Shown: positions 1 through 64,000 of the stretch, piece after piece
Numbering within the stretch: the first letter of the stretch is position 1
Layout: each line of letters opens with the position of its first letter
Origin: Patescibacteria group bacterium
Lineage (GTDB): Bacteria > Patescibacteriota > Patescibacteriia > 2-01-FULL-39-33
Assembly: GCA_041649575.1 (NCBI GenBank)
Contig: JBAZMW010000003.1
Span: 58,102-122,101 of the forward strand
Length of the DNA: 64,000 nucleotides
Direction: 5' to 3'
Translations under genes and position numbers: made by a program
The notes under the pieces: model-generated
What the model was told of the DNA's origin: nothing
Databases searched by the model: none
What the model saw: only the letters and a program-made list of their open reading frames with translations

Positions 1-11
1 CGATCTGGGCA

Positions 12-1241
12 ATGTTAGGAAAACAGCAAAAGAAATTTTGTTTGATTTTCTGCCAAACACGGACGCAGGCGAAGCAGCACATGATGAATATTCGGGGTGA
101 ACTTGAAGGTAACGACCTCTTAAAGAAAGATTTGGGCCCTTTTCAGGAGCAAAGCGATGAATGGGGTTCATATTCGCTTGTGTTTAACAAAAGCGGCGCC
201 CGTATTACTGTGGCGTCAACTGAACAAAGCATCCGAGGCATTAGGCACAACGAACATCGGCCGGATTTAATAATCTGTGACGACGTTGAAGACGTCCAAT
301 CAACCAAAACTCGCGAGGGCCGGGATAAAACCTACCAATGGCTTTATGGCGAGGTCATGCCCGCTGGAGACCGCAAAACTCGCTTAATAATTGTCGGTAA
401 TCTTTTACATGAAGATTCCCTGCTAATGCGGATTAAAGACGATATCAAAAATAACCGATCAAAAGGTGTCTTTAAACAGTATCCCCTGCTCGACACTAAT
501 GATGTTTGTCTATGGCCCGGGAAATATCCCGAAAAAAAAGACATTGAAGAAGAAAAGCTAAAAATTGCTAGCGAAATATCATGGCAACGTGAATACCTGC
601 TTCGCATTATTCCCAGCGACGATCAGGTTATATACCACGAATGGTTAAATTATTATGACAATTTACCAAGTCAAAAACATATTGCTTATCGGGGCACCTA
701 CGCTGGCGTGGATTTAGCCATTTCAACTGAAGATTCAGCTGATTTTACCACAATCGTTTCAGCGAGAATATATGGCCGGGCGGAAAAATTAAAAATATAT
801 ATTCTTCCAAATCCCATTATGGAAAAATTGAATTTCCCAGCTCAAGTGGAATTAATGAAAAATTTTAAAGCCACGCAAATGCCAAATTATAGTGATACCC
901 TATTTGTCGAAAGTGTCTCATATCAAGAAGCTTTGCCGCAAATGTTAGAGTTAAACGGCGTTGATGCGGAATCAATCAAACCAAAGGGCGATAAACGGAC
1001 ACGGCTTGCCTTAACATCGACATCAATTAAATCCGGCATCATTAAATTTCCACGACATGGTTGTGAGCGGCTAATTGAGCAGTTAGTGGGCTTCGGCGTT
1101 GAAAAGCATGACGATCTGGCCGATGCTTTTTCATTATTAATTAATTCTACTTTAGACAAGCACGCCCATGAATCAACGTGGTATATGGCTTTCCTGGGTG
1201 GTAAAACCTATTATTATCCTGATTACGTTGACGTGGACTAG
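12..1241 (+). CDS. phage terminase large subunit (TerL), N-terminally truncated by window edge
   Basis: Walker-B-like DLIICDDVED followed by an RNase-H-like nuclease region (GVDLAISTEDSADFTTIV ... KHDDLADAF) typical of terminase_6-type TerL; ORF runs off the 5-prime end of the window. Confidence 0.6.
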   Translation: MLGKQQKKFCLIFCQTRTQAKQHMMNIRGELEGNDLLKKDLGPFQEQSDEWGSYSLVFNKSGARITVASTEQSIRGIRHNEHRPDLIICDDVEDVQSTKTREGRDKTYQWLYGEVMPAGDRKTRLIIVGNLLHEDSLLMRIKDDIKNNRSKGVFKQYPLLDTNDVCLWPGKYPEKKDIEEEKLKIASEISWQREYLLRIIPSDDQVIYHEWLNYYDNLPSQKHIAYRGTYAGVDLAISTEDSADFTTIVSARIYGRAEKLKIYILPNPIMEKLNFPAQVELMKNFKATQMPNYSDTLFVESVSYQEALPQMLELNGVDAESIKPKGDKRTRLALTSTSIKSGIIKFPRHGCERLIEQLVGFGVEKHDDLADAFSLLINSTLDKHAHESTWYMAFLGGKTYYYPDYVDVD

Positions 1242-1333
1242 CGAAAAATAGCAAATGCTATGTAAAAAGATGCCAACAAGTTGCCAACAGGTATAGCTTA
1301 GCAAAACCGCTAATCTCTGGCATCAATGTATAC

Positions 1334-2653
1334 ATGGATACCAACCAAATCTCAGCACTTATAGGCAAGCCTGCCATAGTGCCCATAATTAAGGCTAAAT
1401 ACGTCCTGTACGCTCGAAAATCGACCGAACAGGACGAAAGACAAGCCTTATCAATTGAATCTCAGGTCAAAGAAATGCTTGCCATAGCGGAGCGTGAAAA
1501 TCTTGATGTTATCGATATACGGCGTGAAGCCCATTCGGCCAAAGATTCGGGTCAGCGCCCGGTATTTAAAGAAATTTTGGAAGATCTGCGACGAGAGCGA
1601 TTTAACGGCATTTTAGTCTGGCACCCTGATCGCCTAAGCAGAAACGCCGGTGATTTAGGGTCGTTGGTAGATTTAATGGATCAAAGGCTACTAGTCCAAA
1701 TACGTACCTACGGGCAAACTTTCACCAATACGCCAAGCGAGAAATTTTTACTAATGATTTTATGTAGTCAGGCAAAACTGGAAAACGATAATAAAAGCAT
1801 AAACGTAAAGCGTGGCCTAAGGACACGGGTTGAAATGGGGTTATGGCCAGCGACAGCACCGACCGGATATCTCAATGAGAAAAGAATTGACCGAAAAGGT
1901 TATGTTCTCGTTGATCCTGACCGAGCGCCGATTATTAAACAAATGTTTGAAAAAGTCGCCTACGAAAAATGGACTGGCAGAAAATTATACCATTGGCTGA
2001 GATTTGATTTAAATTTCAGAACAGCGGCAGGCGGAAAGCATTTATCGTTGGGCAACATATACGTATTACTACAAAATCATTTTTACTACGGCGTATTTGA
2101 GTACCCGAAAAAAAGTGGCAATTGGTACAATGGCAAACACACTCCAATTATCACCAAGGAGTTATATGACTTGGTTCAAGGACAAGTCAAAAGCCAAATT
2201 ATGAGATCAGAGACTAAGGAGTTTGCGTTTACCAAACTTATAACCTGTGGTTTATGCGGATCAGGGATAACGGCCGATGAAAAATTTAAAAAGCAAAAAG
2301 ATGGCAGCGTCCACCGTCATGTTTATTATAAGTGCACAAAATCAAGAGATAAAGATTGTAAGTGCGGATTTATAAATGAGATTGAATTGTTAAAACAGTT
2401 TGAAAAATTAATCAACAAAGTCAGCATAAATGAAATGGGCATGAAAGAAAAAATTAAATATGAAGTTGAAAGAATTAAAAAATTTCAACAATCCATACTT
2501 GGCGTAAAGCAAGATATTAAAATAAAAGACGTAGACATCCGAGACTACGCCAAATTTATTTTAAAGGATGGATCTGTTGAAGAGAAACGAGAATTACTGA
2601 GTTGTTTTAAAAGCAAAATTACTTTACAAAATAAACAAATTTCCCTTCGCTAA
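1334..2653 (+). CDS. large serine recombinase (phage-type integrase)
   Basis: N-terminal resolvase catalytic domain (YARKSTEQDERQALSIESQ ... HPDRLSRN), recombinase domain and C-terminal Cys-rich zinc ribbon (CGLCGS ... YYKCTKSRDKDCKC). Confidence 0.8.
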   Translation: MDTNQISALIGKPAIVPIIKAKYVLYARKSTEQDERQALSIESQVKEMLAIAERENLDVIDIRREAHSAKDSGQRPVFKEILEDLRRERFNGILVWHPDRLSRNAGDLGSLVDLMDQRLLVQIRTYGQTFTNTPSEKFLLMILCSQAKLENDNKSINVKRGLRTRVEMGLWPATAPTGYLNEKRIDRKGYVLVDPDRAPIIKQMFEKVAYEKWTGRKLYHWLRFDLNFRTAAGGKHLSLGNIYVLLQNHFYYGVFEYPKKSGNWYNGKHTPIITKELYDLVQGQVKSQIMRSETKEFAFTKLITCGLCGSGITADEKFKKQKDGSVHRHVYYKCTKSRDKDCKCGFINEIELLKQFEKLINKVSINEMGMKEKIKYEVERIKKFQQSILGVKQDIKIKDVDIRDYAKFILKDGSVEEKRELLSCFKSKITLQNKQISLR

Positions 2654-2689
2654 ATTAATTCATATTTAAAATATAATATTTCCCACAAA

Positions 2690-3211
2690 TTATCGAAATG
2701 TCCACCCACGTTCTTTTGATAATCCTAATAGATCCAAACATCCAACATTATAAGATGAGTCCTTACAAATATTAGGAATGGTCCATTTTGAGGGTTTAAG
2801 ACTGACCGTATAGCGTTCTTCGGTAATAATTTTTAATCCTTCATGTTTTGCCTGAGCGATTAGCCAAGGATCTGCATGCACTGAACCGATCTTTGCGTTA
2901 ACAAAAGATGAAAATTTTGGTGACATGGTACGTAAAATTTTACCTTCCGCAATTAAATTATAATCCTGAAAAATACTTTTATTTTTTTGTGCCCAATCAT
3001 ACAATTCTATACCTTTCTTACCGTCAGTTTTTATCTCTAATAGAACTTCAACATGAGAAATAATTATTCCCTGTTTAATTAAATCTAAAACATTTGCCCA
3101 AAGTCCCGGAGTAACTTCTTTTGATGACCATCCTGTGCCATTAAAAATATCCATCAATGAACTACTATCGATGGTGTATTCAGCAGGCTTTGAAAAAAGG
3201 TCATTAATCAT
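2690..3211 (-). CDS. PIN-like nuclease-domain protein (DUF4411-like), putative toxin partner
   Basis: N-terminal TIDSSSLMD and C-terminal HADPWLIAQAKHEGLKIITEE fit PIN-domain acidic motifs; about 170 aa; start overlaps the stop of the upstream ImmA/IrrE-HTH gene (3204..3211). Confidence 0.5.
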   Translation of the reverse strand: MINDLFSKPAEYTIDSSSLMDIFNGTGWSSKEVTPGLWANVLDLIKQGIIISHVEVLLEIKTDGKKGIELYDWAQKNKSIFQDYNLIAEGKILRTMSPKFSSFVNAKIGSVHADPWLIAQAKHEGLKIITEERYTVSLKPSKWTIPNICKDSSYNVGCLDLLGLSKERGWTFR

Positions 3212-4394
3212 AGGAATTTAAAACATCTCTAAATCCAGAAATATACCTTCTTTTTAAACCAAGATAATCAGAGACTGTTGAGTAAGAAATTTTATTGTGA
3301 CTATAGGCCTCAATCACTAAAGAGCTAAAAGATTTTCCATTTTTTTGAACAATTGTTTTTAATGAAAAACTGCCACCCGCTTTTCGTTTTGGCATTAATG
3401 ATTTATCCCAAGTTTCAACTTTATCTAAATATATTGATTTTTCAATCAACTTAAAAAATAACATTCTCCTCAATATAACCACTCTACTAACCTTAAAATC
3501 TATGGCTAATTTTCTGACAATCGAATCAAGATCGTCCGAACTAATCTTATTAATATTTCGTAACAAATAATGATTTAAAAAATCATCCTCGGGAACTAAA
3601 AAATTTGCTGCGAATTTATTACAAAATATTTCGACTTTATTAACGTGACCGTCAACATCATCAAATATTTTAAAATTATTACATAATCCAGTCTCACGTA
3701 ATAAAATATGTGCAAACTCATGAGCTAAAGAAAAATTTTTAGCACCCTCATAGTCTTTATTATTTATTAAAATCACATATGGCTTTAAATCAGCGAAAGA
3801 AAAAGCCCTATAGTCCTCCGTGGGGAAAGTATCGTGCAGAACCGCCTTTAAAGTGATCACTCCCGTTGCTTCAATCTTTGACCTAAGGTACTCAAAAAAA
3901 TCTTCATATTTTTTAAACTTAAATTGATCATTTGCGGAAATTGACAATTCGGATCTAATTTTATTGGCTAAGTGCTCGGGATTCTGATCAAGTGTGTATT
4001 TCGGATATTTAAATATTGGTTTTTCTCCCAATTCTTCATAGAGGCTTACTGCTGTCTCCTGTATCTTCCTTGCTTTTCTTATAGCTAGTAAGCCTTTTGG
4101 AGAAATGTCAAAATTATCTTTCGAACCAATAGTTCTGAAATCCGGCAAACTAATCTTCTCTTCAGGTGAATGAGCAAGAAAAAAAACCGCCAATGGGCGT
4201 TTGTATATTTCAGCGAGTTTTTTAATATCTCTAAAAGTGGGCTGAGTCTCACCAGATTCCCACCTTTTTATTGTATCTACTGAGACTTCTTTCCAAGATT
4301 TTCTAAGTTGGGTGGTCAAATTTTCTAAATTAGCACCAAAACTTATTTCTCTTGCCCACTTCAATATTTTTGGTTCAAATATTAAATTTTCCAT
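3204..4394 (-). CDS. HTH (XRE) + ImmA/IrrE family zinc metallopeptidase
   Basis: N-terminal XRE-type HTH (TQLRKSWKEVSVDTIKRWESGETQPTFRDIKKLAEIY) and HEXXH motif (SLAHEFAHILLRE) typical of COG2856/DUF955 peptidases. Confidence 0.75.
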   Translation of the reverse strand: MENLIFEPKILKWAREISFGANLENLTTQLRKSWKEVSVDTIKRWESGETQPTFRDIKKLAEIYKRPLAVFFLAHSPEEKISLPDFRTIGSKDNFDISPKGLLAIRKARKIQETAVSLYEELGEKPIFKYPKYTLDQNPEHLANKIRSELSISANDQFKFKKYEDFFEYLRSKIEATGVITLKAVLHDTFPTEDYRAFSFADLKPYVILINNKDYEGAKNFSLAHEFAHILLRETGLCNNFKIFDDVDGHVNKVEIFCNKFAANFLVPEDDFLNHYLLRNINKISSDDLDSIVRKLAIDFKVSRVVILRRMLFFKLIEKSIYLDKVETWDKSLMPKRKAGGSFSLKTIVQKNGKSFSSLVIEAYSHNKISYSTVSDYLGLKRRYISGFRDVLNSYD

Positions 4395-4454
4395 ATAGAG
4401 TTACTCGAAATAATTTTTTCAGGTATTAATTATCATGTTTAATTTTTGAATAAA

Positions 4455-7400
4455 TTATTTTTCTAGATCCTTAACATAAAATTTACCACCTGAAATATCA
4501 AAAAATCTTTCAAAAAATCTGGTTAGTTTATCTAACACATTATCACGCTTCTGTGTTCTTTCGCCAGTTGGAGAAAATCGAGACACGGGTGGCAGTACTT
4601 TTGAAATTGCCGTTCCCGTTGTTGAGACGCCACCGTCCCTAAAAGCGTTCCTTACAAATGCGTACGTAGCGTCGTGATCAAGATTTTCAGTTTTAATAAT
4701 TTTTTCAAGCTCATCAATCTTTTTTTCTTCGACGAATCGTTGCCAATCTTCATCTACAATCGAGTGAACATCAAGCGACGTAATAAATTGATTAATTAGG
4801 TCTTTTTTATTACGCAGCTCAATACTAGAATCAATCGCCTTATTAATATCAATCAAAAGCTCACGATTTTTTATATGGTCTTCATGATATTTCTTAATAA
4901 GTCCTAACACATAATCGATATTTATTTCTACCTGTTTGATAAGCTCCATTTCAAAAACTACGTCGTCGTTAATGTTCTCTTTTTCTTCATCGGCAATCTT
5001 CCTAAACTCGTTATAAAGATCAATGTACATACTATGATAATCTTGCACGTCTCGCTCAGTCAAAATCTCATTACCCGCAAACTCGTCAAACGTGACAAGA
5101 ATATTACGTACACGCAAAATCGCTCCATATAATTTAATGAATTCTTTTTGATTTTGTTCGCCTACAATTCTTTCTCCAACGGTAAACTTTTCCGTCAATT
5201 CTTTTACCAGACTTTCGTATCCACGTATATCCTTATTTTCATATTTATAGCCATAGTAATAATCCTTATAGGCTTTAAGAAGGACTATTCCACTCGCCTC
5301 TTTATCACCAAAGAGTGAGATGGATTCATTTGTTGCTTTTTCTAGATTACGGAAACAAATAATATTTCCAAATGTTTTTACGCTATTTAGAATTCGGTTC
5401 GTTCTTGAATATGCTTGCAATAAACCATGCAAACGTAAATTTTTATCAACCCAAAGAGTATTAAGAGTAGTCGCATCAAATCCAGTTAAAAACATATTGA
5501 CTACAATAAGAATATCAATTTCTCGATTTTTAACTCGCTCACTTACATCTTTATAGTAATTTTGGAACTTGTCAGAAGATGTATCATAAGAGGTTCCAAA
5601 CATTGCGTTATAATCTATAATTGCACTATCTAAAAAATCTCTTGAGCTAGCGTCAAGCTCGCTTGTATCCTCAGAGTTTTCATCAATCATTCCATCTGCA
5701 TCTTCATCGTTCACTCCAAAACTATAGATAGTGGCTATCTTGAGACGCTTATCACTGGGTACCTCGGCTAACTGTTTTTTAAATTCAGCATAATATTTCT
5801 TTGCCACATCAATAGAGGAAACGGCAAAGATTGAGTTAAATCCTGCTAGCCTCCGGTCTTTAAGTTTATAGAAACTATTACGTTTTGTTTTTTGATCAAA
5901 ATGATCACAAATATATCGAACAATATTCCCTATACGTTCCGGTGCGGCAAGAACTGCCTCACGATCGATATCGCTCACTTTTTTATCTTCAATATTTTCG
6001 GCTTCACGGACAGTAGATACATAGTCCACTTTGAAAGGCAAAACATTCCTATCTGCGATTGCGTCAACAATCGTGTAAGTATGTAATTTATCACCAAAAG
6101 CCTGTTCGGTTGTTTTCAAATCAGGGCGACCACCAGAAGAAGCATTTACGGCAAAAATTGGAGTGCCAGTGAACCCAAAAATGTGGTAATTATTAAATGC
6201 TTTTATAATCGCCGCATGCATGTCGCCAAATTGGGAACGGTGACATTCATCAAAAATCAATACAACGTGGCCGTCAAAAATAGTATGTTCTCCATTACGA
6301 CTAATAAATCGATCCAATTTTTGAATAGTAGTAATAATGATACGTGTATTTGGGTTTTCAAGTTGTTTTTTAAGAACAGAGGTACTCGTGTTACTGTTTG
6401 CGGCACCTTTCTCAAACTTGTCATATTCACGCATAGTCTGATAATCCAAATCTTTACGATCAACAACGAACAAAACTTTGTCTATATAAGATACTTTGCT
6501 TATGAGCTGCGCCGTTTTAAAACTCGTCAGGGTTTTCCCCGATCCTGTTGTGTGCCAAATATATCCACCCGCTTCAACCGTGCCAAGCTTTTTATAGTTT
6601 GTACTTACTTCGATTCGACTCAAAATTCTTTCCGTAGCTACTATTTGATATGGCCGCATCACAAGGAGTAAGCGGTCGGTCGTAAATACACAATACTTAG
6701 TCAGAATATTCAAAAGCGTATGCTTTGCGAAAAAGGTCTTCGCAAAATCCATAAGATCAGTAATGGGACGATTTGTTGCATCTGCCCACCAGCTGGTAAA
6801 TTCAAAACTGTTGCTTGTTCTTTTACCTTTTTTTAATCCGCCCTCGTTTGCTTCTTTAATATGTTCAGAGCGAGTTGTATTGCTGTAGTATTTAGTATGT
6901 GTTCCATTTGAAATAACAAACAGCTGTACATATTCAAAAAGACCAGAAGAAGCCCAAAAACTTTCTTTCTGGTAACGATTAATCTGATTAAAAGCCTCTT
7001 GAATCGCGACACCGCGACGTTTAAGTTCTATGTGAACAATTGGCAAACCATTTACAAGCACCGTTACGTCGTACCGGTTAGCACGCTTACCATTCTCAGT
7101 CGCATATTGATTTATAACTTGAAGATAATTGTCATGAATATTATCTTTTTTTATAAGATAAATATTCTTTGTTGACCCATCGTCACGAGTCAAATTCTTT
7201 ACATGATCTTCTTGAACTGTAGCCGTCTTTTCTTCAATACTTTGATTTGGATTAGCAAGTTCACTCGCAAAAAAATGTTCCCATTCATTGTCAGTAAAAA
7301 TAAATCCATTAAGTTTTTCTAATTGTTTGCGTAAGTTGAGAATGAGATCATTTTCTGAAGTAATCGCAATGTATTCATAAGCCTGAGTTTCTAATTGTTT

Positions 7401-7529
7401 AATAAAGGCCTTTTCAAGTTCTGCCTCGCTTTGATAGTGCGCGACTCTTTTAGCATCAGGAATATACTCCGCGACAACCGTGCTTTGGGTACTCTCCGCA
7501 ACTAAGTTGTATTTTTTCTTAACTAACAT
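4455..7529 (-). CDS. hsdR: type I restriction enzyme R subunit (HsdR)
   Basis: SF2 helicase motifs I (TTGSGKTLT) and II (LIFDECHRS); size 1024 aa; immediately downstream of hsdS/hsdM on the same strand. Confidence 0.9.
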   Translation of the reverse strand: MLVKKKYNLVAESTQSTVVAEYIPDAKRVAHYQSEAELEKAFIKQLETQAYEYIAITSENDLILNLRKQLEKLNGFIFTDNEWEHFFASELANPNQSIEEKTATVQEDHVKNLTRDDGSTKNIYLIKKDNIHDNYLQVINQYATENGKRANRYDVTVLVNGLPIVHIELKRRGVAIQEAFNQINRYQKESFWASSGLFEYVQLFVISNGTHTKYYSNTTRSEHIKEANEGGLKKGKRTSNSFEFTSWWADATNRPITDLMDFAKTFFAKHTLLNILTKYCVFTTDRLLLVMRPYQIVATERILSRIEVSTNYKKLGTVEAGGYIWHTTGSGKTLTSFKTAQLISKVSYIDKVLFVVDRKDLDYQTMREYDKFEKGAANSNTSTSVLKKQLENPNTRIIITTIQKLDRFISRNGEHTIFDGHVVLIFDECHRSQFGDMHAAIIKAFNNYHIFGFTGTPIFAVNASSGGRPDLKTTEQAFGDKLHTYTIVDAIADRNVLPFKVDYVSTVREAENIEDKKVSDIDREAVLAAPERIGNIVRYICDHFDQKTKRNSFYKLKDRRLAGFNSIFAVSSIDVAKKYYAEFKKQLAEVPSDKRLKIATIYSFGVNDEDADGMIDENSEDTSELDASSRDFLDSAIIDYNAMFGTSYDTSSDKFQNYYKDVSERVKNREIDILIVVNMFLTGFDATTLNTLWVDKNLRLHGLLQAYSRTNRILNSVKTFGNIICFRNLEKATNESISLFGDKEASGIVLLKAYKDYYYGYKYENKDIRGYESLVKELTEKFTVGERIVGEQNQKEFIKLYGAILRVRNILVTFDEFAGNEILTERDVQDYHSMYIDLYNEFRKIADEEKENINDDVVFEMELIKQVEINIDYVLGLIKKYHEDHIKNRELLIDINKAIDSSIELRNKKDLINQFITSLDVHSIVDEDWQRFVEEKKIDELEKIIKTENLDHDATYAFVRNAFRDGGVSTTGTAISKVLPPVSRFSPTGERTQKRDNVLDKLTRFFERFFDISGGKFYVKDLEK

Positions 7530-8781
7530 ATTGATTAAAAGTTAAAAGTTTATTTCGGTAGTATTCATATTGACACCTGCGTGCAGAAAGCTCTGCAGGC
7601 AAACCGATTGATATATCGTTCAAAAGTGCGTCAAACTTATCTAAAATTTCCACGATGCGATTTTGTTCCTCAATCGGCGGGGTTGGGATTTTGAATTTTG
7701 TGAATTCCTCTTTTGTAATTGTTTTTATCGTGCTTCCACGAGCCGTTTCTTTTTCAACAGAAAATTTTCTTTCAAGCTGATATGCGAAATACTTCTTATT
7801 GATATTTACCTTAAACCTCTCAAAAATTGCAAGGGTGCGATCAACATAACTGTCATATTGAGTGATAGCGACTCGACCGATACTTCCCTGCAAAGTTACT
7901 ATAACTGTTCCAGCAGGCACAAAAACACTTTTGGGTTGAGCTAATCTTGAAATTTTTTGTTTTGTATTTTCAACAAGTTGCATATTTTTACCAACATCTG
8001 CGACTTGAACAAATGGCATTGCGCCTTCTCCGCCATACCATCTACTTTCACCATAAGGCTGTGGAAAAGAACCGCGACGATAATCTGCTATTTCACCCAA
8101 CGTTTTCCATTGCACCTCATTGCCTTCAAATCCTAAAAGCTGATTACGATAATACCCATATTGCATCTCTCTCGCCTCCAGCTCCGCCTCCAGCTCCGCC
8201 TCCAGCTCCGTAAATCTATTAAGAATTTTAGCAATTTCTTTTTGTATTTCAAGTGGCGGAAGAGGAATTTTAAACTTTTTAAATCCACTCATATCTACAG
8301 AAGAAAAACTTGACGTTGTTGTATTATTTCGACACCACTCATCCAATAAGTAACAGTAATAGTAGACAAATCGCATGTCGAATTTATCTGCATATTCTGG
8401 CTTTAGGACAAGCGAATTAAACCTCTGATTTGCAAGATGTGGAACTGTAATTAGTGCGTGTTCACCAATAGTAGCAGACGTCGTGATAATAATAGAATTT
8501 GCGGGAAATAGTCTACCGCCTTTCACAGCAATTTCAGGAATGTGCTGAACTGAATCATCTAGTATGTGCCCATTCTCTCTAATATCTTCCATGCGGAACC
8601 AAGGAATGTTGCCACCCGCCCAATATTCTGGTTTTGCCTTTGATGGTGTGTAGCCGTTTTTAATATCAAAAATTTCTACTAAGTCCCTAAACTCCACTCC
8701 GTTCGGGCATAACTTGGCAATTAGCTGTTCAATTTTATTTATAGGTTTAGTCATGCTATTTTTTTCTTTCAATATCGGCAA
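7519..8781 (-). CDS. hsdS: type I restriction-modification specificity subunit (HsdS)
   Basis: two target-recognition-domain halves with duplicated conserved regions (LEAREMQYGYYRNQLLGF / LSARRCQYEYYRNKLLTF); central ELEAELEAELEA repeat. Confidence 0.85.
   Translation of the reverse strand: MPILKEKNSMTKPINKIEQLIAKLCPNGVEFRDLVEIFDIKNGYTPSKAKPEYWAGGNIPWFRMEDIRENGHILDDSVQHIPEIAVKGGRLFPANSIIITTSATIGEHALITVPHLANQRFNSLVLKPEYADKFDMRFVYYYCYLLDEWCRNNTTTSSFSSVDMSGFKKFKIPLPPLEIQKEIAKILNRFTELEAELEAELEAREMQYGYYRNQLLGFEGNEVQWKTLGEIADYRRGSFPQPYGESRWYGGEGAMPFVQVADVGKNMQLVENTKQKISRLAQPKSVFVPAGTVIVTLQGSIGRVAITQYDSYVDRTLAIFERFKVNINKKYFAYQLERKFSVEKETARGSTIKTITKEEFTKFKIPTPPIEEQNRIVEILDKFDALLNDISIGLPAELSARRCQYEYYRNKLLTFNQYVS
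8164..8199 (-). repeat. 3 x 12-bp tandem repeat (gcctccagctcc) encoding (ELEA)3 in the HsdS central conserved region
   Basis: three perfect tandem copies seen directly in the sequence. Confidence 0.9.
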
Positions 8782-10345
8782 CTATTTCATCAATAGAGGC
8801 ACGGAGCTCATTCTGTCTTGCGACTATTTTGGTAATCTTTTTATTAAGTTCCACAATGTCCACTACTTCGCGAGTATCTTCTCCTACAACATAGCCTGAT
8901 ACAGCAATATTATAATCATTCTCTGCAATGACTTTATTATCAATGAGTTTTGCAAAATACTTCGTATCTCTACGAGCGCTGAATGCTTCTAAAATCTTTA
9001 AACGATTTGTCTCGCTTAATTTATTTTTATTGCCACCATGAACAAACTCGGCAGAGGCATCTATAAAAAGTGTTTTATTATCTTTCTTGCTCTTTTTAAG
9101 CACGATGATGCAAGTGGCAATAGATGTACCGAAAAAAAGATTGGGCGGTAATTGTATAACAGCATCAACATAATTATTATCTACAAGATATTTTCTAATC
9201 TTCTGTTCTGCACCACTACGATAAAGAACACCAGGAAATTCAACAATCGCCGCAGTTCCATTCGTCGATAACCATGAAAGCATGTGCATAGTGAAGGCAA
9301 GATCAGCATAACTCTTTGGCGCCAATACTCCTGCCGGAGAAAAGCGCGGATCATTTATTAGGATAGGGTTTGCGTCGCCATCCCAGTGAATTGAATACGG
9401 TGGATTAGAAACAATAGCATCAAATGGCTCATCATCCCAATGCTTCGGGTCGACGAGAGTATCACCGTGTGCAATATCAAAATGATTATAATTAATATCA
9501 TGCAGGAACATGTTAATGCGACAAAGGTTGTAGATAGTAAGGTTGATTTCTTGCCCAAAAAACCCTTGCCTAACATTTTCTTTCCCTAAAACCTTAACAA
9601 ATTTAAGAAGCAAAGATCCAGAACCGCAAGCAGGATCGTAAACCTTATTAACTTCCTTTTTGCCAACGGTTGTAATTTCAGCGAGAAGCTCACTGACTTC
9701 CTGTGGTGTAAAAAATTCACCACCTGATTTTCCTGCATTTGCGGCATACATAGTCATCAAAAATTCATATGCGTCACCGAAGGCATCTATAGTGTTATCG
9801 GAGTAATTTCCGAGCTTAAGATCACCGATTGATTCAAAAAGTTTTGTGAGTTTATGGTTTCTTTTTTCTACCGTGTTTCCAAGTTTATTGGAGTTTACAT
9901 CAAGATCATCAAACAAACCCTTAATGTCATCCTCACTGTTTGCGCCTTTCGCAGAATTTTCAATATTACGAAAAACGGCAGTAAGAGTTTCATTAAGGTT
10001 AGCGTCATTTCGAGCATTTTTTCTAACATTTATAAAAAGCTCACTTGGTAAGATGTAAAAACCTTTTTCTTTGACTGTATCAGCTCGACCGAATTCGGCT
10101 TCTTTATTGGAAAGTGTAGCGTAGTCAAAATCCTTATTACCAGCACGGCGTTCATCAGCATTGATATAGTTGGTAAGGTTTTCGCTAATAAAGCGATAAA
10201 AAAGTATCCCAAGCACATACTGCTTGAAATCCCAGCCATCAACACTTCCACGTAAGTCATTTGCAATCTGCCAAATAGCACGGTGCAATTCTGAACGCTC
10301 CTGTTCTTTAGTTGTGTTCAAATTTTTATCTTTGATGTTAGCCAT
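8756..10345 (-). CDS. hsdM: type I R-M N6-adenine DNA methyltransferase (HsdM)
   Basis: motif I DPACGSGSLL and motif IV VSNPPYS; HsdM N-terminal domain; overlaps hsdS start. Confidence 0.9.
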   Translation of the reverse strand: MANIKDKNLNTTKEQERSELHRAIWQIANDLRGSVDGWDFKQYVLGILFYRFISENLTNYINADERRAGNKDFDYATLSNKEAEFGRADTVKEKGFYILPSELFINVRKNARNDANLNETLTAVFRNIENSAKGANSEDDIKGLFDDLDVNSNKLGNTVEKRNHKLTKLFESIGDLKLGNYSDNTIDAFGDAYEFLMTMYAANAGKSGGEFFTPQEVSELLAEITTVGKKEVNKVYDPACGSGSLLLKFVKVLGKENVRQGFFGQEINLTIYNLCRINMFLHDINYNHFDIAHGDTLVDPKHWDDEPFDAIVSNPPYSIHWDGDANPILINDPRFSPAGVLAPKSYADLAFTMHMLSWLSTNGTAAIVEFPGVLYRSGAEQKIRKYLVDNNYVDAVIQLPPNLFFGTSIATCIIVLKKSKKDNKTLFIDASAEFVHGGNKNKLSETNRLKILEAFSARRDTKYFAKLIDNKVIAENDYNIAVSGYVVGEDTREVVDIVELNKKITKIVARQNELRASIDEIVADIERKK

Positions 10346-10349
10346 AAGA

Positions 10350-10556
10350 TTATTTTAATAATTCGTCAACTGATACGTCTAAGGCTTCAGCAATTCGTTC
10401 CATGGTCGCTAAGGTTGGATTCTTCTTACCGCTTTCAACATTACTAAGATAGGCACGATCAAGTCCCAACTTTCTGCATAAGTCGCCTTGTGTCATACCC
10501 TTTTCCTCTCTGATTCTACGGACATTAATGCCTAATTTTCTTGATGAATTTGTCAT
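10350..10556 (-). CDS. XRE-family HTH transcriptional regulator (possible controller protein of the R-M operon)
   Basis: 68-aa HTH_XRE (MTQGDLCRKLGLDRAYLSNVESGKKNPTLATMERIAEAL) 4 bp upstream of hsdM. Confidence 0.7.
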   Translation of the reverse strand: MTNSSRKLGINVRRIREEKGMTQGDLCRKLGLDRAYLSNVESGKKNPTLATMERIAEALDVSVDELLK

Positions 10557-10570
10557 AATACTGCCTTACT

Positions 10571-10601
10571 ATTATATCACATTAATTGTATTTTAGTACA
10601 A
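10571..10601 (-). promoter_or_regulatory. candidate promoter of the XRE-hsdMSR operon (TTGTAC ... extended -10 TGaTATAAT)
   Basis: read on the minus strand: ttgtac, 19-nt spacer, tgatataat about 15 nt upstream of the XRE start; the spacer is longer than optimal. Confidence 0.4.
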
Positions 10602-10617
10602 TAGCCTAAAAAACACA

Positions 10618-10641
10618 AAACCGCCCCTTTGGACGGTTTCA
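10618..10641 (-). terminator. hairpin (aaaccg ... cggttt) followed on the minus strand by a U-run; likely terminator of the tRNA-Trp transcript
   Basis: 6-bp stem with 10-nt loop, then ttttgtgtttttt on the minus strand. Confidence 0.45.
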
Positions 10642-10714
10642 TGGATCGAAGCATTGTCGTATTTGAAGCACGCTTCGATAGCTTCGAAAGTAACGAAGTC
10701 GTGCTAGCACGATT

Positions 10715-10787
10715 TGGCAGGGGATGTAGGAATCGAACCCACGCATGCGGTTTTGGAGACCGCCGTACTACCACTATACGAATCCCC
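10715..10787 (-). tRNA. tRNA-Trp (anticodon CCA)
   Basis: manual fold: acceptor GGGGATT, D arm, anticodon stem GCGGT/ACCGC with loop CTCCAAA, T arm GGTTCGATTCC; 73 nt; 3-prime CCA encoded. Confidence 0.8.
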
Positions 10788-11023
10788 CAAATTAACAGTT
10801 AACTATCAATACTTAATAATTAACTGTTAAAAGATTATTTAGTTTCCTTGTGTGGAGTGTGTTTCTGACAATGCCGGCAGTATTTTTTCATCTCCAATCG
10901 ATTTTTGAGCAGCTTTTTGTTTTTTCTAGAAAAATAATTGACGCGTTTGCAGACAGTGCACTCCATTTTAATCATGTTGTCTTGGGACATAAAAATATCT
11001 TATTATTTTTTAACTAATTTATT

Positions 11024-11096
11024 TAGCCGGCTCTCGGATTCGAACCGAGGACCTACGGTTTACAAAACCGTTGCTCTACCACTGAGCCAAGCCGGC
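11024..11096 (-). tRNA. tRNA-Thr (anticodon TGT)
   Basis: manual fold: acceptor GCCGGCT/AGCCGGC, D arm GCTCAGTGGTAGAGC, anticodon stem ACGGT/ACCGT with loop TTTGTAA, T arm GGTTCGAATCC. Confidence 0.8.
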
Positions 11097-11286
11097 GCGT
11101 CAGGCGGGCGGGCGAAATCGTTGCTCTGTCAGTTGAACTACGTTGGCTCTAGACCAACCCTGGCTGACCCGTTAATTTAACTGGTTTATAAATCAAAATG
11201 CGATTTTATTCTAACATAAAAAACTCGATTTTACAATAATCTTAGCTATTTACAATTTTTATCTAAAATAAGAATGTTTTTAAACC

Positions 11287-11315
11287 TTGACAAAATAAAA
11301 ATTAAATTATATAAT
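11287..11315 (+). promoter_or_regulatory. perfect consensus sigma70-type promoter TTGACA-N17-TATAAT
   Basis: ttgaca (11287-11292), 17-nt spacer, tataat (11310-11315); followed by a leader hairpin caggcttcaaaaagcctg and RBS GGGGAGG before the ATG at 11404. Confidence 0.6.
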
Positions 11316-11403
11316 AATATATGCTCTTTATAATTTGGATTTTGATAGTCTAATCCGAGGACAATAATTCAGGCTTCAAAAAGCCTGGGGGAGGATAAGT
11401 TAG

Positions 11404-13008
11404 ATGCAAGCAATACTGGAAGCGATCGAAACCGGCCTAGTAAGGGGCTGTGGAATATCCCTGACCGAGGCGATGAGTTCGCCACGATTCGTAAAGCTGC
11501 TGGCGAGGCAAAAGACCCTCTTTGAGCGTTACCCTAAGGACACTCACCGAGGAATCGCCCTAAGAGCCGGACATCTGGTCATGGGCCAGTTACTCAACAC
11601 CATGCCGGAATCGAAAGCTTTAGCCCAAGCTCGACGGATCAAAACACCGAAGTTCGGCTGCGGTATTGAGCTGCGCGCGCTGATCCAATTCTTTGGCGAA
11701 GCGCTAATTGTCGAAGCTGGCAAGTGCCTGCCAGACGAAGTGCTTGAATTGGCCAAGGAGTGGAGAGCGGCCACGGCGGAGAGACAGATTGAAATAGTCC
11801 GAGAACTATTCTTCATCTTTCGGTCGAAGAAACAAGGCGATGACCAAGAGATCATGACCCTCGCTCACGCTGAGCAAGATCTTATCCGTAAGGCCATGGA
11901 AAAGTGGAATCGAGGGTCTGACGCGCGAGATGTTTTACCAAGACTCTATGGCAAGTGGGACAGTAATTGTCCGGCTAACTGTCAGGGTAAGACGCAATTG
12001 CTAGTCGCCTTCGCGCACCTCGCCGGAACCAAGGCAATGGTTGTCAACGCTCTAAGCGACGGAGTACATGAGCTGTGGCGGTTAAGGGGTGAGTTGGCCG
12101 ACGCCATCTCTCAAGACATCAGACGGCGCGGCCTAGGCGGAGTCAGCTCGGAATTTGATGACAGCCTGGCTGGTCATCATTTCGCCGAGATTTTCAGGGA
12201 AAAGATTCGGGACTTCCATGTCGGTACGGCTTTGAGGCTAGGCGACGGGCGCTGGATCCTAATCGACCCGCACGCTCTTGCCTGGGGAGTTTTCTCTCCG
12301 CGCTGGCAGATGAACGAAACTCACCGACTGCTCCGAAAATACGCTGAAGTTTTGCCCGGACTGACGTTAACCCGCGATGATGGCGGAGAGGTCACGGACA
12401 AAATCAAGGCTAGGGCCGAAGTGTCTTACGACTTGATCGAGCGGTCGCGAAAGCTCGAGATTTTGCTTCGCGAACAGGTTCACTCCATGTCAGACTTCAT
12501 CGACATCGTTAAGGACTCAGAAGATTTCGATTTGCTGATGCGCCTCAACGCCGAACATGAAAGAACGACTTTTGTCCCATGGACCGATCCGAAGATAAGG
12601 TTTCTCGGCGTCGCTTCTGTGGTAGCCGGTGGAATGGACAAGCTCCATGACTTTCGGGCCATGATAGACCCAAAGTACCTAGAGCAACAAATAAAGTTGT
12701 GGCTATCATTCTACCACTGCGTGGCGGCCAATCACTTAGCGAACCAACTGGGTGACAATGGCGAGTTGGTCCATCTGGTTTGCGAGTTCAACGCCAGCCC
12801 GGAATACTATTTGGCACTGTCGGCGACCAACAGCATCATCGTGCGAGAAGATGAAGAGTCGGAATCGTTCTTCATTGATTACGGTTTCGACCAGCTCACT
12901 CTTTATAACACGATGATCCGGCGAAAGGAAGCGGCGGTCGCGGCGGCGGAGGTCGTCAAAACTCTGCCGTTTGTGCATGAGAATATGCGCACCAGATTTG
13001 GAATCTAA
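11404..13008 (+). CDS. hypothetical protein encoded in a GC-rich island (possible transglutaminase-like Cys-His-Asp core; speculative)
   Basis: 534-aa ORF in a region of about 56% GC with a strong RBS; NCQGKTQLLVAFAHLAG, HHFAEIF and GRWILIDPH loosely resemble the C/H/D motifs of transglutaminase-like cysteine peptidases. Confidence 0.55.
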   Translation: MQAILEAIETGLVRGCGISLTEAMSSPRFVKLLARQKTLFERYPKDTHRGIALRAGHLVMGQLLNTMPESKALAQARRIKTPKFGCGIELRALIQFFGEALIVEAGKCLPDEVLELAKEWRAATAERQIEIVRELFFIFRSKKQGDDQEIMTLAHAEQDLIRKAMEKWNRGSDARDVLPRLYGKWDSNCPANCQGKTQLLVAFAHLAGTKAMVVNALSDGVHELWRLRGELADAISQDIRRRGLGGVSSEFDDSLAGHHFAEIFREKIRDFHVGTALRLGDGRWILIDPHALAWGVFSPRWQMNETHRLLRKYAEVLPGLTLTRDDGGEVTDKIKARAEVSYDLIERSRKLEILLREQVHSMSDFIDIVKDSEDFDLLMRLNAEHERTTFVPWTDPKIRFLGVASVVAGGMDKLHDFRAMIDPKYLEQQIKLWLSFYHCVAANHLANQLGDNGELVHLVCEFNASPEYYLALSATNSIIVREDEESESFFIDYGFDQLTLYNTMIRRKEAAVAAAEVVKTLPFVHENMRTRFGI

Positions 13009-13038
13009 CGGCGGAAAAACAACGAGAGACGAGAGGAG

Positions 13039-13341
13039 GTGCAGACAGATATGATAGACACAAGGAGCTTTTCGCGAGAAGCCAAGGAATTGATGCGCCT
13101 GTGCCCTGTAAGTGAACACAGCGGGGAACCCACTGGTACGGACATCTCCACGGTAATTGCCGAACACCCCGAGCTCGTTTCAGGACTCTCCCAATATGTT
13201 TCCTGGGTCCGGGAGGTGGGCATGGCCATTGCGGAAACAACGACAACTCCGGCGATTGGCCACCCGGTTGCCAAGACTGTCCGGAAGGTACAGGCCCACG
13301 CCAGCGACGGCGACAAACCGAAATCCGAACCCCGCACCTAG
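13039..13341 (+). CDS. hypothetical small protein (100 aa), second gene of the GC-rich island
   Basis: RBS GAGGAGG 8 nt upstream of the ATG; same strand and composition as the upstream gene; a terminator follows. Confidence 0.35.
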   Translation: MQTDMIDTRSFSREAKELMRLCPVSEHSGEPTGTDISTVIAEHPELVSGLSQYVSWVREVGMAIAETTTTPAIGHPVAKTVRKVQAHASDGDKPKSEPRT

Positions 13342-13363
13342 TTGCGGGCGTACACAACACACA

Positions 13364-13406
13364 AAGCCCTGTCCGGCAGTAATGGACAGGGCTTCTTAAT
13401 TTTTAG
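13364..13406 (+). terminator. rho-independent terminator (aagccctgtcc ... ggacagggctt + T-run)
   Basis: 11-bp perfect stem with 10-nt loop followed by cttaattttta. Confidence 0.65.
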
Positions 13407-13431
13407 AAAAACAAATTTGTCAAAAACTAAC

Positions 13432-16194
13432 TTATTCCTTCTCCCCCCTTCTAACATCAACCTTGCCTTTTTCGTCAAAAACAATCACGTCCCGGCGGGA
13501 CAAACGTTTTTGTAAAATATAGTTGGCTAAAACATCATCGACTTTCTCCTGAATCACCCGGCGCAATGGTCGGGCGCCAAAAACCGGGTCGAAGCCGGCG
13601 ACGGACAGCTCTTCAATAAAAGAATCCGTGGCCTCCAGACCCAAACCGCGCTCCTCCAAAGTCTTGGCCACCCTAAGCAGCATCAGCCGGGCAATGCTCT
13701 TTACTTCCTCCCTGGTTAAAGGTTTGAAGATAATAATACCGTCAAAACGGTTAAGAAATTCCGGACGAAAATAAGCCAATAATTTATCATTGACCAAATC
13801 GTCTTTAACCGATTCCACCTCCTTGCCGGCGCGAACCTGCTCTTGAATAAAAGGAGTGCAAGCATTGGAAGTGGCGATAATAATGGTGTTGGTAAAATCA
13901 ATCAGCCGGCCGCGGCCATCGGTCAAACGGCCGTCATCCATCACCTGCAAAAAAATATTTAAGATGTTAAGATCGGCTTTTTCTATCTCGTCCAACAAAA
14001 CCAGGGAAAAGGGATTTTTTCTAACCGCTTCGGTCAAATGGCCCGGAGAATCCTCGGTGCCGATCAACCGATTAAGACTGGCCGTCTCCTGGTATTCTGA
14101 CATATCCAGGCGAATCATGTTTTTCTCATTGCCGAAATAAACTTCGGCCACGGCTTTGGCCAGCTCGGTCTTGCCGACACCAGTCGGACCCAAAAACATC
14201 AGATTGGTAATTGGGCGCTTGGTGCTTCTAAGTTCGGTACGAGCACGGCGCAAAGCGGTGGAGACCATTTTAACCGCTTCGTTCTGGCCAACAATACGCT
14301 CGTGAATACGCGCTTCCAGATTTAATAGTTTTTCGCTTTCTTCCTGGGTGACTTCGGTGGCCGGTATGTTGGTAAGCTGGGAAATTATTTCGGCCACATC
14401 CTCGCCGGTGACCACCGTCCTCTTGCCTCTGGTTTTGCTGGCCATGGTAGCCGCTTCCTCCAAAACGCTAATCGCTTTGCTGGGCAGAAATTTGTCATGA
14501 ATAAAGCGGCTGGACAAATCAACGGCTTTTTCTATAGCTTCGTAGGTCAGAAAAACCCGATTGCTGTATTCGATTATTCCTGATTTTAGTTCCAAAACTT
14601 GAATCGCGCCGTCGCGGCTGACTTCCGGCACCTTAACCAGCTTGAAAACATCGTTTAAAACATTGTTGCCTTCAATGTATCTGCCATAGTCTCCGACCGT
14701 GGCGGTGGTAAAGCACAAAAAGTTGCCATTTAGCAGATATTTGGCGAAAATTTCCGAAAGATCCAGACTCTCTTCTTCGCCGGTGGTGATGCCAATCAAT
14801 TCTCTGATATTCTCCACCACCAAAATGATATTTTTAGCGCGAATAATTTCCTCCATCACTCTGATTAACCGTTCTTGAGCCTTGTCGGGCGTGGTGCCGC
14901 CAATCAAACTGGCGATATTCAAACTCATTAAGCGCTTGTCCTGCATGCTTTGGGGCACCTCCTCGGTCACCATTTTTTGGGCGATGCCCTCTATAATCGC
15001 CGATTTACCCACCCCGGGCTCGCCAACTAAAATGACATTACGCTGGCCGCCGCTCTCAATCGCGCGAAAAATTTCTTCTAGTTCCTTATCGCGGCCAATG
15101 CAAGGGACAAAATAGCCGTATTTGGCCAAAGTGGTCAAATTCTGGCTGAAATGATCCAAAAATGGCGTGGCCAAAGCCGTCATGGCTCGATCGATATCGC
15201 CCCTGGGCTTAAAACGCGAGGCCGACCTGAAATGCAACCAGTTTTCCATTAAAATCTGCTGGAAACCCTGCCACATGACGACATTATTGATTTTATTCAA
15301 ATCGGCTTCAAAATCATACATGATATTAGAGACGGTTTCATCGAGCTGGCAAGCGACATAAAACAAATCTATTACCTCCACTCGATGACGATTTTGTAAA
15401 TAGGCATTTTGATAAGCCCCGAGTAGAATTTTTCTAATCTTTAAAGAAATACCGGTCTTTTGACCGACTGGTAACTTGGCTAAAGCTTTAGCTAGTTTTT
15501 CTTCCAGTAGTTCCCGGCTGATGCCCAGACGACCAATAATCAAGGCGACTTTAGAAAATGACAAGAGCGAGGCCAATAGGTGAACCGGCTCGATCTCATG
15601 ATGTTTTAATTTCCTGGCCAATAAATAAGAACGGTTCACGGCCAGCCAAGCATCGTGGACATAGGAAAAAGAGACGTCGATTTTTCTTTTTTTGTCTAAT
15701 TGTTTGAAAAAAGAAAAATTACCAATCCTTTCACTGGCCAATAAATTGTCATCGGCCGATTGGTATTTTTTTTCTTTGATCTTTTTCTGCCGGTCGGCCT
15801 CGCGGCTCAAACGATAAAAAAGATAGAGGTCGGTTACCAGACTTAGCCAAAAAACAGAAGCCCAAAAACCCTCCAAAAACAACAGATTGGTCTGAGGCGA
15901 CAGCGGGCTAGTTCCCCAAATCAGCCGCAGCTGCCAAATCAGAGAAATAATACCAACAGCTCCAAAAACCCAAAGCAGACTGTTTATAATTATTTTAAAA
16001 ATGTTTCGGATCTGATTTTCTAAAACCGCCGAAGAGTTTATGCTTTTGCCCCAAAACAACAAAACGTCGCCCAGCCACAGGCCAAGCGAGCGTCCTTGGC
16101 AGACAGGACACGGCGCTCCGTTTACTTCTCCCCTGCCTTGGCAAGAAGAGCAAAGTAAATAATCCAATTTTTTTTCGTTTGTTTTAGCCGACAT
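13432..16194 (-). CDS. ClpA/ClpC/ClpE-family double AAA+ ATPase with N-terminal zinc ribbon and predicted transmembrane helices
   Basis: two Walker A boxes (GEPGVGKSAI, GPTGVGKTELAKAVA), the DMSEY ... LVLLDEIEKA ... QVMDDGRLTD signature of AAA-2, and a short middle region with no long ClpB-type coiled coil. The N-terminus has CSSC-x10-CPVC and two or three hydrophobic helices. Confidence 0.85.
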   Translation of the reverse strand: MSAKTNEKKLDYLLCSSCQGRGEVNGAPCPVCQGRSLGLWLGDVLLFWGKSINSSAVLENQIRNIFKIIINSLLWVFGAVGIISLIWQLRLIWGTSPLSPQTNLLFLEGFWASVFWLSLVTDLYLFYRLSREADRQKKIKEKKYQSADDNLLASERIGNFSFFKQLDKKRKIDVSFSYVHDAWLAVNRSYLLARKLKHHEIEPVHLLASLLSFSKVALIIGRLGISRELLEEKLAKALAKLPVGQKTGISLKIRKILLGAYQNAYLQNRHRVEVIDLFYVACQLDETVSNIMYDFEADLNKINNVVMWQGFQQILMENWLHFRSASRFKPRGDIDRAMTALATPFLDHFSQNLTTLAKYGYFVPCIGRDKELEEIFRAIESGGQRNVILVGEPGVGKSAIIEGIAQKMVTEEVPQSMQDKRLMSLNIASLIGGTTPDKAQERLIRVMEEIIRAKNIILVVENIRELIGITTGEEESLDLSEIFAKYLLNGNFLCFTTATVGDYGRYIEGNNVLNDVFKLVKVPEVSRDGAIQVLELKSGIIEYSNRVFLTYEAIEKAVDLSSRFIHDKFLPSKAISVLEEAATMASKTRGKRTVVTGEDVAEIISQLTNIPATEVTQEESEKLLNLEARIHERIVGQNEAVKMVSTALRRARTELRSTKRPITNLMFLGPTGVGKTELAKAVAEVYFGNEKNMIRLDMSEYQETASLNRLIGTEDSPGHLTEAVRKNPFSLVLLDEIEKADLNILNIFLQVMDDGRLTDGRGRLIDFTNTIIIATSNACTPFIQEQVRAGKEVESVKDDLVNDKLLAYFRPEFLNRFDGIIIFKPLTREEVKSIARLMLLRVAKTLEERGLGLEATDSFIEELSVAGFDPVFGARPLRRVIQEKVDDVLANYILQKRLSRRDVIVFDEKGKVDVRRGEKE

Positions 16195-16204
16195 TTAAAA
16201 TAGC

Positions 16205-16570
16205 TTAAAATAATAAAGTTATAAATTTATAGACAACCATCAGAGGCAGGGCTAGCCAGCCCAGAAATAAACAAAAAATTAAAAGCGCCCAAATTGCCAG
16301 CGCCAGGGCGCGAAAAACAATTTGGACCAAACGCATGAAAAAACTGATTAGCCGACCCTGCCAATCGGTTTGGCTGTACATCGGCTGGAAAAGATTGACA
16401 AGCCAAACGCGGACGCCGATAGTTCTTTCACCGTTTAAAAATTTTTGCCAGAAAAACAGACCGGTTTTTTTGGCGCCGACGGTGTACCACCAAAAAGGGA
16501 AATAAACCGCGTCCAAAAACACCTCCAGAAAAACTGATTTAATTGGGCCTAAAACAATGCCTTTGAGCAT
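16205..16570 (-). CDS. hypothetical membrane protein
   Basis: 121-aa ORF with hydrophobic helices; no recognisable motif. Confidence 0.35.
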   Translation of the reverse strand: MLKGIVLGPIKSVFLEVFLDAVYFPFWWYTVGAKKTGLFFWQKFLNGERTIGVRVWLVNLFQPMYSQTDWQGRLISFFMRLVQIVFRALALAIWALLIFCLFLGWLALPLMVVYKFITLLF

Positions 16571-16603
16571 ACAGATGGTTATATTATAACATTTTCGAGA
16601 GAA

Positions 16604-17623
16604 TTAAAAAACCCGTTCTAACTTATATAGCCAATAATAATTTAATAATCTCTCACGCACCTTATGACCATTGCCGTGGCTTAACAGCCCTAAATATGAT
16701 TGCAAAGTCGCGTTAGTCGGACTAATCTTAATTCTATTTATGGACTTTCTCTTGGTGGTATTCCGCAATACCCGATGGTCAGTAAAATGAACCCAACCAA
16801 GATAATCAACTCCCGAGGCCATTGTTCTTATGGATATTTTATTGGGATGAAGAGTGAGCTTTAATTCCTTAGACAAAAATTGACCTATTTCTGGTAATAT
16901 TTTTTCTAGATACTCTTTGTCGTCATTGAGAACCATAAAATCATCGGCATAGCGCAAGTAATATTTCACTTTTAATTTATGTTTTACCCATTGATCAAAA
17001 TCATTCATGTAGACATTGGCCAGTAGTTGCGAAGTGAGATTGCCAAGTGGCAGCCCGATATCCTGGCCGTAAATCTTACTATCATAACTCTCAATTACCT
17101 CGTCGAGCAGACTCATAATATCTCGGTCGGGAATATAGCGGGATAAGCTATCCATAAGGATTTTATGATCGATACTGTCAAAAAATTTCCTGATGTCACA
17201 TTTCAAAACCCAGCAGGTGCGAGAGTGATTTTTGCTTGTTTTGTAGGCCAAAGCACGGAATCTGTTCATCGCTTTATGCATTCCCTTATCATTGCGGCAA
17301 GAGAAAGAATCGGCGATAAAAGTCCTGTCAAAAAAGGGATAAAGAATTCGATAGATAGTATGATGAATCAAGCGGTCGCGGACGCTGGCTTTGTGGATAT
17401 GCCGACGCTTAGGATCGGTTATATAGAAATCAACATAGCCGCCATGACAGTATGTTCGATTGGCCAAATCCTCGTTTAATGATAAAATATTGTCGAGCAG
17501 GTTACGAGAAAATATTTGGACGTCCAGCTTCATTTTTTTGCCAACGATAAATTCTCGCCACGCGGAAAATAAATTTTCTAAATCAATAATCGAATTATAG
17601 TTATGGCTCAGTTGGATTTTCAT
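16604..17623 (-). CDS. DGR-type reverse transcriptase
   Basis: RT motifs including YADD (RYADDFMVL) and the DGR-specific GLPLGNLTSQLLANVY ([IV]GxxxSQ); N-terminal LENLFSAW. The start is chosen at the internal ATG (MKIQLSH...) downstream of the G10 tract; the track ORF extends to 17683. Confidence 0.85.
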   Translation of the reverse strand: MKIQLSHNYNSIIDLENLFSAWREFIVGKKMKLDVQIFSRNLLDNILSLNEDLANRTYCHGGYVDFYITDPKRRHIHKASVRDRLIHHTIYRILYPFFDRTFIADSFSCRNDKGMHKAMNRFRALAYKTSKNHSRTCWVLKCDIRKFFDSIDHKILMDSLSRYIPDRDIMSLLDEVIESYDSKIYGQDIGLPLGNLTSQLLANVYMNDFDQWVKHKLKVKYYLRYADDFMVLNDDKEYLEKILPEIGQFLSKELKLTLHPNKISIRTMASGVDYLGWVHFTDHRVLRNTTKRKSINRIKISPTNATLQSYLGLLSHGNGHKVRERLLNYYWLYKLERVF

Positions 17624-17639
17624 AATAATTCCTTTAAGT

Positions 17640-17649
17640 CCCCCCCCCC
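17640..17649. repeat. homopolymeric C10/G10 tract in the RT 5-prime region / avd-RT divergent intergenic region
   Basis: 10 consecutive C on the plus strand; lies about 17-26 nt upstream of the proposed RT start codon. Confidence 0.9.
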
Positions 17650-17674
17650 AACGGGTTTTGATAATTTTCCAATT

Positions 17675-17995
17675 TTGACGCAATTAAAGGAAGGGTATAA
17701 ATTGTGGCACGGCTTCTTAAATCGCCTGCCTCGCACTACGCGCTATACTCTGGGGACAAAAATCGATAATATCTTTACGGATTTAATTGCCACCGCCTTA
17801 ACCGCCAAGTTTGCCAGACAAGATGAAAAAATTATCAGGCTAAAACAAATCAGCGAGGGTCTTGATCATCTCAAATACTTTCTGACGATACTGTGGGAAA
17901 TAAAAGGGATAGACAGTGGCAAACTCTCCGCTTTGGGCAGTCGTCTGGCTGCCGTCGGAAAAATGGTCGGCGGATTACTCAAGTCAATTTCATAA
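17675..17995 (+). CDS. Avd-like accessory variability determinant (four-helix-bundle / 23S-IVS protein family)
   Basis: LPRTTRYTLGTKIDN and LGSRLAAVGKMVGGLLKSI match the FPKEEKYxLGxQIRR ... LxxLIKSL pattern of the four-helix-bundle family used as DGR Avd. The start is uncertain: TTG at 17675 or 17702 (the track ORF starts at 17603 and would overlap RT). The gene is on the strand opposite to RT, TR and target. Confidence 0.55.
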   Translation: MTQLKEGYKLWHGFLNRLPRTTRYTLGTKIDNIFTDLIATALTAKFARQDEKIIRLKQISEGLDHLKYFLTILWEIKGIDSGKLSALGSRLAAVGKMVGGLLKSIS

Positions 17996-18040
17996 AAAGG
18001 AAAAGAAGGTCTCAAAAACCTTCTTTTCCTTTTTATTTTC
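17996..18040. terminator. perfect 15-bp stem hairpin (aaaggaaaagaaggt / accttcttttccttt, 7-nt loop) + T-run
   Basis: starts 1 nt after the avd stop codon and lies 16 nt 3-prime of the TR on the other strand. Confidence 0.7.
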
Positions 18041-18047
18041 ACATCAT

Positions 18048-18155
18048 CAGGAGCACGAAGCCGATATTGTCGTTGCCATTCTCGTCCCAGTTGTTGCAGT
18101 TGAGCCCGTTGTCGTCGAAGTTGCCAGCAATGAGACGATTGCCGTCGTTCAAGGT
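18048..18155 (-). repeat. DGR template repeat (TR), 108 bp
   Basis: aligns to 18606-18713 with 21 mismatches; 20 of them are adenines on the minus (sense) strand of this copy. Read in the VR frame it encodes TLNDGNRLIAGNFDDNGLNCNNWDENGNDNIGFVL with 10 AAC/AAT codons. Confidence 0.85.
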
Positions 18156-18158
18156 CAA

Positions 18159-18557
18159 TCAATAGTTGTGAATATTGTCTTCCAAAACACCGCCCATTGA
18201 GTTCTCTCTGGGCTGAACCGTATTTGGGGTCATGAGCCCACCAACAATAAACACGGGGTGTGAAAAATGTCCTTGGGATAATTTCCTTGCTCTGGCGCGA
18301 TCCTTAGACAACGCCATTCGGAAGAATAAATTACCTTGTTCTGCGGGCTGGCGTCCGTGGAGACCAGCTAAGTTTAACTTCGCAGTAATGGTAATTATAT
18401 CACAATCGAAAATTTTTATGAAGATAGATATCTGCATTAGCTCCTCGGCTCGAAAATTTAAAAGATTACTTTTACATTTCTCTCGCTCTACGTCGCTTAT
18501 AAAAAAGAGAGGCCTCGGTGCGATGACCAAGGTCTCAAGTGTCCAAGTGTCCAACAA
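18159..18557 (-). CDS. hypothetical ORF between VR and TR (coding status doubtful)
   Basis: 132-aa ORF at the position where avd usually sits, but no four-helix-bundle-like sequence; may be non-coding TR-upstream sequence. Confidence 0.2.
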   Translation of the reverse strand: MLDTWTLETLVIAPRPLFFISDVEREKCKSNLLNFRAEELMQISIFIKIFDCDIITITAKLNLAGLHGRQPAEQGNLFFRMALSKDRARARKLSQGHFSHPVFIVGGLMTPNTVQPRENSMGGVLEDNIHNY

Positions 18558-18581
18558 TCCGAGGCGAGAGCGCCAAGGATC

Positions 18582-19310
18582 CTACTTACCGAGCTTCTCC
18601 ACCCCCAGGAGCACGAAGCCGATCATGCCGTCGCCACCCTCGCCCCAGTCGCGGCAGCGGAGCCCGACGCCGCCGAAGCCGCCAGCAATGAGACGACTGC
18701 CGTCGCGCAAGGTGTCAGACGCCATGTAGAGACGATTCAGCGGTACACGTTCGCCCGTACGCTTGAAATGCGCGAGGATAAGAGCGAACTGAAGCTGAAT
18801 CGAGCCGAATGTTGTGGCGTGATTACCGGGCAATTCGTAGCGCTGTTTGAGTTCGGCGCGGTGCTTTTCCATCGCTTTGATGTTCTTACCCGTGCTGTTT
18901 TCTGCCAGGCGAGGAATCCAGAACACCAAGCAATCGTCGGTGGGGTTGTCGTTGAAATTCCAGCTCTGGAGGTAGCCGAGATTCTCGTAGCAAGGACCGA
19001 CAATCGGGGCGTGCTTCTTCAACGTGAAGCCCTGCTTGATAAGCCATACAACAGGCCCCGTGTAGCCCATCAGAGCCGCCAGTTTACGCCAGGGGGCGAG
19101 ACGGTCTGTGAACTGTGGGAACTGCTCCAGCATCTTACTATCGGATAAGGGAATGGCGAAAGTATTCGCGATTTCTTCTTGCACGAGTGCGGCGAGGAAC
19201 TCTTTCACCTTTCCTGGCTTATCGGCAAAAACCGACATCTCTTCATCGCTGAGGCCATTAAGTGTGGCCAATACCGATACTGCACTTGCCTTACGGTCTG
19301 TCGTCTTCAT
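18582..19310 (-). CDS. DGR target (variable) protein, C-terminal VR; likely C-type-lectin / FGE-like fold
   Basis: 242 aa, about 58% GC; VR occupies the last about 43 codons before the stop (...GFVLLGVEKLGK*); the TR carries AAC codons at the variable sites. Confidence 0.8.
   Translation of the reverse strand: MKTTDRKASAVSVLATLNGLSDEEMSVFADKPGKVKEFLAALVQEEIANTFAIPLSDSKMLEQFPQFTDRLAPWRKLAALMGYTGPVVWLIKQGFTLKKHAPIVGPCYENLGYLQSWNFNDNPTDDCLVFWIPRLAENSTGKNIKAMEKHRAELKQRYELPGNHATTFGSIQLQFALILAHFKRTGERVPLNRLYMASDTLRDGSRLIAGGFGGVGLRCRDWGEGGDGMIGFVLLGVEKLGK
18606..18713 (-). repeat. DGR variable repeat (VR), 108 bp, at the 3-prime end of the target gene
   Basis: TR homolog in which TR adenines are replaced by G/C/T; encodes TLRDGSRLIAGGFGGVGLRCRDWGEGGDGMIGFVLL; followed by GC-rich GGGGTGGAGAAGCTCGG (IMH-like). 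Confidence 0.85.
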
Positions 19311-19512
19311 AACTTGCCTTTCTGCCTACCTGAGGCAGTATTCCCAACCACCATGGCCGAGAAAAAGATGGGGCATTCAGTGGTCCCAACTTTCTTTCTG
19401 CATAATTTACCCTGTAGGAATAGGCACTCAAATTCCACAGGGTTTATCTTAAATTAAACAAAAAGAAAGCTGGAACCTAAAACTTATCAATATATTAATG
19501 AACTAATAATAT

Positions 19513-19541
19513 ATTATACGGCATATGACAAAATTTGTCAA
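19513..19541 (-). promoter_or_regulatory. perfect consensus TTGACA-N17-TATAAT promoter upstream of the DGR target gene
   Basis: on the minus strand: TTGACA (19541-19536), 17-nt spacer, TATAAT (19518-19513); about 200-nt structured leader to the ATG at 19310. Confidence 0.55.
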
Positions 19542-19567
19542 TCAAATAACTATCCTTAATAAATATT

Positions 19568-19649
19568 TGGGCCGGGAGGGATTCGAACCCCCGAAGGCAA
19601 AGCCAAGAGATTTACAGTCTCCCCCATTTGACCGCTTTGGTACCGACCC
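19568..19649 (-). tRNA. tRNA-Tyr (anticodon GTA), class II with long variable arm
   Basis: manual fold: acceptor GGGTCGG/CCGGCCC (one G-U), anticodon stem GGAGA/TCTCT with loop CTGTAAA, long variable arm TGGCTTTGCCTTC, T arm GGGGGTTCGAATCCCTC. Confidence 0.75.
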
Positions 19650-19668
19650 ATACTAACTGTTATACTTG

Positions 19669-19741
19669 AGCCGTTGATCGGATTTGAACCGATGACCTAC
19701 TCCTTACCATGGAGTTGCTCTACCAACTGAGCTACAACGGC
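19669..19741 (-). tRNA. tRNA-Thr (anticodon GGT)
   Basis: manual fold: acceptor GCCGTTG/CAACGGC, D arm TAGCTCAGTTGGTAGAGC, anticodon stem ACTCC/GGAGT with loop ATGGTAA, T arm ATCGGTTCAAATCCGAT. Confidence 0.8.
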
Positions 19742-19770
19742 ATATAGATTGTTTTGATTAATTACAGCTT

Positions 19771-19841
19771 ACAATCAGACTGGATCCAACTGAGCTATCC
19801 GCCTCGGCTCGCCTTGCTCGCCAAGGCGAGACGGGCAACGG
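19771..19841 (-). pseudogene. decayed tRNA paralog (tRNA-Thr-like acceptor GCCGTTG + 38-nt GC hairpin insertion + D arm TAGCTCAGTTGG, no T arm)
   Basis: the 5-prime acceptor and D arm are identical to the adjacent tRNA-Thr(GGT); the anticodon and T arm are not recognisable; flanked by 26-bp direct repeats (19735-19762 / 19836-19862). Confidence 0.35.
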
Positions 19842-19887
19842 CTTATAGATTGTTTTTGATTTAAGTTTTTTTATTCTAACAAATAAT

Positions 19888-20751
19888 TCACATTTTTTCA
19901 ATAGCTTCTCTAAAATCATCTAATTTGCCGTTTTCCGAATTAATCTCGCTAAGCCGGTTGAAAGTCTTCTTGGCCAAGCTCTTCTCCCCCAACTTGATAC
20001 TTAACTCTATTAATTTATCGAGATATTTGGGGTTGTTGGGCACAATGGAAGCCGCTTTCAGATAACAATCCAATGCCTTGTCTGCTTTATCCATTATTTC
20101 ATAAATTTGCCCCAAGTCATCATAATAAACAGCCAGTTGCGGTTCAATGTCTAAAGAACTCAAAAAATCCGTTTCTAATTCTTCGAGACGCTCTCCCTTG
20201 ACCGCCACCGCCTGATTGAATTTTTTGTTGGCCAAGCTTAATTTCAAAAGATACTGGTAAATTTCTTCGGCTTGATTATAATCTTTACGGTAAAAATATA
20301 ACTTGCCCAACAGCTCATAGGCCTCTTTGTTCTTTTTGTCCTTGGCAATGACTTCTATCAGCCTCTTTTCGGCCAAAGAAAAATCCTCCTCGGCGACCAA
20401 TTCTTTGGCTTCGGCAATCAACTCATCGGTTGTAGGAATCTTGATCGGCTCACTGCTTTCTTTAGCCTGGTATTTATGCTCCAAATTGGAAACCCAGGCT
20501 TTTAACTTTTTGAATTGCTCGGCAGCCCTCTGTCCGCGCCCGGAAAAAACACTTCTGATCCTGATCGCCGCCTTGCTGCTATTTCTAAAAAATTTGGCCT
20601 GTAGAATCTTGGCCTTGGCCGAAGCTTGTTTTTCTTCTTTCAGGGAGTTAATATTGATATTTCTCAAGTCGGGCAGATGTTTAAATAATAAATAAAACAA
20701 GCCGGCCAAACTGGCGACGATAATAACGATTAAAATAATTACCAATAACAT
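19888..20751 (-). CDS. membrane-anchored TPR-repeat protein
   Basis: N-terminal TM helix (LLVIILIVIIVASLAGLFYLLF) followed by TPR-like repeats (AYELLGKLYFYRKDYNQAEEIYQYLLKL ... ALDCYLKAASIVPNNPKYL). Confidence 0.65.
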   Translation of the reverse strand: MLLVIILIVIIVASLAGLFYLLFKHLPDLRNININSLKEEKQASAKAKILQAKFFRNSSKAAIRIRSVFSGRGQRAAEQFKKLKAWVSNLEHKYQAKESSEPIKIPTTDELIAEAKELVAEEDFSLAEKRLIEVIAKDKKNKEAYELLGKLYFYRKDYNQAEEIYQYLLKLSLANKKFNQAVAVKGERLEELETDFLSSLDIEPQLAVYYDDLGQIYEIMDKADKALDCYLKAASIVPNNPKYLDKLIELSIKLGEKSLAKKTFNRLSEINSENGKLDDFREAIEKM

Positions 20752-20762
20752 TTCTTGAGTGA

Positions 20763-21629
20763 TTAATTGCCGCTACCAAAAATTTCAATCTTGGCTATAA
20801 CGTCGTCTCTTACCGCCTCGATGGAAGGAGCTAAGATTCTGCGCGGGTCATAAAACTTTTCAAATTCCTTGGCGGCAATGGTTTTTTTCAGGGTTTGCGT
20901 GAAAGCTAGGCGTAAAGTAGTATCGATGTTAATAATCCTTACGCCATTTTTTATTGCCTGCCTGATGTCGTCGGGGTTGGTGCCCGAAGCGCCGTGCAGT
21001 ACCAGTGGTAATTCGACTTCTTTATTAATTTTTACCAACCTCTTTAAATCAATTATTTCCTTGCCCTCAAAAGCGCCGTGCATGGTGCCGACAGAAACCG
21101 CCAAAGTGTCAATCCCTGTCCTGGCCACAAATTCTTTCACCCGACTGGGATCGGTCATAAATTTATTGGGGTCTTTGGGCAGCTCCACTTCAGTCATGCC
21201 TTCTTTGCCAAAAATAGTCCCCAGCTCTCCCTGCGCCCAAGCGCCGAAACGATGAGCATAATCGACCGACTGCTTGGTAATGGTAATATTTTCTTCAAAG
21301 GGCAGGTCGGAGGCATCGATGTGAATGGAAGAAAACCCGGCCCTGATGCATTCTACCACCGAACGAAAACTTTTACCGTGATCCAAATGCAAAGCCACCG
21401 GAATCTCCCGGCCTTCATTGTTGGCAACCGATTCGATTAGGCTGACTATGGTCTTTAAGCCGGCATAATTAATGGTGGACTCGGAAACTTGAACAATCAT
21501 TGGCGATTTTTTGGCCAAAGCGCCACGAAAAATTCCCAAAGTCATCTCCAGATTGGAAGTGTTAAAAGCGCCCAAAGCAAACTCTCCGGCTATGGCCTTT
21601 TTTACTATCTCCTTAATGTGAATAAGCAT
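20763..21629 (-). CDS. fba: class II fructose-/tagatose-bisphosphate aldolase
   Basis: VALHLDHG and GASG motifs of class II ketose-bisphosphate aldolases. Confidence 0.85.
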   Translation of the reverse strand: MLIHIKEIVKKAIAGEFALGAFNTSNLEMTLGIFRGALAKKSPMIVQVSESTINYAGLKTIVSLIESVANNEGREIPVALHLDHGKSFRSVVECIRAGFSSIHIDASDLPFEENITITKQSVDYAHRFGAWAQGELGTIFGKEGMTEVELPKDPNKFMTDPSRVKEFVARTGIDTLAVSVGTMHGAFEGKEIIDLKRLVKINKEVELPLVLHGASGTNPDDIRQAIKNGVRIINIDTTLRLAFTQTLKKTIAAKEFEKFYDPRRILAPSIEAVRDDVIAKIEIFGSGN

Positions 21630-21638
21630 AAATTAAAA

Positions 21639-22448
21639 TTAAATTCTATAATTTTCCACTAATTTAATAAATTCTTCGGCGCTTAAACTGGCCTGGCCGA
21701 CCAAAAAGCCCTCTACTAATTCTTGGCTGGAAAAATCGCCAAGCAAATCGGCCTCCATACTGCCGCCATAGATCAGCCTAATATTATTGTTGATTATTGT
21801 CAACGGGAATAAATCTCTTAGGGACTGCTTGATTATGCTCAAAACCTCCCCAGTTTCTTCGGCGGTAGCGTGCGGTCCCGGGCTGATAGCCCAAACCGGC
21901 TCATAAGCGATCACCAGTTTTTCCTGCTCGACTAAATCAACTCCCGCCAGCGCTCTGGTCAGCTGCCGCAAAATTTTGTTGCCAGTTGATCCCTCTTGCC
22001 GTTCACTAAGATTCTCGCCGACGCAAAGAACGGGTGTGAGGCCATTATCCAGACAAGCTAAAACTTTTTTATTAATCATCTCGTCCGTTTCGCCCAAATT
22101 TTGTCTTCTCTCGGAATGACCAACAATCACGTATTGGCAACCCAAATCTTTTAAATACACTGGCGAAATTTCTCCCGTAAAAGACCCGGCCGTCTCCCAA
22201 AAAACATCTTGGGCGCCCAAAACTAAATTAGTGCCTTTCAGTATTTCTCCTACCGGAAACAAGCTGGTAAAAGCCGGGCAAATGACCACTTCTTTTTCGG
22301 TCGGCATGTCTTTCAGTCGTTGTTTTAAATTTTGAGCCAATTCCAGCGACTCGCTGGAAGCTAAATTCATTTTCCAGTTGGCGATAAAAATCGGCTTTTT
22401 CGGCAAAACCGGAATCGAGGTTTCTTTTGGTTGTTGATTAAAAAACAT
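21639..22448 (-). CDS. tpiA: triosephosphate isomerase
   Basis: ANWKMN, GHSERR and GGS signatures. Confidence 0.9.
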   Translation of the reverse strand: MFFNQQPKETSIPVLPKKPIFIANWKMNLASSESLELAQNLKQRLKDMPTEKEVVICPAFTSLFPVGEILKGTNLVLGAQDVFWETAGSFTGEISPVYLKDLGCQYVIVGHSERRQNLGETDEMINKKVLACLDNGLTPVLCVGENLSERQEGSTGNKILRQLTRALAGVDLVEQEKLVIAYEPVWAISPGPHATAEETGEVLSIIKQSLRDLFPLTIINNNIRLIYGGSMEADLLGDFSSQELVEGFLVGQASLSAEEFIKLVENYRI

Positions 22449-22457
22449 TGGCAGATT

Positions 22458-23378
22458 TTACCATTGATAATTATTAAAAGCCCAATAAGCCAAACTTTTG
22501 GTGTCGGTAAAGCGGCTGGTAATAGTGGGGCTGCCCAAAACAGCGACCAAAACTTGACGATTTCTTTCATCGGCCACCTGACTGACAAAACAATAACCCG
22601 CTTGTTCCAAGTAACCGGTTTTACCAGCTTCGATTTTATAACGACCGTCGCCCAAGCCAAAATCTTGGCCCAATATTTTATCAGTGTTTTGCACTTTCCT
22701 GATAACGCCTTTATCGCCAACGGCAAAACTGTATTCCTTTAGGGCGGTGGCGCGCTTAATTTCCGGCTGGATAAAGGCGGCTCGGGCCAGTTTGATTACA
22801 TCCAGGGCGCTGGCCTTATTCTTATTGTCGAGGCCGCTGGGGTCTGTAAAATTTGCCTCGGTCATCTTTAGTTCTTTGGCTTTTAAATTCATCGCCCTAG
22901 TAAATTCTTCCGCCGACAAGCCGGTAGAACGAGCCAGGGCCAAAGCTCCCTCGTTGGAAGAAGCCACTAAGGTGGAGTAAAACAGATCTTTGACTTTAAT
23001 CTTTTCGCCGGCAAAAAAATAGTTAATACCGCCGTCACGATAATCGGTTTCCGAAATCGTCACCTCTTTTTCCCAGCCGGGATTATGCTCAAGAAAAACC
23101 AAAGCCGTCATCAACTTGGTAATACTGGCGATGGAACGAGCGGTTTGCGAACCAGATTCAAAAAGAATTTTGCCGGTAGTGGGCTCCACCACCACAAAAT
23201 TTCGCGCGCTGATTTTGACCCCCAGACTTTGGCTGGAAAAGTCACGTTGCGGCAAAACACTGGCCAGAGGTTTGTTGTCGGCAGCAGGCAAACGATTGTC
23301 GCCGGTAGGTAGTGGCGCGGCTACTTGCGCCTGAAAAAACAAACTGGCTAAAAGTAAATTAACAACCAACTCCCACAT
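22458..23378 (-). CDS. D-alanyl-D-alanine carboxypeptidase (peptidase S11 / PBP5-like)
   Basis: N-terminal signal-like segment; SITK (SxxK) active-site motif. Confidence 0.75.
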   Translation of the reverse strand: MWELVVNLLLASLFFQAQVAAPLPTGDNRLPAADNKPLASVLPQRDFSSQSLGVKISARNFVVVEPTTGKILFESGSQTARSIASITKLMTALVFLEHNPGWEKEVTISETDYRDGGINYFFAGEKIKVKDLFYSTLVASSNEGALALARSTGLSAEEFTRAMNLKAKELKMTEANFTDPSGLDNKNKASALDVIKLARAAFIQPEIKRATALKEYSFAVGDKGVIRKVQNTDKILGQDFGLGDGRYKIEAGKTGYLEQAGYCFVSQVADERNRQVLVAVLGSPTITSRFTDTKSLAYWAFNNYQW

Positions 23379-23406
23379 TGTTTTAAAAATTTATTTATCT
23401 CAAAGC

Positions 23407-23952
23407 TTAACCGTTATTTTCTAGGCCGGTTAGCAATTTTCCTAAGTTATTATTACGATTTAGCTGCTCATAATCGGGCAACTCCTCCACTTTATTCAAA
23501 CCCAGATAGCTCAAAAAATTAAAAGTGATGCTATAGAGCGTGCCGCGACGGCTGTCTTCCTGGCTCTCTACCAATCCTCGCATCAATAAATTCCTTAAAA
23601 TCAAGCTGCAATTAATGCCACGAATCATTTCCAGTTCTGCTTTAGAAATCGGGCCGCGGTAAGCGACGATAGTCAGGGTTTCCAAAGACGGCCTGGTCAA
23701 TTCGCCAGTCAGCTCGCTTTTGACAAATTTTTTGACCACCTCACTGGAATCGCCGGCAGTCACCATCTGATATTTATCACCTAAAACCGATATTTTTATG
23801 CCCCCTTGCCGCTTTTCATATTCCTGGTTCAGTTCGTTTAAAGCCGACCTGGTTTCTTCCGGGTCAGTCGCCACGAGCTTGGCCAGCTCCTTGACGCTTA
23901 GGGACTTGGCGGCGATAAACAGCAGGCTTTCGAGTTGGTTTTTTATTTTCAT
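23407..23952 (-). CDS. scpB: segregation and condensation protein B
   Basis: ScpB signature SLETLTIVAYRGPISKAELEMIRG; overlaps scpA stop. Confidence 0.85.
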   Translation of the reverse strand: MKIKNQLESLLFIAAKSLSVKELAKLVATDPEETRSALNELNQEYEKRQGGIKISVLGDKYQMVTAGDSSEVVKKFVKSELTGELTRPSLETLTIVAYRGPISKAELEMIRGINCSLILRNLLMRGLVESQEDSRRGTLYSITFNFLSYLGLNKVEELPDYEQLNRNNNLGKLLTGLENNG

Positions 23953-24647
23953 AAATTAATTCCTTCTATAATTATCTCATCAAAAACGCCTTTTTGTTTC
24001 ACAGCCACTTCGCCGTTTTTTATCAACTCTAGAAGCGCAATAAAACAAATAACCGCCTCGGCGCGAGAACTGACTTTGGTCAAAATTTCCTGGAAATTAA
24101 TTTTTTTGATCCGCGCCAAGGAATTTTTGATGTTGGCTACCATTTCTCTAAGGGTCACCGTTCGTTCCAATACTTTTTGCGGCAGATTGACCACGTAGCT
24201 GATACGATTCAAAATCTCGTTAAAAACAGTGGTCAAATCCGCCAGCTTAAGCCGCGCCGGCGGGCTAAAAGTCGGCTCCGGCGACTCGGCAATCTTCTCT
24301 CTAAAAAAAGAAAAACGCTGCCGACTCAAGATGGCTTCGATGTTTTTCGAAGCCGCCAAATAATCCTTATAAATTTTTAATTGGGCTTCAAGCTGCTCGG
24401 CGCTATCTTCTTCGTCATCCGCCACCTCCGGCAAAAGCGTTTTTGATTTGATCACTAGCAGCTTGGTGGCTACCACCAAAAAATCCGCCAGTTCCAGGGC
24501 GCTAATGTCATTATTATCTAAATAGTAAAGATACTGATCGGTGACTTCGGCCAAAGCGACCTGGGAGATATCCAGTTTTTGGTCCTCGATAAGCCCCAAC
24601 AATAAATCCAAAGGGCCGCTGAATTGTTCAAGCTCGATTTGATACAT
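23949..24647 (-). CDS. scpA: segregation and condensation protein A
   Basis: ScpA N-terminal signature FSGPLDLLLGLIEDQKLDISQVALAEVTDQY. Confidence 0.85.
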   Translation of the reverse strand: MYQIELEQFSGPLDLLLGLIEDQKLDISQVALAEVTDQYLYYLDNNDISALELADFLVVATKLLVIKSKTLLPEVADDEEDSAEQLEAQLKIYKDYLAASKNIEAILSRQRFSFFREKIAESPEPTFSPPARLKLADLTTVFNEILNRISYVVNLPQKVLERTVTLREMVANIKNSLARIKKINFQEILTKVSSRAEAVICFIALLELIKNGEVAVKQKGVFDEIIIEGINL

Positions 24648-24697
24648 TAAATAAAATTTTCAAGTAATTCTTAAAGTTCCGGTTTTAGAATTAAAAA

Positions 24698-25294
24698 TTA
24701 TTTATTTCTTCTCTTGGTCGATTTTTTCTTGGCAATTTTTTTGGCTGCCTTTCTGACTGGTTTTTTCTTGGCTATCTTGGCTTTTATTTTCTTCATTTGC
24801 TTTTCAACTTTCTTGGGAATTTTATAACCGCCCTTCATGGCGATGTCGGCCAACTTGGCTTCTTCCAGCTGGACAAAATCTCTGACTTTCATTAAGACGC
24901 TGTCGGTGAAACTACCGGTAGAAAAAACGGCTTTTTTGGTTTTGAGCATGGCTTTGTCAACCAGAGTCTCAAGTTGGTGCAATTTACCGAAAGAAGAAAT
25001 CGCACCCGGCTTGATTTTCAGAATTTTGACCATGATTTGCTCTTTGGGAATAGAAACCTTTTTTACTCTTAGAGCCTTCTTTAATTTATTAAGATCGATC
25101 TTTTTGTCCGCCGGAACAATCACCAAGACAAAAGTTTTATCGGCCTGAATTAATAAATTTTTGGCAATTTCTTTAAGCTCTTTTTTGAGCGTTTGAGCGG
25201 CATCATAGGCGGTAAAAACCGTCTTATGAGCCACCTCCTCGTAGTCGATACCGGTTTTGTCTAAATAACTTTTGATTTTTTGAGGGATAGACAT
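24698..25294 (-). CDS. YbaK/ProX-like aminoacyl-tRNA deacylase domain protein with Lys-rich C-terminal tail
   Basis: YbaK-like core (KNLLIQADKTFVLVIVPADKKIDLNKLKK ... PGAISSFG); C-terminal KKIKAKIAKKKPVRKAAKKIAKKKSTKRRNK. Confidence 0.55.
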   Translation of the reverse strand: MSIPQKIKSYLDKTGIDYEEVAHKTVFTAYDAAQTLKKELKEIAKNLLIQADKTFVLVIVPADKKIDLNKLKKALRVKKVSIPKEQIMVKILKIKPGAISSFGKLHQLETLVDKAMLKTKKAVFSTGSFTDSVLMKVRDFVQLEEAKLADIAMKGGYKIPKKVEKQMKKIKAKIAKKKPVRKAAKKIAKKKSTKRRNK

Positions 25295-25317
25295 ATGATT
25301 TTTTGGTTAATTATTTT

Positions 25318-26247
25318 TTATCTGGGCACAATCGCGCCTGGCTCCCCAACTTGCAAGTTACCACCGCTTAATTTGACATTAAAACACTGATAACCGGCGC
25401 CGTGGCTGTACCATTCTTTGCCGGGAACCGGTTCGTTGGGATTGTTTGAAGCTAGAGAAAAAGTGGCGCACAGGGCATATTCGCCATCGCCAAAAACTTG
25501 ATAGTCGTAGGGCTTCTTGGTTTCGGGGTCGGCCAAGGTTATATTGGCGGCGGCCAAATCACTGGGCAATTTTTTGTCTTTGATATAATAAGAGGCTAGT
25601 TGAGAACTGACAGAAGTCAAATCACTGGCTCTTTGTAAATCAAGGCTCCTCTCTCTGCTCTTTTGGGGAGAATCGATTATAAAAAAGCTGCCCAAAACCG
25701 AGGCTAAGGCGACGATAATGATCGCCACCAGAAAAGCAACCGAGACGGCACTTTTATAATTATAACTTTTTCTTTTCAGGTCATAAAAATAATAACCGAA
25801 AATACCGCCGGCGATCAGCAGAATAACAATAATCTTCAAAAAAACACTCAAGGTGTAATCTCCGTCCAGTAGCCGGAAAACCACGGCAATCAAATCACCG
25901 ATGAGCACGAGCGCGGAAACAAAAAGCATCAAATAAGTCAGCCAGCGATAGATGCCGCTGGTATGGTTGAGCTCTTCTTTGCGATATTTTTTATGAAGCA
26001 AGCTGATGACCGCCAAAAAAACCGGAGTAATAATCAAGGTTGAGGCGACATTGAACTTGAGGGCGGTTTGGGAAAAGTTGCTGACGCTGGAAAAGAGCAG
26101 GTTGGGCGAAAAAAACTTATTGATGATCTGAAATAAAACCCCGCCAAGAGAAAGCGACATCCAGCCCAAGGTAACCAGACTTAGCAAATTAAGAAAAGCG
26201 TCTAAAGCGCCTTTTTCTTTGTATAAATTTTGATTGTTGCCTTCCAT
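25318..26247 (-). CDS. hypothetical integral membrane protein
   Basis: about 5 hydrophobic helices; no catalytic motif recognised. Confidence 0.45.
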   Translation of the reverse strand: MEGNNQNLYKEKGALDAFLNLLSLVTLGWMSLSLGGVLFQIINKFFSPNLLFSSVSNFSQTALKFNVASTLIITPVFLAVISLLHKKYRKEELNHTSGIYRWLTYLMLFVSALVLIGDLIAVVFRLLDGDYTLSVFLKIIVILLIAGGIFGYYFYDLKRKSYNYKSAVSVAFLVAIIIVALASVLGSFFIIDSPQKSRERSLDLQRASDLTSVSSQLASYYIKDKKLPSDLAAANITLADPETKKPYDYQVFGDGEYALCATFSLASNNPNEPVPGKEWYSHGAGYQCFNVKLSGGNLQVGEPGAIVPR

Positions 26248-26255
26248 ATTTTTGA

Positions 26256-26576
26256 TTATTTATTATTTTTTAATTTGTTTTTGAGAGGTAATGCTTGCTG
26301 CTCACCCAGCAGTTTCTTGGCTGTCCTTAAACCGGCAGGAGTAAGAATCACTTCTTTGATAAACCATTTTTGGGCCGTCTTAATGCCCACTCCTTTTATC
26401 AGCCCTCGGCCAATAAGCCGCTCTACACTTTTGGTAATGACGTTTTCTTGATCAATTTTTTTGGGCGGTTGCTTTTGCGACAAATAAAAATTATTCAAAA
26501 CCGTTTTAGAAACAGCGCGCTTCTTGCTCTCCAGCCCTTGACGCAAAACATATTTTTGCAACGAAGAGAGCGCCAT
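26256..26576 (-). CDS. hypothetical small basic protein
   Basis: 106 aa, Lys/Arg-rich; no motif recognised. Confidence 0.35.
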   Translation of the reverse strand: MALSSLQKYVLRQGLESKKRAVSKTVLNNFYLSQKQPPKKIDQENVITKSVERLIGRGLIKGVGIKTAQKWFIKEVILTPAGLRTAKKLLGEQQALPLKNKLKNNK

Positions 26577-26581
26577 AATCT

Positions 26582-27328
26582 TTAAGACAATTTGTAATTA
26601 TTGATCATCAGCACAAACTTATACCCGAGATACTTGGCGGCCAAACGGCAGAAAGTCATGCGGTTGATAAAAATTTCGAAATATTCTATCGGATCGGCCA
26701 ACTTGGTGTCGATGTTAATTTTTAGAATTATTTCTTTTCTCTTGCTGTCGACCGACAGCTGATTGTCGGTAGCGGCCCAGTTGACCCGATCGTGGATGTC
26801 GGTTTTGATACTGCCCTTGCTTTGCACGCGGGTGCGGTGCACGTCGGATTTGTCGGCCAAGATCAAAATGGCCGAGACTTTACTAACTAACTTTAAATCG
26901 TCCTTGTCATGACTGACTATGGCCTGCATTACCGTCGACAGATCTTCAGGCGCAGCTAAACTCATGAAAACTTGCGAAAACAGCATAGCCGCCCAATAAT
27001 GATGCCAGCTGCGGCCCAAAAAATTGCCCATATCGTGACAATAGCCGCTAATTGCCGAAAGCTCCTGCTCCCTTTTGGACAAGCCGACTTTCTTGGCCAG
27101 CGACATGGCGCGGTCGGCCACAATGTTGGTGTGACGAAAGCCGTGATCGGTGTAGCCCAGGGCCTTGAGATACTTCTCTGTTTGTTTGATAAAATCATTG
27201 ACAAACAAATTAGTTTTAACTTGTTTAAAGGTTAATTGCATATTTGTCGCCTTCTTTACCCGCCGTAACTTTATCAAAGACGGGCTAAATAGTAAAAATT
27301 TATTTTGTGAATTTAAAAGTATTTGCAA
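26582..27328 (-). CDS. HD-domain phosphohydrolase family protein
   Basis: H ... HD metal-binding motifs (GFRHTNIVADRA ... GYCHDMGN). Confidence 0.65.
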   Translation of the reverse strand: MQILLNSQNKFLLFSPSLIKLRRVKKATNMQLTFKQVKTNLFVNDFIKQTEKYLKALGYTDHGFRHTNIVADRAMSLAKKVGLSKREQELSAISGYCHDMGNFLGRSWHHYWAAMLFSQVFMSLAAPEDLSTVMQAIVSHDKDDLKLVSKVSAILILADKSDVHRTRVQSKGSIKTDIHDRVNWAATDNQLSVDSKRKEIILKINIDTKLADPIEYFEIFINRMTFCRLAAKYLGYKFVLMINNYKLS

Positions 27329-28259
27329 CTTGTTGTACTATATTTAAATCATCTCCGAAAATTCTAATTGTCCTGGTGCTTCCAAATATATCAACAATAA
27401 GATGCTCTCCACCACATTCTTCGCTTATAATATTAAATGATATGGCATTTTGATTATTTATCTTGGTTACTTTTATATTACTAACTTTATTAAGATCACC
27501 TTCTGCCAAAGTATTATTTCTTGATAAAATCTGATAAGCTGAATTAAAATCGAAGTCTTGAATCTCATTAATCTCAATAGCCTTACAATCGCATTCACAT
27601 AAAGTCGGGGCGTTAATTTGATGAAAAGAAATCGCACTTTTTATCCAAGGAAACAAATAATTATTTATCTGATCCTGTTGTGGCGTATTGTTATTTTCAT
27701 CAATTGTTATAATCGGATCTGTATAATCATTAGGATAATTAAATTCAAACTTATATTTATCATTCTTATAAATCTTCCGGTCGGCAGTTTCTGTATTGTA
27801 ACAATCACCAATCATCTCTGCCGGAAAACTATACTGTTTAACCAAAGCACAATCTATTTGGCCGTTGCCGTCGAAAACCAACTGCCAAACACCATCAACC
27901 TTGGCAGCCAAAAATATACCGCCTTCGCCAACACCACCAACGCCAAATTTTACTTCACCACGAGCATGAGTAGCATCTTCTTGTTTGATGTGCACAGTTA
28001 CTTCATCCGGCTGTTTGTTATACTTATGAATAAACAACTGTTTGATAGCGGCAACAGTATCGACCTGCTCTGCTTTCGGGCAAGGCGTAAATTCGCAATT
28101 GGGACCTTCGCGACCAACAGCCGAACCATCGGGACAACTTTTGGCTTCCTTGGTGCAAACGCCTGCTTCGTTGCTCGTTTTAATAAAAGAAGGAACCATA
28201 GTGCAGCCGGCCAAAGCAACAACTGCTACTAACGACAGTAAAAGTAAAAATTTTTTCAT
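27300..28259 (-). CDS. secreted lipoprotein (hypothetical)
   Basis: signal peptide with lipobox MKKFLLLLSLVAVVALAGC. Confidence 0.65.
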   Translation of the reverse strand: MKKFLLLLSLVAVVALAGCTMVPSFIKTSNEAGVCTKEAKSCPDGSAVGREGPNCEFTPCPKAEQVDTVAAIKQLFIHKYNKQPDEVTVHIKQEDATHARGEVKFGVGGVGEGGIFLAAKVDGVWQLVFDGNGQIDCALVKQYSFPAEMIGDCYNTETADRKIYKNDKYKFEFNYPNDYTDPIITIDENNNTPQQDQINNYLFPWIKSAISFHQINAPTLCECDCKAIEINEIQDFDFNSAYQILSRNNTLAEGDLNKVSNIKVTKINNQNAISFNIISEECGGEHLIVDIFGSTRTIRIFGDDLNIVQQVANTFKFTK

Positions 28260-28275
28260 AAAGTTATTATTTTGA

Positions 28276-28380
28276 TGTCATTGCGAGCGAAGCCCAAAGG
28301 GCGCAGCGAAGCAATCCCACGGGATCGCCACGGTCGTCCAGCCGGTTGTACCGGCTGGATAGCCTTAAGAGCGATGACAA
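28276..28380. repeat. structured intergenic repeat, copy 1 (GTCATTGCGAG ... GCAATCCCACGGGATCGCCACG ... CCGGttgtaCCGG ... GATGACAA)
   Basis: shares terminal and internal blocks with copy 2 at 31991-32076; both lie directly 5-prime of a minus-strand start codon. Confidence 0.6.
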
Positions 28381-28401
28381 CTATTAAACTTTTAACTACC
28401 G

Positions 28402-29856
28402 TTAATCCGCCATTTCGGTTTGCTCGCCAAACAAATCAATTTTTTCTTTTTTAGCTTTGGCAATCACGCTATCGGCGATTTGGATATTAGCATCGCGCAG
28501 AGCCTTCTGGCTGGTAAAATTGGGCGCGTCCATCATCAGGTCGCGGCTATCACCGGTTTTGGGAAAAACAATCACTTCACGGATATTTGGTTCGTTCTGC
28601 AAAATAGCCACAATCCTATCAATGCCGGCGGCAATGCCTCCATGAGGCGGCGCGCCATACTCAAATGCTTCCAGCATATGACCAAAACGCGCCTTAATTT
28701 CTTGTTCACCCACACCCAATAGTTCAAAAACTTTTTTCTGAATATCGCGCCGATGAATTCTGATAGAGCCGCCATAAATTTCAAACCCGTTTAACACCAA
28801 ATCATAACCATAGGCCCTCCATTTTTGCGGCTCCTCTGGATATTTTTTCATATCTTCCAGATTTGGCATGGTAAAAGGATGGTGACTGGCCACTAATTTT
28901 TTTTCAGTTTTGGAATATTTGAACATCAGAGGGTCTATCAGCCACATAAAAGCCAGTTCACTAGGATCGTGTTTGTCAACTCTTAGATCCGGCTTATCGG
29001 TGCCGTATTTTTCCATACATTCTTCGTAAGTCAGGCGCGGAAATGGCTGCGCTGAGATATTCTTTTCCGGATAAAGCGTTTCTACTAACTTAATCATCAT
29101 GGGCTCAATCAGATTAAAAACGTCTTCCTGTTCGATAAAGCTCATTTCCACGTCCAGTTGAGTGAATTCGGCTTGCCGGTCGCCTCTGGTATCTTCGTCC
29201 CTAAAACACCTGGCGATTTGAAAATATTTTTCCGCACCGGCCACCATTAAGAGTTGCTTGAACTGCTGGGGCGACTGTGGCAAGACATAAAATTTGCCCG
29301 GCCAAAGCCTAGAAGGCACTATAAATTCTCTGGCCCCTTCCGGCGTGCCTTTGGTAAGAACCGGCGTTTCGATATCCAGAAATCCCAAATCCGTCAAATA
29401 ATCCCTGATAAACTTCACCACTTTGGAGCGCATAACCATGTTTTTGGTCATCCGCTGGGTGCGTAAATCAAGATAACGGTATTTGAGACGGGTTTCTTCG
29501 TTTACCTCGGCCGTGTTCTGGTCGATGGCAAAAGGCGGCGTCTTGGCTTCGTTTAAAATTTCAAGTTTGGTCACCAATAGCTCCACCGAGCCGGTGGCAA
29601 TTTTATCATTAATCATATTGGCCGGACGCTCATTGACAGTGCCGACAATGGCCACCACATACTCACTGCGCAGTTTCTCGGCCAAAGCGTGCGTTTCCTT
29701 GTTCGAGGGAATAAACACCACCTGCAAAATGCCGCTACGATCACGGACATCAATAAAAATCAATTTGCCATGATCGCGACGAGTGTGTACCCAACCCATG
29801 ATTTTCACCTCCTGACCTATCTTGTTTGTCACCTCCAAAATCGGAGTTCTTTGCAT
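28402..29856 (-). CDS. aspS: aspartyl-tRNA synthetase
   Basis: class II aaRS motifs (FRDEDTRGDRQAEFTQLD, GFEIYGGSIRIH, GGIAAGIDRIVAIL) and N-terminal OB fold. Confidence 0.9.
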   Translation of the reverse strand: MQRTPILEVTNKIGQEVKIMGWVHTRRDHGKLIFIDVRDRSGILQVVFIPSNKETHALAEKLRSEYVVAIVGTVNERPANMINDKIATGSVELLVTKLEILNEAKTPPFAIDQNTAEVNEETRLKYRYLDLRTQRMTKNMVMRSKVVKFIRDYLTDLGFLDIETPVLTKGTPEGAREFIVPSRLWPGKFYVLPQSPQQFKQLLMVAGAEKYFQIARCFRDEDTRGDRQAEFTQLDVEMSFIEQEDVFNLIEPMMIKLVETLYPEKNISAQPFPRLTYEECMEKYGTDKPDLRVDKHDPSELAFMWLIDPLMFKYSKTEKKLVASHHPFTMPNLEDMKKYPEEPQKWRAYGYDLVLNGFEIYGGSIRIHRRDIQKKVFELLGVGEQEIKARFGHMLEAFEYGAPPHGGIAAGIDRIVAILQNEPNIREVIVFPKTGDSRDLMMDAPNFTSQKALRDANIQIADSVIAKAKKEKIDLFGEQTEMAD

Positions 29857-30086
29857 AGACTAAAAAAGAAAATTTGTTAAAATTTGTTAAATTAATTATA
29901 ACAAAAATCGATTTTTTGTTCAATGAAAAAAAGCCACAAATTACCAATGAATCGCGACTTTAAAAATTCTTACCCCAAAAACATAAAAATTCTTAGTTAT
30001 TATGACTTTAAATTTGTTTAATATTTTAATTTTTAATTTTTTAATTTGTTTTTTATTTAAATTTAGCCAAAATAAATAACTAACCA

Positions 30087-30115
30087 TTGACACTAATTTT
30101 CAAAAATGATAGAAT
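30087..30115 (+). promoter_or_regulatory. near-consensus promoter TTGACA-N17-TAGAAT at the boundary of GC-rich island A
   Basis: ttgaca (30087-30092), 17-nt spacer, tagaat (30110-30115); the GC-rich segment starts about 6 nt downstream. Confidence 0.5.
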
Positions 30116-30520
30116 TTTTTATTGAGCGGCACAGTGCTGACTCAAAACCTCGAACATTACAAACAAGAGCGGAGGACAAATCCGTGTATATAAGGAACAT
30201 AGTTCCCGGACAGTTTGTTTAGTTCTTCTCCCAAGAAGACCCGCACGATGCGCGTAATGGCAAGAGACATCGCGTTGACAGCGTTGACGTGAGAGAGAGC
30301 ACTGTGACGCTGGACGTCTCCGAAGATGACGGCTACACGACTGATTTTGAGATAGTGGATTCTGTTAGTTGCTGGAGCCAGCCGGTAGAATTGTGCAGTT
30401 TCTAGTGCAGGAAGAGAAGGCTTGTGAGCGGCGCCGATCCTGGACGCGTCATAGCTTTCGTCCCCGAACCGCCAGCCACGGCCCCGTCCGTACCGGCCAA
30501 ACCATAGAAAGGGCGCGACC

Positions 30521-30860
30521 AATGAGATCAAGAAACGCGGTAGCACTGAAAGCGGGCCAGTTCTTGCTTTTTTCCCGAAGAATCGCTTCCGGGAAAAAGG
30601 TCATGGTAATGGGGCGTGTCAAAGAGATAAGCCCCAAAGGCGACCGTAAGCTGGACTACATCGACCTGGAACTGATGGACGAAGAAAGCCAGATCTGGCC
30701 GGACCACCGTGATTGCCATGACGGCGGCAGAGCAGCGACGCTCTCCCGGCTCCAAGAGCTCTACGGACCAGCGAGAATCACTACGCCCGAAGAAGCCGAG
30801 AGCTTCCAGATGAAAGTGCTGGCGAATCGCGTCGTTGCTATTGTCCGCTTCTTCTGGTGA
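30521..30860 (+). CDS. hypothetical ORF in GC-rich island A (coding status uncertain)
   Basis: 113-aa ORF from the first in-frame ATG; plus-strand direction fits the flanking promoter and terminator; overlapping ORFs of similar length on the minus strand are expected in 60% GC DNA. Confidence 0.25.
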
Positions 30861-30933
30861 CAACGCTGGAGGCGACGCCACAACCGTTGATGCTCTGCCA
30901 TTGCCGCCAGGAGGAAACATGCACATAACACAC

Positions 30934-30975
30934 CCGAGGTTGCGCACGCGCGCGACCCCGGGGTGATTTTTTTAT
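30934..30975 (+). terminator. rho-independent terminator (ggttgcgcacgcgcgcgacc ... ccggggtgattttttta)
   Basis: GC-rich stem plus T7 run; nearly identical to the terminator at 34601-34645. Confidence 0.65.
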
Positions 30976-30985
30976 AACAAAATTT

Positions 30986-31546
30986 CTAAAACAATCTTTC
31001 TACAAAACCGCAACCGCGAGCCGGCTTTTCTGACACCACCTCTATCAGCCGCTTGAGCTCAAAAAAAAGTTGTTTTTGGGTTTGGGCCTGAATTTTCGGC
31101 CGGTAACCCAAGTGCCTCAATAATTCGAAAAGATATTTGTTTAAAGATAATAAATTCTTGGTTTTTTCTTTTTCTTCGCTTAGAGAAAATAAGAATTTCT
31201 CAATAATTTCAAACAAAAAACCGTCAGCCGCCTCATGAATTATCAAACTATCAATCGCCGCCAAAAAATAATTGGCGATAACTATCTTATCCAGATCGGC
31301 TTTAATGGCCGAGTAATTTTTGGCAATGCCGGCGGCGGCCAGACGCTTTGACAGCTGGCCCTCGGCCAGCATTAAATCGCAAATCAAAAACGGCTCCAAA
31401 TGCGAATTGAGCTTGGAAGTGATTTTTTTGGCGCCCTTGGCAATGGCCGTCACCTTGCCAAATAAGCGGGTGTAGAGCGTGTACTGGCAATCATAGTCGC
31501 CGAGAGCGCATTTTTTGAGGACAATGGCTTGAGTGAGATAAGTCAT
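30986..31546 (-). CDS. recO: DNA repair protein RecO (short form)
   Basis: N-terminal OB-fold pattern (AIVLKKCALGDYDCQYTLYTRLFGKVTAIAKGAKK ... LEPF) and 186-aa size typical of compact RecO; moderate confidence. Confidence 0.55.
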   Translation of the reverse strand: MTYLTQAIVLKKCALGDYDCQYTLYTRLFGKVTAIAKGAKKITSKLNSHLEPFLICDLMLAEGQLSKRLAAAGIAKNYSAIKADLDKIVIANYFLAAIDSLIIHEAADGFLFEIIEKFLFSLSEEKEKTKNLLSLNKYLFELLRHLGYRPKIQAQTQKQLFFELKRLIEVVSEKPARGCGFVERLF

Positions 31547-31597
31547 CTTTGAACTAAAGATTTAAAACTAAAAAGGTACAAGAAAAAACAAAGCGGC

Positions 31598-31978
31598 TTA
31601 CTTGCTATCCAAATAACCCTGTAAGGTGAGCATAGCGGCCACATCATCGTCATGGCGGCCGGGCTTTAGCCTTTGTGCCTCCTTGCTGGTAAACCTCTCA
31701 TCATAAAAAACTAATTTTATTTTTAATTCTTGGGCCAAGCGCTCGCCGAAGTCTTTTGTCTTAAAGGTTTGCGGGGATTTTTGGGATTTTTTATTAAGCG
31801 GCAGACCGACAACCACTAGCTGTATTTTTTCCTTGTTAATTATTTCTCTAACTTCCAAGGCCAACCCATTAAAACCAGAATTTTTCAAAATTCCGTACGG
31901 CAAAGCCAGGCCGCTCTCTGTGTCGGCAATAGCCAAACCGATTTTTACTTCACCATAGTCGATGCCAAGTAGTTTCAT
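31598..31978 (-). CDS. ruvX: Holliday-junction resolvase-like YqgF/RuvX
   Basis: MKLLGIDYGEVKIGLAIAD N-terminus and RNase-H-like fold size. Confidence 0.8.
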   Translation of the reverse strand: MKLLGIDYGEVKIGLAIADTESGLALPYGILKNSGFNGLALEVREIINKEKIQLVVVGLPLNKKSQKSPQTFKTKDFGERLAQELKIKLVFYDERFTSKEAQRLKPGRHDDDVAAMLTLQGYLDSK

Positions 31979-31990
31979 GTCTGTTTACAG

Positions 31991-32076
31991 TGTCATTGCG
32001 AGGAGCGAAGCGATGTGGCAATCCCGTGGGATCCCCACGTCGCCCGGCCGAATGGCCGGACTCCTCGGGATGACAA
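31991..32076. repeat. structured intergenic repeat, copy 2
   Basis: TGTCATTGCGAGGAGCGAAGC ... GCAATCCCGTGGGATCCCCACG ... CCGGCCgaatGGCCGG ... GGGATGACAA; see copy 1. Confidence 0.6.
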
Positions 32077-32847
32077 TTAAATAGTAGTTATAATCTCTCC
32101 TCCCCTTTCTGTCACCGCGATCGTATGCTCAAAATGCGCCGAGAGCGAATTGTCTCTAGTGGCCACCGTCCAGCCGTCGTCCAAAGTTTCTACCGGCCAG
32201 TCGCCAAAATTAACCATTGGCTCTAGAGCCAAAGTCATACCAACCGCCAGCTTGATGTCGGCAAACCTCTTGTCCACATAATTGGGAATTTGCGGATCTT
32301 CGTGGGGAGAAAAACCGACTCCATGGCCGCACAATTGCCGCACAACACTAAAACCATTTTTTTCAACGTAATCTTGAATGGCGCGGGAAATGTCCGTCAA
32401 TTTATTGCCAGCTTTGGCCTGCCTAATGCCTTTAGACAAAGATTCTTCCGTGACGGAAATAAGTTTTCGGATTTGCCGGCCAACACTACCAACGGCGACT
32501 GTCTTGGCCATGTCGGTAAAAAGCCCGCGATACTCCAGGCCGCAATCAATACCAACGATGTCGCCGCTTTTAATAATCCTATTGGGAACCGGCAGGCCAT
32601 GCACCACTTCGTTATTTAACGAAAGGCAAAGAGCCGAGGGATAGGCATGCTCGGCCCAAGAAGCCCGATAACCCTTAAAACTTGGCTTGCCGCCGGCTTT
32701 TTTTATTAATTCTTCGGCATAAACACTCAATTCTTCGGTGCCAACGCCGGGTTTTATTTTTTTTATTACCAAAGCCAAAACCTGGGCGAGAATTTTCCCG
32801 CCCTGACGCATGGTGGCTATTTGTTGTTTATTTTTTAATTTAACCAT
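32077..32847 (-). CDS. map: methionine aminopeptidase type I
   Basis: pita-bread fold motifs (HGLPVPN, DIVGIDCG, CGHGVGFSPHEDP, HFEHTIAVT). Confidence 0.9.
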   Translation of the reverse strand: MVKLKNKQQIATMRQGGKILAQVLALVIKKIKPGVGTEELSVYAEELIKKAGGKPSFKGYRASWAEHAYPSALCLSLNNEVVHGLPVPNRIIKSGDIVGIDCGLEYRGLFTDMAKTVAVGSVGRQIRKLISVTEESLSKGIRQAKAGNKLTDISRAIQDYVEKNGFSVVRQLCGHGVGFSPHEDPQIPNYVDKRFADIKLAVGMTLALEPMVNFGDWPVETLDDGWTVATRDNSLSAHFEHTIAVTERGGEIITTI

Positions 32848-32932
32848 GACTTAATATTAACAAAAAAAGAATAAAATCACAAAAAGATAAACTTATTTTT
32901 GCCTAAATTTAAACAAAAAATAACATTATTTA

Positions 32933-32961
32933 TTGACATTTAATTTTGGATATGATATAAT
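32933..32961 (+). promoter_or_regulatory. perfect consensus TTGACA-N17-TATAAT promoter of GC-rich island B
   Basis: ttgaca (32933-32938), 17-nt spacer, tataat (32956-32961); RBS AAGGAG then ATG at 33027. Confidence 0.6.
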
Positions 32962-33026
32962 TATATATTGGGTCGGCATCGCGCTGACTCGAGATTTTGG
33001 ACATTTTCAACCAAGGAGAAAGAGAA

Positions 33027-33380
33027 ATGAAACGATTTTTCAGCTTTTTGGAGCGGCTGTTCGCCGGCCTGAGTGCGATAGCTCTACTGCTCGGCCTGAT
33101 GTTTGTGGCCGGCATCTGTCTATCGCTGCCCTGGTACGGCTGGATTGCCAGCTTCCTGGCCGGCATCTTCACCGCAGGGATAAGAGTGATCCGCTGGCCG
33201 ATCAAAATCGCCTTGCTGGTAATCTGGGGGCCGATGATCATGGCTTTCGGCTACTACATCGTCTTCCCGATGGTCGGGCCGGTGAGTATCGTGCAGGGAG
33301 CGATCTGCTGGGTGATATTCATCACGGCGTTTGTGATGGCTCGCTGCGCCGCCGGCATCAAGGACATGCCAACGGACTGA
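33027..33380 (+). CDS. hypothetical small integral membrane protein (island B gene 1)
   Basis: AAGGAG RBS 7 nt upstream; about 4 TM helices (FAGLSAIALLLGLMFVAGICLSLPWYGWIASFLAGIF ... ). Confidence 0.5.
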   Translation: MKRFFSFLERLFAGLSAIALLLGLMFVAGICLSLPWYGWIASFLAGIFTAGIRVIRWPIKIALLVIWGPMIMAFGYYIVFPMVGPVSIVQGAICWVIFITAFVMARCAAGIKDMPTD

Positions 33381-33437
33381 AAAGGCCTATGAGCGGTGCC
33401 TTTGAAAACCGCTTAAGACAAAGAAGGAGTTGCAACC

Positions 33438-34055
33438 ATGATAGAACCTGTTGGTGTTATATTGTGCGGTATAGTGATCTTGGTCCTTGGGGTTGGGTGG
33501 AGTCTAATCTCAAGGAAGAGTCTGGAATTCTTCAGTTGCGTGACACTGGTGGTGCTGGCTGTCGGCCTGTACTTGTCAGTGTCCGATCACCAAATCCCCA
33601 AGACGTCATGGGGAGCCACCACGCCGGGCGCGATGATGCCCTACGACCAGAAACAAGCCACCGACGCGTTCGACGCATCGGCGAAGCAGGCACAAGGAGC
33701 TACAGGGTGTAGCGCCGGAGCAGAGCAAAGGACCGCTGTGACCGCACTGACCCGCGACGAAGAGACGGCGCTGGCCAGACAACGGAACGCAGCGGCCGCC
33801 CAAGAAAGCGGTGAAACAACCGCCGACAAGTGGCCGATGAAGGAGCTAGCCATCACTCCGCTGAGCAAGTGGTTTAACCAAAGGGAAAGCAAGGGGGGCT
33901 GGTCTTCCGTAAACTATGGCTCGTACCGGTGGGTGCGAGTGGATGATAGGCTGGGACTGCAGTCCCATACGGTATATGGCTGTGTGATTTCCTTCGTGCC
34001 AGAGCCGCCGGCCACGCCAGCGACAACGGCCGAAACAAAGGAGGACAAGCCATGA
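33438..34055 (+). CDS. hypothetical membrane-anchored protein (island B gene 2)
   Basis: AAGGAG RBS; two N-terminal TM helices then an Ala/Thr/Gln-rich soluble region; stop overlaps the next start (ATGA). Confidence 0.5.
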   Translation: MIEPVGVILCGIVILVLGVGWSLISRKSLEFFSCVTLVVLAVGLYLSVSDHQIPKTSWGATTPGAMMPYDQKQATDAFDASAKQAQGATGCSAGAEQRTAVTALTRDEETALARQRNAAAAQESGETTADKWPMKELAITPLSKWFNQRESKGGWSSVNYGSYRWVRVDDRLGLQSHTVYGCVISFVPEPPATPATTAETKEDKP

Positions 34056-34219
34056 CCACGACATGGTGGCAAGAATTGGGACGATATGAGTACGAGATTG
34101 AAGTCGGAGAGAACGGCGGCCAACACTACACCGGCCGCCATCGCTGTGTTGGCGGACAATTGGCAGATGGCCGGTGGCCGATCTTTGGTGACAAGTCTGG
34201 CGAGACGGTTTACGCCTGA
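34052..34219 (+). CDS. hypothetical 55-aa ORF (island B gene 3), translationally coupled
   Basis: ATGA overlap with the upstream stop; MTTTWWQELGRYEYEIEVGENGGQHYTGRHRCVGGQLADGRWPIFGDKSGETVYA. Confidence 0.25.
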   Translation: MTTTWWQELGRYEYEIEVGENGGQHYTGRHRCVGGQLADGRWPIFGDKSGETVYA

Positions 34220-34232
34220 AAGGAGACGCGCC

Positions 34233-34586
34233 ATGCAATTCGTACTGAAAGTTGATGACGGTGTGAAAGAGCCGCCGACGCTGCGGGATGCCATCCTGGC
34301 GGCTAAGAAGCTGGCCCACTATGACGCCTTGGTGGCTTTCCTGGCCACTCAGAAAATGACCGAGCCAGGAAGAAAGCGACTGGCCGCTAACGCGGTAGTG
34401 GAAGCAATTGGCCACCTCTGGGTGCAGCCGCCAGGCAAGTGGGCCCAACAAGTGCGAAGTTTTGTGGCGGTCGAAGTTGGCGTCAATAGCGCCATAACGC
34501 TTGAAGACTCCCCGTGTCTCGACTTCCCTGTCTTCAACGTGGAGCCAGAGCGGCCGCCCTCGGTTCCGCCCGAACCCGAGTCCTAA
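34233..34586 (+). CDS. hypothetical protein (island B gene 4)
   Basis: AAGGAG RBS 8 nt upstream of the ATG at 34233 (the track ORF begins earlier at 34086 in the same frame); ends 15 nt before the terminator. Confidence 0.4.
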   Translation: MQFVLKVDDGVKEPPTLRDAILAAKKLAHYDALVAFLATQKMTEPGRKRLAANAVVEAIGHLWVQPPGKWAQQVRSFVAVEVGVNSAITLEDSPCLDFPVFNVEPERPPSVPPEPES

Positions 34587-34600
34587 CCGTACATTCGATC

Positions 34601-34645
34601 CCCTGGGGTTGCGCACTTGCGCGACCCCGGGGTAATTTTTTTATA
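34601..34645 (+). terminator. rho-independent terminator (ggggttgcgc-actt-gcgcgacccc + T-run)
   Basis: 10-bp GC stem (one G-U), 4-nt loop, then ggggtaattttttta; near-identical to 30934-30975. Confidence 0.7.
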
Positions 34646-34928
34646 AATAATATTTTTTACTATCTTTCTTTTTCTTTTTTAGAATATTTAATTTTATTAG
34701 TTTTAAAAGTTACTTTAGATAAAAATGACCACTAAAAAATTTAGAAACAAAATCAAGTAATTAGAGCGTTCCGCCTTCCGGGCGGAAATTTATAACTGTT
34801 TGAAAACCCCGCCTGTAAGGCGGGGTTTGAGTTTTATAAATTAGCGATAATTGCGCTAGATTTTGTCTAAATTTTTTAATGGTCAGAGTTTTTGCGCTAC
34901 TTTTTGCGGCCAAAAAGTAGCAATGGGC

Positions 34929-35606
34929 CTATTTCCACCCCACTTTGCTTCTTAAATCCTCCACCATCCGCCTGACCAGCTGCTGAAAAACAGCTTCAAT
35001 ATGCTTCTCGCCGTCGATCTCTATCAGCAGCCCTTTGTCTCGATAAAATTTTATAATACCATCCATCTCTCGATGATAAATTTCCAGCCGGTTCGTCACT
35101 ACCTCTTCTTTGTCGTCATCGCGCTGAAACAGCGGTTCGCCGCAATTATCACAAATTCCCTCTGTTTTTGGCGGTGAATATTTGATGTGCCAGGAATGGC
35201 CATTTTTGCACACCCGGCGACCAGACATTCTCTCGACTATTGTCTCATCGGAAACCTTAACCAAGAAAACATAATCCACATCCACATTCTTGTCTAAGAA
35301 ATCCGCCTGATCCAAAGTCCTCGGACAGCCATCCAGGACATAACCGAATTTACAGTCGTCTTTTTTTATTCTTTCGACAACCAAATGATCAACCACTTCT
35401 GTTGGCACCAACTGTCCCTTTTCGATATAAGCCTTGACCTCGGCGGACAAAGGGTGACTGGAATCATTTTTTATGGACGAAAGGATTTGGCCAGAAGAAA
35501 CATGAGGGATATCAAAAGTTTTGGCCAATAGACCGGCCTGGGTGCCTTTGCCGGAAACTGGCGGACCTAAGACAATGATCTCAAATGGTTTTTCGTTTTG
35601 AAACAT
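34929..35606 (-). CDS. adk: adenylate kinase (zinc-lid type)
   Basis: P-loop GPPVSGKGTQ, NMP-binding region, LID with CKNGHSWH ... CDNCGE. Confidence 0.9.
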   Translation of the reverse strand: MFQNEKPFEIIVLGPPVSGKGTQAGLLAKTFDIPHVSSGQILSSIKNDSSHPLSAEVKAYIEKGQLVPTEVVDHLVVERIKKDDCKFGYVLDGCPRTLDQADFLDKNVDVDYVFLVKVSDETIVERMSGRRVCKNGHSWHIKYSPPKTEGICDNCGEPLFQRDDDKEEVVTNRLEIYHREMDGIIKFYRDKGLLIEIDGEKHIEAVFQQLVRRMVEDLRSKVGWK

Positions 35607-35677
35607 ACGAATTGGCTTATAGTTTATAGCGTATGGCTTATGGACTATTATTTGCCATAGGCCATTGACTATTTAAG

Positions 35678-36952
35678 CTAGATTTCCTCGTAATCGCGCA
35701 TGGAGAGTTGCGCGTTGATTTGATTGACCGTCTCAATTACTACCGAAACCACGATTAACAAGGAGGTGCCGCCAACCACCAACGACTGGGTGCCGGTAAC
35801 TTGAGAAGTGGCCAAAGGCAAAACGGCGATGATGCCCAAAAATAGGGCGCCGGTAAAAACAATACGGCTTATGATTTTCTGGATATATTCGGCGGTGTTT
35901 CTGCCCGGACGAATGCCAGGTATGAAGCCGCCCTGCTTCTGCAGATTTTCGGAAATCTGATCAGGATGAAAAATAACCGCTGTATAAAAATAGGTGAAAG
36001 CCACCACCATTATAAAATACAGAGCGCCATAAAATAATTGGTTTTGAAAAATTCTCACCACCCAAAAAGCGGCGGCGGCCACCCAAGCGGTATGGACTTG
36101 AGTGAATAATTGAGCAATCATTGGCGGAAAGAGAATGATAGAGATGGCAAAAATAATTGGAATAACACCGGCCTGATTAACCCTTAAGGGCAAATGAGTG
36201 TTGGTGCCGCCGTACATTTTATTGCCGCGCACTTGGCGCGCATAAGAAATGGGTATGTTTCTTTGGCCTTCGGTAATAAAAACCACGCCCACAATCACCA
36301 CCAGGGCGATTACCGCAAAAACAATCATATTGATAATCTGCGACTGATCATAGGAATATAAAATACTACTGACTGCTTTGGGAATACCAGCAACAATACC
36401 GGCAAAAATCAAAAGCGAGATGCCATTACCAACATGCTTCTCGGAAATCAGCTCTCCTAGCCACATCAGAAAAACCGTGCCCCCGGTGACAGTAATAATT
36501 GTCAGGGCAAACTGCCAGGGAGTAAAGTTGGCGAGGACACCGCCGGCGCTGCGCTGCAAAATAGAAATCATACCAAAGGCCTGGAGCATAGCCAGGGGGA
36601 CGCTCAGCCAACGAGTCCATTGGTTTATTTTTTGCCGGCCGTACTCCCCTTCTTTGGAGAGTTCTTCCAGCTTAGGAACCACCATTACCAATAATTGAAA
36701 AATAATCGAGGCGGTAATATAAGGAGCCACGCCCAACATGACAACGGAAAAATTTTCCATACTGCCGCCGGAAAACACATTCATAAGACCGAGCAGCTGA
36801 TTGTTGGCAAATAAATTTTTTAGAGCCGTAGTATCGATTCCTGGTACCGGTATATGAGCCGCGACCCGAAAAATAACCAGCATCAGAAAGACAAACAAGA
36901 TACTCTTGCGTAAATCGGGAATTTTCCAGATTTGAGTCAGTTTATTGAACAT
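35678..36952 (-). CDS. secY: preprotein translocase SecY
   Basis: 10-TM SecY topology and conserved motifs; position between rplO and adk. Confidence 0.9.
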   Translation of the reverse strand: MFNKLTQIWKIPDLRKSILFVFLMLVIFRVAAHIPVPGIDTTALKNLFANNQLLGLMNVFSGGSMENFSVVMLGVAPYITASIIFQLLVMVVPKLEELSKEGEYGRQKINQWTRWLSVPLAMLQAFGMISILQRSAGGVLANFTPWQFALTIITVTGGTVFLMWLGELISEKHVGNGISLLIFAGIVAGIPKAVSSILYSYDQSQIINMIVFAVIALVVIVGVVFITEGQRNIPISYARQVRGNKMYGGTNTHLPLRVNQAGVIPIIFAISIILFPPMIAQLFTQVHTAWVAAAAFWVVRIFQNQLFYGALYFIMVVAFTYFYTAVIFHPDQISENLQKQGGFIPGIRPGRNTAEYIQKIISRIVFTGALFLGIIAVLPLATSQVTGTQSLVVGGTSLLIVVSVVIETVNQINAQLSMRDYEEI

Positions 36953-36955
36953 AAA

Positions 36956-37405
36956 CTATTTTAATTCCGCTTGGCCGCCGGCTTTGATAATGGCCTCTTT
37001 GGCGCTAGCAGAGAAGGCGCGAGCAACAACGGTTAATTTTTTGGTTAATTTGCCCTCACCCAAAACTTTTACGCCACTAACTTTTTTGGCTATCAAGCCA
37101 TTTTTTTTCATGGCCTTAATGTCTGCCACGGTTCCAGCGTCAAATTTTTCTAAATCCCTTAAATTAACCACGACCAATTTCGGTTTCAAGCTTCTAAAGC
37201 CACGAATTTTGGGAATGCGTTGCAGGGTTTGTTTAAAGCCAAGGGCTTTTAGACCGCCTTTGCCGCCACTTCTGGCTCTCTGGCCTTTCATGCCACGGCC
37301 GGAATAGGTGCCGCGCTTTCCGCCGCGACCAACGCGTTTGGCTTTCTTGGCCGCTCCTTTGGCCGGCTTTAAATTGGATAAAGTCAAAGACATAATTTTA
37401 GTCAA
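36956..37405 (-). CDS. rplO: 50S ribosomal protein L15
   Basis: Gly/Arg-rich L15 N-terminus (RVGRGGKRGTYSGRGMKGQ). Confidence 0.9.
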   Translation of the reverse strand: MTKIMSLTLSNLKPAKGAAKKAKRVGRGGKRGTYSGRGMKGQRARSGGKGGLKALGFKQTLQRIPKIRGFRSLKPKLVVVNLRDLEKFDAGTVADIKAMKKNGLIAKKVSGVKVLGEGKLTKKLTVVARAFSASAKEAIIKAGGQAELK

Positions 37406-37892
37406 TTTTTTCTTTTTTGGGTCGTTTCTTTAAGAGGCCCAGGGCTTTGATGGTCGCCCGAACATTATTAACTTTATTATTGGTGCCTAAAATTTTAGAA
37501 ACAGCGTTTTCTACGCCCGCCAACTCCAAAACAGTGCGCACCGCGCCACCGGAGATAATTCCTGTTCCCGCGGGAGCTGGTTTCAGCAGAATTCTAGCCG
37601 AACCATCTTTAAGAAAAATTTCATGAGGGATAGTGCCATAAACCAAATTTATTCTAATGGCGTTCTTCTCGGCTTTTTTGGCCGCCTTCTGAACAGCCAG
37701 CGGTACGTCGTGGCCCTTGGCCAGGCCAAAACCAATCTTTCCCTTTTTGTCACCCACAACCACACAGGCCCGGAAACGCATTCTTTTACCGCCAGCCATA
37801 ACTCTGGTGACACGAGCGATGTCAACGATCCGCTGATCCATTTCTGACTGTTCTTTTCTGGTTTTGGGAAATCTGTTATTTTTATCTGTCAT
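37398..37892 (-). CDS. rpsE: 30S ribosomal protein S5
   Basis: S5 dsRBD and C-terminal domain motifs; followed directly by rplO with no L30 gene. Confidence 0.9.
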   Translation of the reverse strand: MTDKNNRFPKTRKEQSEMDQRIVDIARVTRVMAGGKRMRFRACVVVGDKKGKIGFGLAKGHDVPLAVQKAAKKAEKNAIRINLVYGTIPHEIFLKDGSARILLKPAPAGTGIISGGAVRTVLELAGVENAVSKILGTNNKVNNVRATIKALGLLKKRPKKEKID

Positions 37893-37900
37893 AAAAAATA

Positions 37901-38254
37901 TTAAATTTTTAAACCGGCTTCTCTGGCGCCATCGGCCAAAGCCTTGACCCGGCCATGATATTTAAAAGCACCTTTATCAAAAACTACCACGGTAATTTTT
38001 TGCCCAGCCGCTTTTTGCGCTACTAACTTTCCTAGTTCATAAGCTTGAGCGGTTTTGGTTTTTCCGCCTTTTACTTCCTTGTCGCTGGCACTAACTAAAG
38101 TCCGCCCCTTGGTGTCATCGACTAACTGAACATACAAATGTTCTAAACTACGATAAACGGAAAGCCGCGGCCGCTCACTGGTGCCTTTGATTTTGGCTCT
38201 AATCCTGGCTTTCCTTCTTATCTTAGTTTGGTTTTTTTGTTTAGTTTTTTTCAT
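37901..38254 (-). CDS. rplR: 50S ribosomal protein L18
   Basis: L18 signature, operon context. Confidence 0.85.
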   Translation of the reverse strand: MKKTKQKNQTKIRRKARIRAKIKGTSERPRLSVYRSLEHLYVQLVDDTKGRTLVSASDKEVKGGKTKTAQAYELGKLVAQKAAGQKITVVVFDKGAFKYHGRVKALADGAREAGLKI

Positions 38255-38266
38255 AAATAATCACCA

Positions 38267-38824
38267 TTATTTGCCAGCGGTTTTGCCGGCTTTGCGCCGC
38301 ACCAATTCGCCGACATATCTGATACCACTACCTTTATAAGGCTCTGGTTTTTTTATTCTTCTGATCTGAGCGGCCACTTCGCCAACCAACTGTTTGTCGA
38401 TACTAGAAACTGTAATAACATTGCCTTCGATTTTGGCCTCGACACCATTAGGGATATTATATTCTACTGGATGAGAAAAGCCAACATTTAGAATTATCTT
38501 TCTGCCACTAAGAGCGGCCTTATAGCCAATGCCGTTAATTTCCAGGCCCTTAGAAAAGCCGACCGTCACACCAAGAATCATATTTTTAATTAAACTGCCG
38601 AACAATCCCCACAAAGCGCGCTGGTTTTTGTCGTTTTCATTTTTAACTTTTAAGCTAATGCCCTCGGCGCCAATCTCAAGACTAACCAAGCGATGCAGTT
38701 CTTGTTTTAATTCGCCCTTAGGGCCTTTCACAGTCAGAACGCCGCTGTCGTTTTTAACCTCAACGCCAACCGGAATTTTTATTAATTGTTTACCAATTCT
38801 GCTCATATTTTTAATAAATTTCAC
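38267..38824 (-). CDS. rplF: 50S ribosomal protein L6
   Basis: duplicated L6 domains, operon context. Confidence 0.85.
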   Translation of the reverse strand: MKFIKNMSRIGKQLIKIPVGVEVKNDSGVLTVKGPKGELKQELHRLVSLEIGAEGISLKVKNENDKNQRALWGLFGSLIKNMILGVTVGFSKGLEINGIGYKAALSGRKIILNVGFSHPVEYNIPNGVEAKIEGNVITVSSIDKQLVGEVAAQIRRIKKPEPYKGSGIRYVGELVRRKAGKTAGK

Positions 38825-39209
38825 AAATTATCTCGCCGCCCAAGCCAGCTTTTTTGGCTTCATCGCCAGTCATCAATCCTCGAGAGGTGGAAATAATTGA
38901 TATTCCTAAACCATTTAAGACTCTGGGCAACTTATCTTTAGCGGCATAAACCCGCTTGCCAGGCTTGGAAATCTTTTTCAGACTGGTAATGGCCGGCTTG
39001 GAATCCTCGTACTTCAAGCTCACCATGAGACCGCCGAATTTGCTGTCAGCCCCCGGCTTGATCTCTTCGAAGCTTTCAATCAGTCCTCGTTTCTTAAAAA
39101 TTTTTATCATTTCCAGCTTGATTTTGGAAAAAGGAATATAGACCTCCGTCTTTTTAACTTTGGAGGCATTCCTGATTCTAGTTAACATGTCAGCTATAGG
39201 ATCGGTCAT
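38811..39209 (-). CDS. rpsH: 30S ribosomal protein S8
   Basis: S8 motifs (MTDPIADMLTRIRNA), operon context. Confidence 0.9.
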   Translation of the reverse strand: MTDPIADMLTRIRNASKVKKTEVYIPFSKIKLEMIKIFKKRGLIESFEEIKPGADSKFGGLMVSLKYEDSKPAITSLKKISKPGKRVYAAKDKLPRVLNGLGISIISTSRGLMTGDEAKKAGLGGEIICEIY

Positions 39210-39232
39210 ATAAAATTAAAATTAAATTTATT

Positions 39233-39418
39233 TTACCAGGAAGACTTACTTACCCCGGGAATCTGGCCATTATTGGCTAATTCGCGAAAACAAATACGGC
39301 AGAGTTTAAACTTCCTCATATAACCGTGTCTACGGCCGCAACGCCAGCAACGGTTAACAATACGGGTGGAAAATTTCCTTTTTTTATTCGATTTTGCTCT
39401 TTGCGCTTGTGTCGCCAT
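39233..39418 (-). CDS. rpsN: 30S ribosomal protein S14 type Z (zinc-binding)
   Basis: 61 aa with CRRC ... CRIC zinc motif. Confidence 0.85.
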
Positions 39419-39429
39419 ATAAAAAATTA

Positions 39430-39978
39430 TTAACTTTTCTTCTGGAAGGGAAACCCTAATAACCTAAACAATTCCACGCCCTCGGCCTGAGTCTGGGCGG
39501 TAGTAGTGACGGCGATTTCCAATCCGTGTATTTTTTCGACCTCATCAGACTTAATTTCCGGAAAAACATTATGCTCTTTAAAGCCCAAATTTAAATTGCC
39601 ACGCTGATCGACATTCTTAAGCGGCAAGCCGCGAAAATCACGAATTCTGGGAATGGCGATATTGATCAGCTTATCCAAAAAATCGTACATTCTATTGCCT
39701 CTTAAGGTAACTTTTACTCCCACCACCATGTTTTCTCTTATTTTAAAGGCGGAGATGGCTTGGCGGGCCTTGGTACGGACTGGTTTTTGGCCTGTAATTC
39801 GTATGATGTTTTTCTCGACATTTTCCAAATAACCACTGTCGGTGTTTCGAGAATTAATGCCCACATTAATAGTGACCTTTTCGATTCTGGGTACGGCCAG
39901 TTTATTTTTAAAACCAAACTTTTCCTGCATGGCCGGAATTACTTCGGTTTGATATTTTTTGGCTAATCTGGTTTTCAT
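39430..39978 (-). CDS. rplE: 50S ribosomal protein L5
   Basis: L5 motifs, operon context. Confidence 0.9.
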
Positions 39979-39982
39979 ATTT

Positions 39983-40321
39983 TTAGATAACTTCTTTGCA
40001 CTTTTGACAAACTCTGCTTTTTATAATTTTTTGATTGTTGTTGTCCGGCGCCGCTTCCACTTTTGTTAATTTGAAACCAACACGAGTCGGACGGCCGCAT
40101 TTGGTACAAATCAAGGCGACATTGGAAACATCCAAAGGAGCGGGAAACTGAATTCTTTGGCCTTTTTCGCCTTGTCTTTTGGCTCGTTGATGCTTAATCA
40201 TCAGATTTAGGCCTTCGATCACTATCTTTTTTTCTTCAACTAAAACCTGCAAGACCTTGCCAGTTTTGCCCTTATCCTTGCCAGTTAGAATTTTAACTTT
40301 ATCGCCAGCTTTTATTTTCAT
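39983..40321 (-). CDS. rplX: 50S ribosomal protein L24 (with zinc-ribbon insert)
   Basis: KOW motif KIKAGDKVKILTGKDKGKTGKV; extra CTKCGRP ... CQKCKEVI. Confidence 0.85.
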   Translation of the reverse strand: MKIKAGDKVKILTGKDKGKTGKVLQVLVEEKKIVIEGLNLMIKHQRAKRQGEKGQRIQFPAPLDVSNVALICTKCGRPTRVGFKLTKVEAAPDNNNQKIIKSRVCQKCKEVI

Positions 40322-40332
40322 ATAATTATTAT

Positions 40333-40704
40333 TTATAAAACCTCCGGGGCCAAAGAAATAATTTTTTGGTAGCCCAAGTTTCTCAATTCTCTGGCTACTG
40401 GTCCAAAAATCCGAGTGCCTTTCATATCTTTGTTTTTGGTATCAATAATTACAGCGGCATTATCATCAAAACGGATATAAGAACCATCGGATCGTCTAAC
40501 TTCTTTTTTGGTCCGCACCAACACCGCGTGAACCACATCGCCCTTTTTGACCATACTGTGAGGCGTAGCTTCCTTGATAGAGGCAGTGACCACTTCGCCT
40601 AAACGGGCATAACGTTTTCTATAACCGCCTAAAACCTTGATCACCATTAACTTTTTTGCGCCCGTATTATCAGCCGATTTTAAAATTGATCTAGTTTGAA
40701 CCAT
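40333..40704 (-). CDS. rplN: 50S ribosomal protein L14
   Basis: L14 signature ([18 protein letters not shown]). Confidence 0.9.
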
Positions 40705-40705
40705 A

Positions 40706-40960
40706 TTATTTGTAAATTACCCTAAACTTTTTATCTTTGCTTAGGGGGCGGCACTGAACAAACTCGACAGTATTACCAACCTGATACTGGCCTTTCGGGT
40801 CATGCACTTTGTACTTTTTACTGACTCGATATCTCTTTTGATAGCGGGGATGCAACTTGAAACGATCAACTCTCACCACGATAGTTTTGGCCATCTTGGC
40901 AGAAACCACTTCTCCGGAAAATTTTCTCTTCATTGACTTTTTTTCAGATTCTAAAGACAT
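40706..40960 (-). CDS. rpsQ: 30S ribosomal protein S17
   Basis: S17 OB-fold signature, operon context. Confidence 0.85.
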
Positions 40961-40973
40961 ATAATTAACTTTA

Positions 40974-41159
40974 TTACTTTTTTTCTCTTAAAACCGTGAG
41001 AACCTTGGCGATATTGCGCCTGGTCGCCCTAATCTCTCGGATATTTTTTATTTGCTTCTGTTTAACCTTGAAATTTAAATCGTCAAACTTATGACGCAAC
41101 TCTTTAAGCAGCTGGTCAAGCTCACTAACCGATTTAGTTCTAATTTCTTTTATTTTCAT
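40974..41159 (-). CDS. rpmC: 50S ribosomal protein L29
   Basis: 61 aa, L29 helical pattern, operon context. Confidence 0.8.
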   Translation of the reverse strand: MKIKEIRTKSVSELDQLLKELRHKFDDLNFKVKQKQIKNIREIRATRRNIAKVLTVLREKK

Positions 41160-41161
41160 GG

Positions 41162-41569
41162 CTAATTTTTGACGATAAATTTAGTTTTAATAGGAAATTT
41201 GTAGGCTGCCAACTCCAAGGCCTCTTTGGCCTTAGCTTCAGGGAGACCGTCCATCTCCAATATCACTGTTCCAGGCCTAACTACGGCCACATAATATTCC
41301 GGCACCCCCTTGCCGCCACCCATGGTTGCCTGGGTGCCTTTGGCAGAAATCGAGCGATGTGGGAAAATTCTGATCCATAATTTACCGCCTTTTTTGACCG
41401 AACGGGAAATCACCCTTCTGGCCGCTTCTATTTGCGTGGCTTTGATCCAGCCACCCGTAACCGCCTTCAGGCCATAATCGCCAAAAGCCAGTTCCTTATT
41501 ACCACTAGCCAAACCGCGAACATCGGGTCGGTGATATTTTCTTCTTTTTAACTTTTTGGGGGCTAACAT
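41162..41569 (-). CDS. rplP: 50S ribosomal protein L16
   Basis: L16 motifs, operon context. Confidence 0.9.
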   Translation of the reverse strand: MLAPKKLKRRKYHRPDVRGLASGNKELAFGDYGLKAVTGGWIKATQIEAARRVISRSVKKGGKLWIRIFPHRSISAKGTQATMGGGKGVPEYYVAVVRPGTVILEMDGLPEAKAKEALELAAYKFPIKTKFIVKN

Positions 41570-41579
41570 ATATTAAAAT

Positions 41580-42281
41580 TTATTTTTTTGTTTTAGCGAC
41601 TTTGTTTTTATTGTCTAAAGCTTCCTGGTCGAAAATTTCACCTTTATAAATCCAAACTTTGACACCAATCTTACCATAAATGGTCTGGGCGGCGCCGCGA
41701 CAATAATCGATATCGGCACGCAAAGTGTGCAAAGGAATTTTTCCAGAAAAAAGAGTTTCTCTACGGGCGATTTCCGCACCGTTCAAGCGACCCGAAACTA
41801 TAATCTTAATGCCTTTGGCACCAGCCTTTTCCACTCGGCCGATAGCCTGCTTTACGGCTCGACGAAAAGGAATTCTTTTTTCCAAATCAGCAATAACTTG
41901 TTGCATAACCACTGAAGAATCCAAGGCCGGACGTTCTATTTCTAAAATATTGATATTAATGGTTTTGATTCCTCTTTTCCGGCTAAAACTATCTTTCAAA
42001 AATTTATTATGAATTTCTTTTTTTAACTCTTCTGCTCCTTGACCGCCACGACCGATAACCAAGCCCGGCTTGGCACAATAAATATTGATACCAAGACCAT
42101 TAGCTGAACGCTCCATATCAACCCTGGAAACACCGGCTGTTTTAAGCTTGTTTATAATAAATTTTCTAACCAAAATATCCTGCCGTAAAAATTCGGAAAA
42201 ATTTTTATCAGCAAACCATCTGGAATCCCAGGTTTTATTGATTTTAAGACGGAAAGCTTTTGGATGAACTTTTTGACCCAT
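41580..42281 (-). CDS. rpsC: 30S ribosomal protein S3
   Basis: KH domain plus S3 C-terminal domain. Confidence 0.9.
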   Translation of the reverse strand: MGQKVHPKAFRLKINKTWDSRWFADKNFSEFLRQDILVRKFIINKLKTAGVSRVDMERSANGLGINIYCAKPGLVIGRGGQGAEELKKEIHNKFLKDSFSRKRGIKTININILEIERPALDSSVVMQQVIADLEKRIPFRRAVKQAIGRVEKAGAKGIKIIVSGRLNGAEIARRETLFSGKIPLHTLRADIDYCRGAAQTIYGKIGVKVWIYKGEIFDQEALDNKNKVAKTKK

Positions 42282-42287
42282 AATATT

Positions 42288-42824
42288 TTATTTTTGGCCC
42301 GATCTTCTATTAAGTATTCTTTTGACAAATCCTTTTGAGGATTTGGAAGAAGTGCTTTTGTCGGCTAAACCGGCCGATTTTTCTTCTTTGGCTTTATCGG
42401 ACTTTTTTAATTCTTCCCAATCGTCAACTTTTATTATATCATCATTTTTACTTTCTTTTTTCTTTATTTCTTCTTTTTTAACCTCGGTGGGTACCCGTTC
42501 TGACAAGGTTAGAATAATATGCGAAGAACCCTTTCTTATCGGCGTAGCGCGGCCAAAGGCCCTGGGAGCCCAACGCTTTAAGACTGGGCCTTCATCAACC
42601 TTAATCTCTTTAATAAACAAATTATTTCTTTTTAATTTATTATTTTCTTCGGCATTACTGATGGCCGACTTGAGCAATTTAGCAATCGGCTCGGCTGCCG
42701 CTTTGGTGCTAAACTTTAATTGTACCAGAGCCGCTTCCACGTCCAAACCCCTAATCAGATTGGCAACCAGCCTGATCTTTTTGGGTGACCTGCGAATAAA
42801 TCTTGCCTTGGCTCGTGTTTCCAT
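42288..42824 (-). CDS. rplV: 50S ribosomal protein L22 (with long basic/acidic C-terminal extension)
   Basis: L22 core (METRAKARFIRRSPKKIRLVANLIRGLDVEAA) plus about 60-aa Lys/Glu-rich tail. Confidence 0.85.
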   Translation of the reverse strand: METRAKARFIRRSPKKIRLVANLIRGLDVEAALVQLKFSTKAAAEPIAKLLKSAISNAEENNKLKRNNLFIKEIKVDEGPVLKRWAPRAFGRATPIRKGSSHIILTLSERVPTEVKKEEIKKKESKNDDIIKVDDWEELKKSDKAKEEKSAGLADKSTSSKSSKGFVKRILNRRSGQK

Positions 42825-42833
42825 AAATTATAA

Positions 42834-43133
42834 TTATTTAGCAGCTTCTTTTTTATCTTGATCAATCGCCTTTTGAATCTTACCGCCATGTTTGATAAAT
42901 TTCCTGGTTGGTGAAAATTCGCCGAGCTTATGTCCAACCATATTTTCCAGAACAAAAACGTTAAGATGCTCTCTGCCGTTATGAACACCAAAAGTAAAGC
43001 CTACCATTTCAGGAGTAATAGTACAGTCGCGCGCCCAGGTTTTTATCACTGTTTTATCCCCTTTTTTGAGCTGGCTCAATTTTTTCAGAATCTTCTGATC
43101 GATATAGGGACCCTTTTTAAGACTTCGGGACAT
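42834..43133 (-). CDS. rpsS: 30S ribosomal protein S19
   Basis: [12 protein letters not shown] signature; start set at the internal ATG (the track ORF is extended upstream). Confidence 0.85.
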
Positions 43134-43137
43134 AAAT

Positions 43138-43989
43138 TTAATTACTTTTACGATTTTTATTTTTTCTGCGAACCAGAATAAAGCGATCTGATTTTTTGCC
43201 ATCTTTTCTGGTCTTAACACCTAAAGCGGGTTTGCCCCACGGAGTTTTAGGATGAGTTAAGCCGATAGGATTATGACCTTCGCCACCGCCGTGCGGATGA
43301 TCAACCGGATTCATGGCTTTGCCGCGAACTGTTGGCTTAATGCCACGATGTCTCATGCGACCAGCCTTGCCCCAACGGATATTTTTGAAATCCTGATTGC
43401 TGACCGATCCGATAGTAGCCAATGACTTACCCGAAACTAAGCGAACTTCTCCAGAAGGCAGCTTCAGCTGGGCATAACCGTTGTCGATACCCATCAAATA
43501 AACGCTATTGCCGGCGCTTCTGGCCAGCTGACCGCCCTTGCCCGGTACCAGCTCTACATTATAAACAAACATACCCGGAGGAATCAACTCTAACGGCATT
43601 GAATTACCCGGCTGGAAATCAACGATTTTTTGAGAGCTGACAACCAAATCGCCTATTTTTAATTCTTGTGGCGCTACGATGTAAGACTTTTGACCGTCTC
43701 GATAATACAACAAAGCAATACGACAGTTTCTATTAGGATCATATTCAATGGCCGCCACTTGGGCCGGGATATCAAATTTATCTCTTTTATAATCAATGAT
43801 TCTGATTTTTTTCTTGGCCCCACCGCCCTGATGACGAACAGTGATCTTGCCCTGATGGTTACGACCAGCTCGATTTTTACCGGAAACAATTAGTCGCTTC
43901 TCTGGCTTTTTTTTGACAAGGTCATGACTGGTCAGAACCGAAGTTTGACGTCTGGCGGGGGTGGTTGGTTTATAAATTCTTATTGCCAT
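43138..43989 (-). CDS. rplB: 50S ribosomal protein L2
   Basis: L2 motifs ([22 protein letters not shown]). Confidence 0.9.
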
Positions 43990-43997
43990 AAAATTAT

Positions 43998-44516
43998 TTA
44001 GACTCCTTCCTGAATTTCTATTGATTTACCGGCTGGAAAAGTAATAATTGCTTTCTTCCAATTCTTGGTCTGCCCTGAAGTTCTGCCATAACGGACCTTT
44101 TTGCCTTTGTTATTTAAGATATTAATACTTAAGGGTTTAACGCCATAGCGCGACTCGATTGCCTGAGCTACCTGAATCTTATTGGCCGAAACTTCTACTT
44201 TAAAAACATACTGATTGGAACCGGTTAAATAATTGGCTTTCTCGGTGATTAGGGGTTTGACTAAAACGCCGTGCAAGTCTTTGTTTGCCCAAGTCTTTGC
44301 TTCTTTGGGTTTATCTTCCTTTTTTGTCAAGACTAATTCTTTCTTTTGATCTTTTTCTTTTTTGTCCTTAGGCGCCAATGGCTTTTCTAAACGCACAACT
44401 CGATCAGCCTCACTGCCTTTAACGGCTTTGGCGACTGTTGCTTCTTTTTCGTCTTTCTGAGTCTTTAATTTTTTTAATTTATTGAAAATTCCCATATGAA
44501 CATTATTTAATTGCAT
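43998..44516 (-). CDS. rplW: 50S ribosomal protein L23 (with about 75-aa Lys-rich N-terminal extension)
   Basis: L23 core at the C-terminus ([13 protein letters not shown] ... [17 protein letters not shown]). Confidence 0.8.
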
Positions 44517-45183
44517 CGGCTGATTTCAAAGCCACCTGGCGATAATGCTTGTCTATCCTGCTAACAGCTTCTTCTGAAAGCAATAAGGTATCGTATTTTA
44601 AAACATCGACACAATTTAAACTATCGGCTAAAATCGTGTTGACATTCTTCAGATTTAGAGCGGCTTTAATGCTTTTTTGATCGTTATTGTTTAAAATCAA
44701 GAGAAATTTTTTGCTGTCTTTTAATTCACTAATTTTATTTTTTAACTGTTTGAGCTGGTTGGCCAAATCTTTGGTCTTGCCCGATTCTACAGCCAATTTA
44801 TCAAAGACTAAAAAGCTACCGCTACCAATTTTATCCGAAAGACACATAGCCAAGGCCAACTGCTTCTGTTTCTTATTGATTTTCTGGGAAAAATTTCGAT
44901 CTTTCCGAGGGCCAAAGGTTATGCCGCCACCCTTCCATAAGGGCGAACGAATGGAGCCGTGACGAGCCCGTCCCGTCCCCTTTTGGCGCCAAGGTTTTTT
45001 GCCACCACCCTTAACTTCGCCTCGAGTCTTAGTGTGAGCCAAAACCTGACGAGCATTGGCTAACTGCGCCACTACAACCTGATGCACCACTTCCGGCTTA
45101 ACTTTGACGCCAAAAATCCTGGAGCTTAATTCTAGCTCTTTGATTTTTTCACCGCTTGAGTTGTAAACCGGAACCTTTATCAT
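44503..45183 (-). CDS. rplD: 50S ribosomal protein L4
   Basis: L4 motifs, operon context. Confidence 0.9.
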   Translation of the reverse strand: MIKVPVYNSSGEKIKELELSSRIFGVKVKPEVVHQVVVAQLANARQVLAHTKTRGEVKGGGKKPWRQKGTGRARHGSIRSPLWKGGGITFGPRKDRNFSQKINKKQKQLALAMCLSDKIGSGSFLVFDKLAVESGKTKDLANQLKQLKNKISELKDSKKFLLILNNNDQKSIKAALNLKNVNTILADSLNCVDVLKYDTLLLSEEAVSRIDKHYRQVALKSADAIK

Positions 45184-45200
45184 AATTATTAAAACAAATT

Positions 45201-45944
45201 TTATTCTGTTTTGATTGTCTCTTCTTCGGTGGTTTTATTGTTTTCGACCGCCGGTTCTTTGATTTCTTCAATAGGCGCGGATTCTTTTGGGACAACTTCT
45301 TGTGGGATAACTTCTTGATCCAATTCTATTTTCCCAGGCCCGCTGATCAAAAGCAGGCTATTTCTGGTTCCCGGTACCGCCCCTTTTATATATAAAATAT
45401 TTTTTGATTCGTCGGTTTCTATAATCTCCAAACCCTTGACCGTCACTTGGTTTCCCCCCAGCCGCCCAGGCATACGCATATCCTTGAAAACCCGCTGTAC
45501 GCCGCCGGCGCCAATGGAACCAGGCATCCTCAACTGATCCTTGTGGCCGTGAGTGGCCGGACTGCCATGAAAACCATGACGTTTGACTACCCCCTGAAAA
45601 CCGCGTCCCTTGGAAACACCTGAGACCTGGACTTTATCGCCAGCTTTAAAAAGATTTACTGTTAGTCTATCGCCACGTTTCAATTCTCCAACTTCATCGC
45701 CAGTCATTGCAAACTCCCTAATGGTCTTGACCGATTCAATACCTTTTAAGTGGCCGGCTTGCGGTTTCTTGGGCTTTTTGCTAGCGCCAAAACCAACCTG
45801 AACAGCGCTATAACCGTCTTTAGAGAGCATCTTTATCTGAGTAATAATATTGGGTTGAGCCAACACCGCAGTAACCGGAACGACATTGCCGTCGGCCCGG
45901 AAAACCTGGGTCATCTCTAATTTTTTGCCTAAGATAAATTTCAT
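45201..45944 (-). CDS. rplC: 50S ribosomal protein L3
   Basis: L3 motifs, operon context. Confidence 0.9.
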   Translation of the reverse strand: MKFILGKKLEMTQVFRADGNVVPVTAVLAQPNIITQIKMLSKDGYSAVQVGFGASKKPKKPQAGHLKGIESVKTIREFAMTGDEVGELKRGDRLTVNLFKAGDKVQVSGVSKGRGFQGVVKRHGFHGSPATHGHKDQLRMPGSIGAGGVQRVFKDMRMPGRLGGNQVTVKGLEIIETDESKNILYIKGAVPGTRNSLLLISGPGKIELDQEVIPQEVVPKESAPIEEIKEPAVENNKTTEEETIKTE

Positions 45945-46212
45945 TTTCTAAAAAATAAAAATCTGGTTATATCTTAAAAACCAGACCTAGAAATTTAACG
46001 CCACTCGACGTTAAGTAGAAATCTAATTTTTTAAGATATTTGGTCGCTGTTGTTCCTTTATTAATCTACGCCACTGATGGAGGTTTTCCCCAGAAGATCA
46101 TCAGAAACATCTTAGGATCTTTCTCCATTTTTAGTATAGATTTTTAGCTGAAAAAATTTCCAGCCCAGTTTTTGTTCCGAATTTGATTCAGAACAAAAAC
46201 TGGAATAGAAAA
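45945..46212 (-). promoter_or_regulatory. structured 268-nt spacer between rpsJ and rplC containing a perfect 13-bp hairpin + U-tract (46165-46203) and further hairpins
   Basis: ccagtttttgttc / gaacaaaaactgg stem with 13-nt loop, 9 nt after the rpsJ stop, followed on the minus strand by UUUUUU. Confidence 0.4.
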
Positions 46213-46557
46213 CTACATTTTTATCTCAATGTTCACTCCGGCCGGCAAACTCAAACTCATTAAAGCGTCTACTGTTTTGCTATCAGGATCAACAATATCT
46301 AAGAGGCGTTTGTGAATCCTCATTTCAAACTGCTCCCGGCTATCCTTATGGACAAAGGTCGAACGATTAACTGTGTATTTTTTATTCTCCGTCGGCAAAG
46401 GAATTGGCCCAACCACCTGAGCGCCACTGCGCTGGCAGGTCTCCATAATTTTTTTAACAGAACTGTCGATGATCTTGTGGTCGTAAGCCTTGATCTTTAT
46501 CCTAATCCTCTGATGAGCCTTGTCATTCTCTTGAGTTGCAGTATTTTTAGTTACCAT
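46213..46557 (-). CDS. rpsJ: 30S ribosomal protein S10
   Basis: S10 signature ([18 protein letters not shown]). Confidence 0.9.
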
Positions 46558-46638
46558 TTTTAATTAACAATTATTCTAAATTCGACCGCTTAGTAGAGGC
46601 AAGCCCGCCAGGGATTGCCTCTACCGGTCTTTATTGAT

Positions 46639-47829
46639 TTATTTGATAATTTTAGTCACCACGCCAGCGCCGACCGTATGACCGCCTTCACGAATAGAGA
46701 ATTTCATCTTTTCTTCCATGGCCACCGATTTGCCTAACTTAATTTTTAAATTATTAACTGTATCGCCTGGCATCACCATCTCGGTGCCTTCCGGTAACTC
46801 GATTTCGCCAGTAACATCGGTTGTCCGAATATAGAATTGCGGTTTGTAGCCTTTGAAGAAAGGCTTGTGCCGGCCACCCTCTTCTTTGCTTAAAATATAA
46901 ACCTCGGCTTCGAATTCGGTGTGCGGAGTGATTGATCCTGGTTTGCCTAAGACCTGACCCCTCTCTACCTGATCTTTTCTAGTACCGCGCAAGAGTATGC
47001 CGGCGTTATCACCAGCCATTCCTTCGTTTAGAGATTTATTAAACATTTCTATTCCAGTCACGACTGTTTTTTGAGTATCGGTTAAGCCGACGATCTCCAC
47101 TTCTTCATTTAATTTGATTATACCCCGCTCGATTCTGCCGGTCACTACCGTACCACGGCCTTCAATGGAAAAAACATCTTCTATAGGCATTAAAAAGTCT
47201 CTGTCGGTTGAACGCTGGGGTTGCGGTATATAAGTGTCCAAAGCCTCCATTAACTTCATAATTGGTTCGGCATCAGGACCGTTGGGATTTTCGAGGGCCT
47301 TTAAAGCGGAGCCGCGAATTATCGGAATTTCATCTCCGGGAAATTCATATTTTTTGAGCAAATCTCTAACCTCTTCTTCGACTAAATCAACCAGTGAGGG
47401 ATCGTCAACCTGATCAACTTTGTTGATAAAAACAATGATATATGGCACCCCGACTTGCCTGGCCAAAAGAATGTGTTCTCTGGTTTGAGGCATCGGACCG
47501 TCGGTGGCGGCAACAACCAGGATCGCGCCATCCATTTGGGCGGCGCCAGTAATCATGTTCTTTATGTAGTCGGCATGACCCGGACAGTCAACGTGAGCAT
47601 AATGACGTTTTTCTGTTTCATACTCAACATGAGCGGTAGCAATAGTAATACCGCGCGCTTTTTCTTCGGGAGCAGCGTCGATCTGGTCGACACTTTTATT
47701 TTGGGCCCTTAAGCCCTTGGCGGTTAAAACCTGCAAAATAGCCGCTGTTAAAGTGGTTTTGCCATGATCAACGTGGCCAATAGTACCGACGTTTACATGT
47801 GGTTTGCTTCTGTCAAATTGTTCTGCCAT
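46639..47829 (-). CDS. tuf: elongation factor Tu
   Basis: [23 protein letters not shown]-motifs. Confidence 0.95.
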
Positions 47830-47961
47830 TGTTGTTATCCTTGTTATTGAGACCCTCCGCCCTTGGGAGTTTTAGCCAGGCCTCGCTCTTAATTTATTTA
47901 TTAAAATGTTTAGTTATTATAACACAATATATAAATTTTGCAAGTCTTTATTTATCTACAA

Positions 47962-48363
47962 CTATTCCACTGGTTCAAAATAATAATGATCTTCTTCCTG
48001 CTTTTTATTTAAACTCTGTAATTCTGACATACGATCATAGACATCAGCTAGAGAAAAGTTCTGATCATTAATAACAACCCCTAAATCGTAATAATCCCTC
48101 AATTTTTCCGAGAAATCTTGTTCTTCAATCGGCAAATGATTGTTATTGGTTTCTTGGCTGTCTTTCCAGAGAGCAATTTCTCGGTTTATCTTATCTAAAA
48201 GTTCGTCCTCTGTCAAGCCAACCACCTCTGATTTACCTAAAATTAGCCGTTCATAATCAAAAATAGTCATTAAAACGTAAGCCGGATCACCATTTTGGTC
48301 TAAAATTATAGCTTTATCCCCAGTTTTTTTTATTAAATTAACGATTTTTTTAAGACCTTCCAT
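47962..48363 (-). CDS. hypothetical protein with Phd/YefM-antitoxin-like N-terminal domain and acidic C-terminal half
   Basis: DKAIILDQNGDPAYVLMTIFDYERLIL resembles the Phd/YefM beta-strand/helix motif; no toxin gene adjacent. Confidence 0.4.
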   Translation of the reverse strand: MEGLKKIVNLIKKTGDKAIILDQNGDPAYVLMTIFDYERLILGKSEVVGLTEDELLDKINREIALWKDSQETNNNHLPIEEQDFSEKLRDYYDLGVVINDQNFSLADVYDRMSELQSLNKKQEEDHYYFEPVE

Positions 48364-48422
48364 TGTTATAAATTATTAAATATTAATAATTTTTTATCTA
48401 AATTTAGATAAATTTTATAAAC

Positions 48423-50549
48423 TTACCTCTTTTTTTCGCCTGAACGGCCTTCTTTTATCTTTTCTTCGACATTTTTGGGAACCTCGGCATATTTCAAAAA
48501 TTCCATAGTGTAAGACGCTCGGCCTTGGGTAATAGAACGAAGCTGGGTGGCATAGCCAAACATTTCGGCTAGTGGCACTTCGGCACCGATTACTTTGACA
48601 GAGGAAGCTCCCTCTCCGCGATCTTCCATCGAGCCGATAATGGCTCGGCGGGAATTCAAATCGCCAATAGCGTCACCCATGAATTGTTCCGGAGTGACGA
48701 CTTCCACTTTCATAATTGGTTCTAGAATTATCGGGCTAGCCTTTTTGACGCCTTCTTGCAAAGCCAGAGAGCCGGCGATTTTAAAAGCCGCCTCCGAGGA
48801 ATCAACCTCATGAAAAGAACCATCATAAACCGAGGCCTTGATACCAATTAAATGATAACCGGCGATAACCCCCCTGTCCATGGCTTCGCGTACACCTTTT
48901 TCTATCGGTTTGATATATTCTTTGGGAATAATGCCTCCCTTAATTTCATCGACAAATTCAAAAATCTGGCCATCGGTTAAGGGCTCTATTTTTAACCAAC
49001 AGTGACCATATTGGCCACGACCGCCCGATTGGCGGATGTATTTACCTTCGGCTTCAGCCTTGCCTTTGATGGTTTCTTTATAAGCCACCTGTGGCGCGCC
49101 AATATTGGCCTCCACTTTAAACTCACGTTTCATGCGATCAATAATAATATCCAAATGCAACTCACCCATACCGGAAATAATCGTCTGCATCGTTTCTTCA
49201 TCAGTATGCACTCGAAAAGTGGGATCTTCCTCGGCCAGCTTAGCCAAAGCAACACCCATCTTTTCCTGGTCGGCCTTGGTTTTTGGTTCGACGGCAATAT
49301 CAATAACCGGGTCAGGGAAAGTAATTTTTTCGAGCAGAACATCATAACCGGCTTCGGAAAGAGTGTCGCCGGTGGTAGTTCCTTTGAGACCGACAATGGC
49401 GGCAATTTCACCGGAATAAACCTCGGTGATTTCTTCTCTAGAATTAGCGTGCATGCGTAAAATACGTCCAACTCTCTCTTTGTCGCCGCTGGAATTGTTT
49501 TGGATATAAGAACCGGATTTGAGAACGCCACTATAAACCCGGAAGAAAATCAGTTTGCCGACAAAAGGATCGGTAGCTACCTTGAAAGCCAGGCCAATCA
49601 AAGGAGCATCGTCTTTAACATCAACTTTGATCTCTTTGGTTTCATCTTGAGAGTGATGACCAATTGGCGCGGCCACCTCCAGTGGCGACGGCAAAAACTC
49701 ATCAACGGCATTAAGTAAGAACTGCACACCTTTATTTTTCAAAGCCGAACCGCAAAGAATAGGGACGATTTTATTGCTAACGGTGGCTTTTCTCAATCCT
49801 CTTTTTAGTTCTTCGATTGATAGTTCCTGGCCGGCAAGATATTTCTCCATTAAAATTTCATCGTTTTCAGCGATCGCTTCCACTAATTTAGAGCGATATT
49901 CTTTGGCACGTTCTAGTTCGTCGGCAGGGACATCAACAATTTCCCATTTGGTGCCCAAATCGTCCAAATAAATTTCCGCCTTCATCTCAAATAAATCAAT
50001 AATGCCCTTGAAGGTTTCGGCGGCACCAATCGGCAACTGAATGGGATGGGCGTGAGAGGTTAGGCGATTGTGAATAGTTTTTAAATCATGGTAGAAGTCG
50101 GCGCCCATTCGGTCCATTTTATTGACAAAACCGATTTTTGGCACATGATATTTCTCGCTTTGACGCCAAACGGTTTCTGATTGGGGTTCGACTCCGGCAA
50201 CACCATCGAAAACAATTACTCCGCCATCTAAAACGCGCAGGGAACGCTCTACTTCGGCAGTAAAATCAACGTGGCCAGGAGTGTCGATGATATTAATTTG
50301 AATTTCACCACCGCCAAGCCATTCGGCATTAGGCCAGAAGCAAGTGGTGGCGGCGCTGGTTATGGTTATGCCCCGCTCTCTTTCTTGTTCCATCCAATCC
50401 ATGGTGGCTTCGCCATCATGCACTTCGCCAATCTTGTGTTTCTTTCCGGTGTAAAACAAAATGCGCTCGGAGACCGTGGTCTTGCCGGCGTCGATATGAG
50501 CAATGATTCCTATATTTCTGACCTTTTCCAGTGGTTGTTGTCGTGGCAT
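48423..50549 (-). CDS. fusA: elongation factor G
   Basis: [23 protein letters not shown]-motifs; 708 aa. Confidence 0.95.
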
Positions 50550-50586
50550 AATTATTGACTGTCCTTAAATGTTAAGTTGTTTATAA

Positions 50587-51054
50587 TTAATAACTAAAAT
50601 GGGCAAAAGCGCGGTTGGCTTCGGCCATACGATAAGTGTCCTGTTTTTTCTTAATGGCGGCACCCTCATTATTGGCGGCAACCATAATCTCATCGGCCAA
50701 TTTTTCGGCCATCTTTTTACCTCGACGATCATGAGCCGCCTTAATCAACCAGCGACAACCCAAAGTAAAGCTGCGTTCTGGACGGACTGCCACCGGCACC
50801 TGATAATTGGCGCCACCAACACGACGGCCACGAATTTCTACCGTTGGCGAGATATTTTTGATAGCGATACCAAATAAGTCTAGCGGATCTTGTTTGGTTT
50901 TTTCGGAAATAATTGACAGGGCGTCATAAACCACCTTTTCCGCCGTTGATCTTTTGCCACCGTGCATAATATAATTGATGAATTTAGCCAGATCTTCACG
51001 ATTAAATTTGGCGTCAGGTTTGATTTTTCTCTTAGTTGCCGATTTTCCACGCAT
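50587..51054 (-). CDS. rpsG: 30S ribosomal protein S7
   Basis: S7 signature, str-operon context. Confidence 0.9.
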   Translation of the reverse strand: MRGKSATKRKIKPDAKFNREDLAKFINYIMHGGKRSTAEKVVYDALSIISEKTKQDPLDLFGIAIKNISPTVEIRGRRVGGANYQVPVAVRPERSFTLGCRWLIKAAHDRRGKKMAEKLADEIMVAANNEGAAIKKKQDTYRMAEANRAFAHFSY

Positions 51055-51083
51055 ATTGGTTAAATAGACAGTAATTAATTTAA

Positions 51084-51512
51084 TTATTTGGAGGCCTGCT
51101 TCTCTTTTTTAGCTCCATAAAGACTACGCCCCCGTTTGCGGCCAGAAACCCCAGCGCTATCATAAACGCCACGCACCAAATGGTAACGGACGCCAGGCAG
51201 GTCCTTGACCCTGCCGCCACGCACTAAAACAATAGAATGCTCTTGTAAATTATGGCCAACTCCTGGGATGTAAGCGGTGACTTCCTGACCATTAGACAAG
51301 CGAACTCTGGCGATCTTACGCAAAGCAGAGTTTGGCTTCTTGGGTGTAGTCGTCCTGACCTGCAAACAAACCCCACGCTTAAAAGAATTGCCTTTGGGCA
51401 TAGAATGCCGCCGGCGATGCAGGCTGTCTAAAGTCAGCTGTAAATCCGGGGTTTTAGACTTTGTCTTTTTTGATTTACGGCCTTTTCTTAGTAATTGACT
51501 AACGGTAGGCAT
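51084..51512 (-). CDS. rpsL: 30S ribosomal protein S12
   Basis: [14 protein letters not shown]-terminus (start at the internal ATG; the track ORF is extended) and [10 protein letters not shown] motif. Confidence 0.9.
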
Positions 51513-51701
51513 AATTGTGGTTATAAAAAATCCCGTTTTGGGATTCCCTGAATCGAATTTTGTTTTTACCCAGTCAAATCCTGCTTTGATTAGGATCGCT
51601 GACGGGCGAATCAAGGAAACTTTAGTTTATTAACAGACAATAGATATATTAAACAATTAGGCTGAAAAAGTCAAGGATTTGCCCAGCGAACCCAACTGGC
51701 T

Positions 51702-52343
51702 CTACAAATTCAGCAGTCTTTGCAAAAGCTGAAGAATAAAATCAAAAATAATATTAAGAACGCCCCGATTGAAAAAGCTATCAATGATAATTAACACTAA
51801 TAAAACCCAGGGACCATTGAAAGAAAGCCAATTTTTGAAATTATTGTATTTATCTGGCAATAGACTGAATAAAACCCGAGAGCCATCAAGCGGCGGAATC
51901 GGTATTAAATTAAAAACCATTAAAACCACATTAACCACAAATAAGGAATACAAAAAATAGACCAATAAATTCTGTACGCCCAAATAGGGCGAAATTAATT
52001 TCAATAAAATTGCCGAGATAATAAGCAGAATTAAATTGGCAATGGGCCCGGCTGCCGAAACTAAGCCAGAGGAAATTTTGGGATTTCTTAGATTATAGGG
52101 ATTGACCGGCACCGGTTTGGCCCAGCCAAAAGCCGGCAAACCCATAAAGACTAGAGCTAGAGGCAAAAGAACCGTACCAAACCAATCAATATGAGCCAGC
52201 GGGTTTAGAGTCAACCGGCCCATGGCTTCGGCAGTGTTATCACCAAAATATTTAGCTGAAGCGGCATGAGCAAATTCATGAATGGTCAAAGAGACAATCA
52301 CCCCAACAAAAGAGAGAATGAGAATTAAGATATTATTATCCAT
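51702..52343 (-). CDS. peptidase M50-family (site-2-protease-like) membrane metalloprotease
   Basis: HEFAHA HExxH motif inside a TM helix, multiple TM segments; start at the internal ATG (MDNNILIL ...). Confidence 0.6.
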   Translation of the reverse strand: MDNNILILILSFVGVIVSLTIHEFAHAASAKYFGDNTAEAMGRLTLNPLAHIDWFGTVLLPLALVFMGLPAFGWAKPVPVNPYNLRNPKISSGLVSAAGPIANLILLIISAILLKLISPYLGVQNLLVYFLYSLFVVNVVLMVFNLIPIPPLDGSRVLFSLLPDKYNNFKNWLSFNGPWVLLVLIIIDSFFNRGVLNIIFDFILQLLQRLLNL

Positions 52344-52606
52344 ATAAATTTCGTTTATTTCGGAGTCAGATAAATAATAACATGGCCGTAATATTTTTAC
52401 AATTTCCAATAAATCCGCTTGGCTATTGAAAAAAATATAGAAATATGTTAATTTTAATGAACCCAGGCGTTGCAAAACAAGAGGCTGGTCGGGCGCGTTC
52501 TATAATCTTAAACAAATCAAATACCGCTTTCACCGACTAAAGCCAGAAGTAGACAAAACGTTTTTAGAAGACGTTTCTAAATAAAATCTAATAAATAACA
52601 AAATTC

Positions 52607-52798
52607 ATGGCAAAAACTTGCGCTATTTGCGGCCGAGGTACGACTACGGCTTTTAATGTCAGCCACTCCAAAGTCAAAACCAAAAGAACGCAAAAAATAA
52701 ATTTACAAAACAAAACAGTTGACGGAAAAAAAATCAGAATTTGCACCAGTTGCATTAAAACACAGAATAAGAACAAGAAACAAAAAACGGCGAAATAA
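52607..52798 (+). CDS. rpmB: 50S ribosomal protein L28
   Basis: MAKTCAICGRGTTTAFNVSHSKVKTKRTQKINLQ matches the L28 N-terminal consensus. Confidence 0.8.
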   Translation: MAKTCAICGRGTTTAFNVSHSKVKTKRTQKINLQNKTVDGKKIRICTSCIKTQNKNKKQKTAK

Positions 52799-52850
52799 AC
52801 GCCGCTTTTTTGTAGAAAAATTAATTTTGGAAGCTGGTATTAAAAAATAA

Positions 52851-53924
52851 TTAAAGTCCCAGTACCTCTACTAACCTCTTTATCATTGCTACCACTACCG
52901 GCGGAGCCAACAGGCTGTAGGAATCGACACTATTGTCGTCTTTAACAATCCAGGGCTTCTCTTTAACTTGAGGTTGGCCGCTTTCATCTAATTCATAATA
53001 ATACTCGGGGGTGATTTCATAATCATCAACATATTCAGCGGCCTGATCGACAGGAATGGCATTTCTCAATAAAACTTTTGGTAAGCCGTGTAATTCTAAA
53101 ATTTTATTAATTAACTTGTCATCCAATTCCAATCGGTCACGAATCGCCTCCACGCCCAAATCATCCCCCTCTTTAGGCACCATTCTCGACCGACCACAGG
53201 CAGAGTTGTCACAAATTAAATAAAATTGTTTTTGTTCCTGGTCGTAGCCAACTTCTTTGGTTGCCAAAGTCTTCAAACTGCGAGGTGTTTTACAAACCGG
53301 GCAAACTACTCTTGATTTCATGCGCTGATCAATGACTGTCTCCGGAATACTAATAGCCACAAAGACATCGGGGTCCTGACGGTAATTAATCAAGTCTCTA
53401 AAAAACAGGGAGTAAGAAATCTGGTCCAGGTCGCGAGGAAAGCCATCAATAAAAAGAGTTTTCTTGGGCAATTTATCAATCTCTCTTTTTAAGAGCGTCA
53501 AAATAAACTCTGTTGGTAGCAGTGTTTTGGTGTTACGGCCCAACAGCGCGTCCAAGGCTTCTTCAACTGAAATATAGCCTCGATAATTATTTTTTAAGAA
53601 ATCTATTAACTCCTGTTTTTTGTCTTTGTCTTCCATGTCCGCATGCACCGCTCGCACCACGTCGCCAACGGAAATGTGGCTAATTTTGTCGGCGCCAAAA
53701 ATTTCTACCATTAACTTGGTATAAGTGCCTTTACCGGAATTTTTTTTGCCCAGGAGATAGGCAATAAAAGTATTTTCGGAAAAAAAACTTTTTAACTTTT
53801 TTACCTCTTCGCCGGCCTTGGCCATAAAGTATTCCAGCCTGATTTGTGGGTCTGCTAAATCAAATTTTTTGTCTAAGCCGGAAATCTTGATCTTGGTTAG
53901 AGGAAATTCAAACTTTTGCTCCAT
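52851..53924 (-). CDS. nucleoside-monophosphate-kinase-family protein (adenylate-kinase-like paralog with zinc LID), function unknown
   Basis: P-loop GKKNSGKGT, NMP-kinase motif LFIDGFPRDLDQ, LID-like CPVC ... CDNSAC; 357 aa, longer than Adk. Confidence 0.5.
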   Translation of the reverse strand: MEQKFEFPLTKIKISGLDKKFDLADPQIRLEYFMAKAGEEVKKLKSFFSENTFIAYLLGKKNSGKGTYTKLMVEIFGADKISHISVGDVVRAVHADMEDKDKKQELIDFLKNNYRGYISVEEALDALLGRNTKTLLPTEFILTLLKREIDKLPKKTLFIDGFPRDLDQISYSLFFRDLINYRQDPDVFVAISIPETVIDQRMKSRVVCPVCKTPRSLKTLATKEVGYDQEQKQFYLICDNSACGRSRMVPKEGDDLGVEAIRDRLELDDKLINKILELHGLPKVLLRNAIPVDQAAEYVDDYEITPEYYYELDESGQPQVKEKPWIVKDDNSVDSYSLLAPPVVVAMIKRLVEVLGL

Positions 53925-53946
53925 AACTTAAATTTTAATTTATTAA

Positions 53947-54324
53947 TTATAAAAGTAATTCTTTGATTTTTTGAATGACTTCTGCGGGAGTATGCTGGGA
54001 TTTAACAAAATAATCAGCCGCACCGGCTTGCATTCCTTTGTCTCTATCTGATTCCTGGCCCAAATTGGTCAGAAGCAGCACGGGTATATCTTTGGTGCTG
54101 TCATCGCTCTTAAGGCTATCCAGTATTGTAAAACCATCTGTTTCTGGTAAAATCACGTCCAAAAGGATAATGGCAAATTTATTTTCTTTAGCCAGCTCCA
54201 GAACTTCGCTCCCCTTTTCGGTCACCATAACCTCATAACCCTCCTCTTCTAAACGCAATTTATACATCTCGACAATCATTGGATCGTCTTCAACCAACAA
54301 AACTTTATTCTTTGTTTCTTCCAT
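53947..54324 (-). CDS. single-domain response regulator (CheY-like receiver)
   Basis: KVLLVEDDP ... phospho-acceptor Asp in ILLDVILPETDG ... conserved K near the C-terminus. Confidence 0.8.
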   Translation of the reverse strand: MEETKNKVLLVEDDPMIVEMYKLRLEEEGYEVMVTEKGSEVLELAKENKFAIILLDVILPETDGFTILDSLKSDDSTKDIPVLLLTNLGQESDRDKGMQAGAADYFVKSQHTPAEVIQKIKELLL

Positions 54325-54387
54325 AAAATTTAAATTATTTCTAAAGTAAGGTTATCTTACCAAAATAAAAGACTGGTGGCAACCCTA

Positions 54388-55290
54388 TCAAAAAGCGGTG
54401 ATTGTCTGGCCATCGCTGAAAAAACGAATATCGCCTAATTGATCGGTGCGAAGAATTCTTGTTCCGATCTTTTTTAAATTGTATAAAGCTCTGTAATGCG
54501 GATGGCCAAAGCTATTTTTGCCGACAGAAATGACCGCGGCGACAGGGCTAACCGCCCGCAAGAAATCTAAATCATTGGCATTATTAGAACCATGATGACC
54601 AATTTTCAAAATATCGCTTTTAAGCGGCACCCCCGATTGCAAAAGTAATTCTTCTTCTGCCTCGTAATCACCCATCAGTAAAACAGAGGTACTGGCATAA
54701 ACTAATTTGGCTACCAAAGAAGAGTTGTTTAAATTTTCCAGCCGCTTGGAAGATGGTTCTCGTCCAGGACTTAGGATTTTTAGTTCTAAACCAGGCTCTA
54801 AATTAATTATTTCCGGCTCGAAAGCCTGTTCCAGGGGAATATTTTTTTTATTAATTAAATCAGTAAACGTCAGTTGGGCTGGGTCGCTAGTAGTGACGGC
54901 GGTAATCAGGACTCGATTCACTTTATACCTTCTTAAAACCTCTACCAGACCAACCAGGTGATCTGCGTGAGGGTGGGTCAAAATCACTAATTCCAGCTGA
55001 CGGTCAAAGAAAGGCAGATATCGGCCCAGCTTTTCCAAAACTTTATTGTCGGGACCACCGTCAATAAGAACATCCTCACCGCCTGGCGTACGAATCAAAA
55101 TAGCATCTCCCTGACCAACGTTTAGAAAACTGATCACCAATTTTCCTTTTAAAGCTGGCGCTAGTAAACTATTAGGATAGCCCGTGAATTTGAAAACAAA
55201 AAAAACCAAGAGTAAAAACGCTGCCAACAAAATTAGAAAAATAATTTTTAAATTCTTTTTAAGATAGCTAATTGCGTTTTCAAATTTCAT
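54388..55290 (-). CDS. membrane-anchored metallo-beta-lactamase-fold protein (ComEC C-terminal-domain-like)
   Basis: N-terminal TM helix; MBL motifs (GQGDAILIRTP ... LTHPHADHLVGL ... GHHGS). Confidence 0.7.
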   Translation of the reverse strand: MKFENAISYLKKNLKIIFLILLAAFLLLVFFVFKFTGYPNSLLAPALKGKLVISFLNVGQGDAILIRTPGGEDVLIDGGPDNKVLEKLGRYLPFFDRQLELVILTHPHADHLVGLVEVLRRYKVNRVLITAVTTSDPAQLTFTDLINKKNIPLEQAFEPEIINLEPGLELKILSPGREPSSKRLENLNNSSLVAKLVYASTSVLLMGDYEAEEELLLQSGVPLKSDILKIGHHGSNNANDLDFLRAVSPVAAVISVGKNSFGHPHYRALYNLKKIGTRILRTDQLGDIRFFSDGQTITAF

Positions 55291-56782
55291 AATGTTTCTT
55301 CTTTATTTTATAGTAAAAAATAATCAACAAAAAATAAAGTAAAGCTAGAAACGGCCAGCTCAAATAATTTATTTCCAGAGCAGCGAAGGGCAGGCGCGAC
55401 AAACCGTCAGTTATCACCAAAAAATAACTGGCGACCAGCCAGCTAATATAGCCAGCCAGCTGGCCTAAAGCCAGGCTGAAAACAGCAACCAAAGAATTAA
55501 TAAACCCCCAAACCATCAAAAAAGGAACTACAGGTAAAAGCAAGATGTTGGCTAAAAAAGAGACTAGCGATAATTTGTGAAAATAAAAAATTATTAGCGG
55601 CAAAGTGGTGAGTTGGGCGGCTAGTGTAAGGATAAACATTTCTTTGAGTCGCCAAGGATCTGGTATTTTTTGGAAAAGAGACATTAATAGAGGCGAAAAA
55701 TGGATCAGGCCAATGACTGCCAGGAAAGATAACTGAAAGCCAATATCATTTAATAAAACCAGCGGGTTGACTAAAAGTATCGCCGAGGCCGAGAAAAAAA
55801 TCAGGTTAGTCGCCTGGCTAAGACGTCCGATTTTCTGGGCATACAAAACCATAATACCCATTACTGCCGACCTGACCGCAGAGGCCGGCGAACCAATCAT
55901 TAAAACATAAAGAATTATAATTACTAAGGAGAACCAAAAAGATTTTTGACGAGAAATTCCCAAACTAATAGCTAAAACAGACAATAAGGAAGCAATAATT
56001 GCTATATGTGAGCCGGAAACGGCTATGATGTGGGTGATGCCGGTTTGAGAAAATCTAGCCAGCCATTCCTGACTCAAACCTTCACGTCTGTTTAAAATCA
56101 GGGCTTGTAAAAAAGCATTCTGTGGTTCGCCCAGACTGCGACTTAGGCCAGAAGACAGCCGATCGCCAACCTTGAGCAATAAGGAATTAGCTCTGACTAA
56201 ATAATTGCTACTAAAGCCGGCTTTTTGGATCTCTTGCGGCCAGCAAAGTGAATAAATATTATAACTAGATAAATATTTGCCATAATCAAAGTCATTGATT
56301 GTGCCAGGACTCTCTAGTCGGCAACCAACCCTTAAAACCTCACCATAAGTATATTGGGGATAAAGTCCGGTTGTGATAAGCACCTTGCCAGAAACCGGCA
56401 CACGCTGGCCGCCAGCAGAAACAGACTCGACAATCAGGGTCATTTTTTGTTTATCAATTCTTCTGTCGATGTTGGCAAGACGACCAGTTAACTCCGGTTG
56501 GCTACCGTTATAAAAATAAATTTGTTGGGGGTTGGAAAAATCTGGCAAGGCCACTTGATAACGCCAGAAACCAAGCAAACAAAAAATTAGCAACAAAAAA
56601 ACCAGTCTCAAATAGGTATTGGAAAAACAAAAAATCAGTCCCAGGACTGAAAAGAGGGCCCCTAAAAAAATCAGAAAGTGGCTAAAAGAAAAAAAATTAC
56701 CGATCAAGATTCCTAAAATCAAAGCCGCCTGACAAGACAAAAAAAATTTAGCCTTTGATTGCGTCAACCTCCTTAAACGCAT
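55280..56782 (-). CDS. comEC: ComEC/Rec2 DNA-internalisation competence membrane protein (competence domain only)
   Basis: N-terminal DUF4131-like region plus polytopic competence domain; stop overlaps the start of the downstream MBL gene. Confidence 0.7.
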   Translation of the reverse strand: MRLRRLTQSKAKFFLSCQAALILGILIGNFFSFSHFLIFLGALFSVLGLIFCFSNTYLRLVFLLLIFCLLGFWRYQVALPDFSNPQQIYFYNGSQPELTGRLANIDRRIDKQKMTLIVESVSAGGQRVPVSGKVLITTGLYPQYTYGEVLRVGCRLESPGTINDFDYGKYLSSYNIYSLCWPQEIQKAGFSSNYLVRANSLLLKVGDRLSSGLSRSLGEPQNAFLQALILNRREGLSQEWLARFSQTGITHIIAVSGSHIAIIASLLSVLAISLGISRQKSFWFSLVIIILYVLMIGSPASAVRSAVMGIMVLYAQKIGRLSQATNLIFFSASAILLVNPLVLLNDIGFQLSFLAVIGLIHFSPLLMSLFQKIPDPWRLKEMFILTLAAQLTTLPLIIFYFHKLSLVSFLANILLLPVVPFLMVWGFINSLVAVFSLALGQLAGYISWLVASYFLVITDGLSRLPFAALEINYLSWPFLALLYFLLIIFYYKIKKKHYEI

Positions 56783-56791
56783 TAAAACAAA

Positions 56792-57884
56792 TTATTTTTT
56801 AATTTTCTGCCGCAGGTAGCTTTCGACCAGTTCATTAATTTTGCCGGCCAAAACACCATCCACGTCGGCTGTTTCATAAGTGCTGCGGTGGTCTTTGACC
56901 AGCTTATAGGGCTGTAAAACATAGGATCGCGCTTGATTACCCCATTGCGCTCGTAAATATTCGCCCTTTATTTCTTTAAGCTTGTCACTTTCCTGTTCGG
57001 TATAATATTTGAGCAACTTGGCCTTTAAAAGCTTGAGAGCATTATTTTTATTTTGAAGCTGCGAACGCTCGTTCTGACATTTTACGCTGAGGCCACTGGG
57101 CAAATGTGTAAGACGCACCGCCGAATCGGTGGTATTAACCGATTGGCCGCCGTGGCCAGAAGAACGCATCACCTCTACTTTTAAATCATCGTCCCTAAGG
57201 GGGATCTCTTTTATCTCTTCTATTTCCGGCAGAACTTCAACCAAGGCAAAAGAGGTGTGTCGCATCTTTTCGGCGTCAAAAGGAGAAATGCGCACCAGGC
57301 GGTGAACCCCGTTTTCGCTCTTCAGCCAACCATAGGCATAACGGCCAGCTACCTCCAAAACCACATTTTTTAAACCAGCTTCTGAACCAGCGACCTCGTC
57401 AATAATCTTGGCCGAAAAATTATGTCGCTCGCAAAATCTTAAATACATCCTTAGTAACATTTGAGCCCAATCTTGGGCGTCAACACCACCAGTGCCGGCA
57501 TGAATTGATAAAATAGCGTTATTTTTGTCGTACTGGCCGGCGAATAAAACCAAAAATTCCAGCTGCTTAAAATTATTTTCCAACTTCTCCAACTTAAGTC
57601 TAATCTCTTCCAGTAAAGCTTCGTCTTGTTTGGCTAATTTAACTAACTCTAAAAGCTCGTCTAACTCTTTTTTTAAGTCATGCCACTGATTAAATTCCGT
57701 TTTGGCATTATCGTAATCTTTGGTTAAGGCTTTGGCTTTGACTGATTCCAGCCAAAAATCCGGCCGGGCGATTTCTTTGTCCCAGGACAATAACTGTTGC
57801 TTTAAGCCATCCAAGTCAAAGCAACCTCCAAGACCCAGAGACCTGTTTTTGCAAATCTTTAATTTGAGAAATTAGCTCTTTCAT
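56792..57884 (-). CDS. prfB: peptide chain release factor 2, with programmed +1 ribosomal frameshift
   Basis: SPF and GGQ motifs. The upstream 22-codon frame (MKELISQIKDLQKQVSGSWRLL) ends at in-frame UGA 57818-57816 within GGAGG-ttg-CUU UGA C; a +1 shift continues into the main frame (track ORF 56792..57814). Confidence 0.85.
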
Positions 57885-57885
57885 T

Positions 57886-58272
57886 TTAGCGTAATTGTTT
57901 TAATTGGCTAAGTAGATCTAGGGTTCCCTGACCGCCACCTAAAAGTTCCTGATAGCTTTGATAAAAATTTTTAAATAGCGGCGGCAACCAAATGGCAGCA
58001 GCAATAATTGGTAAAATAACCACCATTATCCAAACAACGGAAATGACCGTCCGCCAAAACAGATAACGTCTGATTTTCTGAGTATCGGCATAAATCGCCT
58101 GGGAATATTTTAGATTATCTTTCAATAATTTTTCCAAGCTACTCTCCTGCTGTTTGACAAGGTATTCGGTGGCCTTGGCGTATTGAATGTCTTCTTCTAG
58201 CCGATTAAGAATATCCTGTTCTGGCATACTATTTAAATTATTCATTATACCTTTATCATAACAAATTATCAA
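57886..58272 (-). CDS. hypothetical membrane protein
   Basis: one clear TM helix (VISVVWIMVVILPIIAAAIWL); no motif. Confidence 0.35.
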   Translation of the reverse strand: MIICYDKGIMNNLNSMPEQDILNRLEEDIQYAKATEYLVKQQESSLEKLLKDNLKYSQAIYADTQKIRRYLFWRTVISVVWIMVVILPIIAAAIWLPPLFKNFYQSYQELLGGGQGTLDLLSQLKQLR

Positions 58273-58279
58273 CTCTTTG

Positions 58280-58981
58280 TTAATTCGACCGTAAATAACA
58301 ACTTTTGACCTGCTGGCCGGCTAAACGCAAAAAATTATTTAATTCCTTGGGACTGAAGCTTTTTCCTTTAAAATCAGAGCCGACCAGCTTGTCCCGAAAA
58401 ATAAAATTTTGTAAGTAGTATTTCTCTGCGCCTTTTATAGTCTTGAGCATTTTTTTAAAATCGCTCACCCGGTGCAGGCCTTTAACCAGTGTGCTACGAA
58501 ACTCGTAGGGCAAACCGCTGGTTTTGATAATTTTAATACTGGCCGCTAGCTTAGTCGAGTCAACCTTTACGCCACAAAATCTTTCATAATCATCTAAAGG
58601 GCCCTTGATGTCCATGGCTAAATAATTAACTAATTTTTTGTCAATTAATTTTTTTAAGACTGCCGGCAAAAGCCCATTAGTATCAATTTTTATTTCATAA
58701 CCATCTTTTTTCAAACGACGACAAAAACCAAACAGGCCCCTCTGCATTAACGGTTCACCTCCCGTAATCACCACGCCGTCAAGATATTTTTTTCGATCGG
58801 ATAAAAAATTAATCGTTTTTTTGACTGATCGCCTAGAATCTGCCTTGGCCAGCTCGGGCAAAACCAGCTCGGGATTATGACAAAAAGAGCAGCGCATATT
58901 ACAACCACTGGTAAATATAATCGCTGCCACTTTTTGCGGATAATCCAGTAGGGTGACTGGTTGTAACCCGCCAATAATCAT
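58280..58981 (-). CDS. nrdG: anaerobic ribonucleoside-triphosphate reductase activating protein (radical SAM)
   Basis: CNMRCSFC (CxxxCxxC) radical-SAM motif; adjacent to nrdD. Confidence 0.85.
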   Translation of the reverse strand: MIIGGLQPVTLLDYPQKVAAIIFTSGCNMRCSFCHNPELVLPELAKADSRRSVKKTINFLSDRKKYLDGVVITGGEPLMQRGLFGFCRRLKKDGYEIKIDTNGLLPAVLKKLIDKKLVNYLAMDIKGPLDDYERFCGVKVDSTKLAASIKIIKTSGLPYEFRSTLVKGLHRVSDFKKMLKTIKGAEKYYLQNFIFRDKLVGSDFKGKSFSPKELNNFLRLAGQQVKSCYLRSN

Positions 58982-58986
58982 AAATC

Positions 58987-59136
58987 TTAAATTTCGGAAC
59001 TGACCGCCCTAAACGGTTTGCGATCATCGTATTCCGATTGCTTGCCGGCATTCCAAGAATCAACCGGCCGCAAATAACCGACGACCCGGGAGTAAACCTC
59101 ACAAGGCTGACGCCTTACCTTTTTGTCATCTTCCAT
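58987..59136 (-). CDS. free-standing 49-aa glycyl-radical peptide (NrdD C-terminal domain encoded as a separate ORF)
   Basis: MEDDKKVRRQPCEVYSRVVGYLRPVDSWNAGKQSEYDDRKPFRAVSSEI contains the class III RNR glycyl-radical signature R-V-x-G-Y. It fits exactly between the nrdD stop (59165) and the nrdG start (58981), in a different frame from nrdD. Confidence 0.55.
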   Translation of the reverse strand: MEDDKKVRRQPCEVYSRVVGYLRPVDSWNAGKQSEYDDRKPFRAVSSEI

Positions 59137-59164
59137 ATTAAAAAGTTATTTTTATTAATATATC

Positions 59165-61210
59165 TTACAGAGGTAATTTTTCTTCTTGTTCCCGGATAAA
59201 ACCGATTTCCTCATCACAAACAGGACAAAAACGATGTTCACCGGAAAGATAACCGTGTTTGGGACAAATAGAAAAAGTCGGTGTTAACGTGTAATAAGGC
59301 AAACGAAAATTTTCGGCGATTTTCCTCACCAGCTTTTTGGTACTTTCGATGTTTGGCATTTTTTCCGCCAAAAAACCGTGCACCACGGTGCCGCCAGTAT
59401 ATTTGACCTGCAACGGGTCTTGTTTTTCCATCACTTCAAAAATGTCTTCGGAAAAATTAACGGGGAGGTGGGAGGAGTTGGTATAATAAGGCGCTGCTCC
59501 TTTTTCTCGATAAGCGTCTTCATTGGCCACCACTATATCTGGGTATAACTCTTTATCCTTCTTGGCAAAACGATAAGTGGCGCCTTCGGCTGGAGTGGCC
59601 TCCAAATTATACAGCTGGCCGTCTTCCTCTTGATATTTTGCTAAACGTTGCAGCATAAAATCCATGACTTTCAAGGCGAAGTCCTGGCCTTCAGGAGTGG
59701 AAAGCGGCCGATTTAAAAAGTTAATCATGGCTTCGTTCATACCGTTGATGCCGATGGTATTGAAATGGTTTTTCCAATACTCGCCAAACCTTTCCTTAAT
59801 CTCCTTAAGATAAAATTTACTATAAGGATAAAGCCCCTGCTCTGTAAAAGTTTCTAAAATATCGCGTTTTAATTTCAGGCTCTGACGCGCCAAATCCATA
59901 GTCTGGCCGAGCCGGCTGAAAAAAGCGTCTTTGGTTTTTGATAAATAACCGATCCGCGGCAAATTAATAGTCACCACTCCTATTGAACCGGTCAAGGGAT
60001 TAGCGGCAAAAATTCCGCCGCCACGCTTTTTTAATTCACGATTATCCAATCGCAGGCGACAGCACATGCTGCGGGCATCTTCGGCTTTCATGTCAGAATT
60101 CACAAAATTGGCAAAATAAGGTATGCCATACTTGGCGGTCATTTCCCAAACCGGATCCAGAACTTTATTTTCCCAGTTAAAATCTGCGGAAATATTATAA
60201 GTGGGAATCGGGAAAGTAAAAACACGGCCGTTAGCATCGCCTTCCAACATTACCTCGGCAAAAGCCTTATTAAGCATATCCATTTCCGGCTGGAACTCTT
60301 TGTAAGCTTCTCTTTGCGGCAAGCCACCAATAACTACCGACTCATTGGCCAGAGTGGTAGGACAAATTAAATCAAAAGTTAAATTAGTAAACGGCGTTTG
60401 AAAGCCAACCCGGGTGGGAACGCTCATATTAAAAACAAACTCCTGCATGGCTTGCTTAACCGCTTTTTCATCTAGATTGTCATAACGAATAAAAGGAGCG
60501 AGCAGAGTGTCAAAATTGGCCAAAGCCTGGGCCCCGGCAGCCTCGCCTTGTAAGGTATAAAAAAAGTTAACAATCTGACCCAGAGCAACCCTTAAGTGTT
60601 TAGCCGGCTTACTGTTTACCTTGCCATCAACACCGCCGAAACCCAACCGCAAGACGGCTTGCAAATCCCAACCACAGCAATAAACCGCTAAAATCTGCAA
60701 GTCATGAAGATGAATGCTGCCGTCAATGTGCGCTTCGCGAATCTCTTGAGGATAGATTTTATTAAGCCAATAGTGAGAGCTGACCGCCGAAGCCACGTGA
60801 TTATTCAATCCTTGCAAAGAATAGCTCATGTTGGCATTCTCTTTGACTCGCCAATCCAATTGTTTCAAATAGCCGTCGATAATATCATTGGAATCCAGCA
60901 TTTTTTTCATGTCTCTGAGCTGGGCATGCTGGGCTCGATAGATAATATAGGCTTTGGCAGCCTTGACCAGACCTTCTTTAATCAAAGTTTCCTCGACTAT
61001 ATCCTGGATTTCCTCAATCGCCGGAATAGAACGGGGGTGAAACTTACTATTAAGAATTTGAACGGCTTTATCGGATAACTCAAGGGCTAGTTTTTCGTCG
61101 TCCCGACCAACTGCTTTCAGGGCCTTGTAAATCGCCTGGACGATTTTGTTCTGGTCAAAGTCAACAATACTGCCGTCTCGCTTTTTAACCTGTTTGATTT
61201 GGGTATCCAT
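59165..61210 (-). CDS. nrdD: anaerobic ribonucleoside-triphosphate reductase (class III RNR) large polypeptide, lacking the glycyl-radical loop
   Basis: ATP-cone N-terminus, class III core, C-terminal Zn site CPKHG-x9-CPVC; the ORF ends 16 aa after the Zn site with no RVxGY motif. Confidence 0.9.
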   Translation of the reverse strand: MDTQIKQVKKRDGSIVDFDQNKIVQAIYKALKAVGRDDEKLALELSDKAVQILNSKFHPRSIPAIEEIQDIVEETLIKEGLVKAAKAYIIYRAQHAQLRDMKKMLDSNDIIDGYLKQLDWRVKENANMSYSLQGLNNHVASAVSSHYWLNKIYPQEIREAHIDGSIHLHDLQILAVYCCGWDLQAVLRLGFGGVDGKVNSKPAKHLRVALGQIVNFFYTLQGEAAGAQALANFDTLLAPFIRYDNLDEKAVKQAMQEFVFNMSVPTRVGFQTPFTNLTFDLICPTTLANESVVIGGLPQREAYKEFQPEMDMLNKAFAEVMLEGDANGRVFTFPIPTYNISADFNWENKVLDPVWEMTAKYGIPYFANFVNSDMKAEDARSMCCRLRLDNRELKKRGGGIFAANPLTGSIGVVTINLPRIGYLSKTKDAFFSRLGQTMDLARQSLKLKRDILETFTEQGLYPYSKFYLKEIKERFGEYWKNHFNTIGINGMNEAMINFLNRPLSTPEGQDFALKVMDFMLQRLAKYQEEDGQLYNLEATPAEGATYRFAKKDKELYPDIVVANEDAYREKGAAPYYTNSSHLPVNFSEDIFEVMEKQDPLQVKYTGGTVVHGFLAEKMPNIESTKKLVRKIAENFRLPYYTLTPTFSICPKHGYLSGEHRFCPVCDEEIGFIREQEEKLPL

Positions 61211-61436
61211 GATAATTTAAAGCTATTTTAACCCTTAAATTACTTAAATTTAAAGAAAATAAAAATAGACCTAGAAACTTGGTTGTCACAAACTGTTAAA
61301 ATTCAAGTCTTAGCTAGATCTATCGGAATCTACGGTTATTATTAATTATAGCACTCCCAAAATGGCTGTCAAAAAATTAATTTTATTAAACTTTTTAGAG
61401 ATTTTTTCTAAGCAGCCGGGGGTTTTGTGGATAAAT

Positions 61437-62627
61437 TTATTTCATCTTTTTTCTGATAAAGGCCGGGATCTCCAGATCCTCCTCTTCCGAGGATAATTTG
61501 GGGCTGATTTTAACCGGTTGAGGGATTATTTTTGACTCCTCTTCTTTTTCTTTTTTGATATTTTGACTACCGCTCCGGCTTTTATCGATTGAAGCGTCTT
61601 CAATGTTTCTTTTAGAAAAAAGACGATTGACAGAGTAACGCGGCTCACTTAAAGAGATCTTTTTCGACTCTCTCGTTTCGCCAAAACCGGTAGCTACGAC
61701 AGTAATTTTTATCCGATCCTTTAGGGTTTCGTCAATTACCGAGCCAAAAATTATTTTTGCATTGGGATCGGCGCTTTCTGTAATAGTATTAGCAGCTTCA
61801 TTCACCTCACTCATGGTCAAACTGGGCCCGCCCATAATGATAAACAACACTCCTCTGGCGCCATCAATGGAGATGTCCAGAAGCGGCGACGAGATGGCCG
61901 ACTTGGCCGCCGTGACTGCTCGATTTTCGCCGCTAGCCTCACCAATGCCCATCAGAGCCGAGCCAGCATCTTCCATAATGGCTTTGACATCCGCAAAATC
62001 CACATTAATCAATCCTGGGATAGTAATCAGCTCCGAGATGCCCTGAACGCCTTGTCGCAAGACATCATCAGCCGCCTTAAAGGCGTCAAGCAAAGAGGTT
62101 TTTTTATCAATAATGTGAAGAATTTTATCGTTAGGAATAGTAATGATGGTGTCGACTTTATCCTTTAACTCCTGAAAGCCTCTTTCGGCAATTTCCGACC
62201 TCTGAGCGCCTTCAAAAGAAAAGGGTTTGGTTACCACTGCCACCACTAAAGCACCCAATTCTCCGGCCACGCTGGCAATTATGGGCGAAGCGCCGGTGCC
62301 AGTGCCGCCGCCCAAACCACAGGTGATAAAAACCATGTCCGCGCCCTTGAGCAAATCACGAATATCGTTGATGCTTTCCTGGGCTGACTGCAAACCGACA
62401 TCGGGGTTCATGCCGGCACCCAACCCTCTGGTGGTGGTTTGGCCGATGTGCAATTTATGTTTGGCGCTATTATGATGCAAAGCCTGGACATCGGTGTTGA
62501 CAGCTATAAACTCCACGCCCTTAATTTTAGAATCGATCATGCGATTAATCGCCGATCCACCAGATCCGCCAACTCCTATGACTTTGATTTTGGCAAAAGT
62601 TTCTATTTCTGGTCTTATCTCTGGCAT
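61437..62627 (-). CDS. ftsZ: cell division protein FtsZ
   Basis: tubulin signature GGGTGTG; Glu/Lys-rich C-terminal tail. Confidence 0.95.
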
Positions 62628-62672
62628 ATTTTTAAATTATTTGATTAAAAAAATTAATTTATTAAAACCTTC

Positions 62673-63917
62673 TTAAGGTAATAACGATTTAAACCATTCC
62701 CTTAAGTGGCTGCTGGCTTTATCCACGCTTTTGAAAGGGAAATGCGGCAGACTAAATTTGCCACTCTTTTGTAACTGGCTACCCCAGATAACCAAGCCCA
62801 CCGCTGTGGTAAAAGAAAGATCGCCAACTTTATCTAAATTAGAGATAATCCCTTGAGGATAGCCCAGCGAAGCCGGCAGCCGCAAAGCCTTTTTTGCCAA
62901 CTCCACCAAACCGTCTAATTTGGCGCCGCCGCCAGTCAAGACCACACCAGCTGGTAACATACCGGATTTACCTATTTTTTTTAGCTCTTTGTCTACCTTT
63001 TCCATAATCTCTTCAACTCGAGCCTCAATAACTTCGGCTACGTGCTTTTTGGAAAAGGCCCCCTCTTCAACCCCGCCGACATCCGAATATCTAGTCTCAT
63101 CTTGTTTGCGAAAGTTTTCTGGCAGACAGCTGCCCTCGCGAACTTTTATCCTCTCGGCTGTGTCAATAGAAATCCGCCGCTCAATGGCAATATCGCTGGT
63201 TATATATTCGGAACCGACCGGCAAAATCACCGTGTGTAAAACATCACCCTCTTCAAAAACCGCCAGGCTGGTGGTAGCACCGCCAATATTTACCACCGCC
63301 ACCCCTAATTCTTTTTGACGATTGGTTAAAACGCTTTCCGAGTTGGCTAAAACCGCCAGGACCAGATCGTCGATATCTAAACCGGTGCGATAGATACATT
63401 TGGTCAAATTTTTAATTTGAGCCGAAAGTCCTTGAATAATTTGAGCGTCAACCTCCAAACGAATTCCTGTCATGCCGATCGGATCTTTAATTCCAGTCTG
63501 CGAATCAACCGTAAAACTTCTGGGAATGACGTGTAGTATCTCATAATTTGGTGGCGTCGCCACAGCACGGGCCGCTTCTATTACCCGCTCTACGTCTTCG
63601 GGCCTTATTTCGCCATCGGTTTTAGAAACAGCCACCACTCCCTTGCTTTCCTGAGCAATAATATGGCTACCCGAAATACCCACCCAAGCATGCTCAACCG
63701 GCTGACCCACCATTCTCTCTATCCTTTCTAAAGACGAAGAAATGGAAGACACCGCATCCTCAACACTAACCACCACGCCCTTACTGATGCCTTGGGCCGG
63801 TATTTCAATAGCTCCGACTATTTTTATCTTATCGTTTTCTTTGGATTTTTGACCCACTGCTATTCTAATAGCCGTTGAGCCAATATCCAAGCCAGTTATT
63901 AAGCTAATTTTAGGCAT
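62673..63917 (-). CDS. ftsA: cell division protein FtsA
   Basis: actin-like ATPase fold motifs; immediately upstream of ftsZ. Confidence 0.9.
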   Translation of the reverse strand: MPKISLITGLDIGSTAIRIAVGQKSKENDKIKIVGAIEIPAQGISKGVVVSVEDAVSSISSSLERIERMVGQPVEHAWVGISGSHIIAQESKGVVAVSKTDGEIRPEDVERVIEAARAVATPPNYEILHVIPRSFTVDSQTGIKDPIGMTGIRLEVDAQIIQGLSAQIKNLTKCIYRTGLDIDDLVLAVLANSESVLTNRQKELGVAVVNIGGATTSLAVFEEGDVLHTVILPVGSEYITSDIAIERRISIDTAERIKVREGSCLPENFRKQDETRYSDVGGVEEGAFSKKHVAEVIEARVEEIMEKVDKELKKIGKSGMLPAGVVLTGGGAKLDGLVELAKKALRLPASLGYPQGIISNLDKVGDLSFTTAVGLVIWGSQLQKSGKFSLPHFPFKSVDKASSHLREWFKSLLP

Positions 63918-64000
63918 GGGTTAAATCACTAGAACTTAATTTATGAGTTTATTATAATAAAAAAATGCCTTAAAAGCAAATTGTTAATAAATAATAAAAT

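Follow-up and report, generated by a model that had tools for sequence, protein, structure and literature searches.

Modular expression cassettes in phages and bacteria

The morons of HK97/HK022-type phages are independent transcription units that carry their own promoter and terminator, deviate in GC content and lie between genes that are adjacent in relatives (PMC3594210). Morons are not expected to share regulatory ends (PMC2839356). The PeSLs (promoter-early stem-loop regulatory cassettes) of T4-like phages are repeated, conserved elements in which strong sigma-70 promoters, A/T-rich in their upstream region, are combined with transcription-terminating stem-loops of the GGGG...CCCC type; these elements flank ORFans and shield them from the genes nearby (PMC2839356, PMC4122927). 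Each PeSL forms a single composite intergenic unit and belongs to a lytic phage, and recombination and mini-circles have been shown experimentally; according to the PeSL authors, no similar case is known in cellular organisms. Integron cassettes, which likewise carry small, mostly ORFan cargo, end in a structured, hairpin-forming 3′ element. As for hairpins at the other end of a transcript, the ompA leader of E. coli is a 5′-terminal mRNA stabiliser.

Two cassettes within a housekeeping gene string

Islands A (~30058-30977) and B (~32903-34646) lie on the plus strand of a 64,000-nucleotide stretch of DNA from the Patescibacteria (CPR), hereafter the window, and run antisense inside the string aspS-recO-ruvX-map-adk-secY (Table 1). 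As claimed in the initial annotation, they are set apart by recO, ruvX and map, and they are GC-rich: their GC content is 54-59%, compared with about 42-46% in the neighbouring genes; a comparison that also covered GC3 gave 57-59% (GC3 of the cargo 0.61-0.79) as against 43-47% (GC3 of host genes 0.47-0.52). The flanks consist of aspS, recO, ruvX, map, adk, secY and ribosomal protein genes, and a phage match sought for the island locus was not found. All 112 loci compared have adk and map at most 222 nt apart, as against 2,081 nt here; in the closest GTDB relative (L003), adk and map overlap, recO is close to aspS and the islands are absent. The islands are extra DNA relative to these relatives, placed within an otherwise tightly packed string.

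Since the source is a metagenome-assembled genome and GC content switches sharply at the island borders, it might be asked whether foreign GC-rich fragments were joined at AT-rich or hairpin repeats during assembly. This is scarcely credible, because host genes are colinear on both sides of both islands, 13.6 kb are reproduced with 100% identity in an independent Logan assembly, the same map-to-cassette junction recurs in another lineage, in two further samples, and the promoter and terminator ends of the islands have the AT composition of the host.

Table 1. Features of islands A and B and of the surrounding host genes (window coordinates).
Feature	Position	Strand	Description
aspS (host)	28402-29856	-	divergent from island A promoter
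Candidate new aspS promoter	29923-29895	-	predicted
Island A promoter	30058-30115	+	UP-like A/T-rich tract (TAAATTTA...AAAA), TTGACA-N17-TAGAAT, TG before -10
Island A hairpin	30122-30145	+	at predicted transcript start; UUGAGCGGCA-CAG-UGCUGACUCAA, one bulged A
Decayed gene in 480-nt "leader"	30184-30510	+	SD-GTG start ~62 nt past predicted TSS; two in-frame TAG stops
Island A intact ORF	30609-30860	+	83 aa; ORFan; GC3 0.69
Island A terminator module	30929-30977	+	12-bp GC-rich hairpin, one mismatch, then T7 run + ATAA
recO (host)	30986-31546	-	between cassettes
ruvX (host)	31598-31978	-	between cassettes
map (host)	32077-32847	-	between cassettes
Island B promoter	32903-32961	+	UP-like tract, TTGACA-N17-TATAAT, 12/12 consensus positions, TG-extended
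Island B hairpin	32968-32992	+	at predicted transcript start; perfect 10-bp version of island A hairpin
B1	33027-33380	+	117 aa; ORFan; Shine-Dalgarno AAGGAG upstream
Conserved non-coding element GGCCTATGAGCGGTGCCTTTGAAAACCGCTTAAGA	33385-33419	+	between B1 and B2
B2	33438-34055	+	205 aa; hydrophobic N-terminus, proline-rich C-terminal tail
B3	34052-34219	+	55 aa; ORFan
B4	34233-34586	+	117 aa; one true homolog, P0006
Island B terminator module	34601-34646	+	perfect 14-bp hairpin, then T7 run + ATAA
Terminator-like hairpin of adk	34804-34828		adk's own
adk (host)	34929-35606	-	convergent with island B

Shared terminator and promoter modules

The near-identical terminator reported for both islands is real and was correctly placed. 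It is a 45-nt repeat on the plus strand (30933-30977 and 34602-34646; 89% identity) with exactly two copies in the 64-kb window, to which all module counts refer and which belongs to a source contig of 191,558 bp; none is expected by chance, and its 28-nt core, GCGCGACCCCGGGGTRATTTTTTTATAA, has two matches in the window with up to three mismatches (≤3), as against none in 100 shuffles. Judged by their sequence, both copies are intrinsic (Rho-independent) terminators, consisting of a GC-rich stem-loop followed by a U-tract. Their predicted folding energies are -26.9 kcal/mol in island A (z -5.8) and -31.0 kcal/mol in island B (z -6.7), the T7 run begins 2-3 nt past the stem in both, and the island B copy is the top terminator-like site of a local scan. 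The island A module terminates 8 nt short of the stop codon of recO.

A second common module, absent from the initial annotation, is located at the 5′ end and comprises a consensus promoter and a hairpin at the predicted start of the transcript. It extends from ATTGACA via the -10 box and the hairpin CGGCA-N4-GCTGACTC to GrACAT; of its 72 positions, 54 (75%) are identical. The promoters of the two islands align with each other, and the 17-nt hairpin motif occurs in the window only twice, in islands A and B. The island A hairpin has a folding energy of -10.5 kcal/mol (z -2.7), and the first start codon follows the predicted transcription start by ~60 nt in island B and ~62 nt in island A.

The pattern TTGACA-N17-TANAAT has four matches in the window where 0.07 are expected, each ahead of a GC-rich unit, and the assignment of consensus promoters to four such units was correct. 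The other two units, which are 11.4 kb long and a DGR target, respectively, share with the islands only this generic promoter, and their terminators are different ones. Conserved and native to Patescibacteria, the 11.4-kb unit is a gene pair with elevated GC content in all genomes examined. The common origin proposed for all four units accordingly has to be narrowed to islands A and B, which have the modules at both ends in common as well as a colinear remnant of coding sequence.

It could be argued that the modules are simply the organism's standard strong promoter and terminator, used genome-wide and carried by two neighbouring islands by coincidence. The upstream promoter pattern, which is generic and also matches eight AT-rich phage contigs, is compatible with this reading, as is the limited extent of the 64 kb relative to the source contig alone; genome-wide, there might be more than two copies of the modules, and these might not be tied to cassettes. 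The check named in the initial annotation, whether the terminator is a common one throughout the genome, covered this window and public collections. However, in a window with dozens of host genes, the only two occurrences of the 28-nt core, and likewise of the 17-nt hairpin motif, are at the islands, the terminators of host genes and of other units in the window are different ones, and the identity takes in bases of the loops, tails and leader that would not be kept constant by a generic signal. Coincidental use of standard signals therefore seems improbable.

Cargo of the islands

The cargo carries a real coding signal that is distinct from that of the host, with Shine-Dalgarno sequences preceding B1-B4. 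It has no family matches and almost no homologs, and all cargo proteins are singletons of this metagenome-assembled genome. B1 looks like a small multi-pass membrane protein when its hydrophobic stretches are read by eye. A word-seeded search of 5.8 billion proteins returned no homolog of B2 at E ≤ 0.01, and the 83-aa ORF of island A has no match in Pfam, PHROGs, PADLOC or NCBIfam. The element between B1 and B2 has no Rfam match.

The cargo had been described as unrelated, and the genes do largely differ, but island A holds a decayed B2-like gene. This gene lies within the island A "leader," which has no significant structure and no Rfam match, and ends in ...GRVIAFVPEPPATAPSVPAKP*, matching the C-terminus of B2. 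Over this one 13-aa motif, to which the similarity between the cargo of A and B is confined, the remainder of the remnant being without significant similarity, 11 of 13 amino acids are identical (score 58, compared with a shuffle maximum of 45; 0 of 1000 shuffles equal). The remnant gives colinear tblastx matches to island B together with the motif GxVIxFVPEPPAT, and several of its nucleotide differences from B2 are synonymous.

Related cassettes in other lineages

The B4 homolog P0006 sits divergent from map on contig L084, that is, in the same map-adjacent slot of another lineage. Its cassette follows the plan of island B (promoter, 5′ hairpin, GC-rich ORF and terminator), with a leader element, GGCCTAGAGCGGTGCCTCTAATAAAACCGCTAATAA, that resembles the element GGCCTATGAGCGGTGCCTTTGAAAACCGCTTAAGA of island B. 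The -35 box begins 86 nt from the map start codon, compared with 85 nt in island B, and the 5′ hairpin is conserved in position and different in sequence. One gene lies between promoter and terminator in L084, as against four in island B. The identities of map among the three lineages are 57-64%, and contigs L083 and L084 both break at the cassette. Because a second lineage has a B-type cassette equally far from map, the B slot is old and not recently acquired, and a reading of the high GC content as a mark of recent foreign acquisition finds no support.

The same design with different module sequences is found as a tandem array on L021, an unrelated Patescibacterial contig. Two modules recur between units 1 and 2 of this array, one at the 5′ end (77%) and one at the 3′ end (92% over 49 nt), around proteins that are unrelated. 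The array on L021 thus appears to be an independent recurrence of the cassette design.

Comparison with morons and PeSLs

The moron-like anatomy suggested in the initial annotation was borne out, in that each island combines its own predicted promoter and terminator with deviant GC content and is extra DNA relative to relatives; every feature of the moron definition is present, the promoter and terminator being consensus predictions. Unlike phage morons, the islands are part of neither phage nor prophage but are placed within a core operon of a cell (secY-adk-map...aspS), they share their regulatory ends, and the B slot has seemingly been inherited over a deep divergence. In common with PeSLs, they have conserved promoter, hairpin and GC-rich terminator modules around differing ORFan cargo, as does L021, and the sigma-70 promoter and stem-loop motif is repeated (two copies known) and flanks ORFans. 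In contrast to the composite PeSL, the promoter and terminator are located at opposite ends of the cassette, on a cellular Patescibacterial chromosome instead of a hyperplastic T4-like region, and no recombination product was observed. By analogy, this arrangement of a common promoter, hairpin and terminator around differing genes resembles the shuffling regulatory cassettes that have so far been described only in phages.

Recombinases and border repeats

The islands resemble integron cassettes in their small, mostly ORFan cargo and in the hairpin-forming element at their 3′ end, but no IntI, attI or Pc was found nearby, and the hairpin arms GGGGTTGCGC and GCGCGACCCC do not match the attC cores GTTRRRY / RYYYAAC (by sequence reading, GTTGCGC misfits GTTRRRY). 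They also do not form a promoterless, co-oriented array, since they have their own consensus promoters, lie on the strand opposite to the host genes and are separated by host genes. No tyrosine integrase was found among the window ORFs scanned with Pfam, and no integrase or transposase adjoins either island, the neighbours being housekeeping genes. The only recombinase among the scanned ORFs is a large serine recombinase (1334-2653), which lies ~27 kb from the islands, within a separate defence island. With regard to border repeats, an 11-nt perfect direct repeat, TTATAACAAAA (29896-29906 and 30972-30982; p ~0.016), flanks island A plus the AT-rich stretch that lies upstream of it, and no significant repeat borders island B (p 0.67). 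The integron-like origin put forward in the initial annotation fails, as the surroundings of the islands yielded neither an integrase nor an attC site, nor target duplications of a consistent kind.

The left- and right-end hairpins of IS200/IS605 elements are related to each other, whereas the 5′ and 3′ hairpins of the cassettes are unrelated in sequence; with no transposase among the scanned ORFs and two copies in the window, the islands do not qualify as IS200/IS605 elements or PATEs. The hairpins at both cassette ends, the repeat around island A with its AT-rich upstream region and the serine recombinase in the window are what one would cite for a dedicated mobile system, integron-like or of a non-autonomous IS200/IS605 type, with the cassettes as its cargo and the ends as its recombination sites. 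Given the distant recombinase, the misfitting and mutually unrelated hairpins, the lack of a significant border repeat at island B, and the independent promoters and opposite-strand, non-array positions, such a system is very unlikely.

Proposed origin and function

It is probable (roughly 0.6) that islands A and B both belong to a single lineage-specific family of self-contained, moron-like expression cassettes, the ends of which have been recombined. The promoter driving each cassette would be of the sigma-70 type and close to consensus, preceded by an A/T-rich tract and equipped with a TG-extended -10 box. A stem-loop predicted within a few nucleotides of the transcript's extreme 5′ end, as in ompA-type leaders, may shield the mRNA from 5′-end-dependent decay; in contrast to ompA, this stabiliser role is suggested by position and structure. 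The GC-rich stem and U-tract at the 3′ end complete a pairing of putative stabiliser hairpin and intrinsic terminator, and the strong terminator is predicted to halt the cassette transcript ahead of an antisense run into recO or adk. The cargo would consist of fast-evolving small proteins that are restricted to Patescibacteria and partly membrane-anchored. Island A may be a degenerating copy, as suggested by its bulged hairpin, mismatched terminator and B2-like pseudogene.

Similarity between the islands is far higher at the ends (89% and 75% identity) than in the interiors, which disfavours descent with uniform divergence and suggests copying or homogenisation of the ends through homologous recombination, in line with the reasoning that applies to PeSLs, although with n = 2 copies selection on the ends would be inseparable from recombination. 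Such recombination may have involved duplication followed by cargo replacement, or gene conversion.

It is tempting to speculate, if only tentatively, that the islands are a cellular counterpart of PeSLs, with fixed slots, modules that serve as homology arms, and GC-rich ORFan cargo recombining without a dedicated recombinase. If so, slots bounded by lineage-specific modules would exist even within the ribosomal-protein/secY-adk-map operon, and their cargo, largely envelope or secreted proteins, would be duplicated, replaced and exchanged via homologous recombination or natural transformation. In that case, the lasting GC enrichment, which in several lineages amounts to 8 to 20 points over the genome, would be the mark of a gene pool that is shared and recombines.

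A reading that shares much with the proposed origin and goes beyond it in assuming ongoing mobility makes the ends working recombination scaffolds, at which homologous recombination of the host excises, inserts or swaps cargo between slots and between cells; this is doubtful. No presence/absence polymorphism or circular junction was found, and no cargo recurred unchanged in another context; searches of viral, GTDB and JGI collections and of 1.9 Mb of fetched loci gave no further match to the module patterns; every cargo protein is a singleton; and the B slot appears to be vertically inherited. On the other hand, ongoing exchange would be in keeping with the excess of end over interior similarity, with the different cargo of orthologous slots (four genes in the window, one in L084), with the tandem array of L021, where unrelated cargo shows the same pattern, with the breaks of L083 and L084 at the cassette, and with PeSLs, which by definition are strong sigma-70 promoters and stem-loops that flank ORFans and recombine (PMC2839356, PMC4122927). 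Natural transformation could plausibly feed such exchange, given that the window contains a gene for the competence protein ComEC (55280-56782).

Conserved ends of islands A and B

Islands A and B, two GC-rich cassettes, terminate in a 45-nt two-copy repeat that is 89% identical between them, as found by a repeat search of the window, which confirms the near-identical terminator described in the initial annotation. Its 28-nt core, GCGCGACCCCGGGGTRATTTTTTTATAA, has only two matches in the window, even when three mismatches are allowed, and none in 100 shuffles. Both copies fold into a long GC-rich hairpin followed by U7 (-26.9 kcal/mol, z -5.8, and -31.0 kcal/mol, z -6.7); this is the anatomy of strong intrinsic terminators, and both are predicted to terminate transcription. 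The exact terminator pattern GCGCGACCCCGGGGTNATTTTT had no matches in viral, GTDB-genome and JGI-metagenome collections; these collections evidently do not contain the source genome, and the result therefore says little on the genome-wide use of the terminator.

The 5′-ends of A and B are also common, as seen in an alignment of the island starts. The 5′-module comprises, in order, an A/T-rich tract (TAAATTTA-N3-AAAA), ATTGACA, a 17-nt spacer ending in ATGA, TAkAAT and, approximately 6 nt further, a hairpin built on CGGCA-N4-GCTGACTC that is followed by GrACATT. A and B agree at 54 of the 72 positions from the -35 box to GrACAT, and the hairpin motif occurs nowhere else in the window. The hairpin has a 10-bp stem and is predicted to start at, or within a few nucleotides of, the 5′-end of the transcript. 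The predicted transcripts would begin near 30122 (A) and 32968 (B) and finish near 30973 and 34642. Given the shared 5′-module and hairpin, together with the terminator, each island can be regarded as a complete, self-contained transcription unit with conserved ends. High promoter strength, stabilization of the mRNA by the 5′-hairpin and antisense effects on the host operon that the islands split are likewise predicted from sequence. In a search of 1.9 Mb of fetched loci with nhmmer models of the 5′- and 3′-modules, only A and B were recovered, plus, weakly, the contigs L083 and L084 discussed below.

Coordinates of features in the window and, where a locus is named, in fetched comparison loci
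Feature	Position	Strand	Remarks
Island A	~30058-30977	+	
Island B	~32903-34646	+	
Terminator modules of A and B	30933-30977; 34602-34646	+	
Island A ORF		+	83 aa, intact; lies behind a 480-nt "leader"
B1		+	117 aa; hydrophobic; good Shine-Dalgarno
B2		+	205 aa; hydrophobic N-terminus; good Shine-Dalgarno
B3		+	55 aa; good Shine-Dalgarno
B4		+	117 aa; good Shine-Dalgarno
Direct repeat TTATAACAAAA	29896-29906; 30972-30982		11 nt, perfect
Candidate new aspS promoter	29923-29895		
Element GGCCTAnGAGCGGTGCCT...AAAACCGCTaA	33385-33419; L084 ~571-606		~35 nt, non-coding; B1-B2 gap; P0006 leader
Proline-rich tails	30466-30510; 34000-34055; 34530-34586		A remnant; B2; B4
Island B-adk spacer	34726-34885		AT-rich
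Spacer hairpins	34771-34790; 34804-34828		
L021 array	L021 12461-16440		
GC-enriched promoter sites	L008 16480; L093 9918; L069 9585	L008: -	
C unit	11287-13400		C1 534 aa, C2 96 aa; own consensus promoter
C pair homologs	L093 9918-11891; L095 ~4900-6882		
DGR	16604-19541		complete
Reverse transcriptase	16604-17683	-	
bAvd-like accessory gene	17603-17995	+	
DGR template repeat	18048-18155		
DGR variable repeat	18606-18713		3′-end of target gene
DGR target gene	18582-19310	-	242 aa, GC-rich; consensus promoter 19541-19513
Mobile/defence island	1334-10345		beside tRNA-Trp and tRNA-Thr
Large serine recombinase	1334-2653		
hsdR	4455-7529		type I restriction-modification
hsdS	7519-8781		type I restriction-modification
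hsdM	8756-10345		type I restriction-modification
35-nt direct repeat	11204-11238; 19869-19903		77% identical

Cargo and kinship of A and B

The cargo genes have a GC3 of 0.61-0.79 compared with 0.47-0.52 for the host genes, and keep the usual codon-position coding pattern. Their proteins matched nothing in Pfam, PHROGs, PADLOC or NCBIfam, and all of them are singletons from a single NCBI MAG (locus tags WC518_02750 to 02780); when 5.8 billion proteins were searched by word seeding, B2 gave no homolog at E <= 0.01. The structure model of B4 (pLDDT 69) was too poor for a structure search. Searches with B2, B4 and C1, the large protein of the C unit, yielded no homolog from a GC-rich donor, and a phage or plasmid origin was rejected, as neither island A DNA nor the C1 protein had a phage match. 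Proline-rich tails of the form F-x-x-EPP...PSVP occur in the island A remnant described below, in B2 and B4, and at the C-terminus of P0006, the B4 homolog of another lineage; they may represent a common C-terminal motif of cassette proteins.

The leader of island A contains a frame that starts with a Shine-Dalgarno sequence and GTG approximately 62 nt past the predicted transcription start, compared with approximately 60 nt for B1, and that spans 108 codons, interrupted by two in-frame TAG stops. Its end (GRVIAFVPEPPATAPSVPAKP*) matches the C-terminus of B2 (GCVISFVPEPPAT) at 11 of 13 residues (score 58 vs a shuffle maximum of 45), with several of the nucleotide differences being synonymous. 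Recoding of TAG was considered and rejected, because recO itself terminates with TAG; since TAG is a genuine stop in this genome, the frame is read as a pseudogene. Both hairpins of island A are also weaker than their counterparts in B: the 5′-hairpin is bulged, and the terminator stem carries a mismatch. Thus, island A looks like a decaying relative of a B-type cassette. The remaining interiors of A and B show no significant similarity; the description of the cargo as unrelated in the initial annotation is only partly true. A large non-coding RNA had been another candidate for the leader; it was rejected, because the structure is not significant (z -1.6). No Rfam-type RNA family reached its gathering score anywhere in the window, or E <= 1 within 29900-34800.

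The common 5′- and 3′-modules and the B2-like remnant support a common origin of A and B. If the ends are not recombination scaffolds, the two would be simply diverged paralogous operons of an ordinary kind. The ends are far more similar than the interiors, which makes a simple duplication with uniform divergence unlikely. Either the cargo would have been replaced between conserved ends or the ends would have been homogenised, and both routes would require recombination at the modules. The sequence features favour placing A and B together in a single lineage-specific family of moron-like cassettes that are autonomous.

Insertion into a housekeeping operon and mobility

The host genes (aspS, recO, ruvX, map, adk, secY and the ribosomal protein genes) are encoded on the - strand and are all undamaged; island A sits between recO and aspS, with the recO stop codon 8 nt from the end of its terminator, and island B sits between adk and map. 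The GC content of the islands is 54-59%, against 38-46% for most of the window. The closest GTDB relative (L003; Map 66% identical) has no island: its adk overlaps map, with ruvX, recO and aspS following tightly. The estimated adk-map gap is <=222 nt in all 112 fetched loci with both genes on one strand, compared with 2,081 nt in the window. Thus, the islands have been inserted where the gene string is almost always continuous. An assembly chimera is argued against by an independent Logan assembly, which matches exactly over 13.6 kb spanning both islands. Map-based scans of GTDB and JGI, aimed at close relatives in which a site is empty or its cargo exchanged, gave at best 66% and 53% identity, respectively.

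Of the two origins proposed in the initial annotation, integron-like and phage moron-like, the former is unsupported: no integrase or transposase was found next to the islands, the distant large serine recombinase is the sole recombinase among the window ORFs scanned with Pfam, the terminator arms do not fit attC core motifs, and the 5′- and 3′-hairpins of the cassettes are unrelated to each other. Border repeats gave no consistent result. The direct repeat TTATAACAAAA brackets island A plus 180 nt of AT-rich upstream DNA with marginal significance (p ~0.016), its left copy overlapping the -10 box of the candidate aspS promoter, and no comparable repeat was found at the borders of island B. 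The moron-like architecture is supported for A and B as self-contained units inserted in a usually unbroken string. The spacer that separates island B from adk is AT-rich and contains an inverted repeat of 38 nt (76% complementary) around two GC hairpins, the second of which resembles the adk terminator on the - strand.

The combination of conserved ends and differing interiors follows the logic of PeSLs, the promoter-early stem-loop regulatory cassettes of T4-like phages (PMC2839356, PMC4122927), of which, according to their authors, no cellular example was known. In contrast to PeSLs, A and B reside in a cellular genome and carry promoter and terminator at opposite ends, and no recombination product was seen; membership of the PeSL family is not claimed. 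Patescibacteria have tiny genomes with many unexplained small proteins, the gain and turnover of which are poorly understood, and here self-contained cassettes with strong signals, lying antisense, break up at two points a housekeeping operon that is usually continuous. If the ends act as recombination scaffolds, the "mobile regulatory cassette" idea would extend from lytic phages to cellular genomes, and Patescibacteria would have a specific mechanism, open to testing, by which ORFans turn over. As candidate promoters, mRNA stabilisers and terminators, the modules may also supply ready-made parts to the emerging genetics of the phylum.

Age of the B slot

An exhaustive HMMER search with B4 identified one true homolog, P0006 (116 aa, ~36% identical), on two contigs from different samples (L083 and L084), divergent from map on both. 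The distance from the -35 box to the map start codon is 86 nt in these contigs and 85 nt in the window. The P0006 unit carries the upstream TAAATTTA tract, ATTGACA-N17-TAAAAT, a 5′-hairpin of other sequence, a leader element resembling that of the B1-B2 gap, and a terminator ending in GACCCCGGG-CG-T7. Its ORF is GC-enriched (50% GC, GC3 0.67) relative to the neighboring map (43%, 0.45). Since a cassette is found at map with the same spacing, and Map is only 57-64% identical between the lineages of the window, L003 and L083, the B slot is taken as old and would predate a deep split; that the same site was struck twice at the same spacing seems less likely. The GC enrichment of this old slot has not decayed toward the host value, and high GC is here not a mark of recent foreign acquisition. 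The leader element, GGCCTAnGAGCGGTGCCT...AAAACCGCTaA, can form a 6-7 bp hairpin and is conserved though the proteins are only ~36% identical; it has no Rfam match, and the leader-element pattern has no match among viral contigs.

Recurrence elsewhere in Patescibacteria

In L021, an unrelated Patescibacterial MAG contig (34-37% GC, Map 51% identical), GC-rich units of one gene each (55-60% GC, GC3 0.68-0.76) form a tandem array; each is preceded by a TTGACA-N17 promoter, and the cargo, judged by eye, resembles proteins of the signal-peptide or lipoprotein type. Units 1 and 2 are 77% identical over ~200 nt of the 5′-module, including a long leader hairpin, and 92% identical over 49 nt of the 3′-module, beginning directly after the stop codon, and their proteins are unrelated (BLASTP E = 0.27). 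The design in which regulatory ends are kept while the cargo varies recurs in this unrelated Patescibacterium, where the sequences of the modules are different.

Among AT-rich loci, 10 of 56 TTGACA-N17-TAnnnT sites precede sequence at least 8 GC points above the locus, compared with 1.2% of random positions. These ten sites (four in the window, three in L021 and one each in L008, L093 and L069) all belong to Patescibacterial loci, and the DNA behind them is 8-20 GC points richer than the genome. No rRNA or tRNA was matched by Rfam in the loci that carry them.

Other GC-rich units and further features of the window

The initial annotation had attributed consensus promoters and a common origin to four GC-rich units. 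The former is borne out by the window, which has four exact TTGACA-N17-TANAAT sites where 0.07 would be expected, with a GC-rich unit behind every one; the common origin reduces to A and B, since the C unit is native, neither it nor the diversity-generating retroelement (DGR) target contains an A/B module, and the promoter pattern is generic. In viral contigs, the upstream promoter pattern matched only generic strong promoters of AT-rich phages, and the upstream tract was therefore dropped as evidence of homology. The leaders and terminators of the C unit and the DGR target differ from those of A and B, and k-mers common to A/B and the other units are at chance level only.

The C unit, composed of C1 and C2, is a native gene pair outside the A/B cassette family. 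For C1, 40 homologs are known, of which those with a named source are all Patescibacterial, and in three fetched contexts a small partner ORF lies behind each, once with the pair again near clpB. The pair has 47% GC in a 36% GC genome and 55% GC in one of 43% GC, has in both a TTGACx-N17 promoter and a strong terminator of its own, and is ~11 GC points above its surroundings in every genome examined. The structure model of C1 is confident (pLDDT 92) and has no significant PDB match; many weak matches to the transglutaminase fold, together with the invariant C193, H272 and D288, suggest that C1 may hold a Cys-His-Asp hydrolase core.

Near the start of the window, a separate mobile/defence island encodes the large serine recombinase, a DUF4411 protein, an IrrE-like peptidase with an HTH domain, and a complete type I restriction-modification system. 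The two tRNA-Thr genes that bracket the region of the C unit, the clpB-like gene and the DGR each have, ~110-130 nt upstream, a copy of a 35-nt direct repeat, which probably stems from duplication of a tRNA promoter region and not from an att site. The template and variable repeats of the DGR are 81% identical.

What the first reader, a model, noticed from the sequence alone, without database searches (positions are those of the whole stretch)
32933..34645. GC-rich island B inserted between map and adk inside the conserved ribosomal-protein supercluster; four small genes with AAGGAG RBSs
secY-adk-map is one of the most conserved adjacencies in bacteria. Here a 1.7-kb, 60% GC segment with a perfect TTGACA-N17-TATAAT promoter lies between adk and map. 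It encodes a 4-TM small membrane protein, a membrane-anchored Ala/Gln-rich protein, a 55-aa coupled ORF and a 118-aa protein, and ends in a GC terminator. Small membrane proteins in a foreign-looking cassette could be a toxin/immunity or holin-like set, a phage-exclusion unit, or genes taken from a high-GC host by an episymbiont.
Basis: partly seen in the sequence, partly recalled or inferred. Interest (0 to 1): 0.6.

Follow-up and report, generated by a model that had tools for sequence, protein, structure and literature searches.

The report
Orphan gene cassette between adk and map
A real, self-contained four-gene operon of unknown function sits between adk and map in a tiny Patescibacteria genome. 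It carries strong expression signals that the host's own genes lack, and it occupies a slot that related genomes fill with other cargo, so it looks like lineage-specific accessory DNA rather than genes stolen from a high-GC host.

Summary
A 1.7-kb segment of 56-58% GC (background 41%) lies antisense between map and adk. It has a 12/12 TTGACA-N17-TATAAT promoter, four ORFs each preceded by AAGGAG 7-8 nt before the ATG, and a 14-bp GC hairpin terminator.

- **Synteny:** adk-map is contiguous in three relatives (Ca. Buchananbacteria). Two others carry a different cassette at the same junction, with a homologous promoter region.
- **Homologues:** g1, g2 and g4 have no homologues in the word-indexed search. 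An exhaustive search of g4 alone found one 116-aa protein, encoded divergently from map in another Patescibacteria-like contig, with a homologous terminator and leader motif. g3 was never searched.
- **Paralogue:** island A in the same window shares the promoter/5'UTR and the terminator.
- **Translation signals:** native genes here and in relatives lack Shine-Dalgarno sequences. Cassette genes have them.

I read it as a moron-like accessory operon from a Patescibacteria-internal flexible gene pool, probably acting at the envelope. Capture from a high-GC host, a holin set or a known defence system is not supported. Function remains inferred.

The parts
32854..32882 (-). map's own promoter (TTGTGA-N17-TAATAT). 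The -10 box ends 6 nt before the map ATG at 32847, which implies a leaderless map mRNA.
   Evidence: The same geometry (-10 ending 6 nt before the ATG) is seen in L003 and L010.
32897..32913 (.). Conserved AT palindrome-like upstream element (CTAAATTTAA core) lying between the divergent map and cassette promoters.
   Evidence: It aligns with TTTATCTAAATTTAG in island A, L003 and L010. The composite pattern palindrome + TTGACA + TANAAT occurs only at cassette heads, with 0 expected by chance.
32933..32961 (+). Sigma-70 consensus promoter TTGACA-N17-TATAAT with an extended -10 TG.
32968..32992 (+). 10-bp stem-loop in the 5' leader, a few nt downstream of the -10 box, likely an mRNA stabiliser. 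It is paralogous to the island A hairpin at 30122-30145.
   Evidence: both fold as leader hairpins. A and B 5' regions are 70.5% identical over 112 nt.
33027..33380 (+). g1: 117-aa basic protein with four hydrophobic helices and only short loops. N-in/C-in topology is inferred from charge distribution.
   Evidence: (GC1/2/3 0.49/0.45/0.79). No homologue.
33383..33415 (+). Conserved leader motif AGGCCTATGAGCGGTGCCTTTGAAAACCGCTTA, just upstream of the g2 SD. It can form the AGCGGU/ACCGCU hairpin.
   Evidence: It aligns with the leader of the P0007 gene in L010 (11/11 and 9/9 identical blocks). It has no Rfam match. The fold is not better than shuffles.
33438..34055 (+). g2: 205-aa protein with an N-terminal two-helix membrane hairpin, an Ala/Thr/Gln-rich linker, a Trp/Tyr/Gly-rich C-terminal domain and a Pro/Thr tail.
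   Evidence: No homologue.
34052..34219 (+). g3: 55-aa soluble Gly/Glu/Trp-rich protein, translationally coupled to g2 (ATGA overlap).
   Evidence: Called as a gene in the Logan contig. Not annotated by NCBI.
34233..34586 (+). g4: 117-aa acidic, mainly helical protein. It is the conserved core of the slot, with motifs IGHLWVxPxGxWA and PVFNxEPxRPxSVP.
   Evidence: Homologue P0007: 36% identity, pairwise E 3e-17. AF2 pLDDT 69 with 2 sequences. No fold match.
34601..34645 (+). Intrinsic terminator (14-bp GC stem plus T-run). Its sequence is conserved with island A and with L010.
   Evidence: (D16)
34726..34885 (.). 160-bp element with 38-nt inverted ends enclosing two GC hairpins. It is probably the bidirectional terminator that now ends the secY-adk transcript.
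   Evidence: (I4). Only sub-threshold sRNA/terminator-like Rfam hits.
30057..30975 (+). Island A: a paralogous cassette shell between aspS and recO, with the same upstream element, promoter, 5' hairpin and terminator. Its cargo is different and largely non-periodic (possibly decayed).

Best explanation
Island B is a genuine, autonomous accessory operon of a Ca. Buchananbacteria-type Patescibacterium. It is a 'moron-like' cassette occupying a recurrent slot between adk and map.

Shown:
- It is transcribed antisense to the ribosomal-protein operon from a consensus sigma-70 promoter. That promoter is divergent from a leaderless map promoter, with a conserved AT palindrome between the two.
- The leader carries a stable hairpin a few nt downstream of the -10 box.
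- It carries four ORFs with perfect Shine-Dalgarno sites and ends at a sequence-conserved GC terminator.
- The shell (upstream element, promoter, leader motif, terminator) and the last gene (g4) recur at the same map-divergent position in another Patescibacteria-like contig.
- The promoter module recurs with different cargo in a Buchananbacteria MAG.
- The promoter/5'UTR and terminator recur at a second locus (island A) of the same genome.
- The native genes of this clade have no Shine-Dalgarno sequences, whereas cassette genes do. Cassette GC3 is about 0.66, against 0.44-0.48 for neighbouring genes, in two genomes.

Inferred:
- The cassette belongs to a flexible gene pool internal to Patescibacteria, exchanged or remodelled at a few intergenic slots. 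It is not DNA captured from a high-GC host.
- Its strong signals make it highly expressed.
- Two of its products are membrane proteins (a compact 4-TM protein and a membrane-anchored protein with an exposed C-terminal domain). It therefore most likely acts at the cell envelope, as classical phage morons do (surface modification or exclusion of incoming DNA or phage), with g3 and g4 as cytoplasmic partners.
- The envelope or exclusion function is a low-confidence inference. The anatomy and the origin are the well-supported part.
For: - Signals and genes.
- Coding periodicity.
- Composition.
- Independent assembly.
- Synteny: adk-map is contiguous in L004, L005 and L006. A different cassette with TTGACA-N17-TATAAT and AAGGAG sits at the same junction in L003.
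- g4 homologue: P0007 is found only by exhaustive phmmer (E 4.8e-7; BLASTP 3e-17). It is encoded divergently from a map gene (60% identity) on L009 and L010.
- Shell homology: homologous upstream element and promoter, terminator and 33-nt leader motif.
- GC3 of the P0007 gene is 0.667 against 0.444 for the adjacent map.
- Island A shares the 5' 112 nt (70.5%) and the terminator (92.5%).
- The composite promoter pattern occurs only at cassette heads.
- SD dichotomy: none of the 48 native window genes has an SD match at functional spacing (40 have no 4-nt match at all; the 8 weaker matches were judged by eye to be too far upstream), and none of 28 genes in relatives, against 6 of 6 genes in islands B and C plus the L003 and L010 cassettes.
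- Morons are defined as independent transcription units with their own promoter and terminator and deviant GC (PMC3594210).
- Patescibacteria genomic islands are reported to bring 'phylogenetically ambiguous and novel sequences', with most transfers occurring within Patescibacteria (PMC12455944).
Against: - No function-bearing homology exists for any product, so the envelope or exclusion role rests on topology and analogy only.
- g1-g3 have no homologues, so their reality rests on SD sites, coupling and codon-position GC, not on conservation. g3 was never put through a large-database search.
- Only one g4 homologue is known, and it lies on 1.1-kb contigs.
- The L003 cassette shares the promoter module but no cargo, and it is not GC-enriched.
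- The cause of the high GC and GC3 is unexplained.
- No mobility gene or target-site duplication was found.
- It is unknown whether this organism's 16S rRNA keeps an anti-SD. Only 48% of Parcubacteria do (PMC9297842).
Confidence: 0.6

Rival explanations
1. Recent horizontal capture from a high-GC organism (for example the episymbiont's bacterial host). On this view the GC-rich, SD-led genes keep the donor's composition and translation signals.
For: - GC is 0.577 against 0.411, and GC3 is 0.61-0.79 against about 0.48.
- SD-led genes sit in an SD-less genome.
- The island is absent from three relatives.
Against: - g1, g2 and g4 have no homologue in the word-indexed search of 5.8 billion clusters.
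- The single true hit in 1.84 billion representatives, which were searched for g4 only, is an Asn/Ile/Lys-rich protein at the same map-divergent locus of another AT-rich Patescibacteria-like contig.
- The promoter module, leader motif and terminator are homologous to that cassette and to island A, so the unit is native to this lineage's gene pool.
- Phage and plasmid collections gave no hits.
Confidence: 0.12
2. A native cassette whose GC content was driven up locally. Candidates are GC-biased gene conversion at a recombination hot spot, or selection for stable mRNA in a very highly expressed unit. No foreign origin would be involved.
For: - GC enrichment starts within a few bases of the predicted transcription start and stops at the terminator, in both A and B.
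- The P0007 gene has the same GC3 (0.667) in a different AT-rich genome, while keeping AT-type amino-acid usage.
- The slot shows cargo turnover, which implies recombination.
Against: - The L003 cassette is not GC-enriched.
- Ribosomal-protein genes, which are also highly expressed, have GC3 of about 0.46.
- There is no direct evidence of recombination.
- It does not explain why only cassette genes carry SD sites.
Confidence: 0.15
3. A specific conflict module: a toxin-immunity or abortive-infection pair, or a holin-type lysis cassette left by a prophage.
For: - It encodes small membrane proteins (a 4-TM protein of 117 aa and a membrane-anchored protein) plus small soluble partners in one tightly coupled operon.
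- The window carries other defence or variation systems: a Type I R-M system and a DGR.
Against: - There are no PADLOC, Pfam, PHROG or NCBIfam hits.
- There is no endolysin, integrase or other phage gene nearby.
- The related L010 cassette contains g4 alone, so a two-component toxin/antidote logic is not conserved.
Confidence: 0.1
4. Not genes at all: a GC-rich non-coding transcript or an assembly chimera, in which long ORFs arise by chance because stop codons are rare.
For: - Long ORFs occur in several frames, including a 256-aa antisense ORF.
- g2 and g3 show only weak codon-position contrast.
- Island A has no clear periodicity.
Against: - Four of four ORFs have AAGGAG at 7-8 nt from the ATG, there is an ATGA coupling, and GC3 is well above GC2 in g1 and g4.
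- g4 has a protein-level homologue.
- The same contig appears in two assemblies.
- There is no Rfam family.
Confidence: 0.04

Closest known systems
Phage morons (for example HK97 gene 15, lambda bor/lom): independent promoter-gene-terminator units inserted between conserved genes
   Same: Island B has its own strong promoter and intrinsic terminator. Its GC differs from its neighbours. It is present or absent between otherwise syntenic genomes. Its cargo is small, often membrane, proteins of no known family. It is inserted between two genes of a conserved operon.
   Different: It is not in a phage or prophage, since its flanks are adk and map of the ribosomal-protein cluster. The shell (upstream palindrome, leader motif, terminator sequence) is conserved across genomes and loci, which is not a described moron property. 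It carries four genes rather than one or two.
Genomic islands or islets of Patescibacteria (Gios et al. 2025, PMC12455944)
   Same: It is compositionally deviant, and its products are novel or phylogenetically ambiguous. Exchange appears to be mainly within Patescibacteria.
   Different: It is much smaller (1.7 kb, one operon), it has no mobility genes, and it lies inside the ribosomal-protein supercluster. The SD-led versus SD-less contrast was not found in the passages of that paper consulted here (a keyword look-up).
Integron gene cassettes
   Same: Variable cargo is bounded by a conserved imperfect-palindrome 3' element, and the cargo differs between genomes at the same site.
   Different: Each unit has its own promoter. 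There is no array and no intI/attI nearby. The 3' palindrome is followed by a T-run and behaves as an ordinary terminator, and it does not show the R''/L''-L'/R' attC layout.

Membership tests
Phage moron | Independent transcription unit with its own promoter and factor-independent terminator | tested here: met
   12/12 promoter at 32933-32961 and a 14-bp GC hairpin plus T-run at 34601-34645. These are sequence predictions, not expression data.
Phage moron | Nucleotide composition different from the flanking genes | tested here: met
   GC 0.577 against 0.411, and GC3 0.61-0.79 against about 0.48.
Phage moron | Extra DNA relative to otherwise syntenic relatives | tested here: met
   adk-map gaps of 6, 41 and 22 bp in L004-L006, against 2.08 kb here.
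Phage moron | Located within a phage or prophage genome | tested here: not met
   The flanks are map and adk/secY. No PHROG hits. No matches in the phage or viral collections.
Integron gene cassette | Promoterless ORF followed by an attC site, in an array next to intI/attI/Pc | tested here: not met
   It has its own consensus promoter and is a single unit. The neighbours are map and adk. Presence of intI elsewhere in the genome could not be examined.
Holin-endolysin lysis cassette | Small TM holin adjacent to a peptidoglycan hydrolase; holin family match | tested here: not met
   No hydrolase domain and no holin family in Pfam or PHROGs for g1-g4.
Known anti-phage defence systems / toxin-antitoxin | At least one component matching a defence or TA profile | tested here: not met
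   PADLOC, Pfam and NCBIfam gave no hits at E<=1 beyond noise. A novel system cannot be excluded.
Xenolog acquired from a high-GC donor | Detectable homologues in high-GC non-Patescibacteria taxa | tested here: not met
   The only true homologue is in a Patescibacteria-like contig. The other phmmer hits are multi-repeat giant proteins matching a short GxLxVxPxGxW hairpin motif.
DGR target gene (a DGR is present at 16.6-19.5 kb) | A variable repeat matching the template repeat with adenine-specific mismatches | tested here: not met
   Island B shares no similarity with the VR-bearing region. Island D does: 20 of 21 mismatches fall at TR adenines.
Known structured RNA (riboswitch/leader) for the 33383-33415 motif | Match to an Rfam covariance model | tested here: not met
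   No hit at E<=10 on the short segment or on L010. There are only two examples, so covariation is not testable.

The most novel reading that the evidence does not exclude
SD-less Parcubacteria may keep a separate 'expression shell' for accessory genes. The shell would consist of an operator-like palindrome, a consensus promoter, a 5' hairpin, a conserved leader motif, canonical Shine-Dalgarno sites and a sequence-conserved terminator. It would be copied to a few intergenic slots, and its cargo would be swapped or born de novo.

The accessory gene pool would then be translated by a different initiation mode from the core genome. A more remote version is that the cassette carries signals suited to expression in the bacterial host of the episymbiont.
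Probability: 0.12. Interest if true: 0.75.

Novelty: new variant of a known kind. Interest (0 to 1): 0.45.

Why it matters
Patescibacteria genomes are small and streamlined, and a large share of their genes have unknown function. Here a compact, apparently highly expressed ORFan operon breaks one of the most conserved gene adjacencies in bacteria. It also uses translation signals (perfect Shine-Dalgarno sites) that the organism's own genes lack.

If the shell proves to be a recurrent, portable expression unit, three things would follow:
- It would give a handle for finding the flexible genes that mediate episymbiont-host or phage interactions.
- It would bear on whether the anti-SD is functional in lineages thought to have abandoned SD-led initiation.
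- It would provide natural strong promoter, SD and terminator parts for genetics in these organisms.

If not, it is one more lineage-specific hypothetical operon.

Tried and rejected
**Profile and structure searches**
- Pfam, PHROGs, PADLOC and NCBIfam on g1-g4 and on the ORFs of islands A, C and D gave only noise.
- PDB sequence search of the g4 profile, g2 and the 534-aa ORF gave nothing.

**Homologue and collection searches**
- Word-indexed homologue searches of g1, g2 and g4 returned self only, or nothing.
- The exact terminator pattern in metagenome contigs gave two hits, both chance matches inside high-GC coding DNA. It gave none in viral contigs.
- The leader motif gave no hit in viral contigs.
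- The promoter-plus-palindrome pattern gave 119 hits in viral contigs. None carries cassette proteins, the motif or the terminator, so the pattern is unspecific in AT-rich phage DNA.
- g2, the 534-aa ORF and the g4 profile gave nothing in viral contigs. Phages and plasmids by BLAST gave nothing.
The exact map protein is not on record.

**Leads dropped**
- An apparent g2 hit in L004 crosses stop codons and is spurious.
- The island A 83-aa ORF looked by eye like a truncated g4, but it is not detected by the g4 HMM, so I dropped it.
- Collinear weak blocks between A and B (motif 82% over 22 nt; the g2 end over 13 aa) are suggestive only.
- Rfam finds nothing in the island.
- The other phmmer hits for g4 are repeat-rich giant proteins that share a short hairpin motif. 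I treat them as not homologous.
Full report
**1. What is in the sequence**

The window encodes almost everything on the minus strand. It includes the ribosomal-protein supercluster ending in L15-secY-adk (adk 34929-35606) and, 2.08 kb further on, map (32077-32847), ruvX, recO and aspS.

Between map and adk lies a plus-strand unit. It is the highest-GC 1.7-kb stretch in the 64 kb, at +3.2 sd.

The unit begins with TTGACA-N17-TATAAT (12/12, with a TG extension). This is one of only six sites of at least 11/12 in the window. It ends with a 14-bp hairpin (11 GC pairs) followed by a T-run.

Four ORFs lie inside:
- g1, 33027-33380, 117 aa
- g2, 33438-34055, 205 aa
- g3, 34052-34219, 55 aa, with an ATGA overlap with g2
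- g4, 34233-34586, 117 aa

Each has AAGGAG or AAGGAGG 7-8 nt before its ATG. In the predicted frames GC3 exceeds GC2, clearly for g1 (0.49/0.45/0.79) and g4 (0.70/0.42/0.66), and less so for g2 and g3.

The same DNA was assembled independently in a Logan contig of run SRR8542065 and in a 191.6-kb MAG contig. NCBI annotates that contig as 'Patescibacteria group bacterium' with hypothetical proteins WC518_02770-02780.

**2. Products**

- **g1** has four hydrophobic helices joined by very short loops. Its basic residues lie at the N-terminus and in the second loop, so I infer N-in/C-in topology.
- **g2** has two N-terminal hydrophobic helices around a short basic loop. These are followed by an Ala/Thr/Gln-rich linker, a Trp/Tyr/Gly-rich domain and a Pro/Thr tail, which I infer to be extracytoplasmic.
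- **g3 and g4** have no hydrophobic segment.

No product matches Pfam, PHROGs, PADLOC or NCBIfam, or PDB sequences. The g4 AlphaFold model reaches pLDDT 69 only when its one homologue is included. It is mostly helical and matches nothing in BFVD or the PDB.

**3. Synteny**

A genome scan with adk found four relatives, named Ca. Buchananbacteria or Patescibacteria, with adk 56-72% identical.

In L004, L005 and L006, adk and map are separated by 6, 41 and 22 bp. The island is therefore an insertion into an ancestral adjacency.

In L003 the same junction holds about 1 kb of different content, also antisense. It comprises TTGACA-N17-TATAAT with a TG extension, an AAGGAG-led 72-aa ORF, a 62-aa two-TM ORF and a hairpin terminator. 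That cassette is not GC-enriched.

**4. Homologues**

Word-indexed searches of 5.8 billion clusters found nothing but self for g1, g2 and g4. g3 was not searched against the large protein databases.

An exhaustive phmmer search of g4 against 1.84 billion representatives gave one same-size, single-stretch hit. This is P0007: 116 aa, E 4.8e-7, pairwise BLASTP 3e-17, 36% identity. It shares the motifs IGHLWVxPxGxWA and PVFNxEPxRPSVP. The remaining hits are giant repeat proteins that match a short hairpin motif several times. I regard them as not homologous.

P0007 is encoded on two 1.1-kb metagenome contigs, directly divergent from a map gene that is 60% identical to the window's map. The intergenic region aligns with that of island B: TTTATCTAAATTTAG, then about 25 nt, then ATTGACA-N17-TAAAAT.

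Its terminator, CCCGGGAGTCACGCA...TGCGTGACCCCGGG plus a T-run, aligns with B's. The right arm is 12/13 identical, and one stem pair changes from G-C to A-U.

A 33-nt leader motif just before its SD aligns with the g1-g2 intergenic region of B, in identical blocks of 11 and 9 nt. This motif matches no Rfam family. With two examples, its hairpin cannot be tested for covariation, and its fold is not better than shuffled sequence.

The slot next to map, its shell and g4 are therefore shared between distant members of the clade. The L010 version is g4 alone. B has g1 inserted before the motif, and g2-g3 inserted between the motif and g4.

**5. A paralogous shell in the same genome**

Island A (30057-30975, between aspS and recO, which are adjacent in L004) has the same upstream element. 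It has TTGACA-N17-TAGAAT, a similar 5'-terminal hairpin and a terminator 92.5% identical over 40 nt. The 5' 112 nt are 70.5% identical. Its cargo is unrelated and shows little coding periodicity.

The composite pattern (palindrome core, then TTGACA, then TANAAT) occurs in the window only at A and B, with 0 expected by chance. Among the first ten loci fetched (L001-L010, before the viral scan) it occurs only at the L003 and L009/L010 cassettes, apart from L001 and L002, which are copies of the window's own contig. It is absent from the cassette-free relatives. Island C (11287-13400) has a similar head and two SD-led ORFan genes.

**6. A contrast in translation signals**

None of the 48 native minus-strand genes in the window has an SD at proper spacing; 40 have no 4-nt match at all, and the few 5-6-nt matches lie too far upstream. 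The same holds for 28 genes in the four relatives. Their upstream regions are plain A/T.

A systematic scan finds SD-led genuine gene starts almost only in islands B (4 of 4) and C (2 of 2). The L003 and L010 cassettes also have AAGGAG and GGAGGAG.

Tsurumaki et al. 2022 report that the anti-SD motif is detectable in only 48% of Parcubacteria 16S rRNAs (PMC9297842). The 16S rRNA of this organism is not in the window.

GC3 of the P0007 gene is 0.667 against 0.444 for its neighbouring map. That is the same contrast as in the window, 0.66 against 0.48. The deviant composition and the SD sites are thus properties of the cassette lineage. They are not the mark of a single recent import.

**7. Consequences for the operon**

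In the three genomes that carry a cassette, map has a -10 box ending 6 nt before its ATG. Here that is TTGTGA-N17-TAATAT at 32882-32854. This implies a leaderless map mRNA, and the conserved palindrome sits between the two divergent promoters.

The secY-adk transcript probably ends at the hairpins inside a 160-bp inverted-repeat element at 34726-34885.

**8. Interpretation**

The unit meets three of the four defining features of a phage moron: its own promoter and terminator, deviant composition, and extra DNA relative to relatives (definition from PMC3594210). It fails the fourth, because it is not in a phage. It works like a moron but is not one.

It is not an integron cassette, since it has its own promoter and there is no array. 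It matches no known defence, toxin-antitoxin or lysis family.

The 'high-GC host donor' idea fails its direct test, because there are no such homologues and the only relative is Patescibacteria-like. This fits the report that Patescibacteria genomic islands bring novel, phylogenetically ambiguous sequence and that most exchange is within the group (PMC12455944).

I therefore read island B as a strongly expressed, lineage-specific accessory operon from a Patescibacteria-internal flexible gene pool, sitting in a recurrent slot. The membrane topology of g1 and g2, and the precedent of moron cargo, make an envelope-level role (surface modification or exclusion) the most likely function. That step is inference only.

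The origin of the high GC is unresolved. It could reflect a mobile pool with higher GC, or local GC-biased conversion at a recombination-prone slot.

**9. Verdict**

The 'foreign cassette' reading is partly right, but the suggested donor and functions are unsupported. Novelty is modest: a new variant of the moron or islet theme. Two points are of real interest: a shell conserved across genomes and loci, and SD-led cassettes in an otherwise SD-less genome. Interest is 0.45.

Noticed in passing
window 16604-19541: A complete diversity-generating retroelement. The reverse transcriptase is at 16604-17683(-) (RVT_1, E 1.3e-27) and a bAvd-like protein is at 17603-17995(+). The template repeat is at 18048-18155 and the variable repeat at 18606-18713, which forms the C-terminus of the GC-rich 242-aa ORF 18582-19310(-), called 'island D' here. 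20 of the 21 TR/VR mismatches fall at TR adenines. A 12/12 promoter at 19541-19513(-) lies 200 nt upstream of the target gene.
   Followed up: partly
window, all native genes; L003-L006: The native genes of this organism and of four relatives have no Shine-Dalgarno sequence; their upstream regions are plain A/T. Genes in the GC-rich cassettes (B, C, and the L003 and L010 cassettes) have canonical SDs. This is consistent with the reported loss of the anti-SD in about half of Parcubacteria (PMC9297842). The 16S rRNA is not in the window.
   Followed up: partly
window 32847-32882; L003 ~7700-7737; L010 ~408-445: map has a promoter whose -10 box ends exactly 6 nt before the ATG in all three cassette-bearing genomes. 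This implies a leaderless map mRNA.
   Followed up: partly
window 30057-30975: Island A lies between aspS and recO. It has the same promoter/5'UTR and terminator as island B, but different cargo with little coding periodicity. The only called gene is an 83-aa ORF at 30609-30860. It may be a decayed paralogue of B or a non-coding transcript.
   Followed up: partly
window 11287-13400: Island C is next to tRNA-Thr. It has a 12/12 promoter, a 534-aa ORFan (11404-13008) and a 96-aa ORFan (13051-13341), both SD-led, with GC 0.53-0.58 and its own terminator. Neither ORF matches any of the four family libraries; the 534-aa ORF was also searched against PDB sequences and viral contigs without result.
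   Followed up: partly
window 4455-10345: A Type I restriction-modification operon: hsdR 4455-7529, hsdS 7519-8781 and hsdM 8756-10345. It lies beside island C and the DGR, so 4-19.5 kb is an accessory or defence-rich region.
   Followed up: partly
window 34726-34885: A 160-bp element with 38-nt inverted ends enclosing two GC hairpins, between the island B terminator and the adk stop. No other copy is in the window. It is probably a bidirectional terminator, though a MITE-like origin is not excluded.
   Followed up: partly
window 18039-18557: The template repeat of the DGR lies in a 39-aa frame that continues a 132-aa ORF across an in-frame TGA at 18159-18161. The TR therefore sits in what looks like a broken or readthrough copy of a target-like gene.
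   Followed up: no
window 47962-48420: An AT-rich (GC 0.31) 133-aa ORF with no Pfam match is inserted between fusA and tuf. A perfect CTAAATTTAG palindrome at 48398 lies upstream of it, and this is the same core as the element upstream of the cassette promoters.
   Followed up: no
L003 6780-6990: Several tandem copies of a 22-nt unit (GGGAATGACAAAAGGAGGGCGC) lie between the L003 cassette and adk.
   Followed up: no

Follow-up and report, generated by a model that had tools for sequence, protein, structure and literature searches.

[quoted passage not shown] Class III RNR is a textbook glycyl-radical enzyme and, to our knowledge, every characterized member carries its radical glycine within the catalytic chain. 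In the window, the segment predicted to bear this glycine is encoded by a free-standing small ORF located between nrdD and the gene for its activase.

All genes of the locus lie on the minus strand. The first, nrdD-large (59165–61210), encodes the 681-aa core of the class III RNR and terminates in a TAA codon at 59165–59167. It is followed by an AT-rich intergenic gap of 28 nt (59137–59164; coding strand GATATATTAATAAAAATAACTTTTTAAT) and then, in a different reading frame, by a small ORF (58987–59136) encoding a 49-aa, 5.7-kDa peptide (MEDDKKVRRQPCEVYSRVVGYLRPVDSWNAGKQSEYDDRKPFRAVSSEI) that corresponds to the NrdD glycyl-radical loop and C-terminal tail, with a predicted radical glycine at G20 (codon 59077–59079). 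The gene nrdG (58280–58981) begins 5 nt past the small-ORF stop and encodes a 233-aa radical-SAM activase of the NrdG2 type (TIGR02495; score 199.3 bits, cut-off 131). The interval 58987–59167 takes in the small ORF together with the gap and the stop codon of nrdD; gap length, frame change and spacing to nrdG agree with those given in the earlier note on this DNA. A putative promoter (TTGACA, 16 nt, TG-TATAAT; 61345–61372, minus strand), assigned by consensus match, agrees with the consensus at 12 of 12 positions, includes an extended -10 TG and lies roughly 135 nt upstream of the start codon (ATG) of nrdD. Neither a terminator within the 28-nt gap nor a ribosome-binding site before the small ORF in the window was found. 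Motifs resembling Shine–Dalgarno (SD) sequences precede only 8 of the 39 window genes, and the gap is of the AT-rich, SD-less type that matches most gene leaders there; the missing ribosome-binding site is normal for this genome. Together, nrdD-large, the small ORF and nrdG appear to share one promoter and transcript, with each gene translated on its own.

Assignment of the two ORFs to a single enzyme is based on profile matches. Residues 7–96 of nrdD-large are covered by the Pfam ATP-cone, and residues 124–668 match positions 1–532 of the 562 in Pfam NRDD (PF13597; E 1.7e-182), while the small ORF matches positions 531–561 of the same profile (E 5.5e-10), a segment that includes RVVGY. In NCBIfam NF006126, nrdD-large occupies positions 2–654 and the small ORF positions 649–682 of 684. 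From these coordinates, the two ORFs complement each other exactly within a single family profile, with the split point at NRDD position ~532 of 562. The score of nrdD-large against NF006126, an NrdD equivalog model, is about two-fold the cut-off (1031.9 versus 548 bits), and that against TIGR02487 is 525.5 bits versus 326. The glycyl-radical motif RVxGY is absent from the nrdD-large chain, and the two ORFs satisfy the NrdD family only as a pair.

The small ORF itself matches NRDD as its sole Pfam family, with no match to Pfam Gly_radical at E ≤ 1, and NrdD models alone within NCBIfam; none of Pfam, NCBIfam and PHROGs has a curated family of its own for it. When the small peptides are combined into a profile, this aligns to the glycyl-radical loops of the NrdD proteins from T. 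maritima (RIVGYL, chain residues 616–646) and P. copri (RITGYL). Database relatives at E ≤ 0.01 number 579, and the best 120 of these 579 are all 43–77 aa long; the match to the NrdD family is far beyond chance. These results bear out the proposal of the earlier note that the locus encodes a split class III RNR, in which a 681-aa NrdD ends 16 residues past its CPVC motif before reaching the glycyl-radical motif, and a 49-aa peptide supplies the missing region.

The core retains the features expected of a catalytic NrdD, with an ATP-cone, an alpha/beta barrel and a Zn site. A finger-loop cysteine pair, C383–C384 (SMCCRLR; 60059–60064, minus strand), is presumably, by analogy with the family at large, the thiyl-radical site that would take the radical from the peptide glycine. 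Its counterpart in the aligned NrdD of T. maritima (4COI) is sCCRL, which pairs with mccrl of the core. The C-terminus of the chain reads FSIC649PKH652GYLSGEHRFC662PVC665-DEEIGFIREQEEKLPL-TAA, where C649-P-K-H652 and C662-P-V-C665 (59216–59266) form a predicted Zn-site segment, and DEEIGFIREQEEKLPL (aa 666–681; 59168–59215) is a C-terminal extension absent from fused relatives. The pattern CPxHG...CPxC is common to all fused and split relatives examined. Only the C-terminal tail consistently sets split cores apart from fused ones: a CD-E-(I/V)-G-(Y/F) motif is present in 81–88% of aligned split loci, whereas the corresponding columns are gapped in 92–100% of fused ones. Apart from this tail and single positions 290 and 632, where the differences are probably phylogenetic, comparison of split with fused cores revealed no compensating changes. 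The tail motif EIGY was also considered as a degenerate duplicate mimicking the VVGY radical loop; the similarity is too weak to claim this.

Sequence variation among homologs of the small ORF reveals strong constraint. Across 34 free-standing homologs, 16 positions are invariant, G20 among them; Cys12 of the peptide is also invariant. Synonymous sites are effectively saturated (pS ≥ 0.55), nonsynonymous divergence is low (pN 0.07–0.31), and dN/dS, where estimable, is 0.06–0.21; purifying selection thus acts strongly on the small ORF. The same architecture occurs in at least 22 further species-level genomes. The carriers include Patescibacteria, DPANN archaea, Anaerolineae and Hippea, as well as an isolate, Thermodesulfobacterium thermophilum DSM 1276 (L062). 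Within the 22 split loci examined, the core adjoins the peptide in every case and nrdG follows directly 3' in 21, the exception being the T. thermophilum isolate. The clade to which the window belongs comprises 11 split loci and is monophyletic and deep, with core identity down to 58%, which indicates that the split has been long maintained in this lineage.

The earlier note had also entertained a recent frameshift, pseudogenizing stop or assembly error in an ordinary fused nrdD. Such an explanation has some prior appeal, as the source is a metagenome-assembled genome and frameshifted nrdD genes do occur in draft genomes, for example in Syntrophomonas palmitatica JCM 14374 (L054), where three frame switches are seen. 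However, a Logan assembly of SRR8542065, made independently, shows no difference across 3,962 bp, junction included. Nor is the interruption a point lesion: some 27 extra codons plus 28 nt separate CPVC from CEVYSR in the window, whereas in fused relatives the linker from CPxC to CEVYSRVVGY is 3, 5 or 8 residues. The truly frameshifted S. palmitatica gene has neither a linker nor an ATG, unlike the split loci, whereas at least 22 other genomes, one of them from an isolate, share the architecture with start codons of their own, and both pieces evolve under purifying selection. Sequencing error or recent decay of this kind is thus extremely improbable, and this part of the earlier note falls away, the core being intact. 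Pseudogene status for the locus is ruled out by conservation and selection.

A different way to retain a single chain would be recoding, in which a programmed frameshift, stop read-through or ribosomal bypass yields a single-chain NrdD with a long linker. Precedents are close at hand: the neighboring prfB uses a programmed +1 frameshift, and in phage T4 gene 60 the ribosome bypasses a gap of 50 nt (bioRxiv 10.1101/2022.08.31.505936). At one locus (L011), the pieces are parted by a single in-frame TGA, followed directly by an in-frame ATG, and read-through would be possible for that locus alone. In the window, however, the frame of nrdD-large contains a second TAA within the 28-nt gap, and the frame of the small ORF is closed by a TAA 12 nt upstream of its ATG, after the large ORF has ended, leaving no overlap for a +1 or -1 shift to bridge. 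Across the split loci, the gap ranges from 0 to 179 nt, the two pieces are in frame at 9 loci and out of frame at 13, and the gap sequences, compared by inspection rather than formal alignment, show no evident similarity. The stop codons differ among loci and are mostly TAA. Each of the 22 small ORFs has its own ATG, and GGAGG-type ribosome-binding sites are found 5' of the small ORF at six loci (L062, L053, L033, L075, L019 and L068), in lineages that use such sites. Taken together, these features make recoding a very unlikely source of the arrangement. An alternative genetic code was likewise rejected: the stops are TAA, and the release-factor gene prfB (RF2), itself bearing a UGA frameshift site, is present. 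The presence of RF2 indicates that UGA is a stop codon here.

The sequences flanking the break differ from those of fused enzymes in a manner consistent with a native two-subunit enzyme. In the clade of the window, 16 residues extend the core and 11 extend the peptide N-terminus, and both extensions are absent from fused enzymes; between lineages, the extensions differ completely. Those of the Hippea type, EEEINKEIERLKTMLNKMEE at the core tail and TREEILRKIKELEEKKKQIKG at the peptide N-terminus, are both heptad-like and helical-looking, which suggests that they may act as a tether. Two fused proteins (L052 and L078) have linkers of 13 and 21 residues with split-type tail motifs and, judged by these features, look like fused–split intermediates. 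The extensions also bear on whether the two products could be joined after translation by a split intein or similar system. Inteins are common in the NrdD proteins of related genomes, where they give rise to ORFs of 1000–1386 aa (L062, L007, L017, L061 and L072). Yet the 27 extension residues of the window (16 + 11) fall far below the length of any known split intein, they contain no intein blocks, and they diverge completely between lineages. The cysteine preceding EVYSR is conserved in fused forms too and is therefore not a splice-junction feature. The probability of post-translational joining is, in our estimation, close to nil.

Returning to the two-subunit reading, we propose the following mechanism for the split enzyme. 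The 681-aa core would keep the ATP-cone, the catalytic barrel with its finger-loop cysteines and the Zn ribbon, and the 49-aa peptide would provide the buried glycine loop and C-terminal tail. NrdG, as a radical-SAM enzyme, would take the C-alpha hydrogen from Gly20 of the peptide; the peptide would sit non-covalently in the barrel, at the place of the attached loop of fused NrdDs, and transfer its radical to the cysteine of the finger loop, so that NTPs can be reduced. Assembly, activation in trans and catalysis are here inferred. The lone peptide is expected to fold only on binding, and the extensions on the C-terminus of the core and the N-terminus of the peptide, which would have arisen with the split, probably help to keep the pieces together. 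A non-covalent hold on a buried radical loop is mechanistically demanding, and the extensions of this clade are short (16 and 11 residues). Oxygen destroys glycyl-radical enzymes by cleavage of the chain at the radical glycine. A likely pay-off would therefore be economy, with a 49-aa consumable being remade instead of a 730-aa enzyme; the selective advantage of replacing solely the oxygen-damaged module is plausible, though speculative. The NrdD glycyl-radical domain is described as highly mobile (PMC11226230).

As the adjacent core lacks a loop of its own, the peptide would be the primary, and presumably obligate, radical subunit. It could instead be a true spare part, a repair module like GrcA that serves a full-length NrdD whose gene lies elsewhere in the genome; the truncated nrdD next to it would then be a remnant, either regulatory or without catalytic activity. 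The analysis covered 64 kb of the genome, and this window contains no second nrdD. Patescibacteria have small genomes, in which redundant RNRs are rare. A remnant would also sit poorly with an adjacent core that is intact and highly conserved, with all catalytic motifs kept, and with the linkage of core, peptide and nrdG described above. On balance, we regard the spare-part explanation as unlikely for the window.

For some other members of the family, a spare-part role seems real, since C-terminal NrdD pieces occur without a core. Free-standing pieces with no nearby core are encoded in Paceibacterota (L022, L035, L039 and L069). Related peptides also stand free on phage contigs, where no NrdD core lies within 3 kb, a pattern to be expected of a module able to act in trans. 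The 'nrdD' of archaeal virus ANMV-1, which had served to infer an anaerobic host, is a 144-aa radical domain only, and hundreds of ORFs of ~50 aa are annotated as 'anaerobic ribonucleoside-triphosphate reductase'; both the ANMV-1 annotation and these labels need correcting. Possibly, NrdD-type peptides form a general, exchangeable 'radical cartridge', activated by NrdG off the enzyme, supplied in trans to an NrdD core that lacks a loop or has been cleaved by oxygen, and thrown away once oxygen has damaged it. This would be the normal form of the sole RNR in minimal-genome Patescibacteria and DPANN, and phage cartridges, as bare loops of ~45 aa or Zn-ribbon-plus-loop domains of ~110 aa, would keep the host RNR running during infection. 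We advance this broader proposal tentatively and at somewhat less than even odds. If true, it would be the first case of a spare-part or cofactor protein serving enzymes other than the formate-lyases.

No split NrdD or NrdD-type autonomous radical protein is described in the literature searched, in which subscription journals were poorly covered. If the two-subunit reading is correct, the buried radical loop of an RNR can be supplied non-covalently, and the peptide would represent a minimal natural substrate of NrdG, allowing the radical module to be isotope-labeled or mutated apart from the core. It would also answer whether, as asked in PMC8683613, the spare-part principle extends beyond pyruvate formate-lyase (PFL), and would hint at how ultra-small anaerobes and their phages economize on an oxygen-fragile essential enzyme. 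The cultured split carrier T. thermophilum DSM 1276 makes the idea directly testable.

Turning to known systems, the closest references are single-chain NrdDs, as represented by the models NF006126, TIGR02487 and PF13597 and by the structures from T. maritima (4COI and 4U3E), phage T4 (1H78) and P. copri (8P23). The split enzyme shares with these its family, its domain order (ATP-cone, CC finger-loop barrel, Zn site and RVxGY loop) and its NrdG2 partner, and presumably its chemistry. It differs in placing the glycyl-radical loop and tail on a separate 49-aa polypeptide and in its extensions of 16 aa on the core and 11 aa on the peptide.

The E. coli protein YfiD/GrcA and the phage T4 protein Y06I are glycyl-radical modules that act in trans with PFL (PMC8683613), and a 2026 review of glycyl-radical enzymes names the formate-lyases as the sole class with such small proteins (PMC13450708). 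The NrdD-type peptide resembles them as a small, free-standing radical-glycine protein whose loop would be supplied in trans and whose cognate radical-SAM activase presumably activates it; like Y06I, related modules are found in phages. GrcA, however, is a homolog of the PFL C-terminus, whereas the peptide matches the NrdD profile only, and GrcA is a folded domain of ~127 aa compared with 49 aa for the peptide. Moreover, GrcA is a backup for an enzyme that bears its own loop, while the split NrdD core is loopless. Of the analogy to GrcA/YfiD originally drawn for this locus, the radical module acting in trans is therefore retained and the spare-part function is not.

A split RNR of another class is known from Pseudomonas aeruginosa, whose class II enzyme is encoded by the adjacent genes NrdJa and NrdJb (PMC9669993, citing Crona et al. 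2015). The likeness lies in a C-terminal functional module, there a Zn finger and Cys pair, residing on a second polypeptide. There are also differences: the class is B12-dependent, the split position is another one, the second piece is large, and the separated module delivers reducing equivalents and no radical.

Splitting of essential enzymes by mobile elements provides a final comparison. The class I RNR gene nrdA of Aeromonas phage Aeh1 is reportedly split by the homing endonuclease mobE (Friedrich et al. 2007). In phage T4, topoisomerase genes 39 and 60 are split by MobA, and the pieces keep extensions flanking the break, at the C-terminus and the N-terminus (bioRxiv 10.1101/2022.08.31.505936). 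As in these phage systems, the proposed split NrdD would be an essential enzyme in two polypeptides that reassemble. Unlike them, it has no endonuclease gene or remnant in the 28-nt gap; it is cellular and widespread, and its second piece is a predicted radical carrier of 49 aa.

The locus comprises three genes on the minus strand of the window. The first, nrdD-large (59165–61210), encodes a 681-aa class III ribonucleotide reductase (RNR) core with an ATP-cone and the NrdD barrel, ending ...C649PKH652GYLSGEHRFC662PVC665-DEEIGFIREQEEKLPL-TAA. After an AT-rich gap of 28 nt (59137–59164) follows a small ORF in a different frame (58987–59136), encoding the 49-aa peptide MEDDKKVRRQPCEVYSRVVGYLRPVDSWNAGKQSEYDDRKPFRAVSSEI; nrdG (58280–58981; 233 aa) begins 5 nt past it, and its product is of the NrdG2 type (TIGR02495, 199 bits; cut-off 131). 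The Pfam NRDD profile matches nrdD-large over positions 1–532 of 562 (E 1.7e-182) and the small ORF over positions 531–561 (E 5.5e-10), and NCBIfam NF006126 (684 positions) matches them over 2–654 and 649–682, respectively; the two ORFs are thus complementary pieces of one family profile. The layout described in an earlier note, a split nrdD with a 49-aa ORF before nrdG, is therefore right in all details. When aligned as a profile, the small peptides line up with the radical loops of the NrdDs of T. maritima (RIVGYL) and P. copri (RITGYL). A promoter-like site with full sigma-70 consensus (12/12; TTGACA, 16 nt, the TG of an extended -10, and TATAAT) lies on the minus strand at 61345–61372, ~135 nt upstream of nrdD, with a leader of ~125 nt in which no obvious NrdR box was seen. 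Given this promoter and the lack of any terminator found in the gap between nrdD-large and the small ORF, the three genes look like a single operon.

The same split, which the earlier note proposed looking for in relatives, recurs at species level in Patescibacteria and beyond. A scan of one genome per GTDB species, with a 34-sequence alignment as query, returned >596 loci; among the best 80, at least 22 have the window-like architecture and 46 are fused NrdDs of the ordinary kind, with a few other cases besides. In the 22 split loci (L003, L004, L006, L007, L009, L010, L011, L016, L017, L019, L026, L028, L030, L033, L041, L050, L053, L055, L058, L062, L068 and L075), the core ends 14–40 residues past the Zn site and is followed, after 0–179 nt, by a small ORF of 38–66 aa that has an ATG of its own; except in one locus, nrdG is the following gene. 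The two pieces share a frame in nine loci and differ in 13, and a GGAGG-type ribosome-binding site precedes the small ORF in L062, L053, L033, L075, L019 and L068, from lineages that use such sites. The carriers are Patescibacteria (among them Dojkabacteria and Saccharibacteria), Anaerolineae, Hippea, DPANN archaea and one isolate, Thermodesulfobacterium thermophilum DSM 1276 (L062), whose core also holds an intein. In a neighbour-joining, midpoint-rooted core tree, which is indicative only, the window belongs to a clade of 11 loci, all split and together monophyletic, and the remaining split loci are spread over three or more other positions (Anaerolineae/Bipolaricaulota; two DPANN loci beside a fused one; L011). 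This distribution points to a split that is old, and either ancestral to several lineages or arisen more than once.

Several NrdD cores (L062 at 953–3967, L003, L007, L017, L052, L061, L070 and L072) reach 1000–1386 aa because one or more inteins are inserted; the L062 insert starts with CLSEDTEIL and comes after VPTRVGFQ. L062 also has a 77-aa Cys-rich ORF (4174–4407) after the small ORF, in place of nrdG.

A recent disruption or assembly frameshift, which the earlier note held out as the alternative, is rejected on several grounds. An independently assembled Logan contig (run SRR8542065) encodes the same peptide and matches the window without a difference across 3,962 bp that span the junction, and the 22 or more loci are built alike. 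Database relatives of the small ORF number 579 at E ≤ 0.01, the best 120 of which are all free-standing, at 43–77 aa, many on contigs >100 kb. An alignment of 34 free-standing homologues has 16 invariant positions, the glycine among them, in the pattern C-E-x-Y-S-R-V-x-G-Y-x-R-P-V...N-x-G-K..E...R. When small ORFs of the window's clade are compared, synonymous sites are effectively saturated (pS 0.55 or higher), non-synonymous differences are 0.07–0.31, and dN/dS is 0.06–0.21 where estimable; the core ORFs of relatives are intact, with 55–84% identity to the window core. A broken nrdD does occur in the draft genome of Syntrophomonas palmitatica JCM 14374 (L054:2002–4126), with three frame switches, the draft being of low quality or the gene a real pseudogene; it differs from the clean split in having neither linker nor start codon.

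That the ribosome joins the two ORFs into one chain is unlikely. The frame of nrdD-large terminates at a TAA and has a second one within the gap; in the frame of the small ORF a closing TAA stands 12 nt before the ATG, and the window offers no overlap where a +1 or -1 shift could join them. Among relatives, gap length, gap sequence and relative frame all vary. UGA serves this organism as a stop codon, since prfB (release factor 2) is present with its classic frameshift site (57815–57883, minus strand, upstream of ORF 56792–57814), which reads MKELISQIKDLQKQVSGSWRLL, then CTT TGA C, with a GGAGG 3 nt upstream. Programmed +1 frameshifting in prfB is a known phenomenon. The GGAGG at this site shows that the anti-Shine–Dalgarno interaction works here though such sites are few: even a loose motif precedes only 8 of the 39 long ORFs in the window, and most start after AT-rich leaders, so initiation appears largely Shine–Dalgarno-independent. 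The AT-rich, motif-free leader of the small ORF is thus usual for the window's genes.

Turning to the sequence around the break, fused relatives have a linker of 3, 5 or 8 residues between CPxC and (P)CEVYSRVVGY, and split forms carry additional residues on both sides, in the window a core extension of 16 residues (DEEIGFIREQEEKLPL) and a peptide extension of 11 (MEDDKKVRRQP). The core's C-terminal tail aside, split cores were not found to differ systematically from fused ones. The extensions are lineage-specific: CD-E-(I/V)-G-Y... on the core in Patescibacteria and DPANN, and CPY(D/P)H..E(E/D)L..(F/Y)GV... in Anaerolineae and Thermodesulfobacterium. Judged by sequence, the core tail ...CPICKREKEEEINKEIERLKTMLNKMEEKKAV and the peptide N-terminus MTREEILRKIKELEEKKKQIKGTP... 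of the Hippea type are two heptad-like helical segments that seem shaped for pairing. In hydrothermal vent loci of this type (L082:3380–3570, L085:3300–3570 and L033; core EEEINKEIERLKTMLNKMEE, peptide TREEILRKIKELEEKKKQIKG), the extensions look like amphipathic heptad helices that may pair as a coiled-coil tether of the two subunits. The intergenic gaps of these three loci contain short tandem repeats (tagtcat, ggtgaat). Two fused enzymes with long linkers and split-type motifs, L052 (13 residues) and L078 (21 residues), look like intermediates between the fused and split forms. Cys12 of the small ORF (59101–59103), within (P)CEVYSR, does not vary among the 34 free-standing homologues; this Cys is found at almost every locus of this NrdD subfamily, fused or split, is replaced by Ala in the split locus L038, and is absent from the T. 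maritima, T4 and P. copri NrdDs. Cys12 brings the potential Zn ligands to five, and with C649, H652, C662 and C665 could thus form an inter-chain metal clamp in split enzymes.

Free-standing relatives also occur in viruses. The same search of IMG/VR contigs gave 507 loci, and 65 of the best 80 (L086–L165) are short free-standing ORFs, most with no NrdD core or nrdG within 3 kb. Neighbours in the contigs checked include head-tail adaptor, head-closure, portal/head-morphogenesis, endolysin and SbcD genes, the head, connector and lysis genes marking genuine phage contexts. The ORFs (for example L087:3001–3126, L092:259–597, L106:3001–3126 and L144:2794–3156) take three forms: bare loops of ~45 aa, loops bearing a 'NGDLVLDDGTVIPAEKRQP' extension, and complete free-standing radical domains of ~90–120 aa with their own CxxC...CxxC ribbon and loop. 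The annotated nrdD of archaeal virus ANMV-1 (KP703175.1, L166:3707–4141; 144 aa) was cited as evidence for 'an oxygen-sensitive ribonucleotide reductase' (PMC4372165); with a Zn ribbon plus loop, it is a complete radical domain and not a reductase. By analogy with T4 Y06I, which serves pyruvate formate-lyase (PFL), the viral NrdD-type peptides may serve as spare parts that phages bring for the class III RNR of their host. Four Paceibacterota/Moranbacteria genomes carry detached NrdD C-termini of a second, distinct kind (L022:3671–4132, L039, L035 and L069): free-standing ORFs of 145–153 aa, each with an ATG of its own and an N-terminus rich in Lys, which correspond to the last ~110 NrdD residues (YYTNS motif, Zn site and Gly loop). 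None has an NrdD core or nrdG within ~3.6 kb, and the L022 ORF lies between prfB and ftsE; they are either spare parts or remnants. Together with the phage ORFs, they suggest that radical modules of the NrdD type act in trans more widely.

Gene callers had already predicted the small ORFs, which NCBI variously names 'anaerobic ribonucleoside-triphosphate reductase', 'hypothetical' or 'oxidoreductase', and Pfam, NCBIfam and PHROG hold no dedicated family for them. A split class II RNR (NrdJa/NrdJb) was found in the literature; a split class III RNR was not, in a search that covered subscription journals poorly. A 2021 paper goes no further than calling spare parts for other glycyl-radical enzymes possible (PMC8683613). 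The split nrdD represents a real, conserved variation on the architecture of a familiar enzyme, apparently not described before, and its cultured carrier, T. thermophilum DSM 1276, opens the two-subunit idea to testing.

In fused NrdD, the glycyl-radical domain runs from the Zn site through a buried Gly loop to a C-terminal tail across the barrel. The break falls within this domain, which as a whole shows high mobility (PMC11226230): the core keeps the Zn ribbon, and the peptide carries the loop and tail. We propose an obligate two-subunit enzyme of core and peptide, in which the peptide would occupy the barrel beside C383/C384 of the core and its Gly20 would be turned into the radical by NrdG. 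The analysis supports the genuine split class III RNR that was the main reading of the earlier note, and we put the probability that nrdD-large and the peptide constitute a functional two-subunit RNR at roughly 80%. Oxygen inactivates glycyl-radical enzymes through chain cleavage at the radical glycine; one possible benefit, which is speculation, is that a 49-aa peptide rather than a 730-aa enzyme would be remade after such damage. For a radical loop supplied in trans, as the window peptide's would be, there is precedent in YfiD/GrcA and T4 Y06I, which act with oxygen-cleaved PFL (PMC8683613), and to this extent the GrcA/YfiD analogy drawn in the note stands. The idea of a spare part does not carry over: because the core lacks any loop, the window peptide, unlike GrcA/YfiD, would be the primary radical subunit.
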